A stretch of DNA of 64,000 nt from an uncultured Alphaproteobacteria bacterium (GCA_944392815.1 CALXXY010000001.1:192001-256000), one strand, 5' to 3'; positions 1-64,000 are shown, numbered from the stretch's first letter. A program made the numbers and translations. Notes: a model not told the origin generated them from the sequence alone.

Positions 1-140
1 CTTGCATGGGGGCATGCCCTGTGATGGCGATATCCACGGGCCCAGACGGCAAATGTGTGATTGATCCGGCAAAATGTATTTCATGCGGTACGTGCGCGGC
101 TGTATGCCCAGTGGCGGCAATTGCCCCGGACGCAAAATAA
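1..140 (+). CDS. 4Fe-4S dicluster ferredoxin, C-terminal part (runs off the window start)
   Basis: Manual translation from nt 3: CMGACPVMAISTGPDGKCVIDPAKCISCGTCAAVCPVAAIAPDAK*; CxxCxxCxxxCP motif. Confidence 0.9.
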   Translation, partial: CMGACPVMAISTGPDGKCVIDPAKCISCGTCAAVCPVAAIAPDAK

Positions 141-159
141 ATATGACATTGCGTTGAAT

Positions 160-185
160 AAAACGGGGGTTCGCCCCCGTTTTTA
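160..185 (+). terminator. Rho-independent terminator
   Basis: AAAACGGGGG-TTCG-CCCCCGTTTTT hairpin after the ferredoxin. Confidence 0.8.
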
Positions 186-252
186 TTGTAAAAAATGTTG
201 CAAACAAACAAATTCTGTATAACAATACATCGGTAAAATTTGGGGGTATAAA

Positions 253-1614
253 ATGCCAGCGAAAACAGTTAATGATATCGTCGCATTATGCAAACGGCGT
301 GGTTTTATTTTTACAGGTTCTGAAATCTATGGCGGAATGGGCGGCACATACGATTATGGCCCATATGGTGTGGAATTAATGAAAAATATCCGCAACGCAT
401 GGTGGAATTCTATGATTTATTCCCGTAATGATATAGAGGGACTGGAGGCCGCAGTCATAACCAACCGTTTAATGTGGAAATATTCTGGGCATGAATCCAG
501 TTTTTCTGATCCACTGGTTGAATGTAAAAAATGCGGTGCCCGCATGCGCCAGGATAAAATGCGCGACCAAACAAAATGCGATAATTGTGGCAGTACTGAT
601 TTAACCCCGCCACGCGCGTATCAGTTGATGATGGGGCTGTCAATCGGCGCAACGGCTGATGGTGAAATAAACGCGTATTTGCGGCCGGAAACTGCGACAA
701 CGACATACGTTAATTTTAAAAATGTTTTGGACGCGTGTCCGCATAAATTGCCGTTTGGTATCGCCCAAATTGGCAAAGCGTTCCGTAATGAAATTTCACC
801 GCGTGGATTCGTGTTCCGCATGCGTGAATTTGAACAGGCCGAAATGCAATATTTCGTTAATCCTGCGGACGACGAAAAATATTTTGAAATGTGGAAAAAA
901 ATCCGTATGGCATGGTGGATTGACGTATTGGGAATACCTGCGAACAAATTGCGTTTCACACCACATGAAAAATTGGCCCATTATGCCAAGGCCGCCGGCG
1001 ACATCGAATACGAATTCCCCGACGGATTCGACGAAGTCGAAGGTATCCATAACCGCCAGGATTTTGACCTGGGGTCGCATACAAAATCGCAAAACGAATT
1101 CAAAATCAATGCCCGCGTTATGGAAAATCGCGACAGTACTGTAAAATTGGCATACAGTGATCCGCAAACGGGCGAAAGTTTTATCCCGTACGTTATTGAA
1201 ACGGCCATGGGGGTAAATCGCGCCATGTTCGCGGTTATGCTGGACGCATATACCGAAGAACAATTGCCGGACGGGAAATCACGCGTGGTGCTGAAATTAA
1301 AACCTGCGCTGGCCCCGGTAAAGGCCGCGGTTATACCGTTGGCGCGCAACGTGCCTGAATTGGTGACAATTGCGAACAATATTGAAAACGATTTGCGTAA
1401 ATTACATATTGGCCGCATAGAATTGGAAAATTCCGGCAACATCGGTAAAAATTACCGCAGACATGACGAAATCGGCACGCCGGTGTGCATAACTGTCGAC
1501 CACCAAACTATGGAGGATAACACCGTCACCCTGCGTCATCGTGATTCCATGCAACAGGAACGCGTGGCGGTATCTGATGTGCCGCGTCGCGTGATGGAAA
1601 TAATAAACGGGTAA
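253..1614 (+). CDS. glyQS: Glycine--tRNA ligase, homodimeric (alpha2) class IIa type
   Basis: CKRRGF..SEIYGG..YDYGP, YLRPETA, IAQIGKAFRNEISP..FRMREFEQAE, C-terminal anticodon domain IGKNYRRHDEIGTP. Confidence 0.95.
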   Translation: MPAKTVNDIVALCKRRGFIFTGSEIYGGMGGTYDYGPYGVELMKNIRNAWWNSMIYSRNDIEGLEAAVITNRLMWKYSGHESSFSDPLVECKKCGARMRQDKMRDQTKCDNCGSTDLTPPRAYQLMMGLSIGATADGEINAYLRPETATTTYVNFKNVLDACPHKLPFGIAQIGKAFRNEISPRGFVFRMREFEQAEMQYFVNPADDEKYFEMWKKIRMAWWIDVLGIPANKLRFTPHEKLAHYAKAAGDIEYEFPDGFDEVEGIHNRQDFDLGSHTKSQNEFKINARVMENRDSTVKLAYSDPQTGESFIPYVIETAMGVNRAMFAVMLDAYTEEQLPDGKSRVVLKLKPALAPVKAAVIPLARNVPELVTIANNIENDLRKLHIGRIELENSGNIGKNYRRHDEIGTPVCITVDHQTMEDNTVTLRHRDSMQQERVAVSDVPRRVMEIING

Positions 1615-1616
1615 AT

Positions 1617-1646
1617 AAAAATCCCGCCGTATGGCGGGATTTTTAT
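1617..1646. terminator. Bidirectional terminator
   Basis: AAAAATCCCGCC-GTAT-GGCGGGATTTTT between convergent genes. Confidence 0.8.
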
Positions 1647-3385
1647 TATTCCTGCTCGGGCACAACGGACATTGCGGGAATGGCCACTGTATCGTTATAT
1701 TTACTTAAATATCTGTCGCCTGTAATGCAATATACAGTTGTCAAAGAATCCGTGTATTCACGCGACGCGGCCGTCCAACGATTTTGAACGTCCAATTGTG
1801 CGCCCTGGTACCCGGACAGACCGCCCAACGCACCACCAACACCCGCACCAATCAATGTGCCTTTCAGGCGGGCTTTGTTGCCAAAATCAATCAAACCGCC
1901 GTCGGTGGCACTTTCCTTCATGGGATAAAAATTATCGAAATCATCTTGTAAATCATCGGGCAATGTATATGCCGTGCCATTACCAGAACGTCCGTAAATT
2001 GTTTTCCCGGCACTGCGGGTTGATTTCCATTCGGACCAATCTTCGCTGGACAGTCCAAACGCCCGATCGTCCATTTCAACCATGGCGGCAATTTGACGGT
2101 CAATTGTGCCCGCCCCAGATTCAATCGGCGTGAACACCCCGGTGCCACTGACGATATTATCCGTTTGTTCGCCATCGGGAATTATGACCATTTTGCCATT
2201 TTGGTTGGACATGTAATAACGCAAACTGATATCTTCGTTAACCTTGGTTTCCAGTTCGGCTGTGTCGATATCTTCGATATCCCTGCCCGGGAATGCGGTT
2301 AATTTAACCGACACCAGTTCCTGGTCTGTACAGCCATCTGTTGGGTCGCAAACATATGTTTCACGGGTCGTCACGTTGTAATATGCAGTTTGATCCGCAT
2401 CCAATGGCTTTGGCGTCACCAACGCCCCCCACAAACATGTCGTGTCATGTCCGTCAATGGTACATTTTTCAATACGCAACACAGAATCACCAGATGCCGC
2501 CATGTTGCCAACAACCCCACCGGCCGCGGCATTAACCCCAACGGACAAAATCGTATCGCCGGCCACTTTGCCCGCATACGCATTGCCGGCCATTAATGCA
2601 CCGCCAGACAATGCGCCGATAACTGTATTTTGTATTTTTCCCTGGTCCGTGCCCAATAAACTGCTGTTGCCTGGGTCGTTTGCGCCACTCATATTCCCGC
2701 CCAGTCCACCAATTATCACACCGGCCGCGATTTTCAGGCCCGCGTTTTTCTTTTGTTCCTGGTTCATTTGGGCAATCACATCGTCCATAGTCGGGGCGTT
2801 ATCCGCCGGGAAAGTAAAACTTTCGACCGCACTGGCAATCATTGTTGATTCCGGGAAAGATGAAATATTGCATTTTATGCTGTCGCCGGCCGCCAAATTC
2901 GCCCGTGCCAAAACCAAATCAGTGCCGTTTGGGCCGGCCTGGTACCCGCGCAATTCAACAACCGCCACGCATGTATCCGCACCACCAACCCCCGCACCAA
3001 CGGTTGGGGCGTCCCACGCGAATTCACCATTCGGATATATCATCGCGCATCGGGCTAAACGATCGTACGCCGCGGAATCCGTACTGGACGCAGAAATTTC
3101 CTGGGCCAAATCAGCGTCGGCCACGCGAACAGGCAAATTATTTTCAACATCTGTTGATGGGGTCACGACAGTCGGGGTTTCTGTGGTTTGCACGGGCGTG
3201 TTCAGGGCATTGACCTGTTGATACGCCTGGGCATAACTGCGCGAATGATTACCAACACGCATGGCCGCAAACGTCATCGTCGGCACGACGCCAATTAACG
3301 CCGCAAACAAAGAATAGTGAATAATCGCACGTTTTGTATTCATGTATTCTGCCCCCACCGCGCCGAATTTATGGCGCGCCCCCAT
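1646..3385 (-). CDS. Hypothetical exported protein with glycine-zipper-like segments and paired Cys (alternative start 3343)
   Basis: 579-aa ORF; signal-peptide-like N-terminus; GxxxG-rich hydrophobic stretches (AAGVIIGGLGG, GAGVGGALGG). Confidence 0.75.
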   Translation of the reverse strand: MGARHKFGAVGAEYMNTKRAIIHYSLFAALIGVVPTMTFAAMRVGNHSRSYAQAYQQVNALNTPVQTTETPTVVTPSTDVENNLPVRVADADLAQEISASSTDSAAYDRLARCAMIYPNGEFAWDAPTVGAGVGGADTCVAVVELRGYQAGPNGTDLVLARANLAAGDSIKCNISSFPESTMIASAVESFTFPADNAPTMDDVIAQMNQEQKKNAGLKIAAGVIIGGLGGNMSGANDPGNSSLLGTDQGKIQNTVIGALSGGALMAGNAYAGKVAGDTILSVGVNAAAGGVVGNMAASGDSVLRIEKCTIDGHDTTCLWGALVTPKPLDADQTAYYNVTTRETYVCDPTDGCTDQELVSVKLTAFPGRDIEDIDTAELETKVNEDISLRYYMSNQNGKMVIIPDGEQTDNIVSGTGVFTPIESGAGTIDRQIAAMVEMDDRAFGLSSEDWSEWKSTRSAGKTIYGRSGNGTAYTLPDDLQDDFDNFYPMKESATDGGLIDFGNKARLKGTLIGAGVGGALGGLSGYQGAQLDVQNRWTAASREYTDSLTTVYCITGDRYLSKYNDTVAIPAMSVVPEQE

Positions 3386-3393
3386 TAAAAATA

Positions 3394-4485
3394 TCAGAAC
3401 TGCAAACGCAAACGCAGGCCCAGGTCAATCATGCTTAAACGGCCACCCTCGTACCAATTGGTGTAATGATACACACTGTCGTACGGGGCGGGGTATTCCA
3501 TACCTGCGCCGTCGCCCAGCCATTCTGTTTGTGAAACGATGATACTGCCAGATGTTCTGACACGCCCCAAATTAGTATATCTGACAAAGAAATCGATTTT
3601 AATTCCACCGTCCATTTCAGTGGTCAGGCCGCCTTCGACCATGAATGCAAACTGTTCAGATGTGCCGCCATTATGATACGCGTACACGTCCGAAATACCG
3701 GTTAAATCACCGGCACCAGCCACACTGGGGTCCATTTCGGAATAAAAAGTGTTATCATATACAACATAGTCGGCAATGGTGTTCAATGAAATACCAGCAC
3801 CCACACCGACATACGGGCGCAACATACCACCGGCCAAATATCCCGTGTACGAATCGATATTATAATACACGTTCAACATTGTTGCGTTTGCGGTGATGGC
3901 GCCGCCCTCTACTGTGGCATCGACATAGCCACCAACACCGTCGGCGGATTTAACCATTGACGGATACGCAATTCCCGAATAACGCAGATATCCAAAATCC
4001 ACGCGCAAATCATTATTAATCGACGCACCAACCGACAATTGCAGTGGAATCACTGTGTCGGTGGCGAAATCGGCCTCTTGAAAAGCGCCGGGGACGAATT
4101 GGCCACCCTCTTCGTCCATATAGTCGGACAAAACCGTGCCGCTGACACTGGCCGAATAACCAACAGACAAACCAACGTACAGACCACTGTCCGCCAAACG
4201 GTCGAAATCAGTGGGCTGATAATATTGACGGCCCGCGACCGTGGTGGTTGCGGTTGTTGCATTTGAACCAACACGCGGCAAAGTGCCCGTCACCCGTGTG
4301 GGATTGGCAACATTTGGGTTGTTTGTTTGCATAACAGTCCCGCTGGCGGTTGGTAATAACACAACCTGGCCCGCGGCATTTGTGCCCTGATACCCGGAAT
4401 AAACAGGATATGTCGCAGCATTTGCCACGCCGTGCGCGCCAAACAAAACACCCGTCAATGCCGCAAGAAAGCCGACTTTTTTCAT
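3394..4485 (-). CDS. Outer-membrane beta-barrel protein (opacity/OmpA-like)
   Basis: Signal peptide; GLYVGLSVGY, RPYVGVGAG; ends LGLRLRLQF (BAM-type terminal Phe). Confidence 0.8.
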   Translation of the reverse strand: MKKVGFLAALTGVLFGAHGVANAATYPVYSGYQGTNAAGQVVLLPTASGTVMQTNNPNVANPTRVTGTLPRVGSNATTATTTVAGRQYYQPTDFDRLADSGLYVGLSVGYSASVSGTVLSDYMDEEGGQFVPGAFQEADFATDTVIPLQLSVGASINNDLRVDFGYLRYSGIAYPSMVKSADGVGGYVDATVEGGAITANATMLNVYYNIDSYTGYLAGGMLRPYVGVGAGISLNTIADYVVYDNTFYSEMDPSVAGAGDLTGISDVYAYHNGGTSEQFAFMVEGGLTTEMDGGIKIDFFVRYTNLGRVRTSGSIIVSQTEWLGDGAGMEYPAPYDSVYHYTNWYEGGRLSMIDLGLRLRLQF

Positions 4486-4559
4486 TGCCTTTCCATTTTC
4501 CTTTTATGCCATTATACCACAAAAATATTCGCGATAAAAGCATTTTCACGGCCACATAA

Positions 4560-4589
4560 TAAAATACCCCGCGGATGCGGGGTATTTTT
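4560..4589 (-). terminator. Rho-independent terminator
   Basis: AAAATACCCCGC-GGAT-GCGGGGTATTTT. Confidence 0.7.
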
Positions 4590-4622
4590 GTCCAATATAA
4601 GTTAATTCAGTTTTTTTTCGTA

Positions 4623-5624
4623 TTAGAACGCCAGGTTCAAACGAACACCAACCTCGGCCTTGACATCTGTGCCGTTTTGAGAGTTGGCATGCGCTTCGTC
4701 GAATGTGTATTCGCCGTACACAGCAACCTGGACATTGTCTGTCAATTGATTTGCCGCAGACAGTGTGACGATGTATTCATCGAAACCATCGTTCATGTCG
4801 GACAGTGGGGCAATAATCCCACTTGCCACCGCATTCCCCATTGCGTCTAATTCTGTAGCCAAACTTTTAACACCATTGTCGGCGTGGTGATTATATTTGA
4901 ATCCCGCACCGAATGACCAGCGGTCGTTTAACTGATAAAATGCGTTCAAACCAAAGTTAACCTCGGTTGTGGATTTCAGGTTAACAGAAATCTCACTCGG
5001 GATACCAGCCGCTGCCAACGCGCCCCTCATTTCAGCATTCAAGCCAGCAATATCAATCACGTTGTTGCTGTTGCCGAATGTTTTCAGAACTTCCACAAAC
5101 GCGCTGGTGGTCAATTTGCTCCAAGTTTTACCAAAGCGAACACCGGCGTCAAAGCCCCAGCGGCCGTTGGAATAGTTGTCATACTGGAAACCACGTTCCA
5201 ATGTGTACGCGCCGCGCATTTTGTTAATGCCGCCCAGGTGTGCGTCTGCATAGATATCCAACACGATATCGTCGGACGTTTCAATCGCACGCCAAATCAG
5301 ACCAAAACGGCCGTGATTCATGCCCTTGCGATCAATGTCGGCGTCATGTGTGTATGCGAATGCACCACGAATTGCGATACGGTCTGTGATACCGATACCC
5401 AAATCTTCCTGGATACGCCAAATTGGGAATTCTGTTGCGCCATCGTGACCCTTTTTAACATGGGCATCTGAACTGTCCGCAACCTTTAACATCAATCCGC
5501 CCGATGTTTTCGAATAGAATTCGCCAGCGGTCGGCATATACAACGGATTTTCCAAATTAGCAGCCATCGCAGGTGTTGCCAAAACAGATGCAGCAACCGC
5601 CAATTTTAAACTTTTTTTCATCAT
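4623..5624 (-). CDS. Outer-membrane beta-barrel protein, porin-like
   Basis: Signal peptide ending ..PAMA; amphipathic strands; ends VGVRLNLAF; AAGGAG RBS. Confidence 0.8.
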   Translation of the reverse strand: MMKKSLKLAVAASVLATPAMAANLENPLYMPTAGEFYSKTSGGLMLKVADSSDAHVKKGHDGATEFPIWRIQEDLGIGITDRIAIRGAFAYTHDADIDRKGMNHGRFGLIWRAIETSDDIVLDIYADAHLGGINKMRGAYTLERGFQYDNYSNGRWGFDAGVRFGKTWSKLTTSAFVEVLKTFGNSNNVIDIAGLNAEMRGALAAAGIPSEISVNLKSTTEVNFGLNAFYQLNDRWSFGAGFKYNHHADNGVKSLATELDAMGNAVASGIIAPLSDMNDGFDEYIVTLSAANQLTDNVQVAVYGEYTFDEAHANSQNGTDVKAEVGVRLNLAF

Positions 5625-5866
5625 TTAACTCCTTGGTTTCGATGAAATGAATCACACGGCCCCCATTATTGGCAAGACCGCGGGTCATATCCGCCCCGCC
5701 CATTATTGGCAACAGCGCGTTTTTGTGATATGGCCGTTGTACAGGGTGCTATATTCTGTGAATAAAGTCAAAGGCAAAATATTTTGTCCCGAAATTATTG
5801 ACAAACATGCTGGACGCACTATATCAGTTTGATGTGGTGGGGATTATTTAACCAAAGGGGGCGAAT

Positions 5867-6418
5867 ATGGCCGACAAATTCAACGAATATATGCAAATTA
5901 TCGCTGGGGCAAATCCCCAAAAAAGCAACACCAAACAATTATCTGACGCGGACAAGAAAAAATTATCGTCCAACTATTTCGAATTGTTTTATAACCTGAC
6001 CGCAACAAATTGGCTGCGCGGTGGGAATCTGGGACGGGCATGGTATGTCGCACTGAACCAGATGAAACAATATATAACGACCCAGGCACCAAATAATCCG
6101 GCCGCCATGTACCTGCGCCAGGTATTCGCCGCGCATAACACGCGTTGGGCGCAAATCATGATGACCAGTCCACACAGAAACGACACAATTGACGCGCCGG
6201 CTGACAAGCGCGCTGAATGGACTGCGCGGGTTGCACAAAAAACAACCGCCGCGTTAAATGATTTGAATTCTGTATTGGCGCAATATCGTGTGGATACAAA
6301 AACTCAACAGGCGAACATCGCCACCAAACAGGCCGCTATGCGCACCGCGGTGCAAAATATACAAATGCAGATTTTAATGCAAATGAAGCGTCAGCAAAAC
6401 GGCGGTATGGCCGCATAA
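5867..6418 (+). CDS. Hypothetical protein
   Basis: 183-aa ORF with AAAGGGGG RBS and a downstream terminator. Confidence 0.7.
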   Translation: MADKFNEYMQIIAGANPQKSNTKQLSDADKKKLSSNYFELFYNLTATNWLRGGNLGRAWYVALNQMKQYITTQAPNNPAAMYLRQVFAAHNTRWAQIMMTSPHRNDTIDAPADKRAEWTARVAQKTTAALNDLNSVLAQYRVDTKTQQANIATKQAAMRTAVQNIQMQILMQMKRQQNGGMAA

Positions 6419-6444
6419 AACACACGGGGCATACGCCCCGTTTT

Positions 6445-7686
6445 TTATTTATGCGCGTATGCCAATGTATACGGCACCAATGCGTCCGTGGAACCATTAA
6501 ACCAGGCACGCGGAATTATCAAACTGTTATGCTGGCCCGCCGACATTTTGGGCAATGTATCACCATTTTTCGCATTAATAATTTGTGGCAATGACACTGA
6601 TATATCATTCGTACTGTGCGGAACGATGAATTTGATTTCGGCGCCCCGACGTATTTCGTTGCGCAATTCCAATGTGATTTTTTCCGTGTCCACAGACGTA
6701 ATAACCCCGGCCGCATGGTAATCTGACGTTGAACGCGCCGTTTCATAATTCTGGGCGTCTGGGCCGGCCGCGCCATTGAAAAATGCCGTGGTGTATCCGC
6801 GCGTTTCCAGGCGTTCCAATTCCGCCATAAATGGCGCAGGGTCAAATTCCGCCGGGTTGCGCGCATACGCGTCCAAAGCCGCACGATATGCGTGCACAAC
6901 CGCACCAACGTAATATTCACTGCGATTGCGGCCTTCGATTTTCAAAGAATCTGGTCGCGATTCAATTACATCGCGCAATACAGGCATTAAACACAAATCG
7001 CGTGCGTTCATGATGTATGTGCCACGGTCGTCCTGATCAATTGGCATTTCAATGCCTGTTTCGTGTTCGCGCAAAATTACGTCGTATTTCCACCGGCATA
7101 ATTGCGCGCACGCACCGCGGTTGGCCGGGCGACCTGTGATAAAATTAGACAACAGGCAACGCCCAGAATAACTCATGCACATGGCGCCATGGACAAAAAT
7201 TTCCAGCCCCATATCAGGACATTTTTCACGAATGATTTTAAATTCGCTGTGCGAAACCTCGCGCGCAAGGACGCACAACCGCGCCCCTGCATTTTGCCAA
7301 AATTTAACCGCGGCGGCCGAACAAATGTTTGCCTGGGTCGATACATGTATGGGCATGTCGGGGTGGTGTTCGCGCACCCACATCATGACCCCTGGATCGG
7401 ATACTATCAGGGCGTCGGGCCGCAAATAGTTGATTGTATCGCTGACGCGGGACATATTTTCAAAATCACGTTCATGCGCAAACAGATTGAACGCCAGGTA
7501 CACTTTGCGTCCCGCACTGTGCGCCAACGCTATGCCGGCGTGAACCTCGTCCGTGGTGATTTTTGCACGCGCCCGCATGGAAAACCCGGGCAGTCCCGCA
7601 TAAACAGCGTCTGCGCCATATAAAATGGCCGTTTTAAACGCGTCCAGCGTGCCCGCCGGCGCCAATAACTCAGGTAATTTTATCAT
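6445..7686 (-). CDS. trhP: U32 family peptidase, tRNA hydroxylation protein TrhP/YegQ-like
   Basis: PELLAPAG, HVSTQAN, EIFVHGAMCMSYSGRCLLS..NRGACAQLCRW, SLKIEGR. Confidence 0.85.
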   Translation of the reverse strand: MIKLPELLAPAGTLDAFKTAILYGADAVYAGLPGFSMRARAKITTDEVHAGIALAHSAGRKVYLAFNLFAHERDFENMSRVSDTINYLRPDALIVSDPGVMMWVREHHPDMPIHVSTQANICSAAAVKFWQNAGARLCVLAREVSHSEFKIIREKCPDMGLEIFVHGAMCMSYSGRCLLSNFITGRPANRGACAQLCRWKYDVILREHETGIEMPIDQDDRGTYIMNARDLCLMPVLRDVIESRPDSLKIEGRNRSEYYVGAVVHAYRAALDAYARNPAEFDPAPFMAELERLETRGYTTAFFNGAAGPDAQNYETARSTSDYHAAGVITSVDTEKITLELRNEIRRGAEIKFIVPHSTNDISVSLPQIINAKNGDTLPKMSAGQHNSLIIPRAWFNGSTDALVPYTLAYAHK

Positions 7687-7744
7687 AGTAATTATATTTT
7701 TAACTGTTATTTGCACAATGCAAGCATTTTGTGAATTTTTTAAC

Positions 7745-7773
7745 TTGAAATTTGTGCGTGCACAATGTATAGT
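7745..7773 (+). promoter_or_regulatory. Sigma70-type promoter of tRNA-Thr
   Basis: TTGAAA-17 bp-TATAGT, 10 bp upstream of the tRNA. Confidence 0.65.
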
Positions 7774-7783
7774 ATGCCACGTT

Positions 7784-7859
7784 GCCAGTTTAGCTCAGCT
7801 GGTAGAGCATCTGATTTGTAATCAGAGGGTCGTTGGTTCAAGTCCGACAACTGGCACCA
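7784..7859 (+). tRNA. tRNA-Thr(TGT)
   Basis: GCCAGTT/AACTGGC acceptor stem; anticodon arm TCTGA-TT-TGT-AA-TCAGA; GGTTCAAGTCC; encoded CCA. Confidence 0.97.
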
Positions 7860-7861
7860 GA
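7810..7861 (+). repeat. attL core (3' part of tRNA-Thr)
   Basis: TCTGATTTGTAATCAGAGGGTCGTTGGTTCAAGTCCGACAACTGGCACCAGA, identical to 22207-22258. Confidence 0.95.
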
Positions 7862-7865
7862 ATAT

Positions 7866-7889
7866 GTCCCTGATATCAGGGACTTTTTC
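7866..7889 (+). terminator. Island-supplied terminator for tRNA-Thr
   Basis: GTCCCTGATATCAGGGAC palindrome followed by TTTTT. Confidence 0.7.
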
Positions 7890-7928
7890 ATTTTTATACT
7901 TAAATATTCCCTGCCCTTTATTTATTTT

Positions 7929-7950
7929 TTTGCTACCTATTTGCTACTGA
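7929..7950 (+). repeat. Putative integrase arm-type sites (2x TTTGCTAC)
   Basis: TTTGCTACCTATTTGCTACTGA; the same motif occurs four times at 22062-22110. Confidence 0.7.
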
Positions 7951-8013
7951 GAACATTTAAAATTGTTCTGTATTATTATTGAATATTATATATTTTTATA
8001 TATCATACAACCT

Positions 8014-8568
8014 ATGAGAAACTTAACAGCGTCTATAATTTTCATTTTTTTAATCATAATTGTCGGAATCGCCCTATTCTTTCAAATTATGTATAGCGAC
8101 AGATCTACTTTAGGCATGTTCATTGTAACAGCAATGGCGGCTTTAGGGACTTGTGGTGTAACTATTTTAAATATATTCCCTTATATTCCAAAAGACAAAC
8201 TAACTGCAGTCCTGTGCTATCGCAACAAAAAGCTTTGGATATTGGTAACTAACCATACAAACCACACTGTTTATCTTGGGATGGATAAATACCCTATTGC
8301 AGAATATCCAGATGCATTTGCTTTATGGTGGAAAACGAATAAAAATTGCAATGAGCTAAATTCAAATCCTATTCTAACAAATCCTGGAGACAATGTAGCC
8401 ATACCTCCTAAAGTAACAGTTGGCTATCCAATTAACCATAAAATTTTTAGAAAAAATGATCTAAACAAGATAAAAATTGTCGTCTGTACAAGTTCTGGAT
8501 ATAGAATTAATGTAGAAAAAAGATTAAATAAAAAAAAGAACAACAATGTCAACAAACAACATTCTTGA
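8014..8568 (+). CDS. Hypothetical membrane protein (two N-terminal TM helices)
   Basis: ORF track 7963..8568; likely ATG start at 8014; hydrophobic N-terminus. Confidence 0.65.
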   Translation: MRNLTASIIFIFLIIIVGIALFFQIMYSDRSTLGMFIVTAMAALGTCGVTILNIFPYIPKDKLTAVLCYRNKKLWILVTNHTNHTVYLGMDKYPIAEYPDAFALWWKTNKNCNELNSNPILTNPGDNVAIPPKVTVGYPINHKIFRKNDLNKIKIVVCTSSGYRINVEKRLNKKKNNNVNKQHS

Positions 8569-9058
8569 AGTTCCTTTGAAAGCTCACTTATTATCTTCAA
8601 AAGAAGAAAATAATAAACAGCATGACGCTGATTTAATAGAACGAGAAAAAGCGCTGTTTCAAAAATACGGGTTAACACGACCTGCCCAACTATCCCCAGA
8701 CACCAGAAAACTTATCCAACTAATGGCAGTGGACTTAAACATAAATGGATTTAAGACAGCAAACGAAGTTAAACCGTGTGGTCGACCAAATAAATGGAAA
8801 GAAATAGATGTTATTTTATTATTCGGAATACGAGTATACCTTATGCAGCAAAAACATCCTACTTATACTTTGGTAAATATTATAAACCATGTCTCCAAGA
8901 AGTATTATCCGGACGAAAATCCCAAAAGCCTGTACACACGATATCATGAAATTTTTAACAATAGCGTTAACACAAAATTAATAACATACATAAAACAAAC
9001 AATATCCAACAAAAACATAGAAGAATTAGAAAAACAACTTTCCAATATACAACAATAA
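8546..9058 (+). CDS. Hypothetical protein, possibly DNA-binding
   Basis: 170-aa ORF; GRPNKW motif followed by a helical, HTH-like region; lies upstream of the excisionase-like gene. Confidence 0.6.
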   Translation: MSTNNILEVPLKAHLLSSKEENNKQHDADLIEREKALFQKYGLTRPAQLSPDTRKLIQLMAVDLNINGFKTANEVKPCGRPNKWKEIDVILLFGIRVYLMQQKHPTYTLVNIINHVSKKYYPDENPKSLYTRYHEIFNNSVNTKLITYIKQTISNKNIEELEKQLSNIQQ

Positions 9059-9060
9059 TC

Positions 9061-9135
9061 GTTATACGAAAAACAAATCAGAATATTCGTATACGTTTTT
9101 TGTTATACGAATATTATTTTCCTTTATCCGTATAA
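9061..9135. promoter_or_regulatory. Putative operator array (TATACG repeats in alternating orientation)
   Basis: Perfect 12-bp inverted repeat AATATTCGTATA (9082-9093) / TATACGAATATT (9104-9115), plus outer copies at 9062 and 9129. Confidence 0.5.
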
Positions 9136-9176
9136 ATCCGCCTTTTATGATTTTTTTGAATTTAAAAGGAGGATAA

Positions 9177-9383
9177 ATGAACAATGAAACATTAAATTCA
9201 TCGGCTTTAATGGATCAGCGCGCTGCTGCCGCATACCTGGGAACTACTGTAGGCACTTTGAACACATGGCGACATTATGGAAAACAAAAAATACCATTTA
9301 TGCGCTGGGACAATTGCATACGATACAGAAAAGAAGATTTAGATGCATTTATTGCCAAGAACATAGAAAATCCGATTGAATAA
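9177..9383 (+). CDS. Excisionase-like helix-turn-helix protein (HTH_17/AlpA-like)
   Basis: LMDQRAAAAYLGTTVGTLNTWR..IPFMR..IRYRKEDLDAFI; strong AAGGAGG RBS. Confidence 0.85.
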   Translation: MNNETLNSSALMDQRAAAAYLGTTVGTLNTWRHYGKQKIPFMRWDNCIRYRKEDLDAFIAKNIENPIE

Positions 9384-9463
9384 AAATAATACTCTAATCT
9401 AGCTTGACTATCAGGTTGTGCCGCATATGGCTATTCCTGATATCATGCTTTTTTCAATAAGAT

Positions 9464-9997
9464 ATGCGCACAATAACCAGCGCAGTTAATATCACTATGG
9501 ACGAATTAAATGAACTAAAACATTGGTTAAGCACGCAATACGGGACAAAATCACTATTTTTATCCTTACATTTTAAAACTACGCCCGTGAACAAAGAGTC
9601 TCTTTGTAAACGATGGCGACCAATTTTTACAACCCTGTTCAGATCTATTCTAGGCCGACATTGGATAAAAAGTTATAACCGACATTTTCGGTTCATTGGA
9701 TTTCAGGAGTTCGGAATAAAACATGACCGGCACATTCATTTTATACTAAATGTTAATATTGATATACCTACTGAATTTATAATAGAGAAATTAAAAACTT
9801 TGTCGTTTCGTCTTAATATGGATATATGGACAGACGAGACAGAAAAAATTCATATACCAAAACAACATGGCGACAATCTGATGATAAAACAAATATATTC
9901 AGAACGAATTTTTGACTATATAACCAAAGAAATCCGGATTTTTATACCAAATTCACCAAACCACAGGATAATATTAGATATCGACATAATTCACTAA
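9464..9997 (+). CDS. HUH-superfamily (rolling-circle Rep-like) endonuclease
   Basis: FQE..HDRHIHFIL (HUH motif) and DYITKE (YxxK catalytic Tyr motif). Confidence 0.65.
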   Translation: MRTITSAVNITMDELNELKHWLSTQYGTKSLFLSLHFKTTPVNKESLCKRWRPIFTTLFRSILGRHWIKSYNRHFRFIGFQEFGIKHDRHIHFILNVNIDIPTEFIIEKLKTLSFRLNMDIWTDETEKIHIPKQHGDNLMIKQIYSERIFDYITKEIRIFIPNSPNHRIILDIDIIH

Positions 9998-10158
9998 ACT
10001 GTATGCCTAAAGTCGCACACAAAAACAATAAAAAGCGATAATTGGTGACAGAAACGCGAACAAATCTTACCAACGCCACAGAATCCGTGGCTTTGCGAAG
10101 AAAATCGTTTCTGTCGTTAATATCGCACATTTTTTCAAACCCCGAAAATCTGGCACTT

Positions 10159-10521
10159 CTAACAACTTTTACGATTATTTGAATACACGGACCATATAAG
10201 CACAATTAACAATGCACAGATTCCTAGTCCAACCCCAAGCAAAACATCACCATTCTTTCGGAACCATTCAGCGCGCAGATATTCTCTTTCATATTCTTTC
10301 TGTAATTCTTTACGACTTCTTATTGTTTGTTCTTTCAAACGCCTTTCCTTGTATTGCTCCGCTATATTTTTTGTTGACGTCGGATCGTAACCGGCTTCTC
10401 TGGCCTTTTGATATAATTCTTGTTGATATATAGCCTGCTCTCTATCAAATTGTTCTACAGTCATGGCACTAGCCGATGTAATACCCAAAAACATAATAAA
10501 TAATATTAAATACTTTTTCAT
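10159..10521 (-). CDS. Hypothetical exported protein with C-terminal membrane anchor
   Basis: Signal peptide MKKYLILFIMFLGITSASA; C-terminal TM helix. Confidence 0.7.
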   Translation of the reverse strand: MKKYLILFIMFLGITSASAMTVEQFDREQAIYQQELYQKAREAGYDPTSTKNIAEQYKERRLKEQTIRSRKELQKEYEREYLRAEWFRKNGDVLLGVGLGICALLIVLIWSVYSNNRKSC

Positions 10522-10628
10522 TCTATTACCTTTTGTTGATTCGACAACCTTGTCGATCCAAAATTTTCTCTTATAGCTTAATTTTGCAAAAGCATATTCA
10601 GATATGAGCAGAATCAGATAACGGCATA

Positions 10629-10877
10629 TTATTTTTCTTTCCTTATCTTCAGAAACACTTTATATACGATATATTGGTATAAGAATAAACATACAAAATA
10701 CCCAGCAGCACCAAGAATTAAACTCAGCTCTTTATTCTGTCCTATACTCGTATCCGAAAGCCCAAATAATTCTATAATTCCACCAAGAATCAGAGCAGGA
10801 ATCAACAAAGAACATAAAAATTCTACCACCGCCCAAATAGGTTTTCCACCTGTATAAAGTTTGTAAATCATCGGCAC
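10629..10877 (-). CDS. Small two-TM membrane protein
   Basis: 82-aa ORF with AAAAGGGG RBS and two hydrophobic helices. Confidence 0.6.
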   Translation of the reverse strand: MPMIYKLYTGGKPIWAVVEFLCSLLIPALILGGIIELFGLSDTSIGQNKELSLILGAAGYFVCLFLYQYIVYKVFLKIRKEK

Positions 10878-10892
10878 CCCCTTTTACATAAG

Positions 10893-11110
10893 AAAAGGCC
10901 ACCCAATAAGAGAGTGGTCGGGGAGTTGATAAATCACTGTATTACTGATTCTGTTGCCTTCGAGTTACCTCTGTTTTATAGCAAACAGCTCCCCGACATA
11001 AATCAGGGATATAACGATGCAAAAAGCATCGAAACACCAGATTACGATGCTTTCGCACCGAATACAGTAGGCTTATCACAGCCCCGAACCCAATTCCCAT
11101 TGGATTCGAA
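10893..11110 (-). ncRNA. Putative structured leader/attenuator RNA
   Basis: Promoter TTGCGT-17-TAGAAT (11143-11115); long closing stem 10918-10943/11061-11087; internal hairpins; terminator 10893-10919; alternative pairing 10917-10925/10989-10997. Confidence 0.5.
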
Positions 11111-11182
11111 GTTGATTCTATCAAGAAAAATAGAAAAACGCAAAGAAAATACTTATGCCAAACCAAGCTTTATACCATATGC

Positions 11183-13399
11183 TTATATTTCTTTATCTCG
11201 CTGTTTTTTATGTTCTTCATAAATGCTTTTCATACGCTCAGTTACCACAAGCTCAGCTTCTTTTATATCAAATTTATCTTTTAAGATACTTCTATAACGC
11301 ATAAAATGTATGATGCTAATTTGGCTAAGTTCATCAGAGACTATCAAATTCCATAATAAAACAATGACTTTCTTTACTTCGCTTGTGGTATACTTTGGGC
11401 TTTTAGTGAAATAATCATCATAATACCTATTTATACAGTAAAATAAATTTTCACAATTTTTTACTACACTTTCTAAATATGCTCTATCCGATAACACATC
11501 TAAGAAAACCTTATCTTTCTCTAAAATAAGATCAAATACGCTAGACAGCTCTAGTTTTGTGTTGGGATAGTCATTATTAAATGTTTTGTATTTTTCCCCC
11601 ATCCTGTTCTTGTACTCTTGCTTTATCCTTTCTTTCATTTGTTTTATAATAGTAGCAAGACTATCGTGTTCTATACTCGGGGTAATATATTCACAACACT
11701 CATCAAAAAGCTCCCCCAATTCTTTCAATGTAAAACCAGACAGACTCTTATCAAGCATCATACTCAAGAAATCTTTCTTAGCAGATATAATTTCTTGATC
11801 TTTAATACCAACTATACGAGGCTTATGCAAAAATAAATTTATTAAATTTGTAGAATAAATCGTCCATTCGTCAGACTTTTGCATAATGTCCTTACCAACT
11901 TCCAAGGCCATAAGCATATTACTCTTATGTCTTTGCATTTCATGATCCACAGTTTGAGTACCTATATTCATTTCGTACATATTGTATATATTTACGATAT
12001 CTCTTAATGCAAATGCGGATTTTTTATTTCTTATGTATTTTTCTACATCTTCTTTGGTCTCACATTTATCAAACTCTTTAATGGTTATTATAATGGCTTT
12101 AGAATTATCAGAATAATCTATAAAAAACTCTTCTCTTTTTCCTTCATCAAACATTTTATGAGTCAGATCTTTTATAAGAAGGTAATTTGAATTTTTCTTA
12201 TTACAGTATCGGCCTACAAGAATATCCAGTTCTTTTTTTTGTTGTTCAACTGCTTCTTCTTTATTTCTACTAATAGCTAAATCTATATTGCTTTTTATAT
12301 CTGTGCTCAATTTTAAAGCATAAAATAAATCACCCGCGACATACCTAAATATTATCGATAATAAAAATGCTTTTTTATCGATTTCAAACGGATAAAATCT
12401 TTGTAACTCAACCTCTCGTTCTAACAAATCCCTTAAAATTGTTTTTATTTGTCTGGGATTATTTGGAAAAGAATCCGCATTCCTAATTAGAAAATCCTCT
12501 GTGAAGATTTTGGCTTTTCTAAAGTCTCCTGTTAAAAGTTTTTTCAAGAAATACCTTTTCGAATCATTTGTCATTGCTGGGATATAAAAATGAAAATCAA
12601 TAAATTTATTTATAAATTCGATATTCCAAAGAGCATTTCCCGCTTCTTTCAAAGAAAGGTCTACCTTATCTCTGTCCAACAAGAAAATAAAATTAAAATT
12701 TTCAATTCCAAATAAATCAGATAATTTTGTAAATAAATTTGGAATATCTTCAAATTTTGGGCTTCTATCTATATCATCCAAAACAATTATAAAATTTTTA
12801 TTCTTTGATAACTTCTTTAGTTTTGTTTTTTTCTTTTCATAAGACAAACGAAATAAATCTTGTATTGTACCAAAATATGAAGGTAGTTTTACTTTATCAA
12901 ATATTCTAGGCAACATTAAAAAGGCAGAAAAAAGGGAAACAGGTAATATAATTTTAATATATGGAATTAACAGAATAAAAGAATCAAATAAAAAATACTT
13001 TGTGCATATTATATCTGACAAACAAACTGCCAACCAAGCACAAAATACATATTTCATAAATCCATAAAATAGCCTTTTACTTTTCTGGCACAAATTATAA
13101 TTAGTTAATATTTCTAATAAAGCATCTACTATTTCATCTGAATTTTTATATGCCCACGTATTAAAATCTATAAAGATATATTCTTTCCTAGCCAATTCTT
13201 TCACCATACCAATGATGGATGTTTTTCCGCTTCCCCATTCACCATAAAGACCCATATTACAGCCCTTTTTTATACCATCGGTATCTTTATAACTAATATT
13301 TTTATTTTTTATCGTGCTAACTATATTTTGTGCTATTGTTGCAAAACCTAATAAATCTTTTTCAACATTAACTGTTGGAACTTCTGCCAAATTATTCAT
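11183..13399 (-). CDS. KAP-family P-loop NTPase
   Basis: Walker A GEWGSGKTS, FNTWAY, two TM helices between the Walker motifs, Walker B IIVLDDIDR, FINKFIDFHFYIP, NNPRQIK. Confidence 0.88.
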   Translation of the reverse strand: MNNLAEVPTVNVEKDLLGFATIAQNIVSTIKNKNISYKDTDGIKKGCNMGLYGEWGSGKTSIIGMVKELARKEYIFIDFNTWAYKNSDEIVDALLEILTNYNLCQKSKRLFYGFMKYVFCAWLAVCLSDIICTKYFLFDSFILLIPYIKIILPVSLFSAFLMLPRIFDKVKLPSYFGTIQDLFRLSYEKKKTKLKKLSKNKNFIIVLDDIDRSPKFEDIPNLFTKLSDLFGIENFNFIFLLDRDKVDLSLKEAGNALWNIEFINKFIDFHFYIPAMTNDSKRYFLKKLLTGDFRKAKIFTEDFLIRNADSFPNNPRQIKTILRDLLEREVELQRFYPFEIDKKAFLLSIIFRYVAGDLFYALKLSTDIKSNIDLAISRNKEEAVEQQKKELDILVGRYCNKKNSNYLLIKDLTHKMFDEGKREEFFIDYSDNSKAIIITIKEFDKCETKEDVEKYIRNKKSAFALRDIVNIYNMYEMNIGTQTVDHEMQRHKSNMLMALEVGKDIMQKSDEWTIYSTNLINLFLHKPRIVGIKDQEIISAKKDFLSMMLDKSLSGFTLKELGELFDECCEYITPSIEHDSLATIIKQMKERIKQEYKNRMGEKYKTFNNDYPNTKLELSSVFDLILEKDKVFLDVLSDRAYLESVVKNCENLFYCINRYYDDYFTKSPKYTTSEVKKVIVLLWNLIVSDELSQISIIHFMRYRSILKDKFDIKEAELVVTERMKSIYEEHKKQRDKEI

Positions 13400-13700
13400 A
13401 CATATGCCCTTTCATTATAAAGAATTGTATTATAATAGTATAAAACTAAATTCCTAGCATTAGAATAATGCGCCTCTAAAAGGCTATTAAAATTATCATC
13501 ATAAAAATATCAAAATTTGATGCATATTGACTACTTTCACTTATTTAACATAATTATTACCAAGAGTACTTCATTATAACAACAATAAGGAACTCTTATT
13601 CATATGTTTTTGGACAATTTAAAGATCACCTATCGATTTAAACTTGCACTTAGATCATCATTAAAAGCTCAAGGAGTTTGTTGCCATATTAGCACACCCT

Positions 13701-14129
13701 TCATCCCTTTATATACGAATCAAATTTTTCTATAAAACTGCGTGCATTTAAAAACAACAACCTTACCTGTTCCATATTTATATGATTAATATTTATCGAT
13801 GCTGTATGCGCGCTACTCTGATTCCTTAGATTTTTAATTTGCTGAATTGACGAAATTTCCTCGAATAAAAATACATTCTGTCCATTAGCACCAAGAACCC
13901 CTCTACAGTGATCAAACACATCTTCCGGTTCTTTAGCATTGCATTTTTCACGTATTAAAATCAAATTAGCTTGTACATACTCATCAATTTCTGCATTAAT
14001 TTTTACGATATAATATTCTGCTAATATGGCATTCAAAAGGCCATAATTATTCCCGATTTTGACACTATCAGGAATTTCTTGCAAAATATTATTTATCAAC
14101 TGCAAAAGCTGTTCCGAACTATTAAGCAC
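13701..14129 (-). CDS. HEPN-domain protein (putative RNase)
   Basis: Helical 142-aa ORF with IKNLRNQSSAH (RxxxxxH) motif near the C-terminus; 10 bp downstream of the DUF262 gene. Confidence 0.65.
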   Translation of the reverse strand: MLNSSEQLLQLINNILQEIPDSVKIGNNYGLLNAILAEYYIVKINAEIDEYVQANLILIREKCNAKEPEDVFDHCRGVLGANGQNVFLFEEISSIQQIKNLRNQSSAHTASININHINMEQVRLLFLNARSFIEKFDSYIKG

Positions 14130-14139
14130 TAGTAAAACC

Positions 14140-15186
14140 CTATTTCAGTATATTTCTAGCTATTTCTAGTCGGGTATCAACGAATTTTTTTGACGTTGTC
14201 CCATTACCCCTCAGAATAATTTCCATATACTCTGGGTTTTGCTTTAAAAGTTCAAATTTTTCGGGTAAATTTTCCACTTCCCCGTTGTGCATCAATGCCA
14301 CTATTACCGAGTCAAGCAAAGTATAATTTGGAATATGGCTTTTATTTATTGAAAAGGGATGTTCTGGTAATACATTATCAATTTGTTCCACTGCTTTTAA
14401 GAAAAGTTCTTGCACATCTGTCTTTTCGCTATTTTTGTTAGACTCCATATATTCATTTAGATAAGACTTCATTACCCCCGTATATTCCACTTCATAAAAA
14501 GCGAAACAACGAAGCACTAACTCCAAATCCAAGAAACGCTTTCCCAGTCCTTGTACCCCCAATATATTTTGCCAATGCATATTTTTATTTGTCTCTTCTA
14601 AAACCATAAGAAATTTGCCGTATGCTATACTTCTTCGAATTTCCATATTATTCAAAGACACCCCTCCGGTATTTAATCTTTCAAAAATCTTATATAAAAT
14701 AGACCTATCGTTAAAATTTGTTGGACGTATAACAGTCGCTGACAACACAACATTTTGCAATCTTCGTTGTTGCACTTGATCTAATTCACTAAACTTTTTA
14801 TTACAATATGGGCTATTTTCATTTAACTTTTTTAATTTGAATTCATCATTTAAAAAGGCCGCAATAGTACTTATACGCTGCAAACCATCAACAATAGAAA
14901 AACTTGCGCCATCTTTTGTAAACAAAAACACCGGAGGGACAGGCAACCCCATAAAAAAAGATTCTATTAAACGAGATTTACGAACATCATCCCACACGGG
15001 CCGACGTTGAAAATCAGGTACATTAAAAGTATGGTCTTTAAAATATTTAGAGTAATTTTCTAGCGTGTAAAAAGCGGGATATGTATTAATTTCATAATTT
15101 GTATTATCAGGCTCCATTTCGTCTTCTTCGATAATTTCTCTTTGTTTATCAATTTCTTCTAACCGCAATAAAACATCATCTGCCAT
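14140..15186 (-). CDS. DUF262 (ParB-like/GmrSD N-terminal) domain protein
   Basis: PDFQRRPVW, LIESFFMGLPVP, VDGLQRISTI, IFERLNTGG. Confidence 0.9.
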   Translation of the reverse strand: MADDVLLRLEEIDKQREIIEEDEMEPDNTNYEINTYPAFYTLENYSKYFKDHTFNVPDFQRRPVWDDVRKSRLIESFFMGLPVPPVFLFTKDGASFSIVDGLQRISTIAAFLNDEFKLKKLNENSPYCNKKFSELDQVQQRRLQNVVLSATVIRPTNFNDRSILYKIFERLNTGGVSLNNMEIRRSIAYGKFLMVLEETNKNMHWQNILGVQGLGKRFLDLELVLRCFAFYEVEYTGVMKSYLNEYMESNKNSEKTDVQELFLKAVEQIDNVLPEHPFSINKSHIPNYTLLDSVIVALMHNGEVENLPEKFELLKQNPEYMEIILRGNGTTSKKFVDTRLEIARNILK

Positions 15187-15466
15187 GATTTTAACACCCC
15201 TATAAATAGTTAATTAGTGTATTTAGTATATAAAAATATGTGTTTTTAAGCAAGAACTGTTATCAATAACATAAAAAATAATATACCCCCGATAACACTA
15301 TACGTTCGAAACATTTTCTTTACAAGAAAGCATTCCAATATCCACAGCCTTTTTCATGGAGAAACAAATCATACTATTTGCAATAAATTGTACACACATC
15401 AAAAATTTATTGACTTTACAGCATTTTATTTTACCATGCTTGTTATCAAAATAAAGGTTTATTAAC

Positions 15467-16663
15467 ATGCGGTTATCATCTATTCCGTACTCTGCGAGTA
15501 TAAACTTACTTCAGTGCAATAAATCTGTTCCTTGTAATCGTTTACTGGCCGACACAAACCTTATTCAACAAAATAGCCCTGGACATATTATATATACACC
15601 AATAGTTCAAAAAATAAAAAAGAACATTGAAAACATCACATTGGAAAACGCTGAGAAATACGGTTTCAATGAAATGCTGTTTCCGGTTTTGATGGAAACC
15701 AAGCTTTTAGACGCATCAGGCAAAACTCAAGAATATGCCGATGAATTTTATGCACCGTCCGATTCAAAAGGAAATTTGATTATCTCGCCAACCACGGAAG
15801 AAAGACTGATAGATTTTGTGGCACGCAGTGGCGTTTTATCCTATAAATCATTGCCTATGCGATTTTCACAGGTGTCTAATGTATACAGAAATTTGAAAAG
15901 AACTGAAGGATTGTATAAATCACGAGAAATTTCATGTGTTGTTTTGACTGCTATTGACAAAGATAATGCAACTTATTTACAAACAATGAAAGATTTCAGA
16001 TTGTTATGTGAAGAATCATTCAAACAAATGGGCATCCCAAATTTTTATATCCAAGATAAAATGTCTGGCGCAGTTGAATTCTTTTATACAACAGAGTTAG
16101 CTGATAGACCGCTAAGCAAAAGTATTATCAACAACTTTGGAAACAAGAACAAGTTTGAAACCCAAGAATTGTTTGGTAGTTTATCCATGGGCTATCCTTT
16201 TAAACAGAGTGAAAATTTCAATTTATTTTACACGGACAACAGAGGCACACGCAAGAAACCTGTAGTCAGCACATATGGTATCGGAACCCAACGTTGTATC
16301 CACACATTATTTGAACAAGCGAAAAACGGGCGTACAGATGCGTTTTCTCCAGCGGTACGTCCTTTTGACGTTGATATTATTGTATTATCCAAAGACACCC
16401 AACATGCTCAAATTAAGATATTGGCCGAACAATTGCAAAAAAATAAGATCCATTATTGTATCGACGATCGTAATAATAGCATGAAAGATAAAATGCGATT
16501 TTCGGAATTCTTTTCCATACCATGTCGTATTATTATCGGTGACAAAGAAATTGCACAACAACAATATTCTGTAAAACCGTTGACGGTAAATGAGCCAATG
16601 TATGTTGATATAGCAAAAGCAATAGAACTTGTAAAACAATTAACAATAGAGAGAGTGAGATGA
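15467..16663 (+). CDS. Divergent prolyl-tRNA synthetase-like protein (class IIa core + anticodon domain, altered motifs)
   Basis: SPTTEE, SYKSLPMRFSQ, degenerate motif 2 YRNLKRTEGLYKSREI, motif 3 STYGIGTQR, anticodon domain IDDR..IPCRIIIGDKE. Confidence 0.8.
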   Translation: MRLSSIPYSASINLLQCNKSVPCNRLLADTNLIQQNSPGHIIYTPIVQKIKKNIENITLENAEKYGFNEMLFPVLMETKLLDASGKTQEYADEFYAPSDSKGNLIISPTTEERLIDFVARSGVLSYKSLPMRFSQVSNVYRNLKRTEGLYKSREISCVVLTAIDKDNATYLQTMKDFRLLCEESFKQMGIPNFYIQDKMSGAVEFFYTTELADRPLSKSIINNFGNKNKFETQELFGSLSMGYPFKQSENFNLFYTDNRGTRKKPVVSTYGIGTQRCIHTLFEQAKNGRTDAFSPAVRPFDVDIIVLSKDTQHAQIKILAEQLQKNKIHYCIDDRNNSMKDKMRFSEFFSIPCRIIIGDKEIAQQQYSVKPLTVNEPMYVDIAKAIELVKQLTIERVR

Positions 16664-17664
16664 CCCGACCTGTATCTTCCTGGAACAACCCAAAGCAACA
16701 CTTAGACAAACTGTTAACAACACCTTGGTATAGAGTCATTAACAAAATATTTTCTGAGATATTGGTACTTACTCACGATTTTTATAAAACTGAAAATATT
16801 GCACCCACAATTTTTCCAATTACTACTGGTTCTGTCAGTAGTCCTTTTGGGCTTGGGAGTGATTCTTTGCCAGTAAAAATCAAAATTAAGAATAATGACA
16901 TATATTTGGCAGATTCTATGCAGTTTTCATTGGAAATTGCATCTCGCTTGAACACCAATGGAGCATATTATATTATGCCGTCTTTTCGTGGCGAAGATAT
17001 GGATGCCCGTCATCTTAACGAATTCGTTCATTCAGAGGTCGAAATAAAGGGCTCTCTGGACGATGTTATGGCGTTGGCCGAACGTTACATAAAATTTCTT
17101 ATCAAGGGATTAAAGTTATCTTGCGCAACAGAAATTACAGAAGTATGTGGCACAACGGAACACTTAGATACAGCTTTGGCACGTCCATTTCATAAAATTA
17201 GATTTGAAACCGCTATGCAAGAATTAGCCAGCGTCGAGGATGCATTTAAAAGGTTGGATGATAAATTATACGCTATTACATCTGCTGGAGAACATGCGTT
17301 GATTGACAAATATGGTGATTTTACATGGATAACAAACATGCCTCACAAAGCAGTGCCTTTCTATCAAGCAGAAGAACCTGACACAGAATATTCTATGACA
17401 GGCGATTTACTGGCTGGAATTGGCGAAATATTAGGCTGTGGACAACGTGTATTCTCAGCTCAAGACGCAATTAATTCTTTAGATAATCACAATATTGACA
17501 AGACTGGTTATCAATGGTATATCCACATGCGTGAAATAAATCCTCTACAAACATCAGGCTTTGGAATGGGGATAGAGCGGTTTATTTTATGGTTGTTAAA
17601 ACACAACGACATCCGTGATTGCACTTTACTGATTCGCAACCACAAGGATGTCGTATTTCCTTAA
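16660..17664 (+). CDS. AsnRS-like catalytic-domain-only enzyme (AsnRS2 / archaeal-type asparagine synthetase family)
   Basis: YLADSMQFSLE, motif 2 PSFRGEDMDARHLNEF, motif 3 TSGFGMGIERF; no N-terminal OB fold; ATGA overlap with the upstream gene. Confidence 0.85.
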   Translation: MTRPVSSWNNPKQHLDKLLTTPWYRVINKIFSEILVLTHDFYKTENIAPTIFPITTGSVSSPFGLGSDSLPVKIKIKNNDIYLADSMQFSLEIASRLNTNGAYYIMPSFRGEDMDARHLNEFVHSEVEIKGSLDDVMALAERYIKFLIKGLKLSCATEITEVCGTTEHLDTALARPFHKIRFETAMQELASVEDAFKRLDDKLYAITSAGEHALIDKYGDFTWITNMPHKAVPFYQAEEPDTEYSMTGDLLAGIGEILGCGQRVFSAQDAINSLDNHNIDKTGYQWYIHMREINPLQTSGFGMGIERFILWLLKHNDIRDCTLLIRNHKDVVFP

Positions 17665-18629
17665 TGTTTAAGGATAGTTAAAGAATTATCAGAAATTTTT
17701 ACCTGACCACCAATTGGTAAGGTTACCATTGGATAAGTGTGTCCAAAATCGATGTTGGCCAGCACAGGCATAGCCTTTAATTCTGGATGAATATTAAATA
17801 TAGAGACAATATCTTCTTTAGATATTTCGTTTTTCTGTTCCATGCGTCCAAACAATATTCCACGAACATTTTTAAACCAGGGTTGATGTATTGTGGATTG
17901 CAAAATTCTATCCAATATGTACTTGTTACCACCCTCTATTTCCACCGCCAAAATCACATCTTCATCAATGGGCATATACTGTGTGCCATACAACAATTGG
18001 ACAGTTGTGGCTTCGCCACCAATCAGGGTACCGGTAGCATTTCCATGGTTAATTACCCAAAAGCCGTCGTTTTCATGAAAAGTTCTATCTTCTTGGTTTA
18101 TAAACCATTCAGGGTCGTCACTCCATTTTGTGCTGGCCACTAATGTCTTTTCAGAATTATCAAACAGTATGTGTTTCAAATAGTCCATAGAATAATCTGC
18201 GCCGTATTTCATTCCCAATGTAGAAAAATGTGGTCCATAATATGAAACAATACCTGTTTTTGCCAGTATTGCGTTTTGTAATGCAGCAATGTCAGAATAC
18301 CCGATTAACATCTTAGGATTTTGCCTTATCAAATCATAATCTATTAAATCCAGCAACTGATTAGAATTAAAACCACCAATAACTGTGAATATAGCTTTTA
18401 CATTACTGTCTTTATACGCATCGTGAATATCGTTCAGACGGGCCACCACAGGTGAAGAAACAAAGGCGTCTATAATGTCCAGATTTTTCCCAAAAGATAC
18501 TTTCAACCCCATATCTTCCAATCTTTGTTGGGCCAAGGCTCTTACATCTTCGCCAATAATTTTATACGACATAGCCGGCGCAATAATACGTACTTCATCA
18601 CCAGCTTTTAGTTTTTGTGGAAAAATCAT
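17661..18629 (-). CDS. S66 peptidase (MccF / LD-carboxypeptidase family)
   Basis: PQKLKAGDEVRIIAPA, IGGFNSNQLL, GYSDI (Ser), AVEIE (Glu), DFGHTYP (His). Confidence 0.92.
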   Translation of the reverse strand: MIFPQKLKAGDEVRIIAPAMSYKIIGEDVRALAQQRLEDMGLKVSFGKNLDIIDAFVSSPVVARLNDIHDAYKDSNVKAIFTVIGGFNSNQLLDLIDYDLIRQNPKMLIGYSDIAALQNAILAKTGIVSYYGPHFSTLGMKYGADYSMDYLKHILFDNSEKTLVASTKWSDDPEWFINQEDRTFHENDGFWVINHGNATGTLIGGEATTVQLLYGTQYMPIDEDVILAVEIEGGNKYILDRILQSTIHQPWFKNVRGILFGRMEQKNEISKEDIVSIFNIHPELKAMPVLANIDFGHTYPMVTLPIGGQVKISDNSLTILKH

Positions 18630-18640
18630 CTCTCTCTCCT

Positions 18641-19465
18641 TTATTTATTTGTGCCAAATACAAATATATTATTACCACGAGCAGCCACATCATTGTTTTT
18701 GATATGCTCTTTTTCCATATCAAAAATCCGTTGAAAAATTTCTTTATTTTCTAGTATATCGGCTATTTCGCCAGTTTGTCCACGCAATTGGGTTTCTTGA
18801 TACCCAGGATAAATCAGATTTGGAAAACCAGAACAAAAATCAACTGTTATATTATGCTTTTTCATCATATCCTTGATGCTGTTCGGCGAGAACATATTAA
18901 TATATGGCATTTGATCTGTAAAACGACCACGTCCAGACAGACATTTATTTGCCTCATCAATATTTCCCAGTTTTGTATTAAAGAATGCTGCGTGATACAT
19001 ATTTGGTGCCAATGTACAAATTATACCGCCTTTTTTTGTTACGGATTTTAACTGTTCAAAAAAATTATCAACATTTTCACCTACGAAACCGATAACATTA
19101 TGAAAATTAAATACAAAATCAAACTGTTCGTCTACTTGTGACAAATCGTTCAAATCTTGTAACATAAAATCCCATCTTCCCTGATACGGAATTGACTTAT
19201 GTTTAGCTACATCCAACATTTCTTTGGAAAAGTCTATCGTAACACCAGAACACTCTGGAAATTCCTCTAATAATTTATGAGACCAACGACCTGTACCACC
19301 ACCCGCATCACAAAACCTGAAATTCTTAGGTAATTTAGGAATAATATATGTTTTTATGGAATCCCACAACAGGGCATCTGATAACCGCCAATAACTTTGA
19401 TTTTCTACCAAGTCATATTCTGATGCTTTCTCTGCAAAATATTTTAATACAGAATCTTTGTACAT
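18641..19465 (-). CDS. Class I SAM-dependent methyltransferase
   Basis: FCDAGGGTGRW, TIDFSKEMLDVA, FDFVF, KKGGII. Confidence 0.9.
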   Translation of the reverse strand: MYKDSVLKYFAEKASEYDLVENQSYWRLSDALLWDSIKTYIIPKLPKNFRFCDAGGGTGRWSHKLLEEFPECSGVTIDFSKEMLDVAKHKSIPYQGRWDFMLQDLNDLSQVDEQFDFVFNFHNVIGFVGENVDNFFEQLKSVTKKGGIICTLAPNMYHAAFFNTKLGNIDEANKCLSGRGRFTDQMPYINMFSPNSIKDMMKKHNITVDFCSGFPNLIYPGYQETQLRGQTGEIADILENKEIFQRIFDMEKEHIKNNDVAARGNNIFVFGTNK

Positions 19466-19478
19466 AGAACCCTCCTCT

Positions 19479-20756
19479 TTATCTAAGTTTTGTCTGTTGT
19501 GTTAATCTTATTAAATCGTTAACTGACATCTGTGTAACGTTACCATTTTTGCGATCTTTTACCTCGACATTGCCTGTATTAAAGAATGTTTTACCGATAA
19601 TTATTCTATTTGGAATACCAATAAGGTCACTTTCTGCAAATTTAATACCTCCACGTACATCTTTGCGGTCGTCATATAAGACATCAAATTGTGCATTTAA
19701 TAACTGTTGATATATATTGTCTACAACAGCTATTTCGTCATCTTTTACCGCCATTGAAATTAGATGCCATTCAAACGGCGCTATTTTAGCAGGCCATACC
19801 AATCCCCTGTCGTCACTTAAGCACTCTGCAACAGTACCCATAACACGGCTTGGACCAATACCATAACACCCCATGATAATAGGTTTGCTTTGGCCCTTGT
19901 TATCAATAAAATTCGCATCAAACGGTGCTGTGAAACGTGTACCAAGCTTAAATATGTTTCCAACTTCTACAGCGCGTTTTTGTTCAAATGTTTTTTCTAT
20001 ACCATCCGTATAGTTTGGAATAATATCGCGCAAAGCACATTTATCTCCGATAATTTCACGATTGATAGCAATTTTTGTCCCTGGAATTATATAAATGGTA
20101 TCTTCACCGGCATCGGTCAATGTTTGGAATTCATGAGAATATTTTGCAAACGCACCTCCACTGGCATATGTAAAATAAGTTTTATCACCAATACCACAAT
20201 CCGTGTAGAACTCCATATACATTTGAGCAACTTTTTCATAATACATATCTAAATCTGCCTGACTTTCATGAAAAGAATACAAATCATTCATACGAAATTC
20301 TTTACACCGGAACAAGCCAGACTTTGAACGAGGTTCATCTCTGAACTTGTTTTGAATCTGAAATACCGCCTTTGGCAAGTCTTTATAAGAAGAGATAAAA
20401 TTAGTCACAAAAGGCGTAACAACCTCTTCGTTTGTTGGACTTAAGGCATATTCTTTATCTGCATGGCCATGAATCTTATATAAAACATCTATCTTATCCC
20501 AACGACCGGTTTGCTTCCAAACATCTGACGGCTGCAAAACAGGCATCATAACTTCTTGGCCGTTTACAGTTTGCATATACTGACGGATTAAATTCTCAAT
20601 TTTGTTCAATGTTCTAAAGCCCAATGGCATATAAGAATAAGCCCCCCCCATTAATTTATGAATAAAGCCTGCGCGTGTCAACAACTGGGCGTTTTTAGAC
20701 ATCTCTTGTACATTGGAGGCTTTTTGTGTTTTATAAAACAAGTTACTTTGGCGCAT
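19479..20756 (-). CDS. proS: Proline--tRNA ligase paralogue, bacterial type without INS editing domain
   Basis: LLTRAGFI..GAYSYMPLG, TGRW, SPTNEE, SYKDLP..FQIQNKFRDEPR..GLFR.KEF.M.DLYSFH, EVGNIFKLG, MGCYGIGPSR, DLIGIP. Confidence 0.9.
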   Translation of the reverse strand: MRQSNLFYKTQKASNVQEMSKNAQLLTRAGFIHKLMGGAYSYMPLGFRTLNKIENLIRQYMQTVNGQEVMMPVLQPSDVWKQTGRWDKIDVLYKIHGHADKEYALSPTNEEVVTPFVTNFISSYKDLPKAVFQIQNKFRDEPRSKSGLFRCKEFRMNDLYSFHESQADLDMYYEKVAQMYMEFYTDCGIGDKTYFTYASGGAFAKYSHEFQTLTDAGEDTIYIIPGTKIAINREIIGDKCALRDIIPNYTDGIEKTFEQKRAVEVGNIFKLGTRFTAPFDANFIDNKGQSKPIIMGCYGIGPSRVMGTVAECLSDDRGLVWPAKIAPFEWHLISMAVKDDEIAVVDNIYQQLLNAQFDVLYDDRKDVRGGIKFAESDLIGIPNRIIIGKTFFNTGNVEVKDRKNGNVTQMSVNDLIRLTQQTKLR

Positions 20757-20883
20757 AACAAATACCTTTTGTGTTGCCTACATATACACTCTTCTGTGCT
20801 AAGAATACCGAAATCATAGGAAAAATCAAGAAGTTCTTGAATATAAAGCTATCAAAAAACAGCGTTTATAGTCCATATTAAAA

Positions 20884-22056
20884 TCATACACTGTTTATCA
20901 TCCTATCCACGGCTTTTTGCATAGAGGCACGGACTGGATCGGCAGACAAACGGGCATAAATAGCAGTTGCAGCGGTTGATTTATGCCCCAAAGACCTGCC
21001 AATTACATTCATGCTTGCTCCTGTAATCGCTTGATAACTTCCCATAGTTCTACGTAAATCATGTAGTCGTAGATTATCTATATTCGCTCGTCTTAGAAGA
21101 CTTTTCCATGCACGTTTTGGCTCTTCCAGATGGCCACTGGCACTTTGTTCACTTGGTAACACCCAAGAACTATTACTATTTTGTTTAATTTTTAATAATA
21201 ATTCTCTTAACTGTTCGATAATCGGGACCTGCATAGGTTCACCATTTTTAGTATCTGATAAGTATATAAAGCCATTTACTAAGTCTATCTGAGACCAGCG
21301 CAGGCTCAATACATTACTTCTACGCTGTCCAGAATATAGAGAAATCAGCACATAATTCTTAAACACATCATTGGGTTCGTTATTTAATGCGTCAAACAAT
21401 CGTTTTAATTCGTCATCTCGTAAAAATCTATCCCGACTTATTTCCCTGAACATTTTTATACCATCAGTTGGATTTTCAAAACGTTTCGGGAATCCGCATT
21501 CATAAGCTTTGTTATACATATGTCTGATAAGCGCCAGCATACGATTGGCGGTATACGAACTTACCGTTTGTCGCAAGAAGTTATGATGTCGCGCTACTTC
21601 ATCACGGCTTATTGTTCGCATCTGACGATTATGAAATACAGACAAATGATTTCTAAAAGTAGCATTATCGTTAATTTGCGTTTTCTGCTTTTTATGCGTT
21701 AAGGAATGCACAGGTAAATATACTTTTTCATAATATTCTTTCAATGTCATATCATGCAATTCATCAAAGCGTTCTTGCGCTGGATCTTCGCCGCATATTG
21801 CCCTTTCACGCATTGTATGCGCTTTACGACGCGCAGTTTCCAATTCAACATGTCCGAACTTACCTATCTTTATACGTTTAGGCATCCCCTGATATTTCAT
21901 ATAGGCATAAAATGTTTTAGAGCCACCATAAGAAACAATTAAACACAGACCATCTTTTGAGCCTGAATCATAATACACAACCTGGTTTTTTTCCTTGGTT
22001 GGAATAGGCAAAGAAGCTATTGCTTTTTTAGTAAAATTTATGGTCTGTGTTTTCAT
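20884..22056 (-). CDS. int: Tyrosine recombinase/integrase with N-terminal arm-binding domain (P4-like)
   Basis: YYDS..DGLCLIVS..GSKTF arm-binding domain; SGQRRSN, TKNG, HDLRRT, LGHKS, Y catalytic residues. Confidence 0.95.
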   Translation of the reverse strand: MKTQTINFTKKAIASLPIPTKEKNQVVYYDSGSKDGLCLIVSYGGSKTFYAYMKYQGMPKRIKIGKFGHVELETARRKAHTMRERAICGEDPAQERFDELHDMTLKEYYEKVYLPVHSLTHKKQKTQINDNATFRNHLSVFHNRQMRTISRDEVARHHNFLRQTVSSYTANRMLALIRHMYNKAYECGFPKRFENPTDGIKMFREISRDRFLRDDELKRLFDALNNEPNDVFKNYVLISLYSGQRRSNVLSLRWSQIDLVNGFIYLSDTKNGEPMQVPIIEQLRELLLKIKQNSNSSWVLPSEQSASGHLEEPKRAWKSLLRRANIDNLRLHDLRRTMGSYQAITGASMNVIGRSLGHKSTAATAIYARLSADPVRASMQKAVDRMINSV

Positions 22057-22061
22057 ATTTT

Positions 22062-22110
22062 TTTGCTACTTATTTGCTACTGATGGCATTTTTTGCTACC
22101 GTTTGCTACC
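22062..22110 (+). repeat. Putative integrase arm-type sites (4x TTTGCTAC)
   Basis: Copies at 22062, 22073, 22092 and 22102, between the int start codon and attR. Confidence 0.7.
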
Positions 22111-22206
22111 AATTTTGATTAAACTATAACAAACTTAGAAATCGTTGTAAAGCGCAGAATACTAAGAAAAATTTAACATTGTAAAACACCGTTAAACATA
22201 CGACTT

Positions 22207-22258
22207 TCTGATTTGTAATCAGAGGGTCGTTGGTTCAAGTCCGACAACTGGCACCAGA
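22207..22258 (+). repeat. attR core (duplicated 3' part of tRNA-Thr)
   Basis: 52-bp exact copy of 7810-7861; followed by a CCCCGC..GCGGGG hairpin, probably the native tRNA terminator. Confidence 0.95.
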
Positions 22259-22313
22259 TTTTCCCCGCTGGGTGGCGGGGATTTATTTATGATTTATATA
22301 TCAACTGAAAACA

Positions 22314-22695
22314 TCAATATCCCGACACGACCAAACTGTGTATTAAATCGTTAATTTGTTTGGCTATTGCTGTGGAATCAAAACGTTTTAAGCCATTGGT
22401 TGCGATATCTGACATTTGTTTGGCTTTTGCCGGGTGTTCAAAAACAAACTTCATGTTTTTTGCCAACGCGTTGGCATCGCCAGTTTCAAATAATAAACCG
22501 CCGCGTCCATTCAACAGTATTTCACGTGGTCCGTTTTTACACTTGGACGAAATGCAGGGAACACCCAATGCCACAGATTCAAGCAACACTGTCGGCAGCC
22601 CTTCGCTTTCGCTGGATAAAATATTTGCAATGGCGCCCCGCATAATGCCATATGGATTATTCAGGGCACCAGTAAACACAATGCGTTTTACGGAC
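22314..22695 (-). pseudogene. Glycosyltransferase family 4, C-terminal fragment only
   Basis: IVFTG..NPY..ILSSESEGLPTVLLESVALGVPCISS..GPREIL; N-terminal domain absent. Confidence 0.8.
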
Positions 22696-23144
22696 GGCAA
22701 TTGGGGCAATTATTAAATGAACTGCAATCAAACGATATTTTAATTGCCGCCGAGATATCACGGCTGGGTCGATCTTTGCTGGAGGTCATGCATATACTGG
22801 AATACTGTTTGAATAAAAATTGCCAGGTGTGGACCATCAAAGAAAATTACAGATTGGGCAACGATATTCAATCCAAAGTTATGGCGTTTGCGTTTGGATT
22901 ATCGGCCGAAATAGAACGCAATTTAATATCGCAACGAACCAAGGCGTCATTGGAAAGCGTGCGGGCAACCGGCAAACGATTGGGGCGGCCTTTTTCGGCG
23001 CAATCAAAAAAATTGAAACTGTCCAGCAATACCAAAAAAGTAAAAAAATTGTTGGACATGGGGTTGACCAAGTATCGGATTGCCAAAATAATGCAGGTTA
23101 AACAATCAACTGTATCCAGATTTATTGTCCGAATGGGCTGGTGA
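22695..23144 (+). pseudogene. Serine recombinase (Mpi-type DNA invertase), 5'-truncated
   Basis: AEISRLGRS, YRLGNDIQSKVMAFAFGLSAEIERNLISQRTK, LGRP, C-terminal HTH; no YxRVS catalytic motif; in-frame stop at 22617. Confidence 0.8.
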
Positions 23145-23188
23145 ATATTTCCCCCACCCCGCCGGCGGCGGGGGGGGTATGATGGTGA

Positions 23189-23707
23189 TTATTTTTTACG
23201 TTTTGTGGGTTTGGATTTTTTGTTTTTTGGGGTCACGGAATCATCGTCGTACACAGCGTAATCGTATTCGTCATATTCTGTATCAATTTCGTTGGGCGCG
23301 ACGTCCATGATTTCATTCAACACACGACGGGCGCGGGGATTGCGGTCTGAATATTTTTTCAGTCCAACAACCAATGCCGCTGTTATCATTTTTTCCATGT
23401 CTGCGCTGGACACATGTTCAGACACCCGGTCGCGGATATTTTGCGCCATATGTTTGACTGCATGTTTGGCTTTGTACAGCAACGAATGTCTGCGACGAAT
23501 TTTATCGATGATTTCCATAATCCACATGATTATCAAAAACGCCACCAATGGCACCGCCACACACCAGACAAAATATTTTAACACAGAATCACTGCAGAAC
23601 GACAGACCGAACATAGCGTTGCAAGTGTTCGGACAATGCAGCAGCATAACTGCAGCGATTTCGTACAGCGCCAAAATTGTTAACCCCAGTTTATATTTTA
23701 AAAACAT
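23189..23707 (-). CDS. Hypothetical membrane protein
   Basis: 172-aa ORF with two TM helices, acidic then basic tail, AAGGGAG RBS. Confidence 0.7.
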   Translation of the reverse strand: MFLKYKLGLTILALYEIAAVMLLHCPNTCNAMFGLSFCSDSVLKYFVWCVAVPLVAFLIIMWIMEIIDKIRRRHSLLYKAKHAVKHMAQNIRDRVSEHVSSADMEKMITAALVVGLKKYSDRNPRARRVLNEIMDVAPNEIDTEYDEYDYAVYDDDSVTPKNKKSKPTKRKK

Positions 23708-23741
23708 TTTATTTCTCCCTTGGTTTTATTTGATTAATTGA

Positions 23742-24485
23742 TTAAAAATTCATAAAGCGGATACCCATCAGCACAGTCCAATCATTGCGCCGCCAATTCC
23801 CGCCCAGGCGATGTCCTGCACGAATCCAAACGCCTGTGGTTCTGTTCAGCATTGTACCCAATTCCAATTCGGCCAAAAATTCCTGGCGGCCGGTTTCGTA
23901 ATTTACCCATACCTGGGGATCGGCCAGAACCCACCAACCCTGGTTAGACGCATATCCCAGCAACATTCTGTATTGGCCCTGGTTTATATCTTGGGAAATG
24001 GCGGGGTCGGTGTTATGCAGCGAAATGAACTGTTTCGCGACCAGCGCGCCGAATATGTTATGCCCAAACGAATACACGTATCCCAAAATCGGGTCAAAAG
24101 TATATTGCTGGGCGCCCAGGGTATCTTCGGTTGCGGTGGGCAATAAAAATTCTGCTGCACCAATCAGGGTATGACGCCCCCAGGTATGCTGGGCACGGCC
24201 ACGCAATGTTAAATCGCCAATGCCGTTGTCGGAACGACCGTGGCCACTGTACCGCACCAGCGGCAATTCTGCATTAATACCGAACACGCGTTTAATTGCA
24301 TGGTCGTATTTTAATGTCAACGATGTGATTGATGAATCACCAAATGCACGCAACTGTGGCAACAGTTCCAGTTTGGTTAAATTGTCCGCTGGGTTAATAC
24401 CACGTGCGGTGTCTGCGCTGTCCGCGGCCCATACGTTTGGTGCGGCCAGGATTACGGTCAAAACCGTCAGTATTGTTTTTTTCAT
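23742..24485 (-). CDS. Putative outer-membrane beta-barrel transporter
   Basis: Signal peptide MKKTILT..VWA; GIGDLTLR, LPTATEDTLG; ends GIRFMNF. Confidence 0.7.
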   Translation of the reverse strand: MKKTILTVLTVILAAPNVWAADSADTARGINPADNLTKLELLPQLRAFGDSSITSLTLKYDHAIKRVFGINAELPLVRYSGHGRSDNGIGDLTLRGRAQHTWGRHTLIGAAEFLLPTATEDTLGAQQYTFDPILGYVYSFGHNIFGALVAKQFISLHNTDPAISQDINQGQYRMLLGYASNQGWWVLADPQVWVNYETGRQEFLAELELGTMLNRTTGVWIRAGHRLGGNWRRNDWTVLMGIRFMNF

Positions 24486-24593
24486 TTTTGTTTCCCCCAT
24501 CTGAAAACATTGTGACATGGTGTGACAAAAAAATCACCAGGAACGAAAACCCACCGCAAATGCGGTGGGCGTACGTATAATTTATCAGACAAA

Positions 24594-25466
24594 TTAATCC
24601 GATGTGACCGGGGCGTCGGCACTGCCATACTGGGCGGCGGCGTCCGTGGTGCCAACATCATCGGCCGCGTTTTCCATTTCTGCGGTTGCCGCGGCGGTGG
24701 CATCTGTGGCGGATTGTGCGTCCGCGGCCGCAGCGTCCGCAGCGGCGCGTTCTTCCTCGGCACGGGCGGCGTTTTCAATTTGCAGCAATTGTTTTTCCAA
24801 CGCGGAACGTTCGGACGTTTTGTATCCCGTTTCGGCATCAGATTCGGTGGCCCCGTCGTCAGTGGACGTGCCGCGCATTGCATCAACCGCAGGATTAATC
24901 AGATTTTCAAATATTTCCTGGTTCGCCTGGGTTCCGGTCATGTCGCGCGCCAACAGTTTACTGCCGGGGCCGGGGAAAAACCATTCGTCCAATTTCATTG
25001 CTGTCAATTGCATGATTGGGCGTGTGCGGGCATTTTCGACCCACGGTGCGGGACGTGGCGCGTCCGAATAATACCACAGCGCACACCAGTATACTATGCC
25101 CATAATCACAATACCGCGGATTAAACCGAATATTATCCCCAGGGTACGATCGGTCACCTTCATAATACTGTTTTGTATTTTTTCGCGCAGACGTTGATTG
25201 AAAAAACCAATCAACATTAATATTACGAAAAATACTATGAAATATGACGCGACCAACGTACCAACAGTGGACGCAGTTAAATCAAACCAACCCTGTAATA
25301 ATTTGTCCAGCAACGGCGATATGAAACGTGCCGCAATTGCCGCGATTACCCACGACAGTGTTGCAACCGTTTCGAAAATACCACCACGAATGCTGGCCCA
25401 TACTGTGGACGCCACCAGGACGCCCACATAAATCCAATCCAAAGTAGTTAAATCAAACATCGGCAT
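24594..25466 (-). CDS. cvpA: CvpA family (colicin V production) membrane protein
   Basis: LDWI..RGGIFE..LSWV, DRTLGIIFGLIRG. Confidence 0.85.
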   Translation of the reverse strand: MPMFDLTTLDWIYVGVLVASTVWASIRGGIFETVATLSWVIAAIAARFISPLLDKLLQGWFDLTASTVGTLVASYFIVFFVILMLIGFFNQRLREKIQNSIMKVTDRTLGIIFGLIRGIVIMGIVYWCALWYYSDAPRPAPWVENARTRPIMQLTAMKLDEWFFPGPGSKLLARDMTGTQANQEIFENLINPAVDAMRGTSTDDGATESDAETGYKTSERSALEKQLLQIENAARAEEERAAADAAAADAQSATDATAAATAEMENAADDVGTTDAAAQYGSADAPVTSD

Positions 25467-25503
25467 AATCCAATTTTATTGTTATGGTTGTGGATAAATC
25501 TTT

Positions 25504-26103
25504 TTATTTTTTCTTTTTATCCTTGCGTACCAAAACAAACGCCAATGCTGCGACCAAAACAATTAACAGGATATAGAAATACACCGGTGACGCGGGGCTA
25601 TTTTTTTTTTCGTTTTGCGTTGCGTCGTCATTTGCGGCATTTTGTGCGGCCGCATTGTATTCTGTAATTTTGCCCTGGCGATTGGCGTGCGATTTTCTGA
25701 ATTCATCAGCGTTATCGTCCAATGCCTTTTTATTTTCGGCGGCGGTATCTTTCTGGTCCTGGGACATGCCAACCTCGACCGCGTCACGCAATTCCTGTTG
25801 CATGAAATCGGCATAGCCCTGGAAACATTTGTCGCCAACAACGATAACCGGCACACCACCGCTGTCGTATTCGCATTTCTTTAACGCTTCCTGGAATGCG
25901 GGCAGATTTGCCCGGTCCATAACATTAATTTGAACAATGCGCAAATCTGGATATTCGTATACTATTCTGCTGGTGAAAAAATCACGCGCATGATGGCAAT
26001 GCGGGCATGACGGCGAATAATACAGTGTGATATCGGCCGCATTTGCCGCGCCCATGAATAAAAAACCAAATACTGCGAATAACGTTGATAATTTTTTCAT
26101 CAT
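25504..26103 (-). CDS. Exported thioredoxin/glutaredoxin-fold protein with C-terminal membrane anchor
   Basis: Signal peptide, YYSPSCPHC, GVPVIVVGD, C-terminal TM helix. Confidence 0.8.
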   Translation of the reverse strand: MMKKLSTLFAVFGFLFMGAANAADITLYYSPSCPHCHHARDFFTSRIVYEYPDLRIVQINVMDRANLPAFQEALKKCEYDSGGVPVIVVGDKCFQGYADFMQQELRDAVEVGMSQDQKDTAAENKKALDDNADEFRKSHANRQGKITEYNAAAQNAANDDATQNEKKNSPASPVYFYILLIVLVAALAFVLVRKDKKKK

Positions 26104-26162
26104 TTCTCCTTTGACTGATTGGTTGCATTATAGAAATCCAGCGCACTGTGTGCAAGCCATTT

Positions 26163-27554
26163 TTATTTCACATATCTGTCATAAATAACAGGGGTTTTGT
26201 TTATGGTATAAATTCTGTCGTCTGAATCACGGTTGTACCAGACATACAATATGTTTACCATATCGTTTTCCGCATACGGGTCAGCATATCCAACAACCTG
26301 GCGCTGGGTGTTATGGGGGAAAACAGCGTGAAAAGTATTGTCAAACACCCGGGAATATTTATCGCGGAACGATTGGCTGGCCACCACGTTCATGATTAAT
26401 ATGCCGTCATGGGCAATATGCGATTTTACACGCTGCATGAATTCGGCGGTGATAAAGCCCTCGGGTATCTGGAAAGAATTTGAATAAACGTCCACCAAAA
26501 TCATATCGTATTTTTCAGTGCTGTTTTTCAAATACTGACTGGCGTCCTGGACCAGGAATTTTTTATTTTCAGGCAACGGACGGCCCAGAAAATATTTTTC
26601 GGAAATTTCCTGTAATGTATGTTCTATGTCCACAAAAGTGTAATCATTAAACGTATCGTTCAGGCCGGCTGTAAATCCGCCCGTCCCCAGCACCAATATT
26701 TTATGCCGTCTGTCGGTGGGCAAATTGTATATGAAATGTGCGTTCAGGTAATCTATGTATTCCGCGTTCTGGCCAGTTGTTGGATTATGCACAGACATCG
26801 GCAACCCGTTCATGTACAGCACACGCGTATTGTCTGTGAACTGGGTCACTGAAATAGTAGAATTCGCATTGTTTACCAAAACACCAAAACGATTGTATTG
26901 CACGTAATCGCTGTTGATAATCATGGTTGGAATCAAAATGCACAATCCCAACAATATCGTCCACCAACGCGGGCGCGTGACCAAGGCCGCAAACAATGCC
27001 AATGTGATAATTAATATCACTGTGTAATTTACACCGATAAACGGCATTAAAATCAGCGTGGTCAGTAATGACCCCATAACGGAACCAATCGTGTCCCACG
27101 CCATAATATTACCCGTATAGTTTGTATTATATTTATGCAGGCAACGTGACAGCAACGTTGTGTTGAACCCAAACAAAAATGGGCCAATGGATAAAAATAA
27201 AAATGAAAATATAAACGTCTGTAATACGCTGGACGTAATGCCCCATTGATACAGGCGCATAAAATATTCCATAACCAATGGAAAACTGGCGGCGCACAGG
27301 GCAAATACAGCAATCACGATGAAACTGGCGGCCAATATTGTTCTGATTCGTTTGTGCGCAATGCGTTCAGATGACCCCAGGAAATATCCCAATGACATAA
27401 ATCCCAAAAATATGCCCATTATAATACTGGTGATAACCGCACTGGAACCGACCCAGAACGATAACTGGCGCAGTACGACCAATTCAAAAGATAAACTGAC
27501 ATACCCGTTCAGAAAAATTAAAAATATTAACCATATGCGTAATTTGCGTGACAT
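26163..27554 (-). CDS. Fused membrane domain / spermidine synthase-like protein
   Basis: N-terminal multi-TM region; ILVLGTGG, VDIE, QDASQYL, YDMILVDVY. Confidence 0.8.
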   Translation of the reverse strand: MSRKLRIWLIFLIFLNGYVSLSFELVVLRQLSFWVGSSAVITSIIMGIFLGFMSLGYFLGSSERIAHKRIRTILAASFIVIAVFALCAASFPLVMEYFMRLYQWGITSSVLQTFIFSFLFLSIGPFLFGFNTTLLSRCLHKYNTNYTGNIMAWDTIGSVMGSLLTTLILMPFIGVNYTVILIITLALFAALVTRPRWWTILLGLCILIPTMIINSDYVQYNRFGVLVNNANSTISVTQFTDNTRVLYMNGLPMSVHNPTTGQNAEYIDYLNAHFIYNLPTDRRHKILVLGTGGFTAGLNDTFNDYTFVDIEHTLQEISEKYFLGRPLPENKKFLVQDASQYLKNSTEKYDMILVDVYSNSFQIPEGFITAEFMQRVKSHIAHDGILIMNVVASQSFRDKYSRVFDNTFHAVFPHNTQRQVVGYADPYAENDMVNILYVWYNRDSDDRIYTINKTPVIYDRYVK

Positions 27555-27633
27555 GAAAAATCCCCCTGACCTGATTATGTTAACGATGGCATACTACTGC
27601 AAAAACTGCATAGGATTCAAGTGGGAATTTATG

Positions 27634-27936
27634 TTATCGCGTGTGCAAAAATCGCACATCGTCAAATTCTGAATATCTGCTGAACATAGCCGATGCAAAT
27701 GGGCACATTGGAATAACTTTGCGGTGTTGTTTGCGCGCCAAATCCGCCGCACAACGAACCAGGTTTAACCCGACACTGGCGCGTCTGTATTTTTCTGCGA
27801 CGGCGGTATAATCTATTATCATTTTATCCGCCCCCACCCGTACAAAAGTTATTTCACCAACATGGTGGCCATTACAATTGGCATAAAAACCTGCGCCGTC
27901 TGGAAAAATATCATAAGTGATTTTTTCATCTGCCAT
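27634..27936 (-). CDS. GNAT acetyltransferase (YjdJ-like)
   Basis: MIIDYTAV..YR..VG..LV, KVIPMCPFA. Confidence 0.85.
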   Translation of the reverse strand: MADEKITYDIFPDGAGFYANCNGHHVGEITFVRVGADKMIIDYTAVAEKYRRASVGLNLVRCAADLARKQHRKVIPMCPFASAMFSRYSEFDDVRFLHTR

Positions 27937-28013
27937 ATTAAAACGCCCCCATGTTCGGATTATAGCATGGGGGCATTGACGTTTTAATCGGATTGTAATC
28001 GGATATAATTTGA

Positions 28014-28943
28014 CTATATCATATCGTAATTTTTACGGATAATTTTGCCACTGCGACGCAGGGCTGCGGATTCAGCCGCCGACAATTTTGGACGCAATGT
28101 GGCAACAACGCCACCCGCCCCAACCAGACGCGGCAAAGACATTGCAACCATATCAGCCCCCGTGCCGGACACTGTGCTGACCGTCAAAATTCTGTGTTCG
28201 TCGTTTATTATACAACGCAGTAAATCCGCAGCGGCGGCACCTATGCCGTCCCAGGTTGCGCCACGACCACGAATGATTTCATATGCCGCGTTGCGCACAC
28301 GGTGTGCGATTGTGTTGCGTGTCGTTTGTGGCATGGATATTTTCATTTGCCGGCAAAATTCGTCCAACGACAGTGCACCGACTGTGGCAGATGTCCAATC
28401 CACAACACTGCTGTCGCCATGTTCGCCCAATACGTACGCATTTATTGATTGGGTGGATACGCCCAAATGCCGTGCCAATATCGTGCGCAGACGTGCTGAA
28501 TCCAACATGGTGCCCGTGCCAATCACACGCCCCGGGGCCAGACGCGATAATTTTTGCGCCAGCATAACCATAACGTCCAACGGATTTGTCAGAATTATTA
28601 TTTTCACGTTTTTCGCATCTACGTTGGCCATGACGCGCGGAATAATGTCTGATATCACAGCGGCGTTTTTGGCCAATAAATCAGTGCGTGTTTCGCCGGG
28701 TTTTTGATTCGCACCGGCCGCAACGATAACTATATCACTGCCGCGGATACCGCGATAATTACTGACCGCGGTTATTTTTACGTCAAATCCAAAACTGGCG
28801 GCATGACCCAAATCATCGGCCGCAGCGCGCGCACGCACCCCGTCGCGATCAAATAAAACTATTTCGTGAACAAATCCTGTATTTTTAACCGCGGTTGCAA
28901 CCGCAGAACCAACTGTACCAATACCTATAATTGCTATTTTCAT
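28014..28943 (-). CDS. ldh: L-lactate dehydrogenase
   Basis: IIGIGTVG, AGANQKPGETRTDL, TNPLD, GTMLDSAR, LGEHGDS. Confidence 0.9.
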   Translation of the reverse strand: MKIAIIGIGTVGSAVATAVKNTGFVHEIVLFDRDGVRARAAADDLGHAASFGFDVKITAVSNYRGIRGSDIVIVAAGANQKPGETRTDLLAKNAAVISDIIPRVMANVDAKNVKIIILTNPLDVMVMLAQKLSRLAPGRVIGTGTMLDSARLRTILARHLGVSTQSINAYVLGEHGDSSVVDWTSATVGALSLDEFCRQMKISMPQTTRNTIAHRVRNAAYEIIRGRGATWDGIGAAAADLLRCIINDEHRILTVSTVSGTGADMVAMSLPRLVGAGGVVATLRPKLSAAESAALRRSGKIIRKNYDMI

Positions 28944-29018
28944 ATGTGTGTCCTCTCCTGAGGAAATATTATATCATAAATTGCGGGAAATTAAAAATCC
29001 CGCGTATTGCGGGATTTT

Positions 29019-30455
29019 TTAATATGATTTTGCAACATATACGTATGTTGGGTCATTATCGTCCAGGCACCGGCGCGATATTTTGTATTTTTCCATCAAT
29101 TCATCAAATTTTTCATTTGTTGTTAAATCGTATTTAATACGGAAAAATCCAATTTTACCGGCCGCCAATGCTGATTCCAGTGCGTCAATATCCGCAACAT
29201 CGTGAATCATAGTTTCATTGCGACGAACGACCGCGTCATACATATCGTGCTGGATTTGTTCCAACATATTTTTCACGTCGGCCACAAATGCGTCCGTGGA
29301 CATAGTTTGTTTTGATGATTTACCCAAATCACGACGTGTGACCGTCACATTGTTTTCGTCCATTTCACGCGCGCCAATTTCCACACGCAGTGGCACGCCG
29401 CGCTTAATCCATTTCCACATTTTATCCGGCGCGCGCATATCAGATGTATCAACCAACACACGCACGTCGATGTTTTCCAATTGTTCGCCCAATTTCTGTG
29501 CGAACGCGTTTAATGCGTCGGCCGTGTCGTCACGCGTGATTGGGATAATCACAACCTGGTACGGGGCGATGGCGGGCGGCAACACCAGCCCATCGTCGTC
29601 GGAATGCGTCATGAACAAACTGCCCATCATACGCGTGGATACGCCCCACGATGTTGTCCAGGCATGTTTTAACGCACCATCTGTATCCAAAAATTGAATA
29701 CCGAATGATTTTGAAAAATGCTGGCCCAGGTCATGTGATGTTCCGGCCTGTAAAGCTTTGCCGTCCTGCATAATGTGTTCCAGTGTATATGTGTGATCGG
29801 CACCGGCAAATCGTTCCTCGGGCGTTTTTTCACCCATGATTGACGGTATGGCCAAAATTTCGCGCATATAGTCACCATACACGCGGTGCATTTTACGCGC
29901 GTCTGCATTTGCCTCTTCATGTGTGGCGAATGCGTTGTGACCTTCCTGCCAATAAAATTCTGATGTGCGCAGGAACAGGCGTGGCCGCATTTCCCAACGC
30001 ATAACATTTACCCACTGATTCAATTTCAGCGGCAAATCGCGATACGATTGTACCCAACGCGACATTGCGTCACCGATAATTGTTTCAGACGTCGGACGAA
30101 TAACATACGGTTCCGTTAATTTTGCGTCTGGGTCGGGCTGTAATGTGCCGTCAATCATTTTCAGACGATAATGCGTGACAACGGCGGCCTCTTTGGCAAA
30201 GCCGGCGACATGTTCGGCCTCGCGATTAAAAAAATTGATTGGTATCAGTAATGGGAACTGAGCATTTTGCGCGCCACATTTTTTTATGCGTTTGTCCAAT
30301 GCATCACGCATCAATTCCCAAATGGCCCAACCATACGGCTTTATCGTCATGCACCCACGCACAGGCGCATTTTCCGCCAAATCGGCCGCAGTTATCAGGT
30401 TTTGATACCATTCGCTGAAATTTTCCGAACGGGTCGGTGTAATTGCTGTTTTCAT
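29019..30455 (-). CDS. proS: Proline--tRNA ligase, archaeal/eukaryotic type (housekeeping)
   Basis: FSEWY, VRGC, EHVAGFAKE, RPTSET, SYRDLPL..NQW.NV.RWE, WQEGH, LQAGTSH, TTSWGVSTR. Confidence 0.95.
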   Translation of the reverse strand: MKTAITPTRSENFSEWYQNLITAADLAENAPVRGCMTIKPYGWAIWELMRDALDKRIKKCGAQNAQFPLLIPINFFNREAEHVAGFAKEAAVVTHYRLKMIDGTLQPDPDAKLTEPYVIRPTSETIIGDAMSRWVQSYRDLPLKLNQWVNVMRWEMRPRLFLRTSEFYWQEGHNAFATHEEANADARKMHRVYGDYMREILAIPSIMGEKTPEERFAGADHTYTLEHIMQDGKALQAGTSHDLGQHFSKSFGIQFLDTDGALKHAWTTSWGVSTRMMGSLFMTHSDDDGLVLPPAIAPYQVVIIPITRDDTADALNAFAQKLGEQLENIDVRVLVDTSDMRAPDKMWKWIKRGVPLRVEIGAREMDENNVTVTRRDLGKSSKQTMSTDAFVADVKNMLEQIQHDMYDAVVRRNETMIHDVADIDALESALAAGKIGFFRIKYDLTTNEKFDELMEKYKISRRCLDDNDPTYVYVAKSY

Positions 30456-30473
30456 TGTTTTTAATCTCTTTTA

Positions 30474-31301
30474 TTATTTTGCATGTTTATTTTTTAATTC
30501 CATATATTTATCAGAAACTGTTTTGTGCAGCGTTTCTGCAATCTGCTTTCTGTCCATACCCGCCAGGGGCGGTGGTGGCAACACAGTCAATTCAACCATA
30601 AATCCACCCAACATCATGATGTGAAATACCTGGCCGAATGCGCTGCGTTCACGTGAACACGCGGGACCCATATCCTGGTTTGAATTATTAAAGTATGCAA
30701 AATGTTCCGCCATGTCCGCATCGGATATCGGACTGCCGTCGCGAAAACGATAATTCATGACCAGCGGTTGTACAACCACGTCCGAATTTTCAACAAAATT
30801 GAACAAAGTGCTTTTAAATGGTTTTACATACGCGCCGTTTGTTGTGGTACCTTCGGGAAATAAAAATACAGGATACGACACAGTGTTCAATGTATCGCGA
30901 ACCTGGGCCAATGCGTCCAGCGCGTGCGATGGGCGACGGTCAATAAACACCACACCAAATTTACGCGCAACCCAGCCAACCAATGGCCATGATTCCATTT
31001 CTTTTTTGGCAATAAAACTGCCGCCCAAGGCAACTGGGAACGTTGCGATTTCGAAAATAGATATGTGATTGGATATGACCAATAACGGCCTGTGCGATGA
31101 AATTTTTCCATGCACGCGGATTTTTATTCCAGCCAACACCAACAATATCCGCATAAAAAATGACATATATTTCACCGACCATTTTGAACGCGGCAATACC
31201 AAAATTATTGGCAATTGGATTGCAACCATAATCCAAAACGCAGTGAATTTTAATACTGCACCAAACGTGTTAAAAATATTTTGCCGTCTGACGTGTGCCA
31301 T
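30474..31301 (-). CDS. olsA: Lysophospholipid acyltransferase, OlsA/PlsC-like
   Basis: SNHISIFE, FIAKKE, FIDRR, FPEGTT; coupled to an olsB-like gene. Confidence 0.7.
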   Translation of the reverse strand: MAHVRRQNIFNTFGAVLKFTAFWIMVAIQLPIILVLPRSKWSVKYMSFFMRILLVLAGIKIRVHGKISSHRPLLVISNHISIFEIATFPVALGGSFIAKKEMESWPLVGWVARKFGVVFIDRRPSHALDALAQVRDTLNTVSYPVFLFPEGTTTNGAYVKPFKSTLFNFVENSDVVVQPLVMNYRFRDGSPISDADMAEHFAYFNNSNQDMGPACSRERSAFGQVFHIMMLGGFMVELTVLPPPPLAGMDRKQIAETLHKTVSDKYMELKNKHAK

Positions 31302-32260
31302 TATTTTTCGTCCCCATCATCGTCATGTTCATCATCGATGTATTCAGCGTCGGCGGCATCTTCGCGCAGTAAAAATTCCAGAACCGAACGAACCATTTTA
31401 AACGACCCCGTCACAGGCAGCAGCATAATTTTGCCAACTGTTTTTAACGGATTGTCGCGCACGTCCAGATTTTCCAGCGCATTTTCACGCCCCAGGAAAT
31501 GTTTCTGGTATGCGGCATCAATTTTTTTGGTTTGCACCATGACAAATACATCATACGAATTGAACGGTTTATCAATAAATACGCCGCGACCAAATGTCGC
31601 CCCCAAACGTAAATAGCCCTTTATCAACGGGGTCATTTGACGGCGGGCGTCTGTTTCGTCAACAAATTCGCGCGGCAAAATATTCATGCGCGACAGTTTC
31701 GGATTAACGCCTTCGGCGAAATTTTCACTTAACACCGTGGCGCGCAATCCCAATGGCGACAAATGATTGTAATACAGGTATGAAATGGCCTGGGCAGATT
31801 CCACGGATTTTGTGCCAACCCATGACGCAACACCAAACAAAATCGCAATTTTGCGGCGCATTACAAATTCACCCAGCCCCGCCCATAACATACGCATAAC
31901 CAGCGCATTATCACGATATTCGCGTTTCACACATGCGCGCGACATTTCTGCGATATTGCCGTCGACCTTTTTAATTTTTGAAATATTAAATTCTGTTTCG
32001 GTATAAAAACTGCCCATTTTTTCGGCATTGTTGCGGTCAATTATACGATATGTGCCAACAATTTTTCCATTGTGAAACACCGCCAAATATTCGGCATAGC
32101 GGTCAAAATCATCATATTCTTCGCGCAGATTTTTTTGTTCTTCGGTGGCGGTGGCACCCTCTTCCTCGACAAAAACTTCATAGCGTAATTGACGCACCTG
32201 GCGACGTTCTTCTTTGTTTCTGGTTAAACGCACTTCGTAATCGCGAACCTTGATAGCCAT
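31301..32260 (-). CDS. olsB: GNAT N-acyltransferase, ornithine-lipid OlsB-like
   Basis: QLRYEVFVEE, D.FD, VGTYR, FYTETEF, EMSRACV..YR, PLIKGYLRLGA. Confidence 0.8.
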   Translation of the reverse strand: MAIKVRDYEVRLTRNKEERRQVRQLRYEVFVEEEGATATEEQKNLREEYDDFDRYAEYLAVFHNGKIVGTYRIIDRNNAEKMGSFYTETEFNISKIKKVDGNIAEMSRACVKREYRDNALVMRMLWAGLGEFVMRRKIAILFGVASWVGTKSVESAQAISYLYYNHLSPLGLRATVLSENFAEGVNPKLSRMNILPREFVDETDARRQMTPLIKGYLRLGATFGRGVFIDKPFNSYDVFVMVQTKKIDAAYQKHFLGRENALENLDVRDNPLKTVGKIMLLPVTGSFKMVRSVLEFLLREDAADAEYIDDEHDDDGDEK

Positions 32261-32329
32261 AGATTTATACCTTTTTATATTTTCCTATGCTGTCAAGAAT
32301 ACCAAAGAAAACCGCCCTTTTCAATTATT

Positions 32330-33409
32330 TTATTGTTTTAATTCATCGGCCAGTGTCGCAATGGCAATTGCATACCAATTTGAACTGTTCCATTTTTTTA
32401 TGCGGTAAAAGTTGGGATACGTCAAATACGCATAAATCACGGGTTGTGGCGCGACATCCGTGTCAACCGCGTTGGGATCAGTGTTCGCCGTGGCCGACGC
32501 AATTGCCGCGGCACGCGCCGCATTTATTGCATTCACATCGGCAACCAAACCGGCCGTCATATCCGCCATGGGAATTGCCGTGCCGTCTGGATTCGTCACA
32601 CCCATTGCTGCCCATTCTGGTAATGGCCTGCGTGTTTTGCCGTCCAACAAAGAAATATCAAAATTCCCCGGCAACATAACACGGCGAACTATGCGTTCGT
32701 TTGGGTTCCAGCCCAATTTATGCAGATAATTACCCGCGCTGAACATGGCGTCGCCAACACTGTGAATAATATCTATTTTGCCGTCGCCGTTGCCGTCCGC
32801 ACCGTATTGTTGCAATGTTGTCGGAATAAATTGAAAATGCCCCATGGCGCCCGCCCAACTGCCGTGAATGTCGTTTATATCCAGGCCGTTATCATCGGCT
32901 ATTTTCATTAACGCCAATAATTGATTGCCGAAAAAAGTTTCACGACGCCCTTCGTACATTAACGTTAAAAATGCATCTGTTAATTTATGCGCCGCGCGAT
33001 ACGAACCGTAATTCGATTCCAATCCCCAAAAAGCCAATATCACATGTGGTTGAACATCGTATTTTTGTTCCACACGCGATAACATTGTCGGATACGTCGC
33101 ACGCATTTCGCGCCCGTTTTTTATACGACGGGAATTCACAGTGCGCGCCAAATAATCGTCCAGTGTTAATTTAAATTCCGCCTGATTTCGGTCACTTTTC
33201 ACAATAGATGGAATAAACGCTGGATATTTCAACGTTGCGTTAATTGTATCGTCTGATATGCCATTTGACGTGGCACGCGTACGCACATTATCCAAAATAT
33301 CATACCAGCGACCCACATCGAATGCACCGCGTTCTGCATGCGCCACAAATGGGAAAAACATCACCATCGCCACGCCCACCAGGCGTGCGATACAACTGCA
33401 TTTCATCAT
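32330..33409 (-). CDS. mltB: Lytic murein transglycosylase (MltB family)
   Basis: AFWGLESNYG, GSWAGAMGHFQFIPTT, DGNGDGKIDI, NF..IKKWNSS..YA. Confidence 0.9.
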   Translation of the reverse strand: MMKCSCIARLVGVAMVMFFPFVAHAERGAFDVGRWYDILDNVRTRATSNGISDDTINATLKYPAFIPSIVKSDRNQAEFKLTLDDYLARTVNSRRIKNGREMRATYPTMLSRVEQKYDVQPHVILAFWGLESNYGSYRAAHKLTDAFLTLMYEGRRETFFGNQLLALMKIADDNGLDINDIHGSWAGAMGHFQFIPTTLQQYGADGNGDGKIDIIHSVGDAMFSAGNYLHKLGWNPNERIVRRVMLPGNFDISLLDGKTRRPLPEWAAMGVTNPDGTAIPMADMTAGLVADVNAINAARAAAIASATANTDPNAVDTDVAPQPVIYAYLTYPNFYRIKKWNSSNWYAIAIATLADELKQ

Positions 33410-33421
33410 ATTGCACCCCCA

Positions 33422-34897
33422 TTAAAACGAGTATTTCAATCCGACATGCAACCCAAACGATTGCCATATTGCATGATCCAACTGGTCGGAAATTTCCACT
33501 GTGCTGGCCGGGACAGTTTCCAAAATCGGCATACCATTTTCGTCCAAAATGTAATATCCGTTTTCGTCCAACAGCCAACTGGTGTATTCGGCCAAATACA
33601 ATTCACCGCCAATCGCGCCGATGTGGAAATAATCGGTGTCAACCTTGATAGACAACTGCATACGGTCAGAAATTTGATAGTTGTATTCCATTTCTGCGGC
33701 GTATGAATATGCACCATTGTCCCCCTCGTCCAGGAAACTGGGGTTCTGTTGCCAATCAGTACGGTTTGGCCAGGTCCCCTCGGACGAATATTTGGGCAAA
33801 CCGACCTGGAAATAAAAACGCAATTTATCCTTTAGCGTCATTTGTTTTTCCATTTCCAGCCCGATATAAAACCCGGACCATGTAGTATTATAAATGTGCG
33901 TTGTACCAGATACAATAATCGGCCCATCGCCACCAATAATAACACATTCGCCAGAATCCACACCCCACGGCACGTATCCCATATCTGGGTTATAATCACC
34001 CGTCACCAGTGATGTGCCCAATCCCAATATACCGCCGGAATTCGTTGTTTGGACGAGTTTAATATCCTCGGGCGACATGCAGACCTGGTACCAATCGTCC
34101 TGGGGCGTCATGTTGATTGGCACAGAATAATAATTGCCGTCAACGTCGCCGTATACATAATCACCATTGCTGGTCATCAACGGCAGGTATATGCCCTGGT
34201 TCGGGTAATAATGGTCGGACATTTCCAGGTTATGATTAAATATTTCATACCCGATTGATGGCGACAATTTCCACCCGCCAATATCCCAAACATGGTGGGC
34301 ACCCAAACCTATTTTAAAATGATTGGTGCGTCCAGATTGATCGCCAACCGATACTGTAAATATTCCGTTATACGGTTCAGACGCATCATACGGTTCCAAA
34401 TCATAGTCCATGGACATGCCACCATGCGACATGGTTCCAAAACTGTATTCGCCGTATGCGAACATATCAAAATTGCGAATGCTGAAATTATGACGAATAC
34501 CAACGCCAATTTCATTGAACACCATATCGTCCCATTCCAGCACAGAATTCACACCCGTTTTAAATTCAAAATCTGCAAATCTGCGCGTATATGTGGCGTA
34601 TATAGACGTTCTGTCGTCCACAGGCATTGCAATGCCGTTTGCGGTCATTGTGCCGGCGGTTGTTGGCAGCGTTGGGCGCGGCACCTGGTACGAAGTGGTG
34701 CGCGAACCGACAACCTGTTTATTTCCGGATTGGCCAACGTATTGGGTGTATCCCTGGTCAGCATAATTACCGTATGCGGCACGATTTACCGTTGTGGTAT
34801 CGTTTGTTTGATAATACGAAGGCACCCCCTCGTTCGACGCGACGGCCGCAACAGGTGCCAGAATTCCGCATAAAAATGATATTCTTCCTTTCTTCAT
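33422..34897 (-). CDS. Outer-membrane beta-barrel protein, possibly omptin-like
   Basis: Signal peptide; SVLEW and SMDYDL segments; ends VGLKYSF. Confidence 0.65.
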   Translation of the reverse strand: MKKGRISFLCGILAPVAAVASNEGVPSYYQTNDTTTVNRAAYGNYADQGYTQYVGQSGNKQVVGSRTTSYQVPRPTLPTTAGTMTANGIAMPVDDRTSIYATYTRRFADFEFKTGVNSVLEWDDMVFNEIGVGIRHNFSIRNFDMFAYGEYSFGTMSHGGMSMDYDLEPYDASEPYNGIFTVSVGDQSGRTNHFKIGLGAHHVWDIGGWKLSPSIGYEIFNHNLEMSDHYYPNQGIYLPLMTSNGDYVYGDVDGNYYSVPINMTPQDDWYQVCMSPEDIKLVQTTNSGGILGLGTSLVTGDYNPDMGYVPWGVDSGECVIIGGDGPIIVSGTTHIYNTTWSGFYIGLEMEKQMTLKDKLRFYFQVGLPKYSSEGTWPNRTDWQQNPSFLDEGDNGAYSYAAEMEYNYQISDRMQLSIKVDTDYFHIGAIGGELYLAEYTSWLLDENGYYILDENGMPILETVPASTVEISDQLDHAIWQSFGLHVGLKYSF

Positions 34898-35008
34898 GCC
34901 TACATTGACAGATATATTCTAGCATAAAAAATATTTATATGGAAAGTACTTTTTTTATTTCGCAAATCAAATACTGGATTTTCAATGTTTTTAATATAGA
35001 ATGCAGGT

Positions 35009-36067
35009 ATGATTCCACCGCATAATATCTATATCCATGTTCCGTTTTGCATTTCTAAATGCAATTATTGTGCGTTTTTTTCACGCGCGTGCGAAAATCC
35101 GGATTGGCATGAATACGAAAACAATATTTTGCGCGAAATTGCACACTGGGCGCAATTATTGGGGCGCGTGCATGTGCCGACTGTATTTTTTGGGGGGGGT
35201 ACACCGTCGCTGATGCCGGTTAAAACATTTGAAAACATTATGTCGGCATTACGCAATTCGTTTTATGTTGATTCTGATTGCGAAATAACATTGGAATCAA
35301 ATCCTGGCACAATTGACGATGAAAAAATGGCCGGGTTTATTGATGCGGGCATGAACAGATTATCTGTTGGCGTGCAATCATTAGACGATACAAAATTGCA
35401 ATTTCTGGGGCGGCGACATAACGCGCGCACAGCGTTGAATTTATTAAATGCCGCTGTGGCACGAAACATTCGTGTGTCCGCAGATTTTATATACGGATTG
35501 CCCGGCGATACAGTGTCCGATGTAATAAAACTGTGCGGTGATATAAATTCGCTGGGACTGAATCATTGTTCCATGTATGAATTAACCCTGGAACCGGGCA
35601 CACCATTTGCAAACATGCAATTGCAAATGCCGTCCAATGACGAAATGGCCGATATGTATAATGCTGTTGGCGATAATTTATCCATTCCCAGGTACGAAGT
35701 TTCAAACTATGCCGCCCCAGGCAATGAATGCAAACACAATATGAATGTGTGGGACGGCGCGCCATACGTGGGCATTGGACGTGGCGCGGCCGGGCGCGTT
35801 TTAATTGACGACGTGTGGTATGAACAATTGGGTGGTGGCGTGCGTTTTGAAAAACTGTCGCCCGGTGCGCGCGCGATTGAACGCGTGATTACTGGGCTGC
35901 GCATGGTGCGTGGCGTTGGCCTTGACAAAGATGTGAAAAAAATAATAAATATGGACTATGTTCACGCGCACGGTGATTTAATACGCACAACAGCAAATAA
36001 CAGATTGGCGGCAACACCGCGTGGCATGTTGGTTTTGGACGATATAATACTGAATCTGGTGGGGTAA
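35009..36067 (+). CDS. hemW: Radical SAM heme chaperone HemW
   Basis: YIHVPFCISKCNYCAF, FFGGGTPS, EITLESNP, RLSVGVQS, YEVSNYA. Confidence 0.9.
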   Translation: MIPPHNIYIHVPFCISKCNYCAFFSRACENPDWHEYENNILREIAHWAQLLGRVHVPTVFFGGGTPSLMPVKTFENIMSALRNSFYVDSDCEITLESNPGTIDDEKMAGFIDAGMNRLSVGVQSLDDTKLQFLGRRHNARTALNLLNAAVARNIRVSADFIYGLPGDTVSDVIKLCGDINSLGLNHCSMYELTLEPGTPFANMQLQMPSNDEMADMYNAVGDNLSIPRYEVSNYAAPGNECKHNMNVWDGAPYVGIGRGAAGRVLIDDVWYEQLGGGVRFEKLSPGARAIERVITGLRMVRGVGLDKDVKKIINMDYVHAHGDLIRTTANNRLAATPRGMLVLDDIILNLVG

Positions 36068-36068
36068 A

Positions 36069-38066
36069 ATGCAACATAAATTTTTAAACTTAATTGGTAT
36101 AGTGGCAGTTGTAATCGCTGTCGCAGTGGCATATATTATTACACAACCAAAGGGGGAAATTGTTATGAATTCCGGTATTAAAACTGAAAATATGGATTTA
36201 TCTGTACGGCCTGGCGATGATTTTTATGATTATGCCACACGGGGGTGGCGCGCTGCGCATACGATTCCTGCGGACTATACACGATATGGCGCATTTGAAA
36301 TATTACATGACACAAATTTAAACCGCGTGCGCGAAATCGCTGAAAAAGACAACGGGAAAATCGGCACACTGTATAAAATCGCAATGGACGCCGATAAATT
36401 AAACGCCGATGGTGTTGAACCAGTCGCACCGTATTTGTCTGAAATTGATAATATTAAATCAGTGGCGGATTTGCCCGCATACCTGGGGAAAATGCAAAAA
36501 TTTACGTCTGCATTCTGGGGCGATGGGGTTGGCCTGGACGAAAAAGACAGCGAATATTATTTATACAATATTGGCCAGGGTGGCATTGGTCTGTCGCGTG
36601 ATTATTATTTTGACGATGATGAAAAATCTGTGGAAATTCGTACTAAATATCGCGAATTTATTGCCAAACAATTGAAAAATTTTGGCATAAATGCCGACGC
36701 AAATAAAATCTATGAAACAGAAGAACGCATGGCGCGCGCATTTTATCCAAAAGAAAAACTGCGCGACCCGGCCGCCAATTATCATAAAATGACTGTCGAT
36801 GAAGTAAAACAACAATTTCCGAATTTTGATTGGGACACATACCTGGCCGCGCGTGGCGCCACCGCCGCAACGCACATCAATATCAATCAGCCCGAGGCCA
36901 TCGCTGAATCCATTGCCATCATGAATGATACTGATATTGGACTGTTGCGCGATTATTTAAAATACCGCGTTATCAGCGCAGCAGATACTTTGTTGGACGA
37001 CGATACGTATGAAATATCATTTGATTTTTACAATCGTACTATGGCCGGACAAATTGAACAAAAACCGCGCTGGAAACGTGCCGTGTCATTACTGGACGGA
37101 ACATTGGGCGAAGAAATCGGCCGACTGTATGTTCAAAAATATTTTTCGCCGGCCGCCAAAGAACGCATGCAGGATTTGGTGAAAAATCTGCAACGCGCGT
37201 TGGGTATGCGAATTGAAAATCTGACATGGATGTCAAATGATACAAAACAGCAGGCGTTGGAAAAATTAAACGCGTTCAAAGCAAAAATCGGATATCCAGA
37301 TAAATGGCGCGACTATTCCGAATTGGAAATCAGTGCAGATGCGTCACTGTGGGAAAATATCGTACGCGTGTCTGAATTCGAAGACGCGTTCTGGATTGCC
37401 AAAATCGGCCAGAAAAAAGATCCGACCATTTGGTACATGAACGCGCACGAGGTAAACGCTTATTACGACCCCAGCAACAACGAAGTGTGTTTCCCGGCCG
37501 GAATTTTGCAGTATCCGTTTTTCGATATGGACGCAGACGACGCGTTTAACTATGGCGCAATTGGCAGTGTCATTGGCCACGAAATGACACATGGTTTTGA
37601 TGATTCAGGGCGTCAATTTGACGCAAATGGTAATATGCGCGATTGGTGGACGACCGATGACGCAGATGGATTTGTCACACGCGCCAATGTTATGCGCGAC
37701 CATTTCAATAAAATCCAGGTTGCACCAAACGTTTATGCCAATGGCGAATTTACGTTGGGTGAAAATTTGGCGGACTATGGTGGTGTGACGGTGTCGTATA
37801 CCGCATATTCCAATTTCGGCACACCGGGCACGGTGATTGACGGACTGACACCGTCCATGCGATTTTTCATTGCGTATGCAGGCGTATGGGCCCAGAATAT
37901 CCGCGATGCCGAAGCGCTGCGTTTAACCAAAATGGACGAACATTCATTGGGTCGGTGGCGCGTGAATGGAATATTGCCGCATATAAATGCATGGTATGAC
38001 GCGTTTGGTGTTGCCCCAGCCGATAAATTATACATTGCCCCCGAAAACCGCGTGACATTGTGGTAG
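36069..38066 (+). CDS. pepO: M13 family metallopeptidase (PepO/neprilysin-like)
   Basis: PGDDFY, KIGYPD, VNAYY, FPAGILQ, GHEMTHGFDD, GENLAD. Confidence 0.93.
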   Translation: MQHKFLNLIGIVAVVIAVAVAYIITQPKGEIVMNSGIKTENMDLSVRPGDDFYDYATRGWRAAHTIPADYTRYGAFEILHDTNLNRVREIAEKDNGKIGTLYKIAMDADKLNADGVEPVAPYLSEIDNIKSVADLPAYLGKMQKFTSAFWGDGVGLDEKDSEYYLYNIGQGGIGLSRDYYFDDDEKSVEIRTKYREFIAKQLKNFGINADANKIYETEERMARAFYPKEKLRDPAANYHKMTVDEVKQQFPNFDWDTYLAARGATAATHININQPEAIAESIAIMNDTDIGLLRDYLKYRVISAADTLLDDDTYEISFDFYNRTMAGQIEQKPRWKRAVSLLDGTLGEEIGRLYVQKYFSPAAKERMQDLVKNLQRALGMRIENLTWMSNDTKQQALEKLNAFKAKIGYPDKWRDYSELEISADASLWENIVRVSEFEDAFWIAKIGQKKDPTIWYMNAHEVNAYYDPSNNEVCFPAGILQYPFFDMDADDAFNYGAIGSVIGHEMTHGFDDSGRQFDANGNMRDWWTTDDADGFVTRANVMRDHFNKIQVAPNVYANGEFTLGENLADYGGVTVSYTAYSNFGTPGTVIDGLTPSMRFFIAYAGVWAQNIRDAEALRLTKMDEHSLGRWRVNGILPHINAWYDAFGVAPADKLYIAPENRVTLW

Positions 38067-38099
38067 AGCCACTGCAAAGGGGTACAAACGTTGCCACAC

Positions 38100-38622
38100 T
38101 TTGCCCGCGATGACAGTGTGGGGGGATAAGTGGATAATCGCGCATTCTCTGACCACCCCGGCACTACGTGCCACCCCTCCGCAGAGGGGAACTTTAACCT
38201 TCGTCCTGTCGCGCGGGGCCCCCGCAAACACAAATGTGTTTGTGGGGTGGACAAGGCGGGAATAGGGTCTATAAAAAATTCATATCGCGGTTTTTGTGAT
38301 AATAAAAATACAACACGGAATTATTCCCCAAATTAAATAACTAACAACAACCACAGCCCTATTCCCGCCTGCGCGGGAATGACAAGTTAAGGGAGTAAGT
38401 GTTTTTTCTTGAACTCTCTAACCACCCCGCCCTAGCCACCCACGCGACACGTCGCGCGGGGCCCGGTGTTCGGGCACCCCTCCAATGGAGGAGAACTGGC
38501 TGCGCGACGGGACGAAGACCAAGTTCCCCTCTGCGGAGGGGTGGGCGAAGCCCGGGGTGGTCATTGTACCCCGCGCGTATGCGCGGACATTATCTACACT
38601 CTATACTCTACACTCTTCACTC
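38100..38622. repeat. Cluster of REP-like palindromic elements plus a 7-bp tandem repeat
   Basis: GACCACCCCG..CACCCCTCCGCAGAGGGGAACT at 38151-38193, inverted at 38522-38562, variant at 38420-38497; ATTCCCGCCTGCGCGGGAATGAC at 38361-38383; CT(A/T)(C/T)ACT x4 at 38594-38621. Confidence 0.75.
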
Positions 38623-38654
38623 TAATAAAAAACGGGGCGATGCCCCGTTTTTTA

Positions 38655-40910
38655 TTATTGACCACCGGATTCGGTACCTGTATCGTCGGCGCCTGAACTG
38701 GTTGTGCAGTTATCGCCACCCATAATCTCGCAAATCCATTCGTTTGCACTTTGGACATCAGAAGTTGGGTCGCCTGTCACACCGTTCACACTTTGACATG
38801 TTGTAATCATGGACAGACATGCACGTACAGCGATTTTATTACCCGTGTTGTTGGCACCTTCGTCTGGATCATAGTTGTTTTGCGCCAAACATGATGCGAT
38901 GTCGGTTATACATTCTTCGGCATAATCGGACAAGATTGTATCCTGGGCGGATTTAATCTGGACCAATGTGCGATTCAGGTATTCTTTGACAACCGGATTA
39001 TCAAACTTGTACGACGTATTTTGACCCGTTCCTTCGTATGTTAAATCCTGGCACTGGTTCAAAACGGATATGCACATACCGTAATTTTTGCCATCAGAAT
39101 CATCGTGATATCCGATTTTGTTTTGCAGGAATTCCGCTATATTAGTTGACGCAGTGGTTTCCGTAGTGCTGGGTTTGTTGGTCCACAATTCGGAATCAAT
39201 AAAATTACCCAATGTACCGCCCGCACCCCAGGCATTTAATGAATCGCTGTAATCCCACATGCTGTATATGCTGTCACTCGTATCCGTTGGAATTTGTCCC
39301 GGTTCGCCAGGTTTGCTGCCGACAACAATTTCGCCATTGACGATGTATTTACCGCTGGGGTCCAGACAGTTTTCATAATCATCGCCGCATACGAAATCGT
39401 CCTGCATACATGTATCCAGTGCATTCACGCACCCACGCAGGTCATATTGATTCTTTTGCTGGGCAACCATTAAACGTGCACGTTGCAGAACACTTTTCGC
39501 GTTACGCACAGTTGCCGACATTTGTTCATTCGAATCCGTCAGCGCACGTTCGTATTGGATACAGGCCTTGTCAATTTCCAGGTCGTATGAATTGGTGATA
39601 ATGGTTGTATCAACACCCTGGGCCGCGCAACTGTTCAGAACAGCGGCCTTGCACCGGGCGGCGGCGGTTTCATACAACTGTTCGCCACGCTGGTTGCTGA
39701 TACTGTCGTTATTACCACTCATAGATCCCAACAGTGACGACAAATCAAATCCAGAACTGTCGATTGTGAAATCCAACAGGCCAGACAAATCAAAACTTAA
39801 TCCACTGGACGATGATGTTGACGGCGACCCAGATTTGACGTCGACAATCATATTTTTAATTTTGTCCAAATCGTTTTTCAATTGGCTGTTATCACTGGAC
39901 GATTGCATTTCCAGTTCGGCCTCGGTCTGGGTGAACAGGGTTTCAACCTGGTCCGCGGTCAGGCCAATGTATTGAATTTGCAATGCAACTTCCTGTAAAT
40001 CTTCGGTTGCTTGTTTTAATGCGGCCTCGGTCTCGGCATAATTATCCAGATTGGCACTGCAACTGCAACGACCCTGGTTATCGTCCAGAACATTACAGAA
40101 ATTATCCATACACGCAACATATTGCGATTTACAATAATCGGTTAATTGCGCCAATTCGTCAATAGATGTCGTGGATGTCGACACCGCTTCGGACGCGGCG
40201 ACCGATGATGTCGCGCCGGCCGTCGCAGAACCAACACGAATTGTCGGAACGCGCGTTGACACGTTTGCTGTATTTGCCACACCAACACGACCACTGATAT
40301 ACAATGGTGTGTTTACCGTATCCGTTTGAACAATAGACGCACGTGCAGTATTTGCATTTGTTTTCACACTGTCACGTGTTGTGACGCCCGGCGTTTTTGT
40401 TGCCGCGACATTGCCCGTGGAACGCACAGTCACCGACGGACGATTTGAAACTGTATTTGTTGCGGTTGCGCGCGCAGTTGACGCACGTGATTGCGATGTG
40501 CGCGACGCAGTTGTTGTTGCCGCACGGGACGTGGTCGCATTTGTTGTACGCGATGTCGCCGTTGGACGCGCAGATACCGTGCGCGCAGTTGTTGCGCCGG
40601 TCACATTACGCGTTGCCACATTACGGGCAGATGTTGTTGTATTGGAAACAATCGCACGTGATGCCGCAGAACGCCCACTGGTATTGCGCGGGCTGACCGC
40701 TGTGGGCACAGACGGGGTCACGGGTTTTGTGGCCGCAGGTTCATCAGTTTCCTGTTCGGATTCCTGGTCAATTTCGTCGGTGACGAATTCCGCACCCGGC
40801 ATTTCGTCCGCATACTGCGCCATCAATTCAGCGTAGTAATATTCGGGCGCAACCTCGGCAAATGCGGGCAAAACCAGCAAACTACTTAATACGGCAATCA
40901 ATCTTTTCAT
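38655..40910 (-). CDS. Hypothetical secreted Cys-rich protein with a Thr/Arg/Ser/Ala-rich linker
   Basis: Signal peptide; low-complexity region; CxxxYxxCMDxFC and other Cys clusters. Confidence 0.8.
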   Translation of the reverse strand: MKRLIAVLSSLLVLPAFAEVAPEYYYAELMAQYADEMPGAEFVTDEIDQESEQETDEPAATKPVTPSVPTAVSPRNTSGRSAASRAIVSNTTTSARNVATRNVTGATTARTVSARPTATSRTTNATTSRAATTTASRTSQSRASTARATATNTVSNRPSVTVRSTGNVAATKTPGVTTRDSVKTNANTARASIVQTDTVNTPLYISGRVGVANTANVSTRVPTIRVGSATAGATSSVAASEAVSTSTTSIDELAQLTDYCKSQYVACMDNFCNVLDDNQGRCSCSANLDNYAETEAALKQATEDLQEVALQIQYIGLTADQVETLFTQTEAELEMQSSSDNSQLKNDLDKIKNMIVDVKSGSPSTSSSSGLSFDLSGLLDFTIDSSGFDLSSLLGSMSGNNDSISNQRGEQLYETAAARCKAAVLNSCAAQGVDTTIITNSYDLEIDKACIQYERALTDSNEQMSATVRNAKSVLQRARLMVAQQKNQYDLRGCVNALDTCMQDDFVCGDDYENCLDPSGKYIVNGEIVVGSKPGEPGQIPTDTSDSIYSMWDYSDSLNAWGAGGTLGNFIDSELWTNKPSTTETTASTNIAEFLQNKIGYHDDSDGKNYGMCISVLNQCQDLTYEGTGQNTSYKFDNPVVKEYLNRTLVQIKSAQDTILSDYAEECITDIASCLAQNNYDPDEGANNTGNKIAVRACLSMITTCQSVNGVTGDPTSDVQSANEWICEIMGGDNCTTSSGADDTGTESGGQ

Positions 40911-41102
40911 GCGAAAACTTCCCTTCTATTACATATGATTTTATCATATTGTGCAATTTCGTGCAAATAAAAAAGTCATTTGTCAAACGCTATTTTTTCA
41001 ACAAATGCAATTATTCCCAATTTATTAAATTATTTAATGAATTTGACATTTGACCTGTTTATGGTTATATTGTTATCCTGGACAAATACCAAGGGTGCAA
41101 AA

Positions 41103-42692
41103 TTGGCATTTTTAAAAAAAGTTTCTTTGTTTATCTTTACCCTGCCGTTTATGGGGTGCACGACCATTCCCACAACGACAAATGATGAACGTTTGGCTGA
41201 TTACACCCCGAAAATTACTGCGGCTGATTTTAATTACGATCCCATGCAGACGCCAATTGCGCAATGTTATGCAACAGAATTGTCGCGCGACGATGAAATC
41301 AGCGGCGCAACGTTAATCGAAGATGGATTGTCGGCGTTTGTTATCCGGGCCGCATTTGCGCGCATGGCAACAAAAACTATCGATTTACAGACATACATTT
41401 ACAGCAACGATTTTTCGTCCAAGGTTTTAATCGGCGAATTAAAAAACGCCGCCGATCGTGGGGTAAAAATCCGCATTTTGCTGGACGATTATGGAACAAA
41501 ATCCGACATTGTTGATGTCATGCTGTTGAATCAGCACCCGAATATAGAGGTCAAGGTTTTCAATCCTGTTGCAAATCGGTCGCGGTTGTTATATTACCCG
41601 CAATTTTTGTTGGATTTTAATCGGCTGAATTCGCGCATGCACAATAAACTGTTTATTGTCGACAACGTCGCGTATATAACAGGTGGCCGCAACGTGGGCA
41701 GCAATTATTTTTATCCTGAAACAGCGTCGAATTTTTCTGATACTGACGTGTTGTTCATCGGTGATATGACCAAATACGCAACCGCCAGTTTTGATGAATA
41801 TTGGAATTACCATCTGTCGATTCCGGCGTCTGTATTTCCGAACGCAACATCAGAACGTGCAACACGCAAACTGGAACGCAAATTTGACGAAATAGAACGC
41901 AAAAGTGCCGATGCTATTCGTGAATACAACAAAATTATTTCACTGGCGCAACGCGAATATAAAGATAAAAAATTTGATTTCAGTTGGGGGCACGGAAAAT
42001 TCCTGGCCGATCCACCGTCCAAGGTTGAAATGTCCATGGACGAAAAGGAAAAATATCGTGGTGATATTATCCAGGAATTACAAAAATTGTGGACCCAGAC
42101 AAATGATTCTGTGTATATGTCTGCGGCGTATTTTGTTCCCGGCCAGGGCGGTTTGGAACACATGTTGAACGAGGAAAAATCCGGCGTTCACATGACCGTT
42201 GTGACGAATTCGTTGGCGTCAACAAATGCGCCAACCGTGTATGCAAAATGGGAAAAATACCGCAAACAATTAATTGAATCTGGGGCGGACGTGTATGAAT
42301 TTATGCTGTCGGCGGAAAATCTGCGCGGCCAGCAACACGACCGTGAACGCCACCAATCCAGTTTTTCCGTTATGCACAGCAAAACTATTGTGTTCGACGA
42401 CGATATTTCGTGGATAGGCAGTTTTAACCTGGATCCGCGCAGCGCATATTACAACACTGAAAACGTTGCTATTTTTGAAAGTCGTGATTTTGCGGATAAA
42501 CTGCGCGAAATGATTTTACGAGATACAAAAACATCGTGGCGCGTGACGTTGGACGCAGATGGCGATCCTGTTTGGACCGGCAGCCGCCCGGGCGATGCGC
42601 AACCACGCGTGTATCACCACAGTCCTGATACATCAATATTCCGCCGAATATGGAAATGTTTGACCAATTTGGTGCCTGAAAAATTTGTATAA
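41103..42692 (+). CDS. Phospholipase D family protein (ClsC-like), probable lipoprotein
   Basis: Two HKD motifs (RMHNKLFIVD, MHSKTIVFD); lipobox-like FMGC; likely TTG start at 41103. Confidence 0.88.
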   Translation: MAFLKKVSLFIFTLPFMGCTTIPTTTNDERLADYTPKITAADFNYDPMQTPIAQCYATELSRDDEISGATLIEDGLSAFVIRAAFARMATKTIDLQTYIYSNDFSSKVLIGELKNAADRGVKIRILLDDYGTKSDIVDVMLLNQHPNIEVKVFNPVANRSRLLYYPQFLLDFNRLNSRMHNKLFIVDNVAYITGGRNVGSNYFYPETASNFSDTDVLFIGDMTKYATASFDEYWNYHLSIPASVFPNATSERATRKLERKFDEIERKSADAIREYNKIISLAQREYKDKKFDFSWGHGKFLADPPSKVEMSMDEKEKYRGDIIQELQKLWTQTNDSVYMSAAYFVPGQGGLEHMLNEEKSGVHMTVVTNSLASTNAPTVYAKWEKYRKQLIESGADVYEFMLSAENLRGQQHDRERHQSSFSVMHSKTIVFDDDISWIGSFNLDPRSAYYNTENVAIFESRDFADKLREMILRDTKTSWRVTLDADGDPVWTGSRPGDAQPRVYHHSPDTSIFRRIWKCLTNLVPEKFV

Positions 42693-42722
42693 AAATACCG
42701 GTATTTACCGGTGTTTTTTTAT

Positions 42723-42884
42723 TCATACAAATCCACGATCGGTGCGTTTGGTGCGGCGCTGTTGTCGCGCCAATTCCGCCAAAACAATCGGGGTAATTCT
42801 GTCCAGCAATGTTCGCAATTGGCAATACGCATTTAATAATTCGTCAAAAATTTCTGATTTAGTTTTCTGTTTTTTCGCCACCAT
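42723..42884 (-). CDS. Small hypothetical protein (53 aa)
   Basis: MVAKKQKTKSEIFDELL..; GGGGGA RBS; lies directly behind a terminator-containing leader. Confidence 0.5.
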   Translation of the reverse strand: MVAKKQKTKSEIFDELLNAYCQLRTLLDRITPIVLAELARQQRRTKRTDRGFV

Positions 42885-42902
42885 ATTTCCCCCAGCCCAT
42901 AA

Positions 42903-43070
42903 CAAAAAACCACCAGAAAAATCGGGTGGTTGGAGGTTCGTAGCAATTACCAAGAATTGTGACTTTATTCAATATATTCAAGTCGCCTCCAACCATTAGT
43001 TGGAGAGATTTCGTCCCAATGGACGCTTGGCAAGGGCTACGAATCCCACAATGGCAATACACCATTGCAG
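42903..43070 (-). ncRNA. Putative structured leader/attenuator RNA
   Basis: Promoter TTGCAA-16-TATAAT (43102-43075); closing stem enclosing three hairpins; terminator 42904-42931; alternative 10-bp pairing 42927-42936/42986-42995. Confidence 0.5.
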
Positions 43071-43139
43071 TGTTATTATACCACACCAATCGCAGATTGC
43101 AAATAGGTAAAAAACACCGGCAAATGCCGGCGAGTGCTG

Positions 43140-43427
43140 TTATTTTTTCGCAACACGTTTTCTGAATTCATTACTGGGGCGGAACGAAACCACACGACGT
43201 GCAGTAATTATTGCCGGCGCACCAGTTTTTGGATTGCGTCCCATACGCTGGGGTTTGGTTAAAATCTTGAAACTGCCAAAGCCGGCGAACTTAACCTCTT
43301 CGCCGTGAATCAAAGATTCGCGAATTTCATCGAATACTATGTCAACCAATTTAAACGCGTCAGCAGTAGTAAATCCGTACTGTTCACGCAAACGATTTGC
43401 AAAATCACTTCTGGTTATTGTTGCCAT
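43140..43427 (-). CDS. ihfA: Integration host factor alpha / HU family protein
   Basis: TITRSDF, GEEVKFAGFGSF, RMGRNPKTG, RRVVSFRPS; follows fabH. Confidence 0.85.
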   Translation of the reverse strand: MATITRSDFANRLREQYGFTTADAFKLVDIVFDEIRESLIHGEEVKFAGFGSFKILTKPQRMGRNPKTGAPAIITARRVVSFRPSNEFRKRVAKK

Positions 43428-43430
43428 TTT

Positions 43431-44369
43431 TTATACCCTGATTAATGCCGCACCCCATGTCAGGCCACTGCCAAACGCGGGATACAGAACAAGTTGACCG
43501 TGTTTTATTATATTATTATCAAATGCGTACGCCAATGCAAGTACACCCGATGCACCACTGGTGTTGGCGTGTTTGTCCACCGTCACCAATATTTTTTCCA
43601 ACGGAAATCCCAGACGCTGGGCGCCACTTTGGATAATACGAATGTTTGCCTGATGCGGTACAATCCAATCCACATTGTCCGCAGTAATGCCGGCGTGTTC
43701 CATAATATAACTGGCGGCATCAGGCATTAATGTGACGGCCTTTTTATACGTTTCCGGGCCGTTCATCATTATGCGATGGTCGGGCGTGCCATACAGCATG
43801 TCCATTTCGCGGCCGTCTGACATAACGACTGTATCAATTATGCCAGAATAACTGGACGTGGAATGTTCAAATATTAATGCGCCAGCGCCGTCGCCAAACA
43901 GCACCGCTGTGCTGCGGTCATTCCAATCGATAAAGCGTGACATTTTTTCCGCACCGATAACCATTATACGTTTGTGCATACCGGCTGAAAAAAACGCACG
44001 TGCGCAATGCAACGCATAAATGTATCCTGTGCACGCGCCACGTACATCAAATGCAGGCGCATTATTCGTTGCATTTAAACGACCCAAAACCTGGACCCCG
44101 ACAGACGGAAAATCCAATTCAGCCGATGTCGTGGCAACAATTACCATATCTATGTCATTAATGGTGATTTTCGCATTGTCCAACGCGCGTCTGGCCGCAT
44201 GCACAGCCATATCGACAACCGTTTCATCGTCGCGCGCAAAATGACGTTCACGCATACCAGTGCGCTGGACAATCCATTCATCGGACGTATCAACCATTTT
44301 TTCCAAATCGAAATTGGTGACAACGCGTTCCGGCAGGTACGATCCATATCCTATTAATCTGCTTCCCAT
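43431..44369 (-). CDS. fabH: 3-oxoacyl-ACP synthase III
   Basis: DTSDEWIVQRTG, ACTG, LFGDGAGA, PHQANIRI, NTS. Confidence 0.95.
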   Translation of the reverse strand: MGSRLIGYGSYLPERVVTNFDLEKMVDTSDEWIVQRTGMRERHFARDDETVVDMAVHAARRALDNAKITINDIDMVIVATTSAELDFPSVGVQVLGRLNATNNAPAFDVRGACTGYIYALHCARAFFSAGMHKRIMVIGAEKMSRFIDWNDRSTAVLFGDGAGALIFEHSTSSYSGIIDTVVMSDGREMDMLYGTPDHRIMMNGPETYKKAVTLMPDAASYIMEHAGITADNVDWIVPHQANIRIIQSGAQRLGFPLEKILVTVDKHANTSGASGVLALAYAFDNNIIKHGQLVLYPAFGSGLTWGAALIRV

Positions 44370-44465
44370 ACTACCTTTCCCTTTTGTAATTCATAATCCG
44401 GGGTATTATACAGGTCGTGAATACAACTTGCAATATTAAAATCTGTGAATAAAATATAGTGCGTT

Positions 44466-44541
44466 GTCCCCATAGTTCAACTGGATAGAACGAGGGTTTC
44501 CTAAACCCTTGATACAGGTTCGATTCCTGTTGGGGATACCA
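44466..44541 (+). tRNA. tRNA-Arg(CCT)
   Basis: GTCCCCA/TGGGGAT acceptor stem; AGGGT-TT-CCT-AA-ACCCT; GGTTCGATTCC; CCA. Confidence 0.95.
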
Positions 44542-44562
44542 TAATTAAACGGAAATAACAAA

Positions 44563-44895
44563 ATGAAAAACAAAGCCATTAAAATCGGAATTATCGCGAG
44601 CATTTTGCCACACTTGTTTTGCTGTGTGTTGCCAATTGTGCTGTCGATTATCAGTTTGTTTGCGCCTGAATTCGCGCATGCGGAATTTATTCCGCATTGG
44701 TTTGAACCGTGGCTGTTTGTGTTTTCTGGGTTAATGTTGGCATTGTCGTGGTTTTTGGTTGTGCGCGATTGCCATTGCGATTGCGACCATTGTCACGGCA
44801 ATCACAGTCATCGCACGCAAAAAATTATTCTGGGGGTTATTACCGCCATATTTATAATCAGCATTGTGCTGCATTTAATGGCGCACCACGGATAA
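44563..44895 (+). CDS. MerC/MerT-like small metal-binding membrane protein
   Basis: HLFCCVLP, three TM helices, CHCDCDHCH..HSH loop. Confidence 0.6.
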   Translation: MKNKAIKIGIIASILPHLFCCVLPIVLSIISLFAPEFAHAEFIPHWFEPWLFVFSGLMLALSWFLVVRDCHCDCDHCHGNHSHRTQKIILGVITAIFIISIVLHLMAHHG

Positions 44896-44925
44896 AAAAA
44901 CACCGGCAAATGCCGGTATTTTTTA

Positions 44926-45375
44926 TTATTCTGAAATGACCAAATTCGGGCGAACCGAACGCAGGTTGTTCAGGGATTTTTCCTGGGCTGCGCGGAATGC
45001 AGATGGATTCCAAATTTGAAAACTGTTGCCACGACCAACAAAAATGGCGGTGTCTGTTATGCCGGCATGTTTTAATAAATCGGCCGGGATAACTATGCGT
45101 CCAGTCACATCAAACGCCAACGGGCGCGCGTCTGCGAACAGCATGGCGGACAAATCGTCCAAATCACTGTCGAATACGCCCATTTTATCAGTGGCCGACG
45201 CCATTTGTTCCATGCGCGACATGGATAATCCCTCGATACAATTATGGGTGAATGAACGATATAAAACAACGCCGGGAAATTTTTCATTTGCAACCGAAGC
45301 CCGAAAAGAGGCCGGTACAGATATGCGCCCCTTGGTATCCAAACGATTTTCATAAGATGAGAGAAACAATGACAT
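44926..45375 (-). CDS. mraZ: Transcriptional regulator MraZ
   Basis: FLSSYENRLDTKGRISVPASFR, DVTGRIVIP, FVGRGNSFQIWNP; likely start 45375. Confidence 0.92.
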   Translation of the reverse strand: MSLFLSSYENRLDTKGRISVPASFRASVANEKFPGVVLYRSFTHNCIEGLSMSRMEQMASATDKMGVFDSDLDDLSAMLFADARPLAFDVTGRIVIPADLLKHAGITDTAIFVGRGNSFQIWNPSAFRAAQEKSLNNLRSVRPNLVISE

Positions 45376-45756
45376 TTTCGGTCCTTGTTTTGGGCTGCTG
45401 CCCGTGTCCCCTTTCCTTGGCTTCGTTTTGAAATCTAGCACGCCGTTTTATGGTTGTCAATGACATTTTATAATTATTTTATGGGATTTTATGGTTTTAT
45501 AAATAAAATCAAAAAAATTTAAAATAAAATGAAAATATTTTATTTTGTGCTTGACCTGCGATTCGTTTTTGTTCTAAGATGTTTGTATAGACAAGGAGAA
45601 AAGATTTAAAAGCCCCGGAATTCTGCTAAAAACACGGATTTCAGGCAAAAATAAAAGTTTAACCGAAAATTCAAATCTGATTTTTGTAAATACACGTTGT
45701 ACATACAAAAATTGATTGTTTTTTCATTAACCACACCCGAAAGGAGGGACCGCACA

Positions 45757-46092
45757 ATGCCAAAATCAATCAAAGAAATCATGATCGCCCTGAATCAAGT
45801 TTTAACAACAACAGTTTGGGTGAACGAAGACAGACAAATCATTTCGTTGGCCGACGAATTGCAAATCGGTCACAATAATGCACCACGTTCTATCGAAGAT
45901 TTGCCACGCGCATCTTTGGTTGGTGCGTATGTATCATTACAGATTCGTACAGATAATTTCGACATTGCGGCAGAATCGTTGGAAACAAAAACACTGGCAT
46001 TGCGCGTCAAAGAAATGGTTTTTGCCGAAGCCAAAAAAATCATGGACGTGGCCGATGGCGCAGATACTGCCCGTACACGTCGCGCCGCATAA
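45757..46092 (+). CDS. Hypothetical protein (111 aa)
   Basis: ATG at 45757 with AAGGAGG RBS; followed by hairpins and a terminator. Confidence 0.7.
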   Translation: MPKSIKEIMIALNQVLTTTVWVNEDRQIISLADELQIGHNNAPRSIEDLPRASLVGAYVSLQIRTDNFDIAAESLETKTLALRVKEMVFAEAKKIMDVADGADTARTRRAA

Positions 46093-46195
46093 TTTTCGCA
46101 CATAATATTGTGCGGTTATGGGCGACATAACAGTTTCTGGGTAACCAGAAGGAAGGGAGGAATCACCGGCAAGCAATTGCCGGTGGTTTTTTATC

Positions 46196-48835
46196 CTAGA
46201 AATTCAATCTGCCGCCGATGCGGAATGTATAATTAACATAACCATCGCGCAATTCTGCACCAGCACCAAAGTTTAATTCTGTGTCGGGGTTAAATATAAC
46301 GCGTGCATTTAATGCCGAATTCAATGCCCAGCGGGGCAATATTTCTGCGTTTATTTGATACAATGTGTCGTTTACAAATACTGTTGCGTTGTCTGCGTCC
46401 GAATGCATGTCGTATGATGCGCCAATCGTTATATTTGGCACAATCTGAACCGCACTGATTGTCCAATTATCACGCGCGACAGAAACATTTGCATACAGAC
46501 GCGCAAAGTGCAAATCTGGGCTGTCTGTTTTTTGACCGGCCGAATCTGTGGCGCTGCTGCGATGCGTTAATGTGTATTGCGCCCCCAGACGTGGCGTTGT
46601 GCGCCAATTGGTTGCAACAAATTCATATCCTATATCACCAAACACGTCATATGTATACAGGTCTGAATTATTTGATACATGCAGGGTGGAAACATTTTTA
46701 ACCTCGTCCCAATTGGTATAGAAAACATTTGCCGCCGAACGCAATATAACTGGTGAATTTTTATATACTGCATACAGTCCGCCACCATGCGTTGGCGTGT
46801 GTATTGTGCGCGCCCAACTGGTTAATTTGTCGCGCTGATACGTATACATTGCGCCGATGGTTAAATTATTATTTGTGTATTGTGCCCCCAGTGCCAGTCC
46901 CGCACCGGTAATATCAAAATCTGCGTATTCATGGGCCGCGGTCAAACGTCCCGCACCCGCCAATCCTGTTGCCCATAATGCGCCCCGCCCCGCTATATCA
47001 TCGGTTAACGTGGACGCAACACGTGACGACAATGTCGCAGACAGTATCTGGGTTAATGGCGCGGTTGATGGCGCCAGCGCGCTTAACGCACGGATATATT
47101 CTTTGGCATTTGTTTGAACCAACGCATTCATTTGCAAATATATGGCATGTTTCAATTGCGACACAGGATCGGTGGTTGTTTGCCACGCAGCGGCGGTACG
47201 CACATTGTTTTCTGTGCCGCCATTATCGGTTATGACGTCTGCGAAACTGTCTCCTGTTGGACTGATTTCATACCAGCCATTTCCCAATTTTAAAAATTCA
47301 TACAGGTTATTATTTATTGTTGGCGTAAATTCGTCAGCAATTTCATTGGTGCTGTGCAATAATTGCAAAGTTAATGTATCGCGCCCGTCCATTGCTGTTG
47401 ACGATAATACCGCACTGATGATGGCGTTTTGTGATATATTAAACGTGTTCGCTGTTAATGTGCCATATGTATTTGCGTCTGTGATGGTCAATTGCAATGT
47501 CGCGCCAGGGGCAAAAGTGGCATTATCAACCACCACAGATGACGCAGATAAATCCAAAGTGCCGTCGTATACGGTTAAATTGCCGGCAAAATTTGTAATG
47601 TCTGTATTTATAACCACTGTGCCACCGGTTGGAACATTTTGCACGTCGTATATGTATGGGCGATTTATGATTATTTCGCCACTGCCTGTGATAGCATCGT
47701 TAAACACTATGGAATTGCCAACCGCAGCGTTCATGTTGACAGTTCCCGTGGAATGAATCGCGTTGGATATGCCTGCGGCCGTGTTGCCGCTGAATGTCAT
47801 GTTTTTGTTGTTGGATATTAAATATAATTCAGCCAAATTGAATATCGCACCACCGCTGTCTGTGGCTGTATTATTTTGAAAATCGCTGTCGACGATGTAT
47901 ATGTCGTCCCAATTGTAAACTGCGCCACCGTATTCCGATGTGTTCGATGTAAATGTGGAATCTGTGACAATAGAATACAGTGTGTCACCAATTACGCCAT
48001 AGTTTCCAATTGCACCGCCTGTGGCGCCTGAATTATTTTCAAATGTACCGTTTGTTAATCGCATGGTGCCGGTGGTATAAATTGCGCCCGCGCTGTCGGG
48101 GGATTTGTTTTGCACAAACCGCACGTCTGTTAAATTCATAGTATTTGAATTATACAAAGCACCACCGCCGCCGCTGGCGCTGTTTGAAACAAATGACGCA
48201 TTTGAAATATTTAACGTGCCGTCATTAAACGCCACACCGCCATATCCATTGGACGCAGAATTATTTTGAAATATCACGCCATCAAATGTTGCGGTTGTTT
48301 CATATTCATTATACACAACACCACCGTCGCCACGCGTGACAGCGTTGGAATTAAATACTGAATTTGTTATGTTTGCGACACCAGATGAATTTTGATACAA
48401 AACTGTTCCACCATACATTGACGTATTACCAGAAAACGCGGCGTTATTTACCGTGACCGTACCACCCAAATTTGCAAATACTGCACCCTGGGGACGATTA
48501 AAATTATTATACGATTTTGTAATGGTGGCACTGTCCCCAGATGTACTGAATGTACCGGCATTTTCCAACGATATTGTATATCCGTTCAATACAGTAAAAC
48601 CATTAAATGCGCCGCCATTGAACGCAAATCCGCCCCCATTAATATTTGTCGTGGTGGCCCCTGGCGCAGTCACCAATCGCGTTGCGGTGATGTCGGCCGT
48701 GATGTCAATGTCATTCTGTGACCCGGCCGTTTTGTATAAACCATAGAACGTTGAAAAATCCGACGCGTCCGCAGCAATTGCGGGGCCAGATAAACATGCG
48801 CCAAACGCTGTTAATAAATATAATTTATTTTGCAT
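46196..48835 (-). CDS. Autotransporter with polymorphic-membrane-protein-like GGA(I/V/L)/FxxN repeats
   Basis: Repeated FxxN...GGA(I/L/V) motifs; C-terminal barrel ending GGRLNF; likely start 48835. Confidence 0.85.
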   Translation of the reverse strand: MQNKLYLLTAFGACLSGPAIAADASDFSTFYGLYKTAGSQNDIDITADITATRLVTAPGATTTNINGGGFAFNGGAFNGFTVLNGYTISLENAGTFSTSGDSATITKSYNNFNRPQGAVFANLGGTVTVNNAAFSGNTSMYGGTVLYQNSSGVANITNSVFNSNAVTRGDGGVVYNEYETTATFDGVIFQNNSASNGYGGVAFNDGTLNISNASFVSNSASGGGGALYNSNTMNLTDVRFVQNKSPDSAGAIYTTGTMRLTNGTFENNSGATGGAIGNYGVIGDTLYSIVTDSTFTSNTSEYGGAVYNWDDIYIVDSDFQNNTATDSGGAIFNLAELYLISNNKNMTFSGNTAAGISNAIHSTGTVNMNAAVGNSIVFNDAITGSGEIIINRPYIYDVQNVPTGGTVVINTDITNFAGNLTVYDGTLDLSASSVVVDNATFAPGATLQLTITDANTYGTLTANTFNISQNAIISAVLSSTAMDGRDTLTLQLLHSTNEIADEFTPTINNNLYEFLKLGNGWYEISPTGDSFADVITDNGGTENNVRTAAAWQTTTDPVSQLKHAIYLQMNALVQTNAKEYIRALSALAPSTAPLTQILSATLSSRVASTLTDDIAGRGALWATGLAGAGRLTAAHEYADFDITGAGLALGAQYTNNNLTIGAMYTYQRDKLTSWARTIHTPTHGGGLYAVYKNSPVILRSAANVFYTNWDEVKNVSTLHVSNNSDLYTYDVFGDIGYEFVATNWRTTPRLGAQYTLTHRSSATDSAGQKTDSPDLHFARLYANVSVARDNWTISAVQIVPNITIGASYDMHSDADNATVFVNDTLYQINAEILPRWALNSALNARVIFNPDTELNFGAGAELRDGYVNYTFRIGGRLNF

Positions 48836-48908
48836 TTTAAAACCCTGTGTTTTTTTACACAGGGTCATAAAAATTAAATACTAATTCAACGCGTATGTAT
48901 TCCCAATA

Positions 48909-49973
48909 CTATTCATTGGCAATTATTTCATCGCGCACACGTGATACAGACGCCGCACGTGCCGCAATAACATCATTTAAATTTGCACCGGTTAAATCAG
49001 CCGCATATTTTATCGAATTTGCGAACGCCAATGCGTCACTGTTGCCGTGCGTTTTTACGGCGAATCCCTTTAGCCCCAGGAACGTTGCGCCGGCATATGA
49101 ACGCGGGTCAATTTTATTTTTTAACCGTTTGAACACATGCACCAGGAAAAACGCGCCAATAATCGCCAAAATCGATTTTTTCAGGTTGTCCACCAACACA
49201 CGTTTAATCAGTTTTGCTGTGCCCTCGACAGTTTTCAGCACTATATTTCCGGTAAAACCATCGGTCACGACGACCTGGACATTACCGCCGCCGATATCGT
49301 TGCCTTCGACAAAACCGATGTATTCGTACGGCAATTCATCTTTGTGTTCGGTTAATACCTTGTTCAATTTTTGCAGAACTTCGTTGCCCTTGGTTTCTTC
49401 GGATCCGATGTTTAATACGCCAACCTTGGGCCGGGGCATATGACCGATAACCTCGGCATAGACGCTGCCCAAAATAGCAAAATCAAACAGGTCACGTTCA
49501 TCACACTGAACATTTGCACCCAAATCCAACACAACCACACGGGAATCACCACCCCCAGACGGCAACATAGTCGTAATGGCCGGGCGGGAAATCCCATCAA
49601 TTGTTTTTAATGCCAATTTTGATAAAGACATCAAAATCCCAGTGTTCCCAGCACTGACGACGGCGGAGGAATTACCCTCGCGGACGTCTTTGATGGCCAT
49701 GTACATGGACGTATCCTGGGAATGGCGAATAACATCGCGCACCTTATCAGTGCCACGAATAACGCCGGGGGCATCAATAACCTCGCAATTGCGGGCGACA
49801 CGCGGATATTTGGCCAACAACGGCCCCAATTGTTTTGTTTGACCAAACAGACGGAAAAATACTTTATCTTCGCCGTTTTGGTACAAAAATTGGTTCATAC
49901 CGCCCAGCACGGCGTTGGGACCTTTGTCCCCGCCCATTGCGTCAATTGCTATGATTTTTTTTGCTGCTGACAT
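48909..49973 (-). CDS. plsX: Phosphate acyltransferase PlsX
   Basis: IAIDAMGGDKGP, SAGNTG, LDLGAN, LNIGSEETKG, TDGFTGNIVLKT.EG. Confidence 0.96.
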   Translation of the reverse strand: MSAAKKIIAIDAMGGDKGPNAVLGGMNQFLYQNGEDKVFFRLFGQTKQLGPLLAKYPRVARNCEVIDAPGVIRGTDKVRDVIRHSQDTSMYMAIKDVREGNSSAVVSAGNTGILMSLSKLALKTIDGISRPAITTMLPSGGGDSRVVVLDLGANVQCDERDLFDFAILGSVYAEVIGHMPRPKVGVLNIGSEETKGNEVLQKLNKVLTEHKDELPYEYIGFVEGNDIGGGNVQVVVTDGFTGNIVLKTVEGTAKLIKRVLVDNLKKSILAIIGAFFLVHVFKRLKNKIDPRSYAGATFLGLKGFAVKTHGNSDALAFANSIKYAADLTGANLNDVIAARAASVSRVRDEIIANE

Positions 49974-50051
49974 AATATTCCATTAAAAAAGCAGAACGGG
50001 CACAATGCAAACACGCGCCAAATTCTGCCGTTTTTTTATTATTTCGGTTTA

Positions 50052-50201
50052 TTATTTAGCACCACACGCCGGACATACATGATGTGGGCGTTTTTTTTCA
50101 CCACAGGTTTTGCACACTGTGCACGGCATTACAGACAGTGCATCGTGTGAACGACGCTGTGCGGAACGTGCTTTGCTTGTTTTACTTTTTGGCGTTGCCA
50201 T
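50052..50201 (-). CDS. rpmF: 50S ribosomal protein L32 (49 aa; not in ORF track)
   Basis: Manual translation MATPKSKTSKARSAQRRSHDALSVMPCTVCKTCGEKKRPHHVCPACGAK*. Confidence 0.92.
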   Translation of the reverse strand: MATPKSKTSKARSAQRRSHDALSVMPCTVCKTCGEKKRPHHVCPACGAK

Positions 50202-50267
50202 TTTATTATCCTTTTTATTTACAGTTAAACTATTCTATTAAAATCTGACGCATTTGCAAGGAAAACT

Positions 50268-50666
50268 TTATTCAGATATAACCCGCGCCACAAACATGCC
50301 ATGATTATGTAATAATCCGATAACGGCACTGTGATCGTCCAATCCGAAATAAAATTTATATCCCTGCTTTTCCAATTCGGTGACCGTTGCCAATTTGTAT
50401 TCTGCGGTTGTGCCCGGATAATCGTGCGGTTTACAGAACACGCGTTTTTTTATGTTTGGCAACATGCTGTGTATGTGTTGTTCAACACGCTGCTGACCAA
50501 TTGCCCAACGCCCAGTGATAAATACGATTGTAAAATCGCGCCCCAATGTTTCCAACACGCGTATCATGTTTTCGTTTGGTTCGCCAAATCTGTCATAGTT
50601 TGCAATTGCAAACTTTTTATTTACAACACCGTCAATATCACAGAAAATTGCGGGGATTTCAGTCAT
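50268..50666 (-). CDS. HAD-family phosphatase (PNKP phosphatase-domain-like)
   Basis: CDIDG, FITGR, conserved K, GLDD. Confidence 0.7.
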   Translation of the reverse strand: MTEIPAIFCDIDGVVNKKFAIANYDRFGEPNENMIRVLETLGRDFTIVFITGRWAIGQQRVEQHIHSMLPNIKKRVFCKPHDYPGTTAEYKLATVTELEKQGYKFYFGLDDHSAVIGLLHNHGMFVARVISE

Positions 50667-50714
50667 GAACACACCTGCGCCCGGGGCGTGGCCCCGGGCG
50701 TGTTTGTATGTGGA

Positions 50715-54824
<4,110 letters not shown>

Positions 54825-54891
54825 TATATTTTGCTCCTTCTGCAACAGATGTCGGTGTCACCCCAGCTGACGCCGGGGCGACACAGATGTC

Positions 54892-57800
54892 TTAATCAAT
54901 TTTCTTTGGTGTTAACGCCAATCCCAAACCGCGCAGTTCGCGCACGAATACATTAAATGCTTCGGGCGTGCCAGTTTGGAAATCGTTGCTGCCTGATATA
55001 ATCGCTTCGTACATTTTGGTACGGCCAACTATATCGTCCGATTTCACAGTCAACATTTCGCGCAGCAGGTGGGCGGCACCGTGTGCCTCGAGTGCCCAAA
55101 CCTCCATTTCACCCAAACGCTGACCACCCATGTGGGCTTTACCGGACAACGGCTGTTGTGTGACCAAAGAATAATTTCCAATTGAACGTGCGTGAATCTT
55201 TTCATCAACCAAGTGATGCAGTTTCAGCATGTACATAACACCAACGGTGACCGGACGTGCGAATTTTTCACCCGTCATACCATCGTACAATGTGAATTGA
55301 CCTGTTTCTGGTAATTTAGCCATTTTCAACATACGTGCAATGTCTTCGGACGTGGCACCGTCGAACGTCGGCGTGGCCATCGGCACACCGTCACGCAACA
55401 GGGCGGCTTCGGCACGAATGTCTGTATCGGTCATTTTGTCCAGTTTTTCAGACCATTCTTTGCCATACACTTTGCCCATGACTGTGCGCAAATCGTCGGT
55501 GACAGCACGTTTTTGTTTCACTTCGTCCAACACCGCGCCAATTTGCTGACCCAGTGTGCGTGCCGCCATACCCAGGTGCGTTTCCAAAATCTGGCCCAGG
55601 TTCATACGTGACGGCACACCCAACGGATTCAGAACCAGGTCAACTGGGGTTCCATCTTCCATATACGGCATGTCTTCGATCGGGACAACTTTGGACACAA
55701 TACCTTTGTTTCCGTGACGACCGGCCATTTTATCACCGGGCTGCAGTTTCATTTTGTGCGCGATGTAAACTTTGACCTCTTTCAGAACGCCGGCACCCAA
55801 AGAATTTGTTTCGGTTGCCTTGGCGACTTCGGCGTCGGCCTTTTCATTCAGTGCCTTTAACTTGGCAACATGGACATCACGCAGTTCTTCGATTTTCGCC
55901 TGGACTTCTTTGTTGCGAACAACCAATTTTTTCACGTCGGTGGGTTTGATACCTTCGAACACTTCCTGGGTCAGTTTTTTGCCGATAAACGGTTTTAAAC
56001 TGCCTGTGCCACCGTCGATAACCAGGCCCTCGGCCAGTTGGAAAATCTGGTCGGCAAAGCCACGTTCCATGATGTTTGTTTCTTCTTCGCGGTCGCGGTT
56101 AATCTTTTCGATTTTCTGCAATTCAATCATCTGGGTGCGTTCGTCTTTTTTAACGCCGTGACGTGTCAAAACGTTCACACCGATGACGGTACCTTCTTCG
56201 TTGGGACCAACGCGCAGCGATGTATCTTTGACGTTTAATGCCTTTTCACCAAAGATGTTGCGCAGCAGCGCTTCTTCTGGTGTCAGCAACGTTTCGGATT
56301 TCGGTGATACACGGCCGACCAAAATATCGCCCTGTTTCACGCGTGCACCAACGTAAATAATACCGGATTCGTCCAGATTCTTTAACGCTTCTTCGCTGAC
56401 GTTCGGAATGTCGCGGGTCAAACTTTCTGGGCCCAATTGGGTATCTTTGACCTTGAATTCTTTTTCCACGATTTTAACAGATGTGAAAACGTCATCGCGC
56501 GAAATACGTTCGGAAATCACGATTGAATCTTCGTAATTATATCCGCGCCATGGAACGAACGCCACCAACACGTTGCGACCCAATGCCAATTCACCATAGT
56601 TCATCGAAGAACCGTCGGCAATGATGTCGCCCGCAGATACACGGTCGCCAACCTTGACCAATGGTTTTTGGTGAATCAATGTTTCGCTGTTGCTGCGTTC
56701 AAATTTTTCCAGGTTGTAAATATCCACACCCGTCACGACGTTGCGGCTGTTCATACATTTCACCACAATACGGTTCGCGTCGACAGATTCAACAACACCG
56801 CTGTGTTTGGCGGCAACGCCTGTGCGGGAATCACGGGCAACCTCGCGTTCAATGCCGGTGCCGACCAATGGGGCCTGGACACGCAGCAATGGAATCGCCT
56901 GGCGCTGCATGTTGGATCCCATCAATGCACGGTTCGCGTCGTCGTTTTCAACGAACGGAATTAATCCTGTGGCGATTGATACCACCTGGCGTGGTTCAAC
57001 GTCGATTAAATCAATTTCTTCCTTGGGCACCATGGTAAATTCGCCATCAACACGCGCAGTCACCATATCTTCGGCCAAAACGCCGGCGGCTGTGGTTGGG
57101 GTATTACCCTGGGCGATTTTATGACCCAATTCTTCGTCTGCGGTCAAATACACCATTTTGTCGGTGATTTTGCTGTTTTCAACAACATAGTATGGCGTTT
57201 CAATAAATCCATATGGATTCACACGCGCATATGTCGCCAAATGGTTAATCAGACCGATGTTTGCACCCTCGGGCGTGTTAATTGGACACAGACGACCATA
57301 GTGCGTTGGGTGAACGTCGCGGACGTCGATACCCGCACGGTCACGGTTCAAACCGCCCGGCCCCAATGCAGAAATACGACGTTTGTGTTCCAATTCAGAC
57401 AGCGGATTATACGCGTCCATAAACTGGGACAATTGGGACGTGCCCAAAAATTCATTTACCAAAGACATCAATGGTTTGACATTGATAACGTCCTGGGGCT
57501 GCATATTGGCGATGTTCGGGGACGACAAACTTTCGCGAACCAGGCGTTCAATGCGAACCATACCTGTGCGGAAATTCTGTTCCAGCAATTCACCAACTGT
57601 GCGCACACGACGGTTGGACAGATTATCAATATCATCAACCGTATCTTTGTGATCAATAATATTTGTCAGTGTTTTTAACACAGCCAAGAAATCAGATTTC
57701 GTCAGCAAACGTTCATCTTCGGGCTTTTTACCAGAATCAATTTTCAAACGTTTGTTCATTTTGAAACGACCCACAGCCGACAAATCATAGTATGATGCGT

Positions 57801-59031
57801 CAAAGCCCTGGCGCATGAACAGGTTGATGGCGGCCTCCAACGTCGGACGTTCGCCCGGACGAATGATGTTATAGATTTCGATTAACGCTTCTTCGCGGTT
57901 GACTGTTTTATCGGCAATCAATGTATTGCGCATATGCGCCGTGATTGTCGTGTTATCAATGGCAATCAGCGAAATTTCGCCAACATTCATTTTTTCCAAA
58001 TCCGCCATGACGTCCGGTGTGATTTCTGTACCGGCACGATATACAACGTTGCCTTCGGCGTCCAAAATTGGATCGAACAGATATTCGCCAATCATAGCGT
58101 CTGGCATAATGCCGAATTCTTTGGACGCGTCAACCACGCGTTTCAGGCGTTTGGCGTTCATACGGTCGCCCTTGGACGCCAAAGGTTTTTTATCGCGCGG
58201 ATTAATCAAATCATAATTCAGACGATATTTATCCAATCCGTCAAACGCATTTGTTTGACCAATCCACATATTACCGTCAAATTTTAATGGAATCCGTTTG
58301 TAAAACACACCCAAAATTTCTGTGTCGTCCATGCCACGAATTGTCGGTTTACGTGGATCAGATTGCCATTTCTTTTCATCTTCGGCAGATGGCAGGCAAC
58401 GCAACAAAACTGTTGCCGGGATTTTACGACGACGGTCAATACGGACATAGATGACGCCCTTGGATTCTTCGAAATCAATCCAGGAACCATGTTCAGGAAT
58501 AATACGCGCAGTATATGTTATCGGGTTGCCGGCGATTTTGGCCTCTTTGGTGGTGGCGAACACAACACCCTGGGCACGGTGCATTTGCGACACGATAACA
58601 CGTTCAACACCGGCGGCAATAAAACTGCCGCGGTTGGTCATTAATGGCACGTCGCCCATGAAAATTTCTTGTTCTTTGATATCGCGTAATGTTTTTTTGC
58701 CGTCTTCGGCGATATCCCACAAAATCAATCTCAGCTTCAATTTCAATTTGCTGGAATATGTCAAATTGCGCAACATGCATTCTTTGACATTATACACCGG
58801 TTTATCCAGTGTATATTCAACAAATTCCAAATCGGCAACGCCCGCATAGTCCCGAATTGGGAACATGGACGCAAAAACATTTTGCAGCCCAATATTTTTT
58901 CTGTTCTGCGGTTCTACATCTGCCTGCAGGAAATCTTTGTATGAATTATATTGAATTTCAACCAGATCGGGAAGCGGAGTTTGCAAAAAACTTTTTCCAA
59001 AAGATTTTCTGAATTTCTGGATAACTGCCAT
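54892..59031 (-). CDS. rpoB: RNA polymerase beta subunit
   Basis: SQLSQFMD, RDVHPTHYGR, GDKMAGRHGNKG, GGQRLGEMEVWALE. Confidence 0.98.
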   Translation of the reverse strand: MAVIQKFRKSFGKSFLQTPLPDLVEIQYNSYKDFLQADVEPQNRKNIGLQNVFASMFPIRDYAGVADLEFVEYTLDKPVYNVKECMLRNLTYSSKLKLKLRLILWDIAEDGKKTLRDIKEQEIFMGDVPLMTNRGSFIAAGVERVIVSQMHRAQGVVFATTKEAKIAGNPITYTARIIPEHGSWIDFEESKGVIYVRIDRRRKIPATVLLRCLPSAEDEKKWQSDPRKPTIRGMDDTEILGVFYKRIPLKFDGNMWIGQTNAFDGLDKYRLNYDLINPRDKKPLASKGDRMNAKRLKRVVDASKEFGIMPDAMIGEYLFDPILDAEGNVVYRAGTEITPDVMADLEKMNVGEISLIAIDNTTITAHMRNTLIADKTVNREEALIEIYNIIRPGERPTLEAAINLFMRQGFDASYYDLSAVGRFKMNKRLKIDSGKKPEDERLLTKSDFLAVLKTLTNIIDHKDTVDDIDNLSNRRVRTVGELLEQNFRTGMVRIERLVRESLSSPNIANMQPQDVINVKPLMSLVNEFLGTSQLSQFMDAYNPLSELEHKRRISALGPGGLNRDRAGIDVRDVHPTHYGRLCPINTPEGANIGLINHLATYARVNPYGFIETPYYVVENSKITDKMVYLTADEELGHKIAQGNTPTTAAGVLAEDMVTARVDGEFTMVPKEEIDLIDVEPRQVVSIATGLIPFVENDDANRALMGSNMQRQAIPLLRVQAPLVGTGIEREVARDSRTGVAAKHSGVVESVDANRIVVKCMNSRNVVTGVDIYNLEKFERSNSETLIHQKPLVKVGDRVSAGDIIADGSSMNYGELALGRNVLVAFVPWRGYNYEDSIVISERISRDDVFTSVKIVEKEFKVKDTQLGPESLTRDIPNVSEEALKNLDESGIIYVGARVKQGDILVGRVSPKSETLLTPEEALLRNIFGEKALNVKDTSLRVGPNEEGTVIGVNVLTRHGVKKDERTQMIELQKIEKINRDREEETNIMERGFADQIFQLAEGLVIDGGTGSLKPFIGKKLTQEVFEGIKPTDVKKLVVRNKEVQAKIEELRDVHVAKLKALNEKADAEVAKATETNSLGAGVLKEVKVYIAHKMKLQPGDKMAGRHGNKGIVSKVVPIEDMPYMEDGTPVDLVLNPLGVPSRMNLGQILETHLGMAARTLGQQIGAVLDEVKQKRAVTDDLRTVMGKVYGKEWSEKLDKMTDTDIRAEAALLRDGVPMATPTFDGATSEDIARMLKMAKLPETGQFTLYDGMTGEKFARPVTVGVMYMLKLHHLVDEKIHARSIGNYSLVTQQPLSGKAHMGGQRLGEMEVWALEAHGAAHLLREMLTVKSDDIVGRTKMYEAIISGSNDFQTGTPEAFNVFVRELRGLGLALTPKKID

Positions 59032-59192
59032 TGGTATCAATCCTTTATTTTATGCGTTTTGCAAACGAAACTGTGTTCAGTATATTTATACGCCTTTGTG
59101 CCCACCTGGGGATTTTTCCCCAGATGGGCGGCGTGTGCGCGGCATTTGCCGCGTCTTTTTTTTATTTTGCACCGTAATCGGTGCGGGGTGAA

Positions 59193-59558
59193 TTATTTCA
59201 ATTCAACCTTGGCACCGGCTGCCTCCAGTGTCGCCTTCATTTTTTCGGCTTCATCTTTGGCAACAGATTCTTTCACTGTCTTGGGTGCGGATTCGACCAA
59301 TGCTTTGGCTTCGCCCAGGCCCAGACCTGTGATATCTTTGACTGCTTTGATAACAGCCAATTTGTTTGCACCAACATCGGACAAAACAACATCGAATTCC
59401 GATTTTTCTTCGGCGGCGGCTGCTGCTGGGCCGGCTGCTACTGCAACGGCGGCGGCGGCACTGACGCCCCATGTTTCTTCCAATGCTTTGGACAGTTCGA
59501 CTGCTTCCATCACAGTCAGTTTTGACAATTCTTCAACTAATTTTTGAATGTCTGCCAT
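59193..59558 (-). CDS. rplL: 50S ribosomal protein L7/L12
   Basis: [34 protein letters not shown]. Confidence 0.97.
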
Positions 59559-59602
59559 TTTTTTGCTCCTATATAATCAGAACACGCATGTTCTGGTTTG
59601 TT

Positions 59603-60079
59603 TTAATTCTTTTTTCCATACTCTGCGGAAACACGGGCCAGGCGCGATGCAGGTTCGACCAAAATACGCGCGATTTTGCCACGGATTTCCAACAGGGACG
59701 GCAGTTTGGATAATTGCAAAATATCGTCTTTGCTTAATACACCCGCGTCCATTTTACCGCCGATGATTGTCAAATTTGGGTGTTCGTCCGCAAATTTGGC
59801 CAACACTTTGGTGACCGCCAGGCCGTCAGTCGCAACAGCAACCGCAGTCGGACGTTTCATCATGTCTGATACGGGTTCGAAATCGGTGTCTTTTAACGCC
59901 AATTTCATCAAACGGTTTTTGACAACTTTGAATACAGAAACCAACGGACGTAATTCATTACGCAGTGTTTCCAATTCTTTTACTGTCAAACCATGGTTTT
60001 CAACAACGAAAACACCGTTTGCTTCTTTCAAGGACGATTGCAACGCTGAAATCAAATCTGATTTTTCTTCGCGTCTCAT
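59603..60079 (-). CDS. rplJ: 50S ribosomal protein L10
   Basis: MRREEK, GLTVKEL..LR, KVVKNRL, LSKLPS; start 60079. Confidence 0.93.
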   Translation of the reverse strand: MRREEKSDLISALQSSLKEANGVFVVENHGLTVKELETLRNELRPLVSVFKVVKNRLMKLALKDTDFEPVSDMMKRPTAVAVATDGLAVTKVLAKFADEHPNLTIIGGKMDAGVLSKDDILQLSKLPSLLEIRGKIARILVEPASRLARVSAEYGKKN

Positions 60080-60201
60080 GTCTTTACCCTTGTCTGCAAG
60101 ATTTCTGGGGCACGCCCCCGAAATCCCTGTTTTTGTTAAACTTTCCATCTGGTGCTGGCACCAGGTGGGGCCTTTGTTCCTGCCCCAAAGAATTTTTTCT
60201 T

Positions 60202-60251
60202 TGTCTATGATGGCAATTAAGTCCGATATCGGGCACCATCAGTCACGGACA
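60202..60251 (-). promoter_or_regulatory. L10 leader (rplJ autoregulatory RNA)
   Basis: TGTCCGTGACTGATGG...CTTAAT..CCATCATAGACA resembles the L10-leader pattern; lies upstream of rplJ. Confidence 0.6.
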
Positions 60252-60295
60252 GAAATCTGTACGCGGGCGCGGGAAAAATCCCACGCCGCGATTTA

Positions 60296-60970
60296 TTATT
60301 TTATATCAACCTTTAATCCAGGGCCCTGGGTTGTGGCAATGGCCGCACCCAAAATATACTGGCCTTTGACGGACGCAGGTTTAACCTTTTTCAATTGATC
60401 GACCAACGCGTTAACGTTTTCAACCAATTTGTCTGTTGCGAATGACATTTTGCCAACGCCAGCGTGGATAATACCGTTCTTTTCCGCACGATATTCAATC
60501 TGACCCGCTTTGGCTGTGGCAACAGCGTCTGCAACATTATTTGTGACCGTACCCAATTTCGGGTTGGGCATTAAACCCTTGGGTCCCAAAATACGGGCAA
60601 CTTTGGACATTTTCGGCATCATATCAGGTGTTGCGATAACACGGTCGAAATTGATTTCACCGGCGGCAACACGTTCAATCAAATCGTCGCCACCAACGAC
60701 ATCTGCACCGGCCTTTTTCGCTTCGTCCGCGGCGTTTACAGTGAACACTGCGACACGAACTGTTTTACCTGTGCCGTTTGGCAAAGACACCATGCCACGG
60801 ATATTTTGATCCGCTTTGGTGACATCAACACCCAAACGAACAGCCAATTCCAATGTTTCGTCGAATTTTTTTGACGCATATTCGCGCAAAGTTTCAATGG
60901 CGTCCGCCACAGAATAAACTTTTTCCTGGTCCAATTTAGCCCAAGTTTGCTGTCTTTTTGTCGTTTTCAT
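60296..60970 (-). CDS. rplA: 50S ribosomal protein L1
   Basis: KFDET, LPNGTGK, LGPKGLMPNPKLGTV. Confidence 0.97.
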   Translation of the reverse strand: MKTTKRQQTWAKLDQEKVYSVADAIETLREYASKKFDETLELAVRLGVDVTKADQNIRGMVSLPNGTGKTVRVAVFTVNAADEAKKAGADVVGGDDLIERVAAGEINFDRVIATPDMMPKMSKVARILGPKGLMPNPKLGTVTNNVADAVATAKAGQIEYRAEKNGIIHAGVGKMSFATDKLVENVNALVDQLKKVKPASVKGQYILGAAIATTQGPGLKVDIK

Positions 60971-60973
60971 ATC

Positions 60974-61408
60974 TTATTCCTCCACCTTGACGCCCATTGA
61001 ACGGCATTGACCCGCAACGATATTCATTGCAGATTCAATGGTAGAGCAATTCAAATCCGGCATTTTATTTTCAGCAATTTCACGAATTTGTGCCTGGGTA
61101 ATAGTACCGACAAAATCGCGACCCGGTTTGTGCGAACCGATTTTCAGTTTCAGTGCCTTTTTAATATAATAAGACACCGGCGGCAGTTTCATAATAAATT
61201 CAAAACTGCGGTCCGTGTACACCGTGATAATGCACGGAATCGGCATACCCGGTTCTTTGTCTGCGGTTTTATCGTTAAACTGTTTGCAGAATTCTGCGAT
61301 ATTAACACCAGCCGCACCCAACGCCGGCCCAATCGGTGGCGCAGGATTCGCCTGTTTCGCGGGAACGACCAGTTTGACCACTCCCTTGACTTCTTTTTTT
61401 GCTGCCAT
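60974..61408 (-). CDS. rplK: 50S ribosomal protein L11
   Basis: ANPAPPIGPALG, VNIAEFCKQFN, KMPDLN. Confidence 0.97.
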   Translation of the reverse strand: MAAKKEVKGVVKLVVPAKQANPAPPIGPALGAAGVNIAEFCKQFNDKTADKEPGMPIPCIITVYTDRSFEFIMKLPPVSYYIKKALKLKIGSHKPGRDFVGTITQAQIREIAENKMPDLNCSTIESAMNIVAGQCRSMGVKVEE

Positions 61409-61436
61409 TTTATCACTCCATTGTTTTGGTTAGTGT

Positions 61437-61464
61437 CGTGGTACGATGTGGCGCATCTACCACG
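61437..61464 (-). promoter_or_regulatory. Probable L1-binding operator in the rplK leader
   Basis: CGTGGTAG...ACCACG hairpin upstream of rplK. Confidence 0.5.
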
Positions 61465-61506
61465 GGCGGATTTTTATTGGCACATGCCACAAAAATCCAA
61501 AAACTT

Positions 61507-61689
61507 TTATTTGCGTCGCGGACCGTATTCGGCCACCAATTTATCAATCCATTGACACCGTTCAGCATTTAATTTGGCAATCAACTGTTTCGTTTCGGAT
61601 TTTTCACGCCAGTTTTGCAACAAATCCATTAATTCATCACGTGATATCACAACCCGAATTTTGCCAGTTAAATCCCTGTACAATGCCAA
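61507..61689 (-). CDS. Small hypothetical protein (60 aa) between nusG and rplK
   Basis: TTG start 1 bp after the nusG stop, with GAGAGGG RBS; MALYRDLTGKIRVVISRDELMDLLQNWREK.. Confidence 0.45.
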   Translation of the reverse strand: MALYRDLTGKIRVVISRDELMDLLQNWREKSETKQLIAKLNAERCQWIDKLVAEYGPRRK

Positions 61690-61690
61690 T

Positions 61691-62224
61691 TTATACCCTC
61701 TCGACCTGTTCGAAATCCAATTCGACACTGGTTTCACGACCGAACACCAAAATTGTCGCGGTCATTTTTTGTTTTACATTGTCAACTTCGGCCACAACAC
61801 CATTGAACCCAGAAAACGGCCCGTCGATAACGTGCACTTCCTGGCCAACTTCGTATGTGACATCTTCGGTGACGACGCTGCCCTCTTCGACCTGTTTCAA
61901 CAGGCGACGGGCTTCTTCCTCGCTTACTGCGATTGGTTTATTTTTCGCGCCCAGGAACATGACAACCTGGGGCATTAATTTCACCAAAGAAAACGTTTCG
62001 TTGTTCATAACCATTTGAACAACAATGTATCCCGGAAAGAATTTCTTTTCAGTTTTGACGCGTTTGCCGGCCTTGACCTCGGTAATTTCGCGGGTCGGAA
62101 CCAAAATTTCGCCGAAATACGCATTCAAACGACGTTTATCAATTTGTTCGCGCAAACCACGCGCCACTTTATCCTCGCACCCGGTATGAACGTTCACAAC
62201 GAACCATTGCATTTTATCTTCCAT
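61691..62224 (-). CDS. nusG: Transcription termination/antitermination factor NusG
   Basis: WFVVNV..G.E, FFPGYI, KOW motif IDGPFSGFNG, FGRETSVEL. Confidence 0.96.
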   Translation of the reverse strand: MEDKMQWFVVNVHTGCEDKVARGLREQIDKRRLNAYFGEILVPTREITEVKAGKRVKTEKKFFPGYIVVQMVMNNETFSLVKLMPQVVMFLGAKNKPIAVSEEEARRLLKQVEEGSVVTEDVTYEVGQEVHVIDGPFSGFNGVVAEVDNVKQKMTATILVFGRETSVELDFEQVERV

Positions 62225-62245
62225 AATATAAATCCCCCTGTCCGT

Positions 62246-62425
62246 TTAGAAAATCCAACCAACCAGCGCGTTCAAAATACTGTCAACCACGAAAAAGAAC
62301 AACGCCGCCAATCCTGAAAACACCAGAATCATAATTGTGGCACGAATAACAGTGTCGCGCGATGGCCATACTATTTTAAACCATTCGCTGCGAACAGATT
62401 TGATATAATCCAGTATTTTCTTCAT
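62246..62425 (-). CDS. secE: Preprotein translocase subunit SecE
   Basis: VRSEWFKIVWPSR, single TM helix ending FFFVVD; start 62425. Confidence 0.9.
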   Translation of the reverse strand: MKKILDYIKSVRSEWFKIVWPSRDTVIRATIMILVFSGLAALFFFVVDSILNALVGWIF

Positions 62426-62521
62426 ATAAATAATCCCAAATATCTCGCGGTTGCCCGCCTTCGCGAAACGCTTCGGTGGGCACTGAAATTTCCTAATTGG
62501 CGTTGCCAATAATGAAATTTC

Positions 62522-62540
62522 GTGGCAGGGGCAGAAGGAA
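62522..62540 (-). repeat. 19-bp duplication of the tRNA-Trp 3' end
   Basis: GTGGCAGGGGCAGAAGGAA identical to 62703-62721. Confidence 0.8.
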
Positions 62541-62703
62541 AGTTCGGCGTTGCCTCACCACTCGTACGGATTTCGCTGCGCTGGGCTTGCAAAATCCAAC
62601 TCGTATGCGAACCCACCATTTTATGTATTCGGGTTCGCTTCCTTTACCCGCACCATGACTTAAAATTCCCCAAAATATGGCAAGCATATTTTGGTGAATT
62701 TTG

Positions 62704-62777
62704 TGGCAGGGGCAGAAGGAATCGAACCCTCATCCGCGGTTTTGGAGACCGATATTCTACCGTTGAACTATGCCCCT
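62704..62777 (-). tRNA. tRNA-Trp(CCA)
   Basis: AGGGGCA..TGCCCCT-G-CCA; anticodon loop CT-CCA-AA; GGTTCGATTCC; upstream of secE as is canonical. Confidence 0.95.
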
Positions 62778-63036
62778 GTGGCCTGTAAACTACCTGTTTC
62801 CTGTGCCGCACCACCCCGCAGTCCGGGTAAAGATAGCACAAAGATACAGAAAATCAAGCGGAAATTATTATACGTTTTTAAATTTCCCACTGCAAGCAAA
62901 AAGTTAATTGGCATTCGCACCCCGCCCCACCCCAGCGACAACAAACTGCATATAACGGCGCACACGATTAACTTTTTACTTGCGTATGTGTCTGATTTTT
63001 TTCTACAATCTGGTTAATAAGAAGGAGAGGAACACT

Positions 63037-63714
63037 TTGCAAACACGCGTAGAACCGCCGATTTTGCTGTCCAGATTGATGTTATTTGTGTTCGCCGCAA
63101 TGGTTGTTGTGCTGGGCGTGCTGGTGGTGACGCTGTACAATATGTATCCATTAAATCGGCCCCAGGTGTTCTTTTTAATGACTGCGCCGAAAAACGATGT
63201 GGAAATTGTATTGGCCGAAATGGTGCCAAATGCCGATAACAATCTGGATAATTTCAAACGTTCGTTTATTCGCGAATATATTCGGGCGCGCAACGAAATC
63301 GTTCCAAACGCCCGCGAAATGCGTGCCAAATGGAACAACGATATTGATGGCGTTGTGTATGCGTGGTCTACGCCCGCGGTGTACAGCGATTTTACCAAAA
63401 CAAACATGTGGAACGCGTGGATGAGTGGCGTGCCCGATTTCGAATTTTCGTGTTCTGTGGAATTTGAAAATGGCGCAATTGAACCGCGCGATCGTGCCGG
63501 CACTGAATATTCTGTTAATTTCAGGTATTTTTGTTCAGATAGTAATAGACAGATGGATAAAAAAGATTATAAAATAAGAGTGAAATTGGATATGGCGGAC
63601 GGGACAACCATGAAATGGTCTGACCGGCTGAATAATCCATTGGGCGTGCGCGTGTCGGAATACGTAATTGAATCTGGCAATGGCGATCCGCTGGATACGG
63701 GATATTTGTTATAA
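63037..63714 (+). CDS. virB8: VirB8-like type IV secretion component
   Basis: Single N-terminal TM helix, FIREYIRARNE, C-terminal NNPLGVRVSEY (NPxG motif); TTG start with AAGGAG RBS. Confidence 0.7.
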   Translation: MQTRVEPPILLSRLMLFVFAAMVVVLGVLVVTLYNMYPLNRPQVFFLMTAPKNDVEIVLAEMVPNADNNLDNFKRSFIREYIRARNEIVPNAREMRAKWNNDIDGVVYAWSTPAVYSDFTKTNMWNAWMSGVPDFEFSCSVEFENGAIEPRDRAGTEYSVNFRYFCSDSNRQMDKKDYKIRVKLDMADGTTMKWSDRLNNPLGVRVSEYVIESGNGDPLDTGYLL

Positions 63715-63739
63715 CAGAAACGGAAGGGAAAAAACAGTC

Positions 63740-64000
63740 ATGACTTTTGCAAAGGTATTGAAATTAAATGTGTCCGTATTATGCCTGGCGTTGCTGTGTG
63801 GGAACGCAATGGCCACTGTGTACGGCGTGCAAAGTGCGTGGGATAATCCAACCGCAAACATGGCCGACGGCAGTTTGAAACCAGGATACGCACAATTAAC
63901 CTGGTCCAAGGGCAGCGTTTTACCCGTAAAACTGCGCAATGGTATGACGACGTTAATTACCCTGCCGAACGGTGAAAAAATTTCCGATGCAGTTGTCGGA
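63740..64000 (+). CDS. virB9: VirB9/TrbG-like T4SS component, N-terminal part (runs off the window end)
   Basis: Manual translation MTFAKVLKLNVSVLCLALLCGNAMA..WSKGSVLPVKLRNGMTTLITLPNGEKISDAVVG; follows virB8. Confidence 0.6.
   Translation, partial: MTFAKVLKLNVSVLCLALLCGNAMATVYGVQSAWDNPTANMADGSLKPGYAQLTWSKGSVLPVKLRNGMTTLITLPNGEKISDAVVG

What the first reader, a model, noticed from the sequence alone, without database searches (positions are those of the whole stretch)
15467..20756. Island-borne five-gene aaRS-paralogue cluster: candidate prolyl-adenylate-mimic biosynthesis/self-resistance system
Seen: two convergent operons, [divergent ProRS-like -> AsnRS-like without anticodon domain] and [intact bacterial-type ProRS -> SAM methyltransferase -> S66 peptidase]. 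They sit in a tRNA-integrated island, while a complete housekeeping ProRS of the other type is at 29019-30455. Established: MccF (S66) detoxifies microcin C by cleaving aminoacyl-adenylate analogues; the agrocin 84 cluster pairs an AsnRS-like enzyme lacking the anticodon domain (AgnA) with a resistant aaRS copy (AgnB2); phosmidosine is an O-methylated N-prolyl-phosphoramidate nucleotide. Inference: the divergent ProRS and AsnRS-like enzyme build an aminoacyl-N-P-adenosine, the MTase caps it, and the intact ProRS plus the MccF-like enzyme give immunity. The neighbouring defence genes suggest an alternative role as an infection-triggered translation poison. A pure resistance cassette is also possible. 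No exporter or carrier peptide is visible in the cluster.
Basis: partly seen in the sequence, partly recalled or inferred. Interest (0 to 1): 0.92.

Follow-up and report, generated by a model that had tools for sequence, protein, structure and literature searches.

The report
Minimal agrocin-84-like ProRS-inhibitor gene cassette
A mobile five-gene cassette in tiny gut and rumen bacteria looks like the smallest known relative of the agrocin 84 antibiotic gene cluster, probably making a prolyl-adenylate mimic that blocks prolyl-tRNA synthetase while carrying its own spare synthetase and a detoxifying enzyme.

Summary
All five genes lie at the stated coordinates, in a 14.4-kb low-GC island bounded by a perfect 52-nt repeat of the tRNA-Thr 3' end. 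The host (0.93 Mb genome) has a separate type I ProRS.

- **Conservation:** the five genes, and only those five, recur in the same order in 7 of 9 related loci; the other 2 are cut by contig ends. The loci come from small Alphaproteobacteria MAGs and metagenomes and have different flanks.
- **Link to agrocin 84:** g2 is 44 % identical over its full length to AgnA, the agrocin 84 "synthetase". The agn cluster also holds an S66 "MccF-like" gene, SAM methyltransferases, a remote ProRS-like protein and a resistant aaRS.
- **Modular pattern:** ten AgnA-type cluster kinds were examined. They share a recurrent core (AgnA-like, methyltransferase, S66) plus a variable pair of a divergent aaRS paralogue and a full aaRS (LeuRS, AlaRS, here ProRS).
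- **g5:** the cassette ProRS has fixed substitutions in otherwise invariant catalytic motifs.
- **Caveats:** there is no exporter, g4 is not an AgnB1/MccD orthologue, g1 shows no similarity to AgnC1, and no product is known.

It is a new variant of a known but biochemically unsolved kind.

The parts
7784..7861 (+). tRNA-Thr(tgt) and attL: the first copy of the 52-nt direct repeat is at 7810-7861
   Evidence: ARAGORN, Rfam tRNA 72.6 bits, repeat family D2 at 100 % identity
15410..15437 (+). Promoter-like element of the g1-g2 operon (TTGACT, 16-nt spacer, TACCAT), followed by an RBS
   Evidence: Consensus scan. This is the only part of the upstream region conserved across 9 loci, and there is no conserved small ORF
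15467..16663 (+). g1: divergent ProRS paralogue with a retained anticodon-binding domain; candidate prolyl-selecting or prolyl-transferring enzyme
   Evidence: Pfam and NCBIfam. Small tight family: 29 hits at 46-100 % identity, then a drop to 24 %. Profile best matches ProRS structures. Motif 2 Arg, motif 3 Arg and the T and E of the PT.EE loop are kept; the motif 2 Glu is lost. Anticodon-to-catalytic conservation ratio is 0.75, against 0.69-0.77 in bona fide ProRS
16660..17664 (+). g2: AgnA-type AsnRS catalytic core without an anticodon domain; candidate maker of the phosphoramidate (N-P) nucleotide
   Evidence: 43.8 % identity over full length to AgnA of pAgK84, E 4e-102. 41-46 % identity to the counterparts in Xenorhabdus, Streptomyces and Peribacillus clusters. 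Motif 2 FRGE and motif 3 GIER are kept
17661..18629 (-). g3: S66 serine peptidase of the MccF-like clade; candidate hydrolase of the prolyl-N bond
   Evidence: PDB scores: BA_5613 'MccF-like' 309 bits, B. anthracis MccF 146, E. coli MccF 109, LdcA 59 or less and only partial alignments. Ser118 and His311 equivalents and a conserved Glu are kept; Phe sits at the W186 adenine-stacking position
18641..19465 (-). g4: class I SAM-dependent methyltransferase, substrate unknown
   Evidence: Pfam. Generic hits only in PDB and the ESM Atlas. Not in the AgnB1/MccD family
19479..20756 (-). g5: INS-less bacterial-type ProRS, the second ProRS of the genome; candidate inhibitor-insensitive copy and possibly the Pro-tRNA supplier
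   Evidence: TIGR00409 407 bits, above the cut-off. Every carrier genome has another ProRS. Fixed substitutions at otherwise conserved motif positions: H109N, L149F, G151C, R152K, K157N and others
20800..20831 (-). Promoter-like element of the g5-g4-g3 operon
   Evidence: Conserved block (CTTG.T, spacer, G.TA..CT) about 45-75 nt upstream of the g5 ATG in 8 loci. Coordinates derived by me from the alignment positions
20884..22056 (-). Tyrosine integrase of the island (P4-type arm-binding domain plus Phage_integrase)
   Evidence: Pfam. A 52.6 % identical integrase sits next to the cassette in L003
22207..22258 (+). attR: second copy of the 52-nt repeat
29019..30455 (-). Housekeeping type I ProRS, outside the island; presumed sensitive target or normal enzyme
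   Evidence: TIGR00408 455 bits, above the 437 cut-off

Best explanation
The five genes form a self-contained, horizontally mobile biosynthesis-plus-self-protection cassette. Its likely product is a prolyl-adenylate mimic of the agrocin 84 / phosmidosine type: an N-prolyl phosphoramidate of adenosine that inhibits prolyl-tRNA synthetase.

Proposed roles (inferred, not shown):
- g2, the AgnA-type AsnRS core, uses ATP to make the constant nitrogen-phosphorus nucleotide part, for example adenosine 5'-phosphoramidate.
- g1, the ProRS paralogue that keeps its proline-loop residues, nucleotide-site arginines and anticodon-binding domain, supplies the prolyl group. It could do so from its own Pro-AMP, or, as AcmF does in ascamycin biosynthesis, from Pro-tRNA(Pro).
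- g4 methylates the product or an intermediate.
- g5 is an inhibitor-insensitive ProRS that keeps translation going and may also supply Pro-tRNA.
- g3, the MccF-like S66 hydrolase, cleaves the prolyl-N bond of product that accumulates in the cell.

Shown here: gene identities, cassette conservation, homology to AgnA, and the recurring modular architecture. Inferred: the product, the order of steps, and the role of each enzyme.
For: 1. **Conserved unit.** All five genes occur in the same order and orientation in 7 of 9 related loci, and the other 2 are cut by contig ends. They are the only ORFs shared among the window and L001-L009. Both operons have their own conserved promoter-like elements. 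Cassette GC is constant at 0.35-0.39 while flank GC ranges from 0.33 to 0.52.

2. **Homology to the agn cluster.** g2 is 43.8 % identical over full length to AgnA. The agn cluster also has an S66 'MccF-like' AgnC5 (28.9 % to g3, E 6e-40), SAM methyltransferases, resistant LeuRS AgnB2 and AgnC1. PMC8323819 section 18 reports AgnC1 as remotely ProRS-like.

3. **Modular pattern in the 10 AgnA-type cluster kinds examined**:
   - a divergent aaRS paralogue in 7 of 10;
   - a full aaRS in 5 of 10: LeuRS twice, AlaRS twice, ProRS here;
   - in the AlaRS and ProRS cases the paralogue and the full enzyme are of the same type;
   - a class I methyltransferase in 9 of 10;
   - an S66 gene in 7 of 10.

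4. **Links to microcin C immunity and tailoring.**
   - AgnB1-type methyltransferases are MccD homologues (E 2e-24 to 2e-29).
   - The GNATs in L010 and next to the L009 cassette match the MccE2 immunity domain (E 7e-13 and 3e-11).
   - g3 aligns end to end with MccF structures, not LdcA.
   - g3 keeps Ser118 and His311 and has an aromatic residue at W186.

5. **g5 is always an extra ProRS.** Every carrier genome has another ProRS: G000, G002 and G005 type I, G001 and G003 type II, G004 both. In G005 the g5 gene itself lies beyond a contig end. The g5 clade has 11-16 fixed changes at positions at least 93 % conserved in 111 related ProRS, several in motif 2 and the PTHEE loop. That is the highest count among the 75 clades tested.

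6. **Precedent.** In ascamycin biosynthesis AcmD (AlaRS), AcmF (AlaRS-like aa-tRNA-dependent N-acyl transferase) and AcmE (deacylase) form the same kind of trio (PMC12945691, passages).

7. **Not plain Asn synthesis.** The host has GatB but no AsnRS above cut-off, so g2 is unlikely to be a plain asparagine synthetase for translation.
Against: - **No exporter.** There is none in the cassette or conserved in its flanks (0 of 10 loci). By contrast 7 of the other 9 cluster kinds have an MFS, ABC or AgnG pump beside the cluster, and B. pseudomycoides has an ABC pair about 8 kb away.
- **g4 is a different methyltransferase.** It is not orthologous to the AgnB1/MccD-type enzymes: best 26 % over 211 aa, and E 7.5 against MccD.
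- **g1 versus AgnC1.** There is no detectable similarity by BLASTP or profile comparison. The link runs only through the Xenorhabdus and Streptomyces counterparts (E 1e-20 and 1e-46).
- **The cluster S66 proteins are only 23-34 % identical to each other.** g3's closest solved relatives are stand-alone proteins of unproven function.
- **The g5 substitutions could reflect drift** in a mobile paralogue. The control clades come from a sample chosen by similarity to g5.
- **g2 is split into two ORFs in L007**.
- **The agrocin 84 pathway is itself unsolved** (PMC8323819 section 18; PMC12596934 passage), so enzyme roles rest on analogy.
- **No product has been detected.**
- **The AlphaFold model of g1 was too poor to use** (pLDDT 60.5).
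Confidence: 0.7

Rival explanations
1. Same chemistry, different biology. The cassette is an inward-facing 'addiction' module. It makes a ProRS inhibitor that stays in the cell and blocks the host's own ProRS, so the cell depends on the island's insensitive ProRS and S66 hydrolase. This would stabilise the integrative island in very small genomes.
For: No exporter in or near the cassette in any of 10 loci, unlike most other AgnA-type clusters. The cassette always travels on mobile, low-GC DNA with integrases and different tRNA sites: tRNA-Thr here, and a tRNA-Ser gene near the cassette in L001 and L003. Carrier genomes are only 0.9-1.0 Mb.
Against: There is no direct evidence. The cassette is rare even among close relatives (0 of 36 same-genus genomes), which does not suggest strong stabilisation. 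General transporters could export the product. Bradyrhizobium also lacks a pump next to its cluster.
Confidence: 0.15
2. Resistance and bypass cassette only. g5 and g3 protect against a ProRS inhibitor made by other community members, and g1, g2 and g4 have unrelated or accessory roles.
For: Stand-alone MccF homologues that give resistance exist (PMC8323819 passage). Housekeeping ProRS type varies among carriers, and one carrier (G004) has three ProRS genes, which hints at selection on ProRS in this community.
Against: g1 and g2 are strictly co-inherited with g3-g5. g2 is an AgnA homologue, and the pairing of AgnA-like with an aaRS paralogue recurs in producer-type clusters that have pumps.
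Confidence: 0.07
3. Anti-phage abortive-infection system that poisons translation on infection.
For: In the window the cassette lies beside defence genes: an NsnA/PD-T4-2_A-like GmrSD-domain protein and a KAP NTPase. L008 has a GmrSD-like neighbour.
Against: The defence neighbours are not conserved with the cassette. There are no PADLOC matches for g1, g2, g3 or g5. A constitutive resistant ProRS and hydrolase would defeat an abortive poison. The cassette was not found on viral contigs.
Confidence: 0.04
4. Primary-metabolism patch for a reduced genome: asparagine synthesis (g2), a spare ProRS (g5, g1) and muropeptide trimming (g3).
For: NCBIfam's best names are 'asparagine synthetase A' and 'muramoyltetrapeptide carboxypeptidase'. 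The genomes are tiny.
Against: Both scores are far below the family cut-offs: 240 against 389, and 87 against 378. The host has GatB and no AsnRS. g3 matches MccF-type structures rather than LdcA. The cassette is absent from 36 of 36 same-genus genomes sampled, so it is not core metabolism.
Confidence: 0.04

Closest known systems
Agrocin 84 (agn) cluster of pAgK84, Rhizobium rhizogenes K84
   Same: AgnA-type AsnRS core without an anticodon domain (44 % identity to g2). An S66 'MccF-like' gene. SAM methyltransferases. A second, cluster-borne copy of the target aaRS. A mobile replicon. A ProRS-like second synthetase, as reported for AgnC1 in PMC8323819.
   Different: The agn cluster has 17 genes, the cassette 5. 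The immunity aaRS is LeuRS there and ProRS here. The cassette has no AgnG-type pump, no genes for the modified pentanamide, the 3'-deoxy sugar or the N6 glucofuranosyl-phosphate uptake group. g4 is not an AgnB1 orthologue, and g1 shows no detectable sequence similarity to AgnC1.
Ascamycin AcmD/AcmF/AcmE system (Streptomyces sp. 80H647)
   Same: A bona fide aaRS, a divergent paralogue of the same aaRS and a deacylating hydrolase, all in one cluster making an aminoacyl-adenylate mimic. The paralogue N-acylates an NH2 on the nucleoside 5' substituent (PMC12945691, passages read).
   Different: The linker there is a sulfamate, not a phosphoramidate, and the enzymes are AlaRS-type. According to that review AcmF has lost most ATP-binding residues, whereas g1 keeps the motif 2 and motif 3 arginines. 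AcmE is an alpha/beta hydrolase, not S66. There is no AgnA-like enzyme.
Microcin C (mcc) operon
   Same: The product class is an aminoacyl phosphoramidate adenylate. It has an S66 MccF immunity enzyme. Its MccD-type SAM enzyme and MccE2-type GNAT have homologues in sister AgnA-type clusters.
   Different: In microcin C the N-P bond is made by the ThiF-like MccB on a ribosomal heptapeptide. Here there is no MccB and no precursor peptide, and class II aaRS-derived enzymes stand in their place. The target there is AspRS.
Phosmidosine (Streptomyces durhameusis)
   Same: As I recall it, phosmidosine is an N-prolyl, O-methyl phosphoramidate of 8-oxoadenosine. PMC7689648's table lists 'Pro-tRNA synthetase?' as its target. 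That matches the combination of a ProRS-type specificity enzyme, a methyltransferase and a ProRS immunity gene.
   Different: No phosmidosine gene cluster was found in print, so no gene-level comparison is possible. The cassette has no oxidase for an 8-oxo group. The Streptomyces NBC_01707 plasmid cluster (L013), which does have a molybdopterin oxidase, fits phosmidosine better.

Membership tests
Agrocin 84-type (Agn-like) aminoacyl-nucleotide gene cluster | AgnA-type enzyme: AsnRS catalytic core lacking the anticodon-binding domain | tested here: met
   g2 is 43.8 % identical to AgnA over 334 of 334 residues, E 4e-102. Pfam shows only tRNA-synt_2, residues 28-324.
Agrocin 84-type (Agn-like) aminoacyl-nucleotide gene cluster | AgnC1-type second synthetase (remote ProRS-like) | tested here: inconclusive
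   g1 is clearly ProRS-derived. It is related to the counterparts in the Xenorhabdus LeuRS cluster and the Streptomyces cluster (E 1e-20 and 1e-46). No similarity to AgnC1 itself was found (BLASTP none; hhalign probability 0.2).
Agrocin 84-type (Agn-like) aminoacyl-nucleotide gene cluster | Cluster-borne extra copy of the target aaRS (AgnB2 role) | tested here: met
   g5 scores above the ProRS cut-off. Every carrier genome has another ProRS. Insensitivity to an inhibitor was not testable.
Agrocin 84-type (Agn-like) aminoacyl-nucleotide gene cluster | AgnB1/MccD-type SAM-dependent enzyme next to AgnA | tested here: not met
   The enzymes of agn, Xenorhabdus, Streptomyces, L010 and Peribacillus are mutually 29-48 % identical over about 270 aa and match MccD at E 2e-24 to 2e-29. 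g4 is not in that group: best 26 % over 211 aa, and E 7.5 against MccD. A class I methyltransferase is nevertheless present.
Agrocin 84-type (Agn-like) aminoacyl-nucleotide gene cluster | Dedicated export pump (AgnG role) | tested here: not met
   No ORF other than the five genes is shared by the 10 loci.
Agrocin 84-type (Agn-like) aminoacyl-nucleotide gene cluster | Product is an N-acyl phosphoramidate nucleotide that inhibits an aaRS | not testable with these tools
   This needs expression and mass spectrometry.
MccF clade of S66 peptidases (as opposed to LdcA) | Ser-His-Glu catalytic residues and the middle region carrying the adenine-stacking aromatic (W186 in E. coli MccF) | tested here: met
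   Ser118 and His311 equivalents and a conserved Glu in the column of E243 are present. Phe stands at the W186 column; the other cluster S66 proteins have W, F or Y there. MccF structures align across residues 3-319, whereas LdcA structures align only to 12-140 or 186/197-312 with 59 bits or less. W186 stacking is stated in PMC8323819. The residue number of the Glu is recalled.
MccF clade of S66 peptidases (as opposed to LdcA) | Hydrolysis of aminoacyl-adenylate analogues | not testable with these tools
   Enzyme assay needed.
Bacterial-type ProRS (TIGR00409) for g5 | Score above the curated cut-off, with class II motifs 2 and 3 and an anticodon domain | tested here: met
   407 bits against the 306.7 cut-off. 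FRDE and GIGPSR motifs are present. The INS editing domain is absent, as in other roughly 420-aa ProRS.
Archaeal-type asparagine synthetase A (NF005055) for g2 | Score above the curated cut-off | tested here: not met
   239.7 bits against the 389 cut-off. The solved archaeal AsnA 3p8t scores only 32 bits, against 84 bits for an AsnRS core.
Known anti-phage defence systems (PADLOC) | Any cassette protein matching a defence family | tested here: not met
   g1, g2, g3 and g5 have no hits. g4 has only a generic methyltransferase-domain hit to mad2.

The most novel reading that the evidence does not exclude
The exporter-less five-gene cassette is a small-molecule 'toxin-antidote' addiction module. 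It makes a non-hydrolysable prolyl-adenylate mimic inside the cell that shuts down the host's own ProRS, so the cell survives only while it keeps the island's insensitive ProRS and S66 hydrolase.

Mechanistically, g1 would be a ProRS running its second step backwards, moving proline from Pro-tRNA onto adenosine 5'-phosphoramidate made by the AgnA-like enzyme. This would be the first metabolite-based addiction system built from aaRS paralogues. It would also solve how N-acyl phosphoramidate antibiotics (agrocin 84, phosmidosine) are assembled.
Probability: 0.15. Interest if true: 0.92.

Novelty: new variant of a known kind. Interest (0 to 1): 0.76.

Why it matters
- **An unsolved pathway becomes testable.** The route by which agrocin 84 gets its aminoacyl-phosphoramidate warhead is still described as unknown in 2021 and 2025 reviews. 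I found no phosmidosine gene cluster in print. A five-gene cassette contains little beyond the presumed core chemistry and self-protection, so it is a minimal system in which each step could be assigned by expression and single-gene deletions.

- **A rule for predicting targets.** Across clusters the pattern is a recurrent AgnA-like, methyltransferase and S66 core plus a swappable pair of an aaRS paralogue and a full aaRS. The target (LeuRS, AlaRS, ProRS; MetRS in the literature) could be read directly from the sequence.

- **A possible new natural ProRS inhibitor.** The source would be uncultured, very small-genome gut and rumen Alphaproteobacteria, a group not known for antibiotic production.

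Tried and rejected
- **AlphaFold2 model of g1** from the 11-sequence family alignment: mean pLDDT 60.5, with the catalytic core mostly below 50. I did not use it and ran no fold search.
- **g1 against AgnC1:** the profile comparison and BLASTP showed no relationship, so the AgnC1 correspondence rests on the review's statement and on intermediate clusters.
- **Small ORF or RNA element upstream of g1 or g5:** no conserved small ORF or precursor peptide, and no Rfam family in the island other than the tRNA.
- **g4 function:** PDB and ESM Atlas gave only generic class I methyltransferases.
- **Viral contigs:** no relative of g1.
- **Relatives:** 0 of 36 same-genus and 0 of 24 other same-order genomes carry the g1 family. 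The six hits at 73-76 bits cover only the C-terminal domain in ORFs of roughly 430-450 aa and are probably housekeeping type II ProRS; I did not verify this.
- **Not used:** Complex prediction, because the report does not claim a specific protein-protein contact, and the search of protein representatives, because canonical ProRS and AsnRS would swamp the hit list and it gives no context.
- **Not examined:** two AgnA-like plasmid hits, Streptomyces changanensis (H18) and Streptomyces sp. NBC_00829 (H19).
- **Papers:**
  - Kim et al. 2006 (PMC1482666) is not held, so its statements are taken second-hand from PMC8323819 and PMC4392301.
  - Figures and supplements of PMC8323819 (Fig. 9, ESI) could not be seen and might list further agn-like clusters.
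  - The phosmidosine structure (prolyl, O-methyl, 8-oxoadenosine) is recalled; the papers held did not spell it out.
- **MccF positions 220 and 247** were chosen from memory as substrate-recognition sites. Their variability is therefore only a weak hint.

Full report
**1. Observation**

- **g1** (15467-16663, +, 398 aa) has a class II G/H/P/S/T core and an HGTP anticodon-binding domain. Its best curated match is ProRS, at only 145 bits against a cut-off of 558.
- **g2** (16660-17664, +, 334 aa) is a class II D/K/N catalytic core with no anticodon domain. It scores 240 bits on an 'asparagine synthetase A' model whose cut-off is 389.
- **g3** (17661-18629, -) has both S66 domains.
- **g4** (18641-19465, -) is a class I SAM methyltransferase.
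- **g5** (19479-20756, -, 425 aa) passes the bacterial ProRS model (407 bits against 306.7) but lacks the INS editing domain.

g1 and g2 overlap by 4 nt, the g2 and g3 stop codons overlap convergently, and g5-g4-g3 are 11-13 nt apart.

The genes lie in a 14.4-kb island:

- It is bounded by a perfect 52-nt direct repeat, 7810-7861 (the 3' part of tRNA-Thr) and 22207-22258.
- An integrase lies at 20884-22056.
- GC is 0.32-0.36 in the island against 0.465 outside.

The host genome is 927 kb and 96.8 % complete. It has one other ProRS, the type I enzyme at 29019-30455.

**2. The cassette is a conserved, mobile unit**

The g1 family is small. A search of 5.8 billion proteins gave 29 hits at 46-100 % identity, then a drop to 24 % for canonical ProRS and ThrRS.

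Pattern scans found 5 loci in species-representative genomes and 5 in metagenome contigs. The genome loci are rumen and gut Alphaproteobacteria MAGs, one named Candidatus Enterousia.

- Of the 9 close loci, 7 carry all five genes in the same order and orientation, at 60-90 % protein identity.
- The other 2 end at a contig edge inside the cassette.
- An all-against-all comparison of ORFs shows that nothing but these five genes is shared across the window and L001-L009.
- Only about 70 nt upstream of g1 (a TTGACT / TACCAT-type promoter plus RBS) and a similar block upstream of g5 are conserved. There is no conserved small ORF.
- Cassette GC stays at 0.35-0.39 while flank GC ranges from 0.33 to 0.52. 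A tRNA-Ser gene lies about 3 kb (L001) and 2.3 kb (L003) upstream of g1, at the edge of the higher-GC left flank.
- None of the 36 same-genus genomes sampled has it.

So the cassette is rare, self-contained cargo that moves between islands.

**3. What it is related to**

g2 is 43.8 % identical over its whole length to AgnA of pAgK84, where the gene is annotated 'Agrocin84-synthetase'. The annotated agn cluster also contains:

- agnC5, 'MccF-like protein', 28.9 % identical to g3 (E 6e-40);
- several SAM methyltransferases;
- the resistant LeuRS AgnB2;
- AgnC1.

[quoted passage not shown] - the agrocin 84 pathway is unknown;
- related clusters exist in Ensifer and in actinobacteria, the latter with MetRS.

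It mentions none with ProRS. I could not detect similarity between g1 and AgnC1. However, g1 is related to the 'aaRS-related' proteins that sit in AgnA-type clusters of Xenorhabdus bovienii (E 1e-20) and Streptomyces sp. NBC_01707 (E 1e-46) and in metagenome locus L010 (E 1e-39).

**4. A modular architecture**

I examined ten kinds of AgnA-type cluster: the window family, L010, pAgK84, Xenorhabdus, Streptomyces NBC_01707, Bradyrhizobium, Peribacillus, Exiguobacterium, Pantoea and B. pseudomycoides.

| Feature | Clusters with it |
|---|---|
| Class I methyltransferase | 9 of 10 |
| S66 gene | 7 of 10 |
| Divergent aaRS paralogue | 7 of 10 |
| Full aaRS | 5 of 10 (LeuRS in pAgK84 and Xenorhabdus, AlaRS in Peribacillus and Exiguobacterium, ProRS here) |
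| Transporter beside the cluster | 7 of 10, plus B. pseudomycoides about 8 kb away; none here or in Bradyrhizobium |

- In Peribacillus the paralogue is a divergent AlaRS catalytic core (75 bits) next to a strongly scoring AlaRS (469 bits). That is the same arrangement as g1 next to g5.
- The AgnA-like proteins are mutually 27-49 % identical over essentially full length.
- The methyltransferases of five clusters form one family (29-48 % identity) that is homologous to microcin C's MccD (E 2e-24 to 2e-29). According to PMC8323819, MccD puts a SAM-derived group on the phosphate of the peptidyl-nucleotide.
- g4 is not in this family.
- L010 also encodes an ABC exporter and a GNAT. L009, a member of the ProRS cassette family, has a GNAT fragment just upstream. 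Both GNATs match the MccE2 immunity domain (E 7e-13 and 3e-11).

These repeated links to MccD, MccE2 and MccF tie the whole group to aminoacyl-phosphoramidate nucleotides.

**5. The individual enzymes**

- **g3** aligns end to end with MccF-type structures: BA_5613 309 bits, B. anthracis MccF 146, E. coli MccF 109. It aligns only in part with LdcA enzymes, at 59 bits or less. It keeps the Ser and His of the catalytic centre and a conserved Glu, and has Phe where MccF's W186 stacks on adenine.
- **g2** keeps motif 2 (FRGE) and motif 3 (GIER). It is closer to AsnRS cores (84 bits) than to the solved archaeal AsnA (32-37 bits).
- **g1 and its counterparts** in L010, Streptomyces and Xenorhabdus share:
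  - the motif 2 Arg;
  - a 'YGIG.QRC' motif 3;
  - the T and E of the ProRS 'PT.EE' loop (except in Xenorhabdus);
  - loss of the Glu of 'FR.E' in all of them.
- **g1's anticodon-binding domain** is conserved relative to its catalytic domain at a ratio of 0.75 (0.52/0.69). In bona fide ProRS the ratio is 0.77 and 0.69. This is consistent with g1 still binding tRNA.
- **g5's nearest non-cassette relatives** are INS-less ProRS at 51-59 % identity, and several of those with source names are from Alphaproteobacteria MAGs.
- **The g5 clade** has fixed changes at positions that are at least 93 % conserved in 111 related sequences:
  - H109N (PTHEE to PTNEE);
  - L149F, G151C and R152K (GLLRGREF to GLFRCKEF);
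  - K157N, E60Y and others.
  - The count is 16 with the intermediate subgroup set aside and 11 with it included.
  - Eleven is the highest count among the 75 clades tested. The best unrelated clade has 7 and the remaining unrelated clades 3 or fewer.
  - The sample was chosen by similarity to g5, so this is suggestive rather than proof.
- **Every carrier genome has another ProRS** besides the cassette copy: type I in G000, G002 and G005, type II in G001 and G003 (426 aa, 36 % identical to g5), and both types side by side in G004. In G005 the contig ends before g5.

**6. Mechanism**

The AgnA-like enzyme is the constant, well-conserved part of these clusters. The aaRS paralogue changes family together with the immunity aaRS. 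The most economical reading is therefore:

- the AgnA-like enzyme builds a common nitrogen-phosphorus nucleotide;
- the paralogue brings in the specific aminoacyl group.

The ascamycin system is an experimentally grounded precedent (PMC12945691, passages):

- AcmD (AlaRS) charges tRNA;
- the AlaRS-like AcmF moves alanine from Ala-tRNA onto the nucleoside's sulfamate NH2;
- AcmE removes it again.

By analogy:

- g5 would charge tRNA(Pro) and resist the product;
- g1 would prolylate the phosphoramidate nitrogen;
- g3 would deacylate stray product.

g1 keeps its nucleotide-site arginines, so a route through its own Pro-AMP is equally possible. An alternative assignment is that g2 makes prolinamide and g1 couples it to ATP. 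A biosynthetic rather than protective role for the S66 enzyme also cannot be excluded. The role of g4 is open. All of these steps are inference.

**7. Rival readings**

- **Plain asparagine synthetase role for g2:** unlikely. The host has GatB (487 bits) and no AsnRS above cut-off.
- **Phage-defence role:** no support. There are no PADLOC matches for the cassette. The neighbours (NsnA/PD-T4-2_A-like, and a KAP NTPase with weak PifA and QatA matches) are separate cargo not conserved with it, and nothing was found on viral contigs.
- **Resistance-only reading:** it does not explain why two synthetase-type genes are strictly co-inherited with g3-g5.
- **The missing exporter:** this is the most striking difference from sister clusters. 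It leaves open an inward-facing 'addiction' role.

**8. Novelty**

The kind is known: agrocin 84-like clusters carrying a resistant aaRS. I found no description of a ProRS-linked member, of this five-gene minimal form, or of its presence in small-genome gut and rumen Alphaproteobacteria. That library lacks most subscription journals, and figures and supplements were not visible. I class it as a new variant of a known kind. Its particular value is as a minimal system for an unsolved pathway.

Noticed in passing
L013 (Streptomyces sp. NBC_01707 plasmid NZ_CP109191.1, record 269178-277320): The cluster runs AgnA-like, MccD-type methyltransferase, FAD subunit plus molybdopterin oxidase, ProRS-like ligase (the best plasmid match to g1), S66, with an MFS pump nearby and no aaRS. 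As I recall the structure of phosmidosine, this gene content would fit it: prolyl, O-methyl phosphoramidate, 8-oxoadenine. It is a candidate phosmidosine-type cluster.
   Followed up: partly
L025 (Peribacillus plasmid NZ_CP068052.1, record 40749-50006) and L027 (Exiguobacterium plasmid NZ_CP053558.1, record 73496-86718): These are AlaRS-linked versions of the same architecture: a divergent AlaRS-core paralogue, a full AlaRS, a methyltransferase, an AgnA-like gene, an ATP-grasp gene and an MFS pump, plus S66 in Peribacillus. They suggest an alanyl-adenylate mimic targeting AlaRS.
   Followed up: partly
L011, L012, L013, L010, L025 against L026 (E. coli mcc operon): The methyltransferases next to AgnA-like genes (the AgnB1 type) are clear homologues of microcin C's MccD (E 2e-24 to 2e-29). 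I did not see this link stated in the passages I read.
   Followed up: yes
G001-G005 and G000; L023 = G004:C68:7600-11400: The housekeeping ProRS type differs among carrier genomes: type I in G000, G002 and G005, type II in G001 and G003. G004 has a type I and a type II gene side by side plus the cassette copy, so three ProRS genes in a genome of about 0.9 Mb. This may reflect selection on ProRS in this community.
   Followed up: partly
L007:11194-12197: In this metagenome locus the AgnA-like gene is split into two ORFs (11194-11931 and 11928-12197). This is either a frameshift (decay) or an assembly error.
   Followed up: no
window 11183-15186: Other island cargo: a KAP-family NTPase (weak PifA and QatA matches), a 142-aa ORF with no family, and a GmrSD_N-domain protein matching NsnA and PD-T4-2_A. 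This is probably a separate defence module.
   Followed up: partly
window 7923-7958 and 22056-22091; 22314-23144: A second repeat (36 nt, 89 % identity) lies just inside attL and just upstream of the integrase start. Beyond attR there are gene remnants: the C-terminal part of a group 1 glycosyltransferase and an N-terminally truncated resolvase. Together they suggest earlier insertions at this tRNA.
   Followed up: no
L028 (Pantoea agglomerans plasmids, e.g. NZ_CP141611.1, record 70565-73076): A 427-aa protein annotated as a GNAT acetyltransferase is in fact an AgnA-like core (residues about 85-427, 41-51 % identical to other AgnA-likes) with a short N-terminal extension. It is followed by an MFS transporter, a very small AgnA-type locus.
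   Followed up: partly
P0027, P0028 (g1-like, 46-47 %) and P0042-P0047 (g5-like, 64-66 %): There seems to be a second, more divergent subfamily of the ProRS cassette. P0028 and P0044 both list a longest contig of 29,797 nt, which suggests they share a contig. The context could not be fetched.
   Followed up: no
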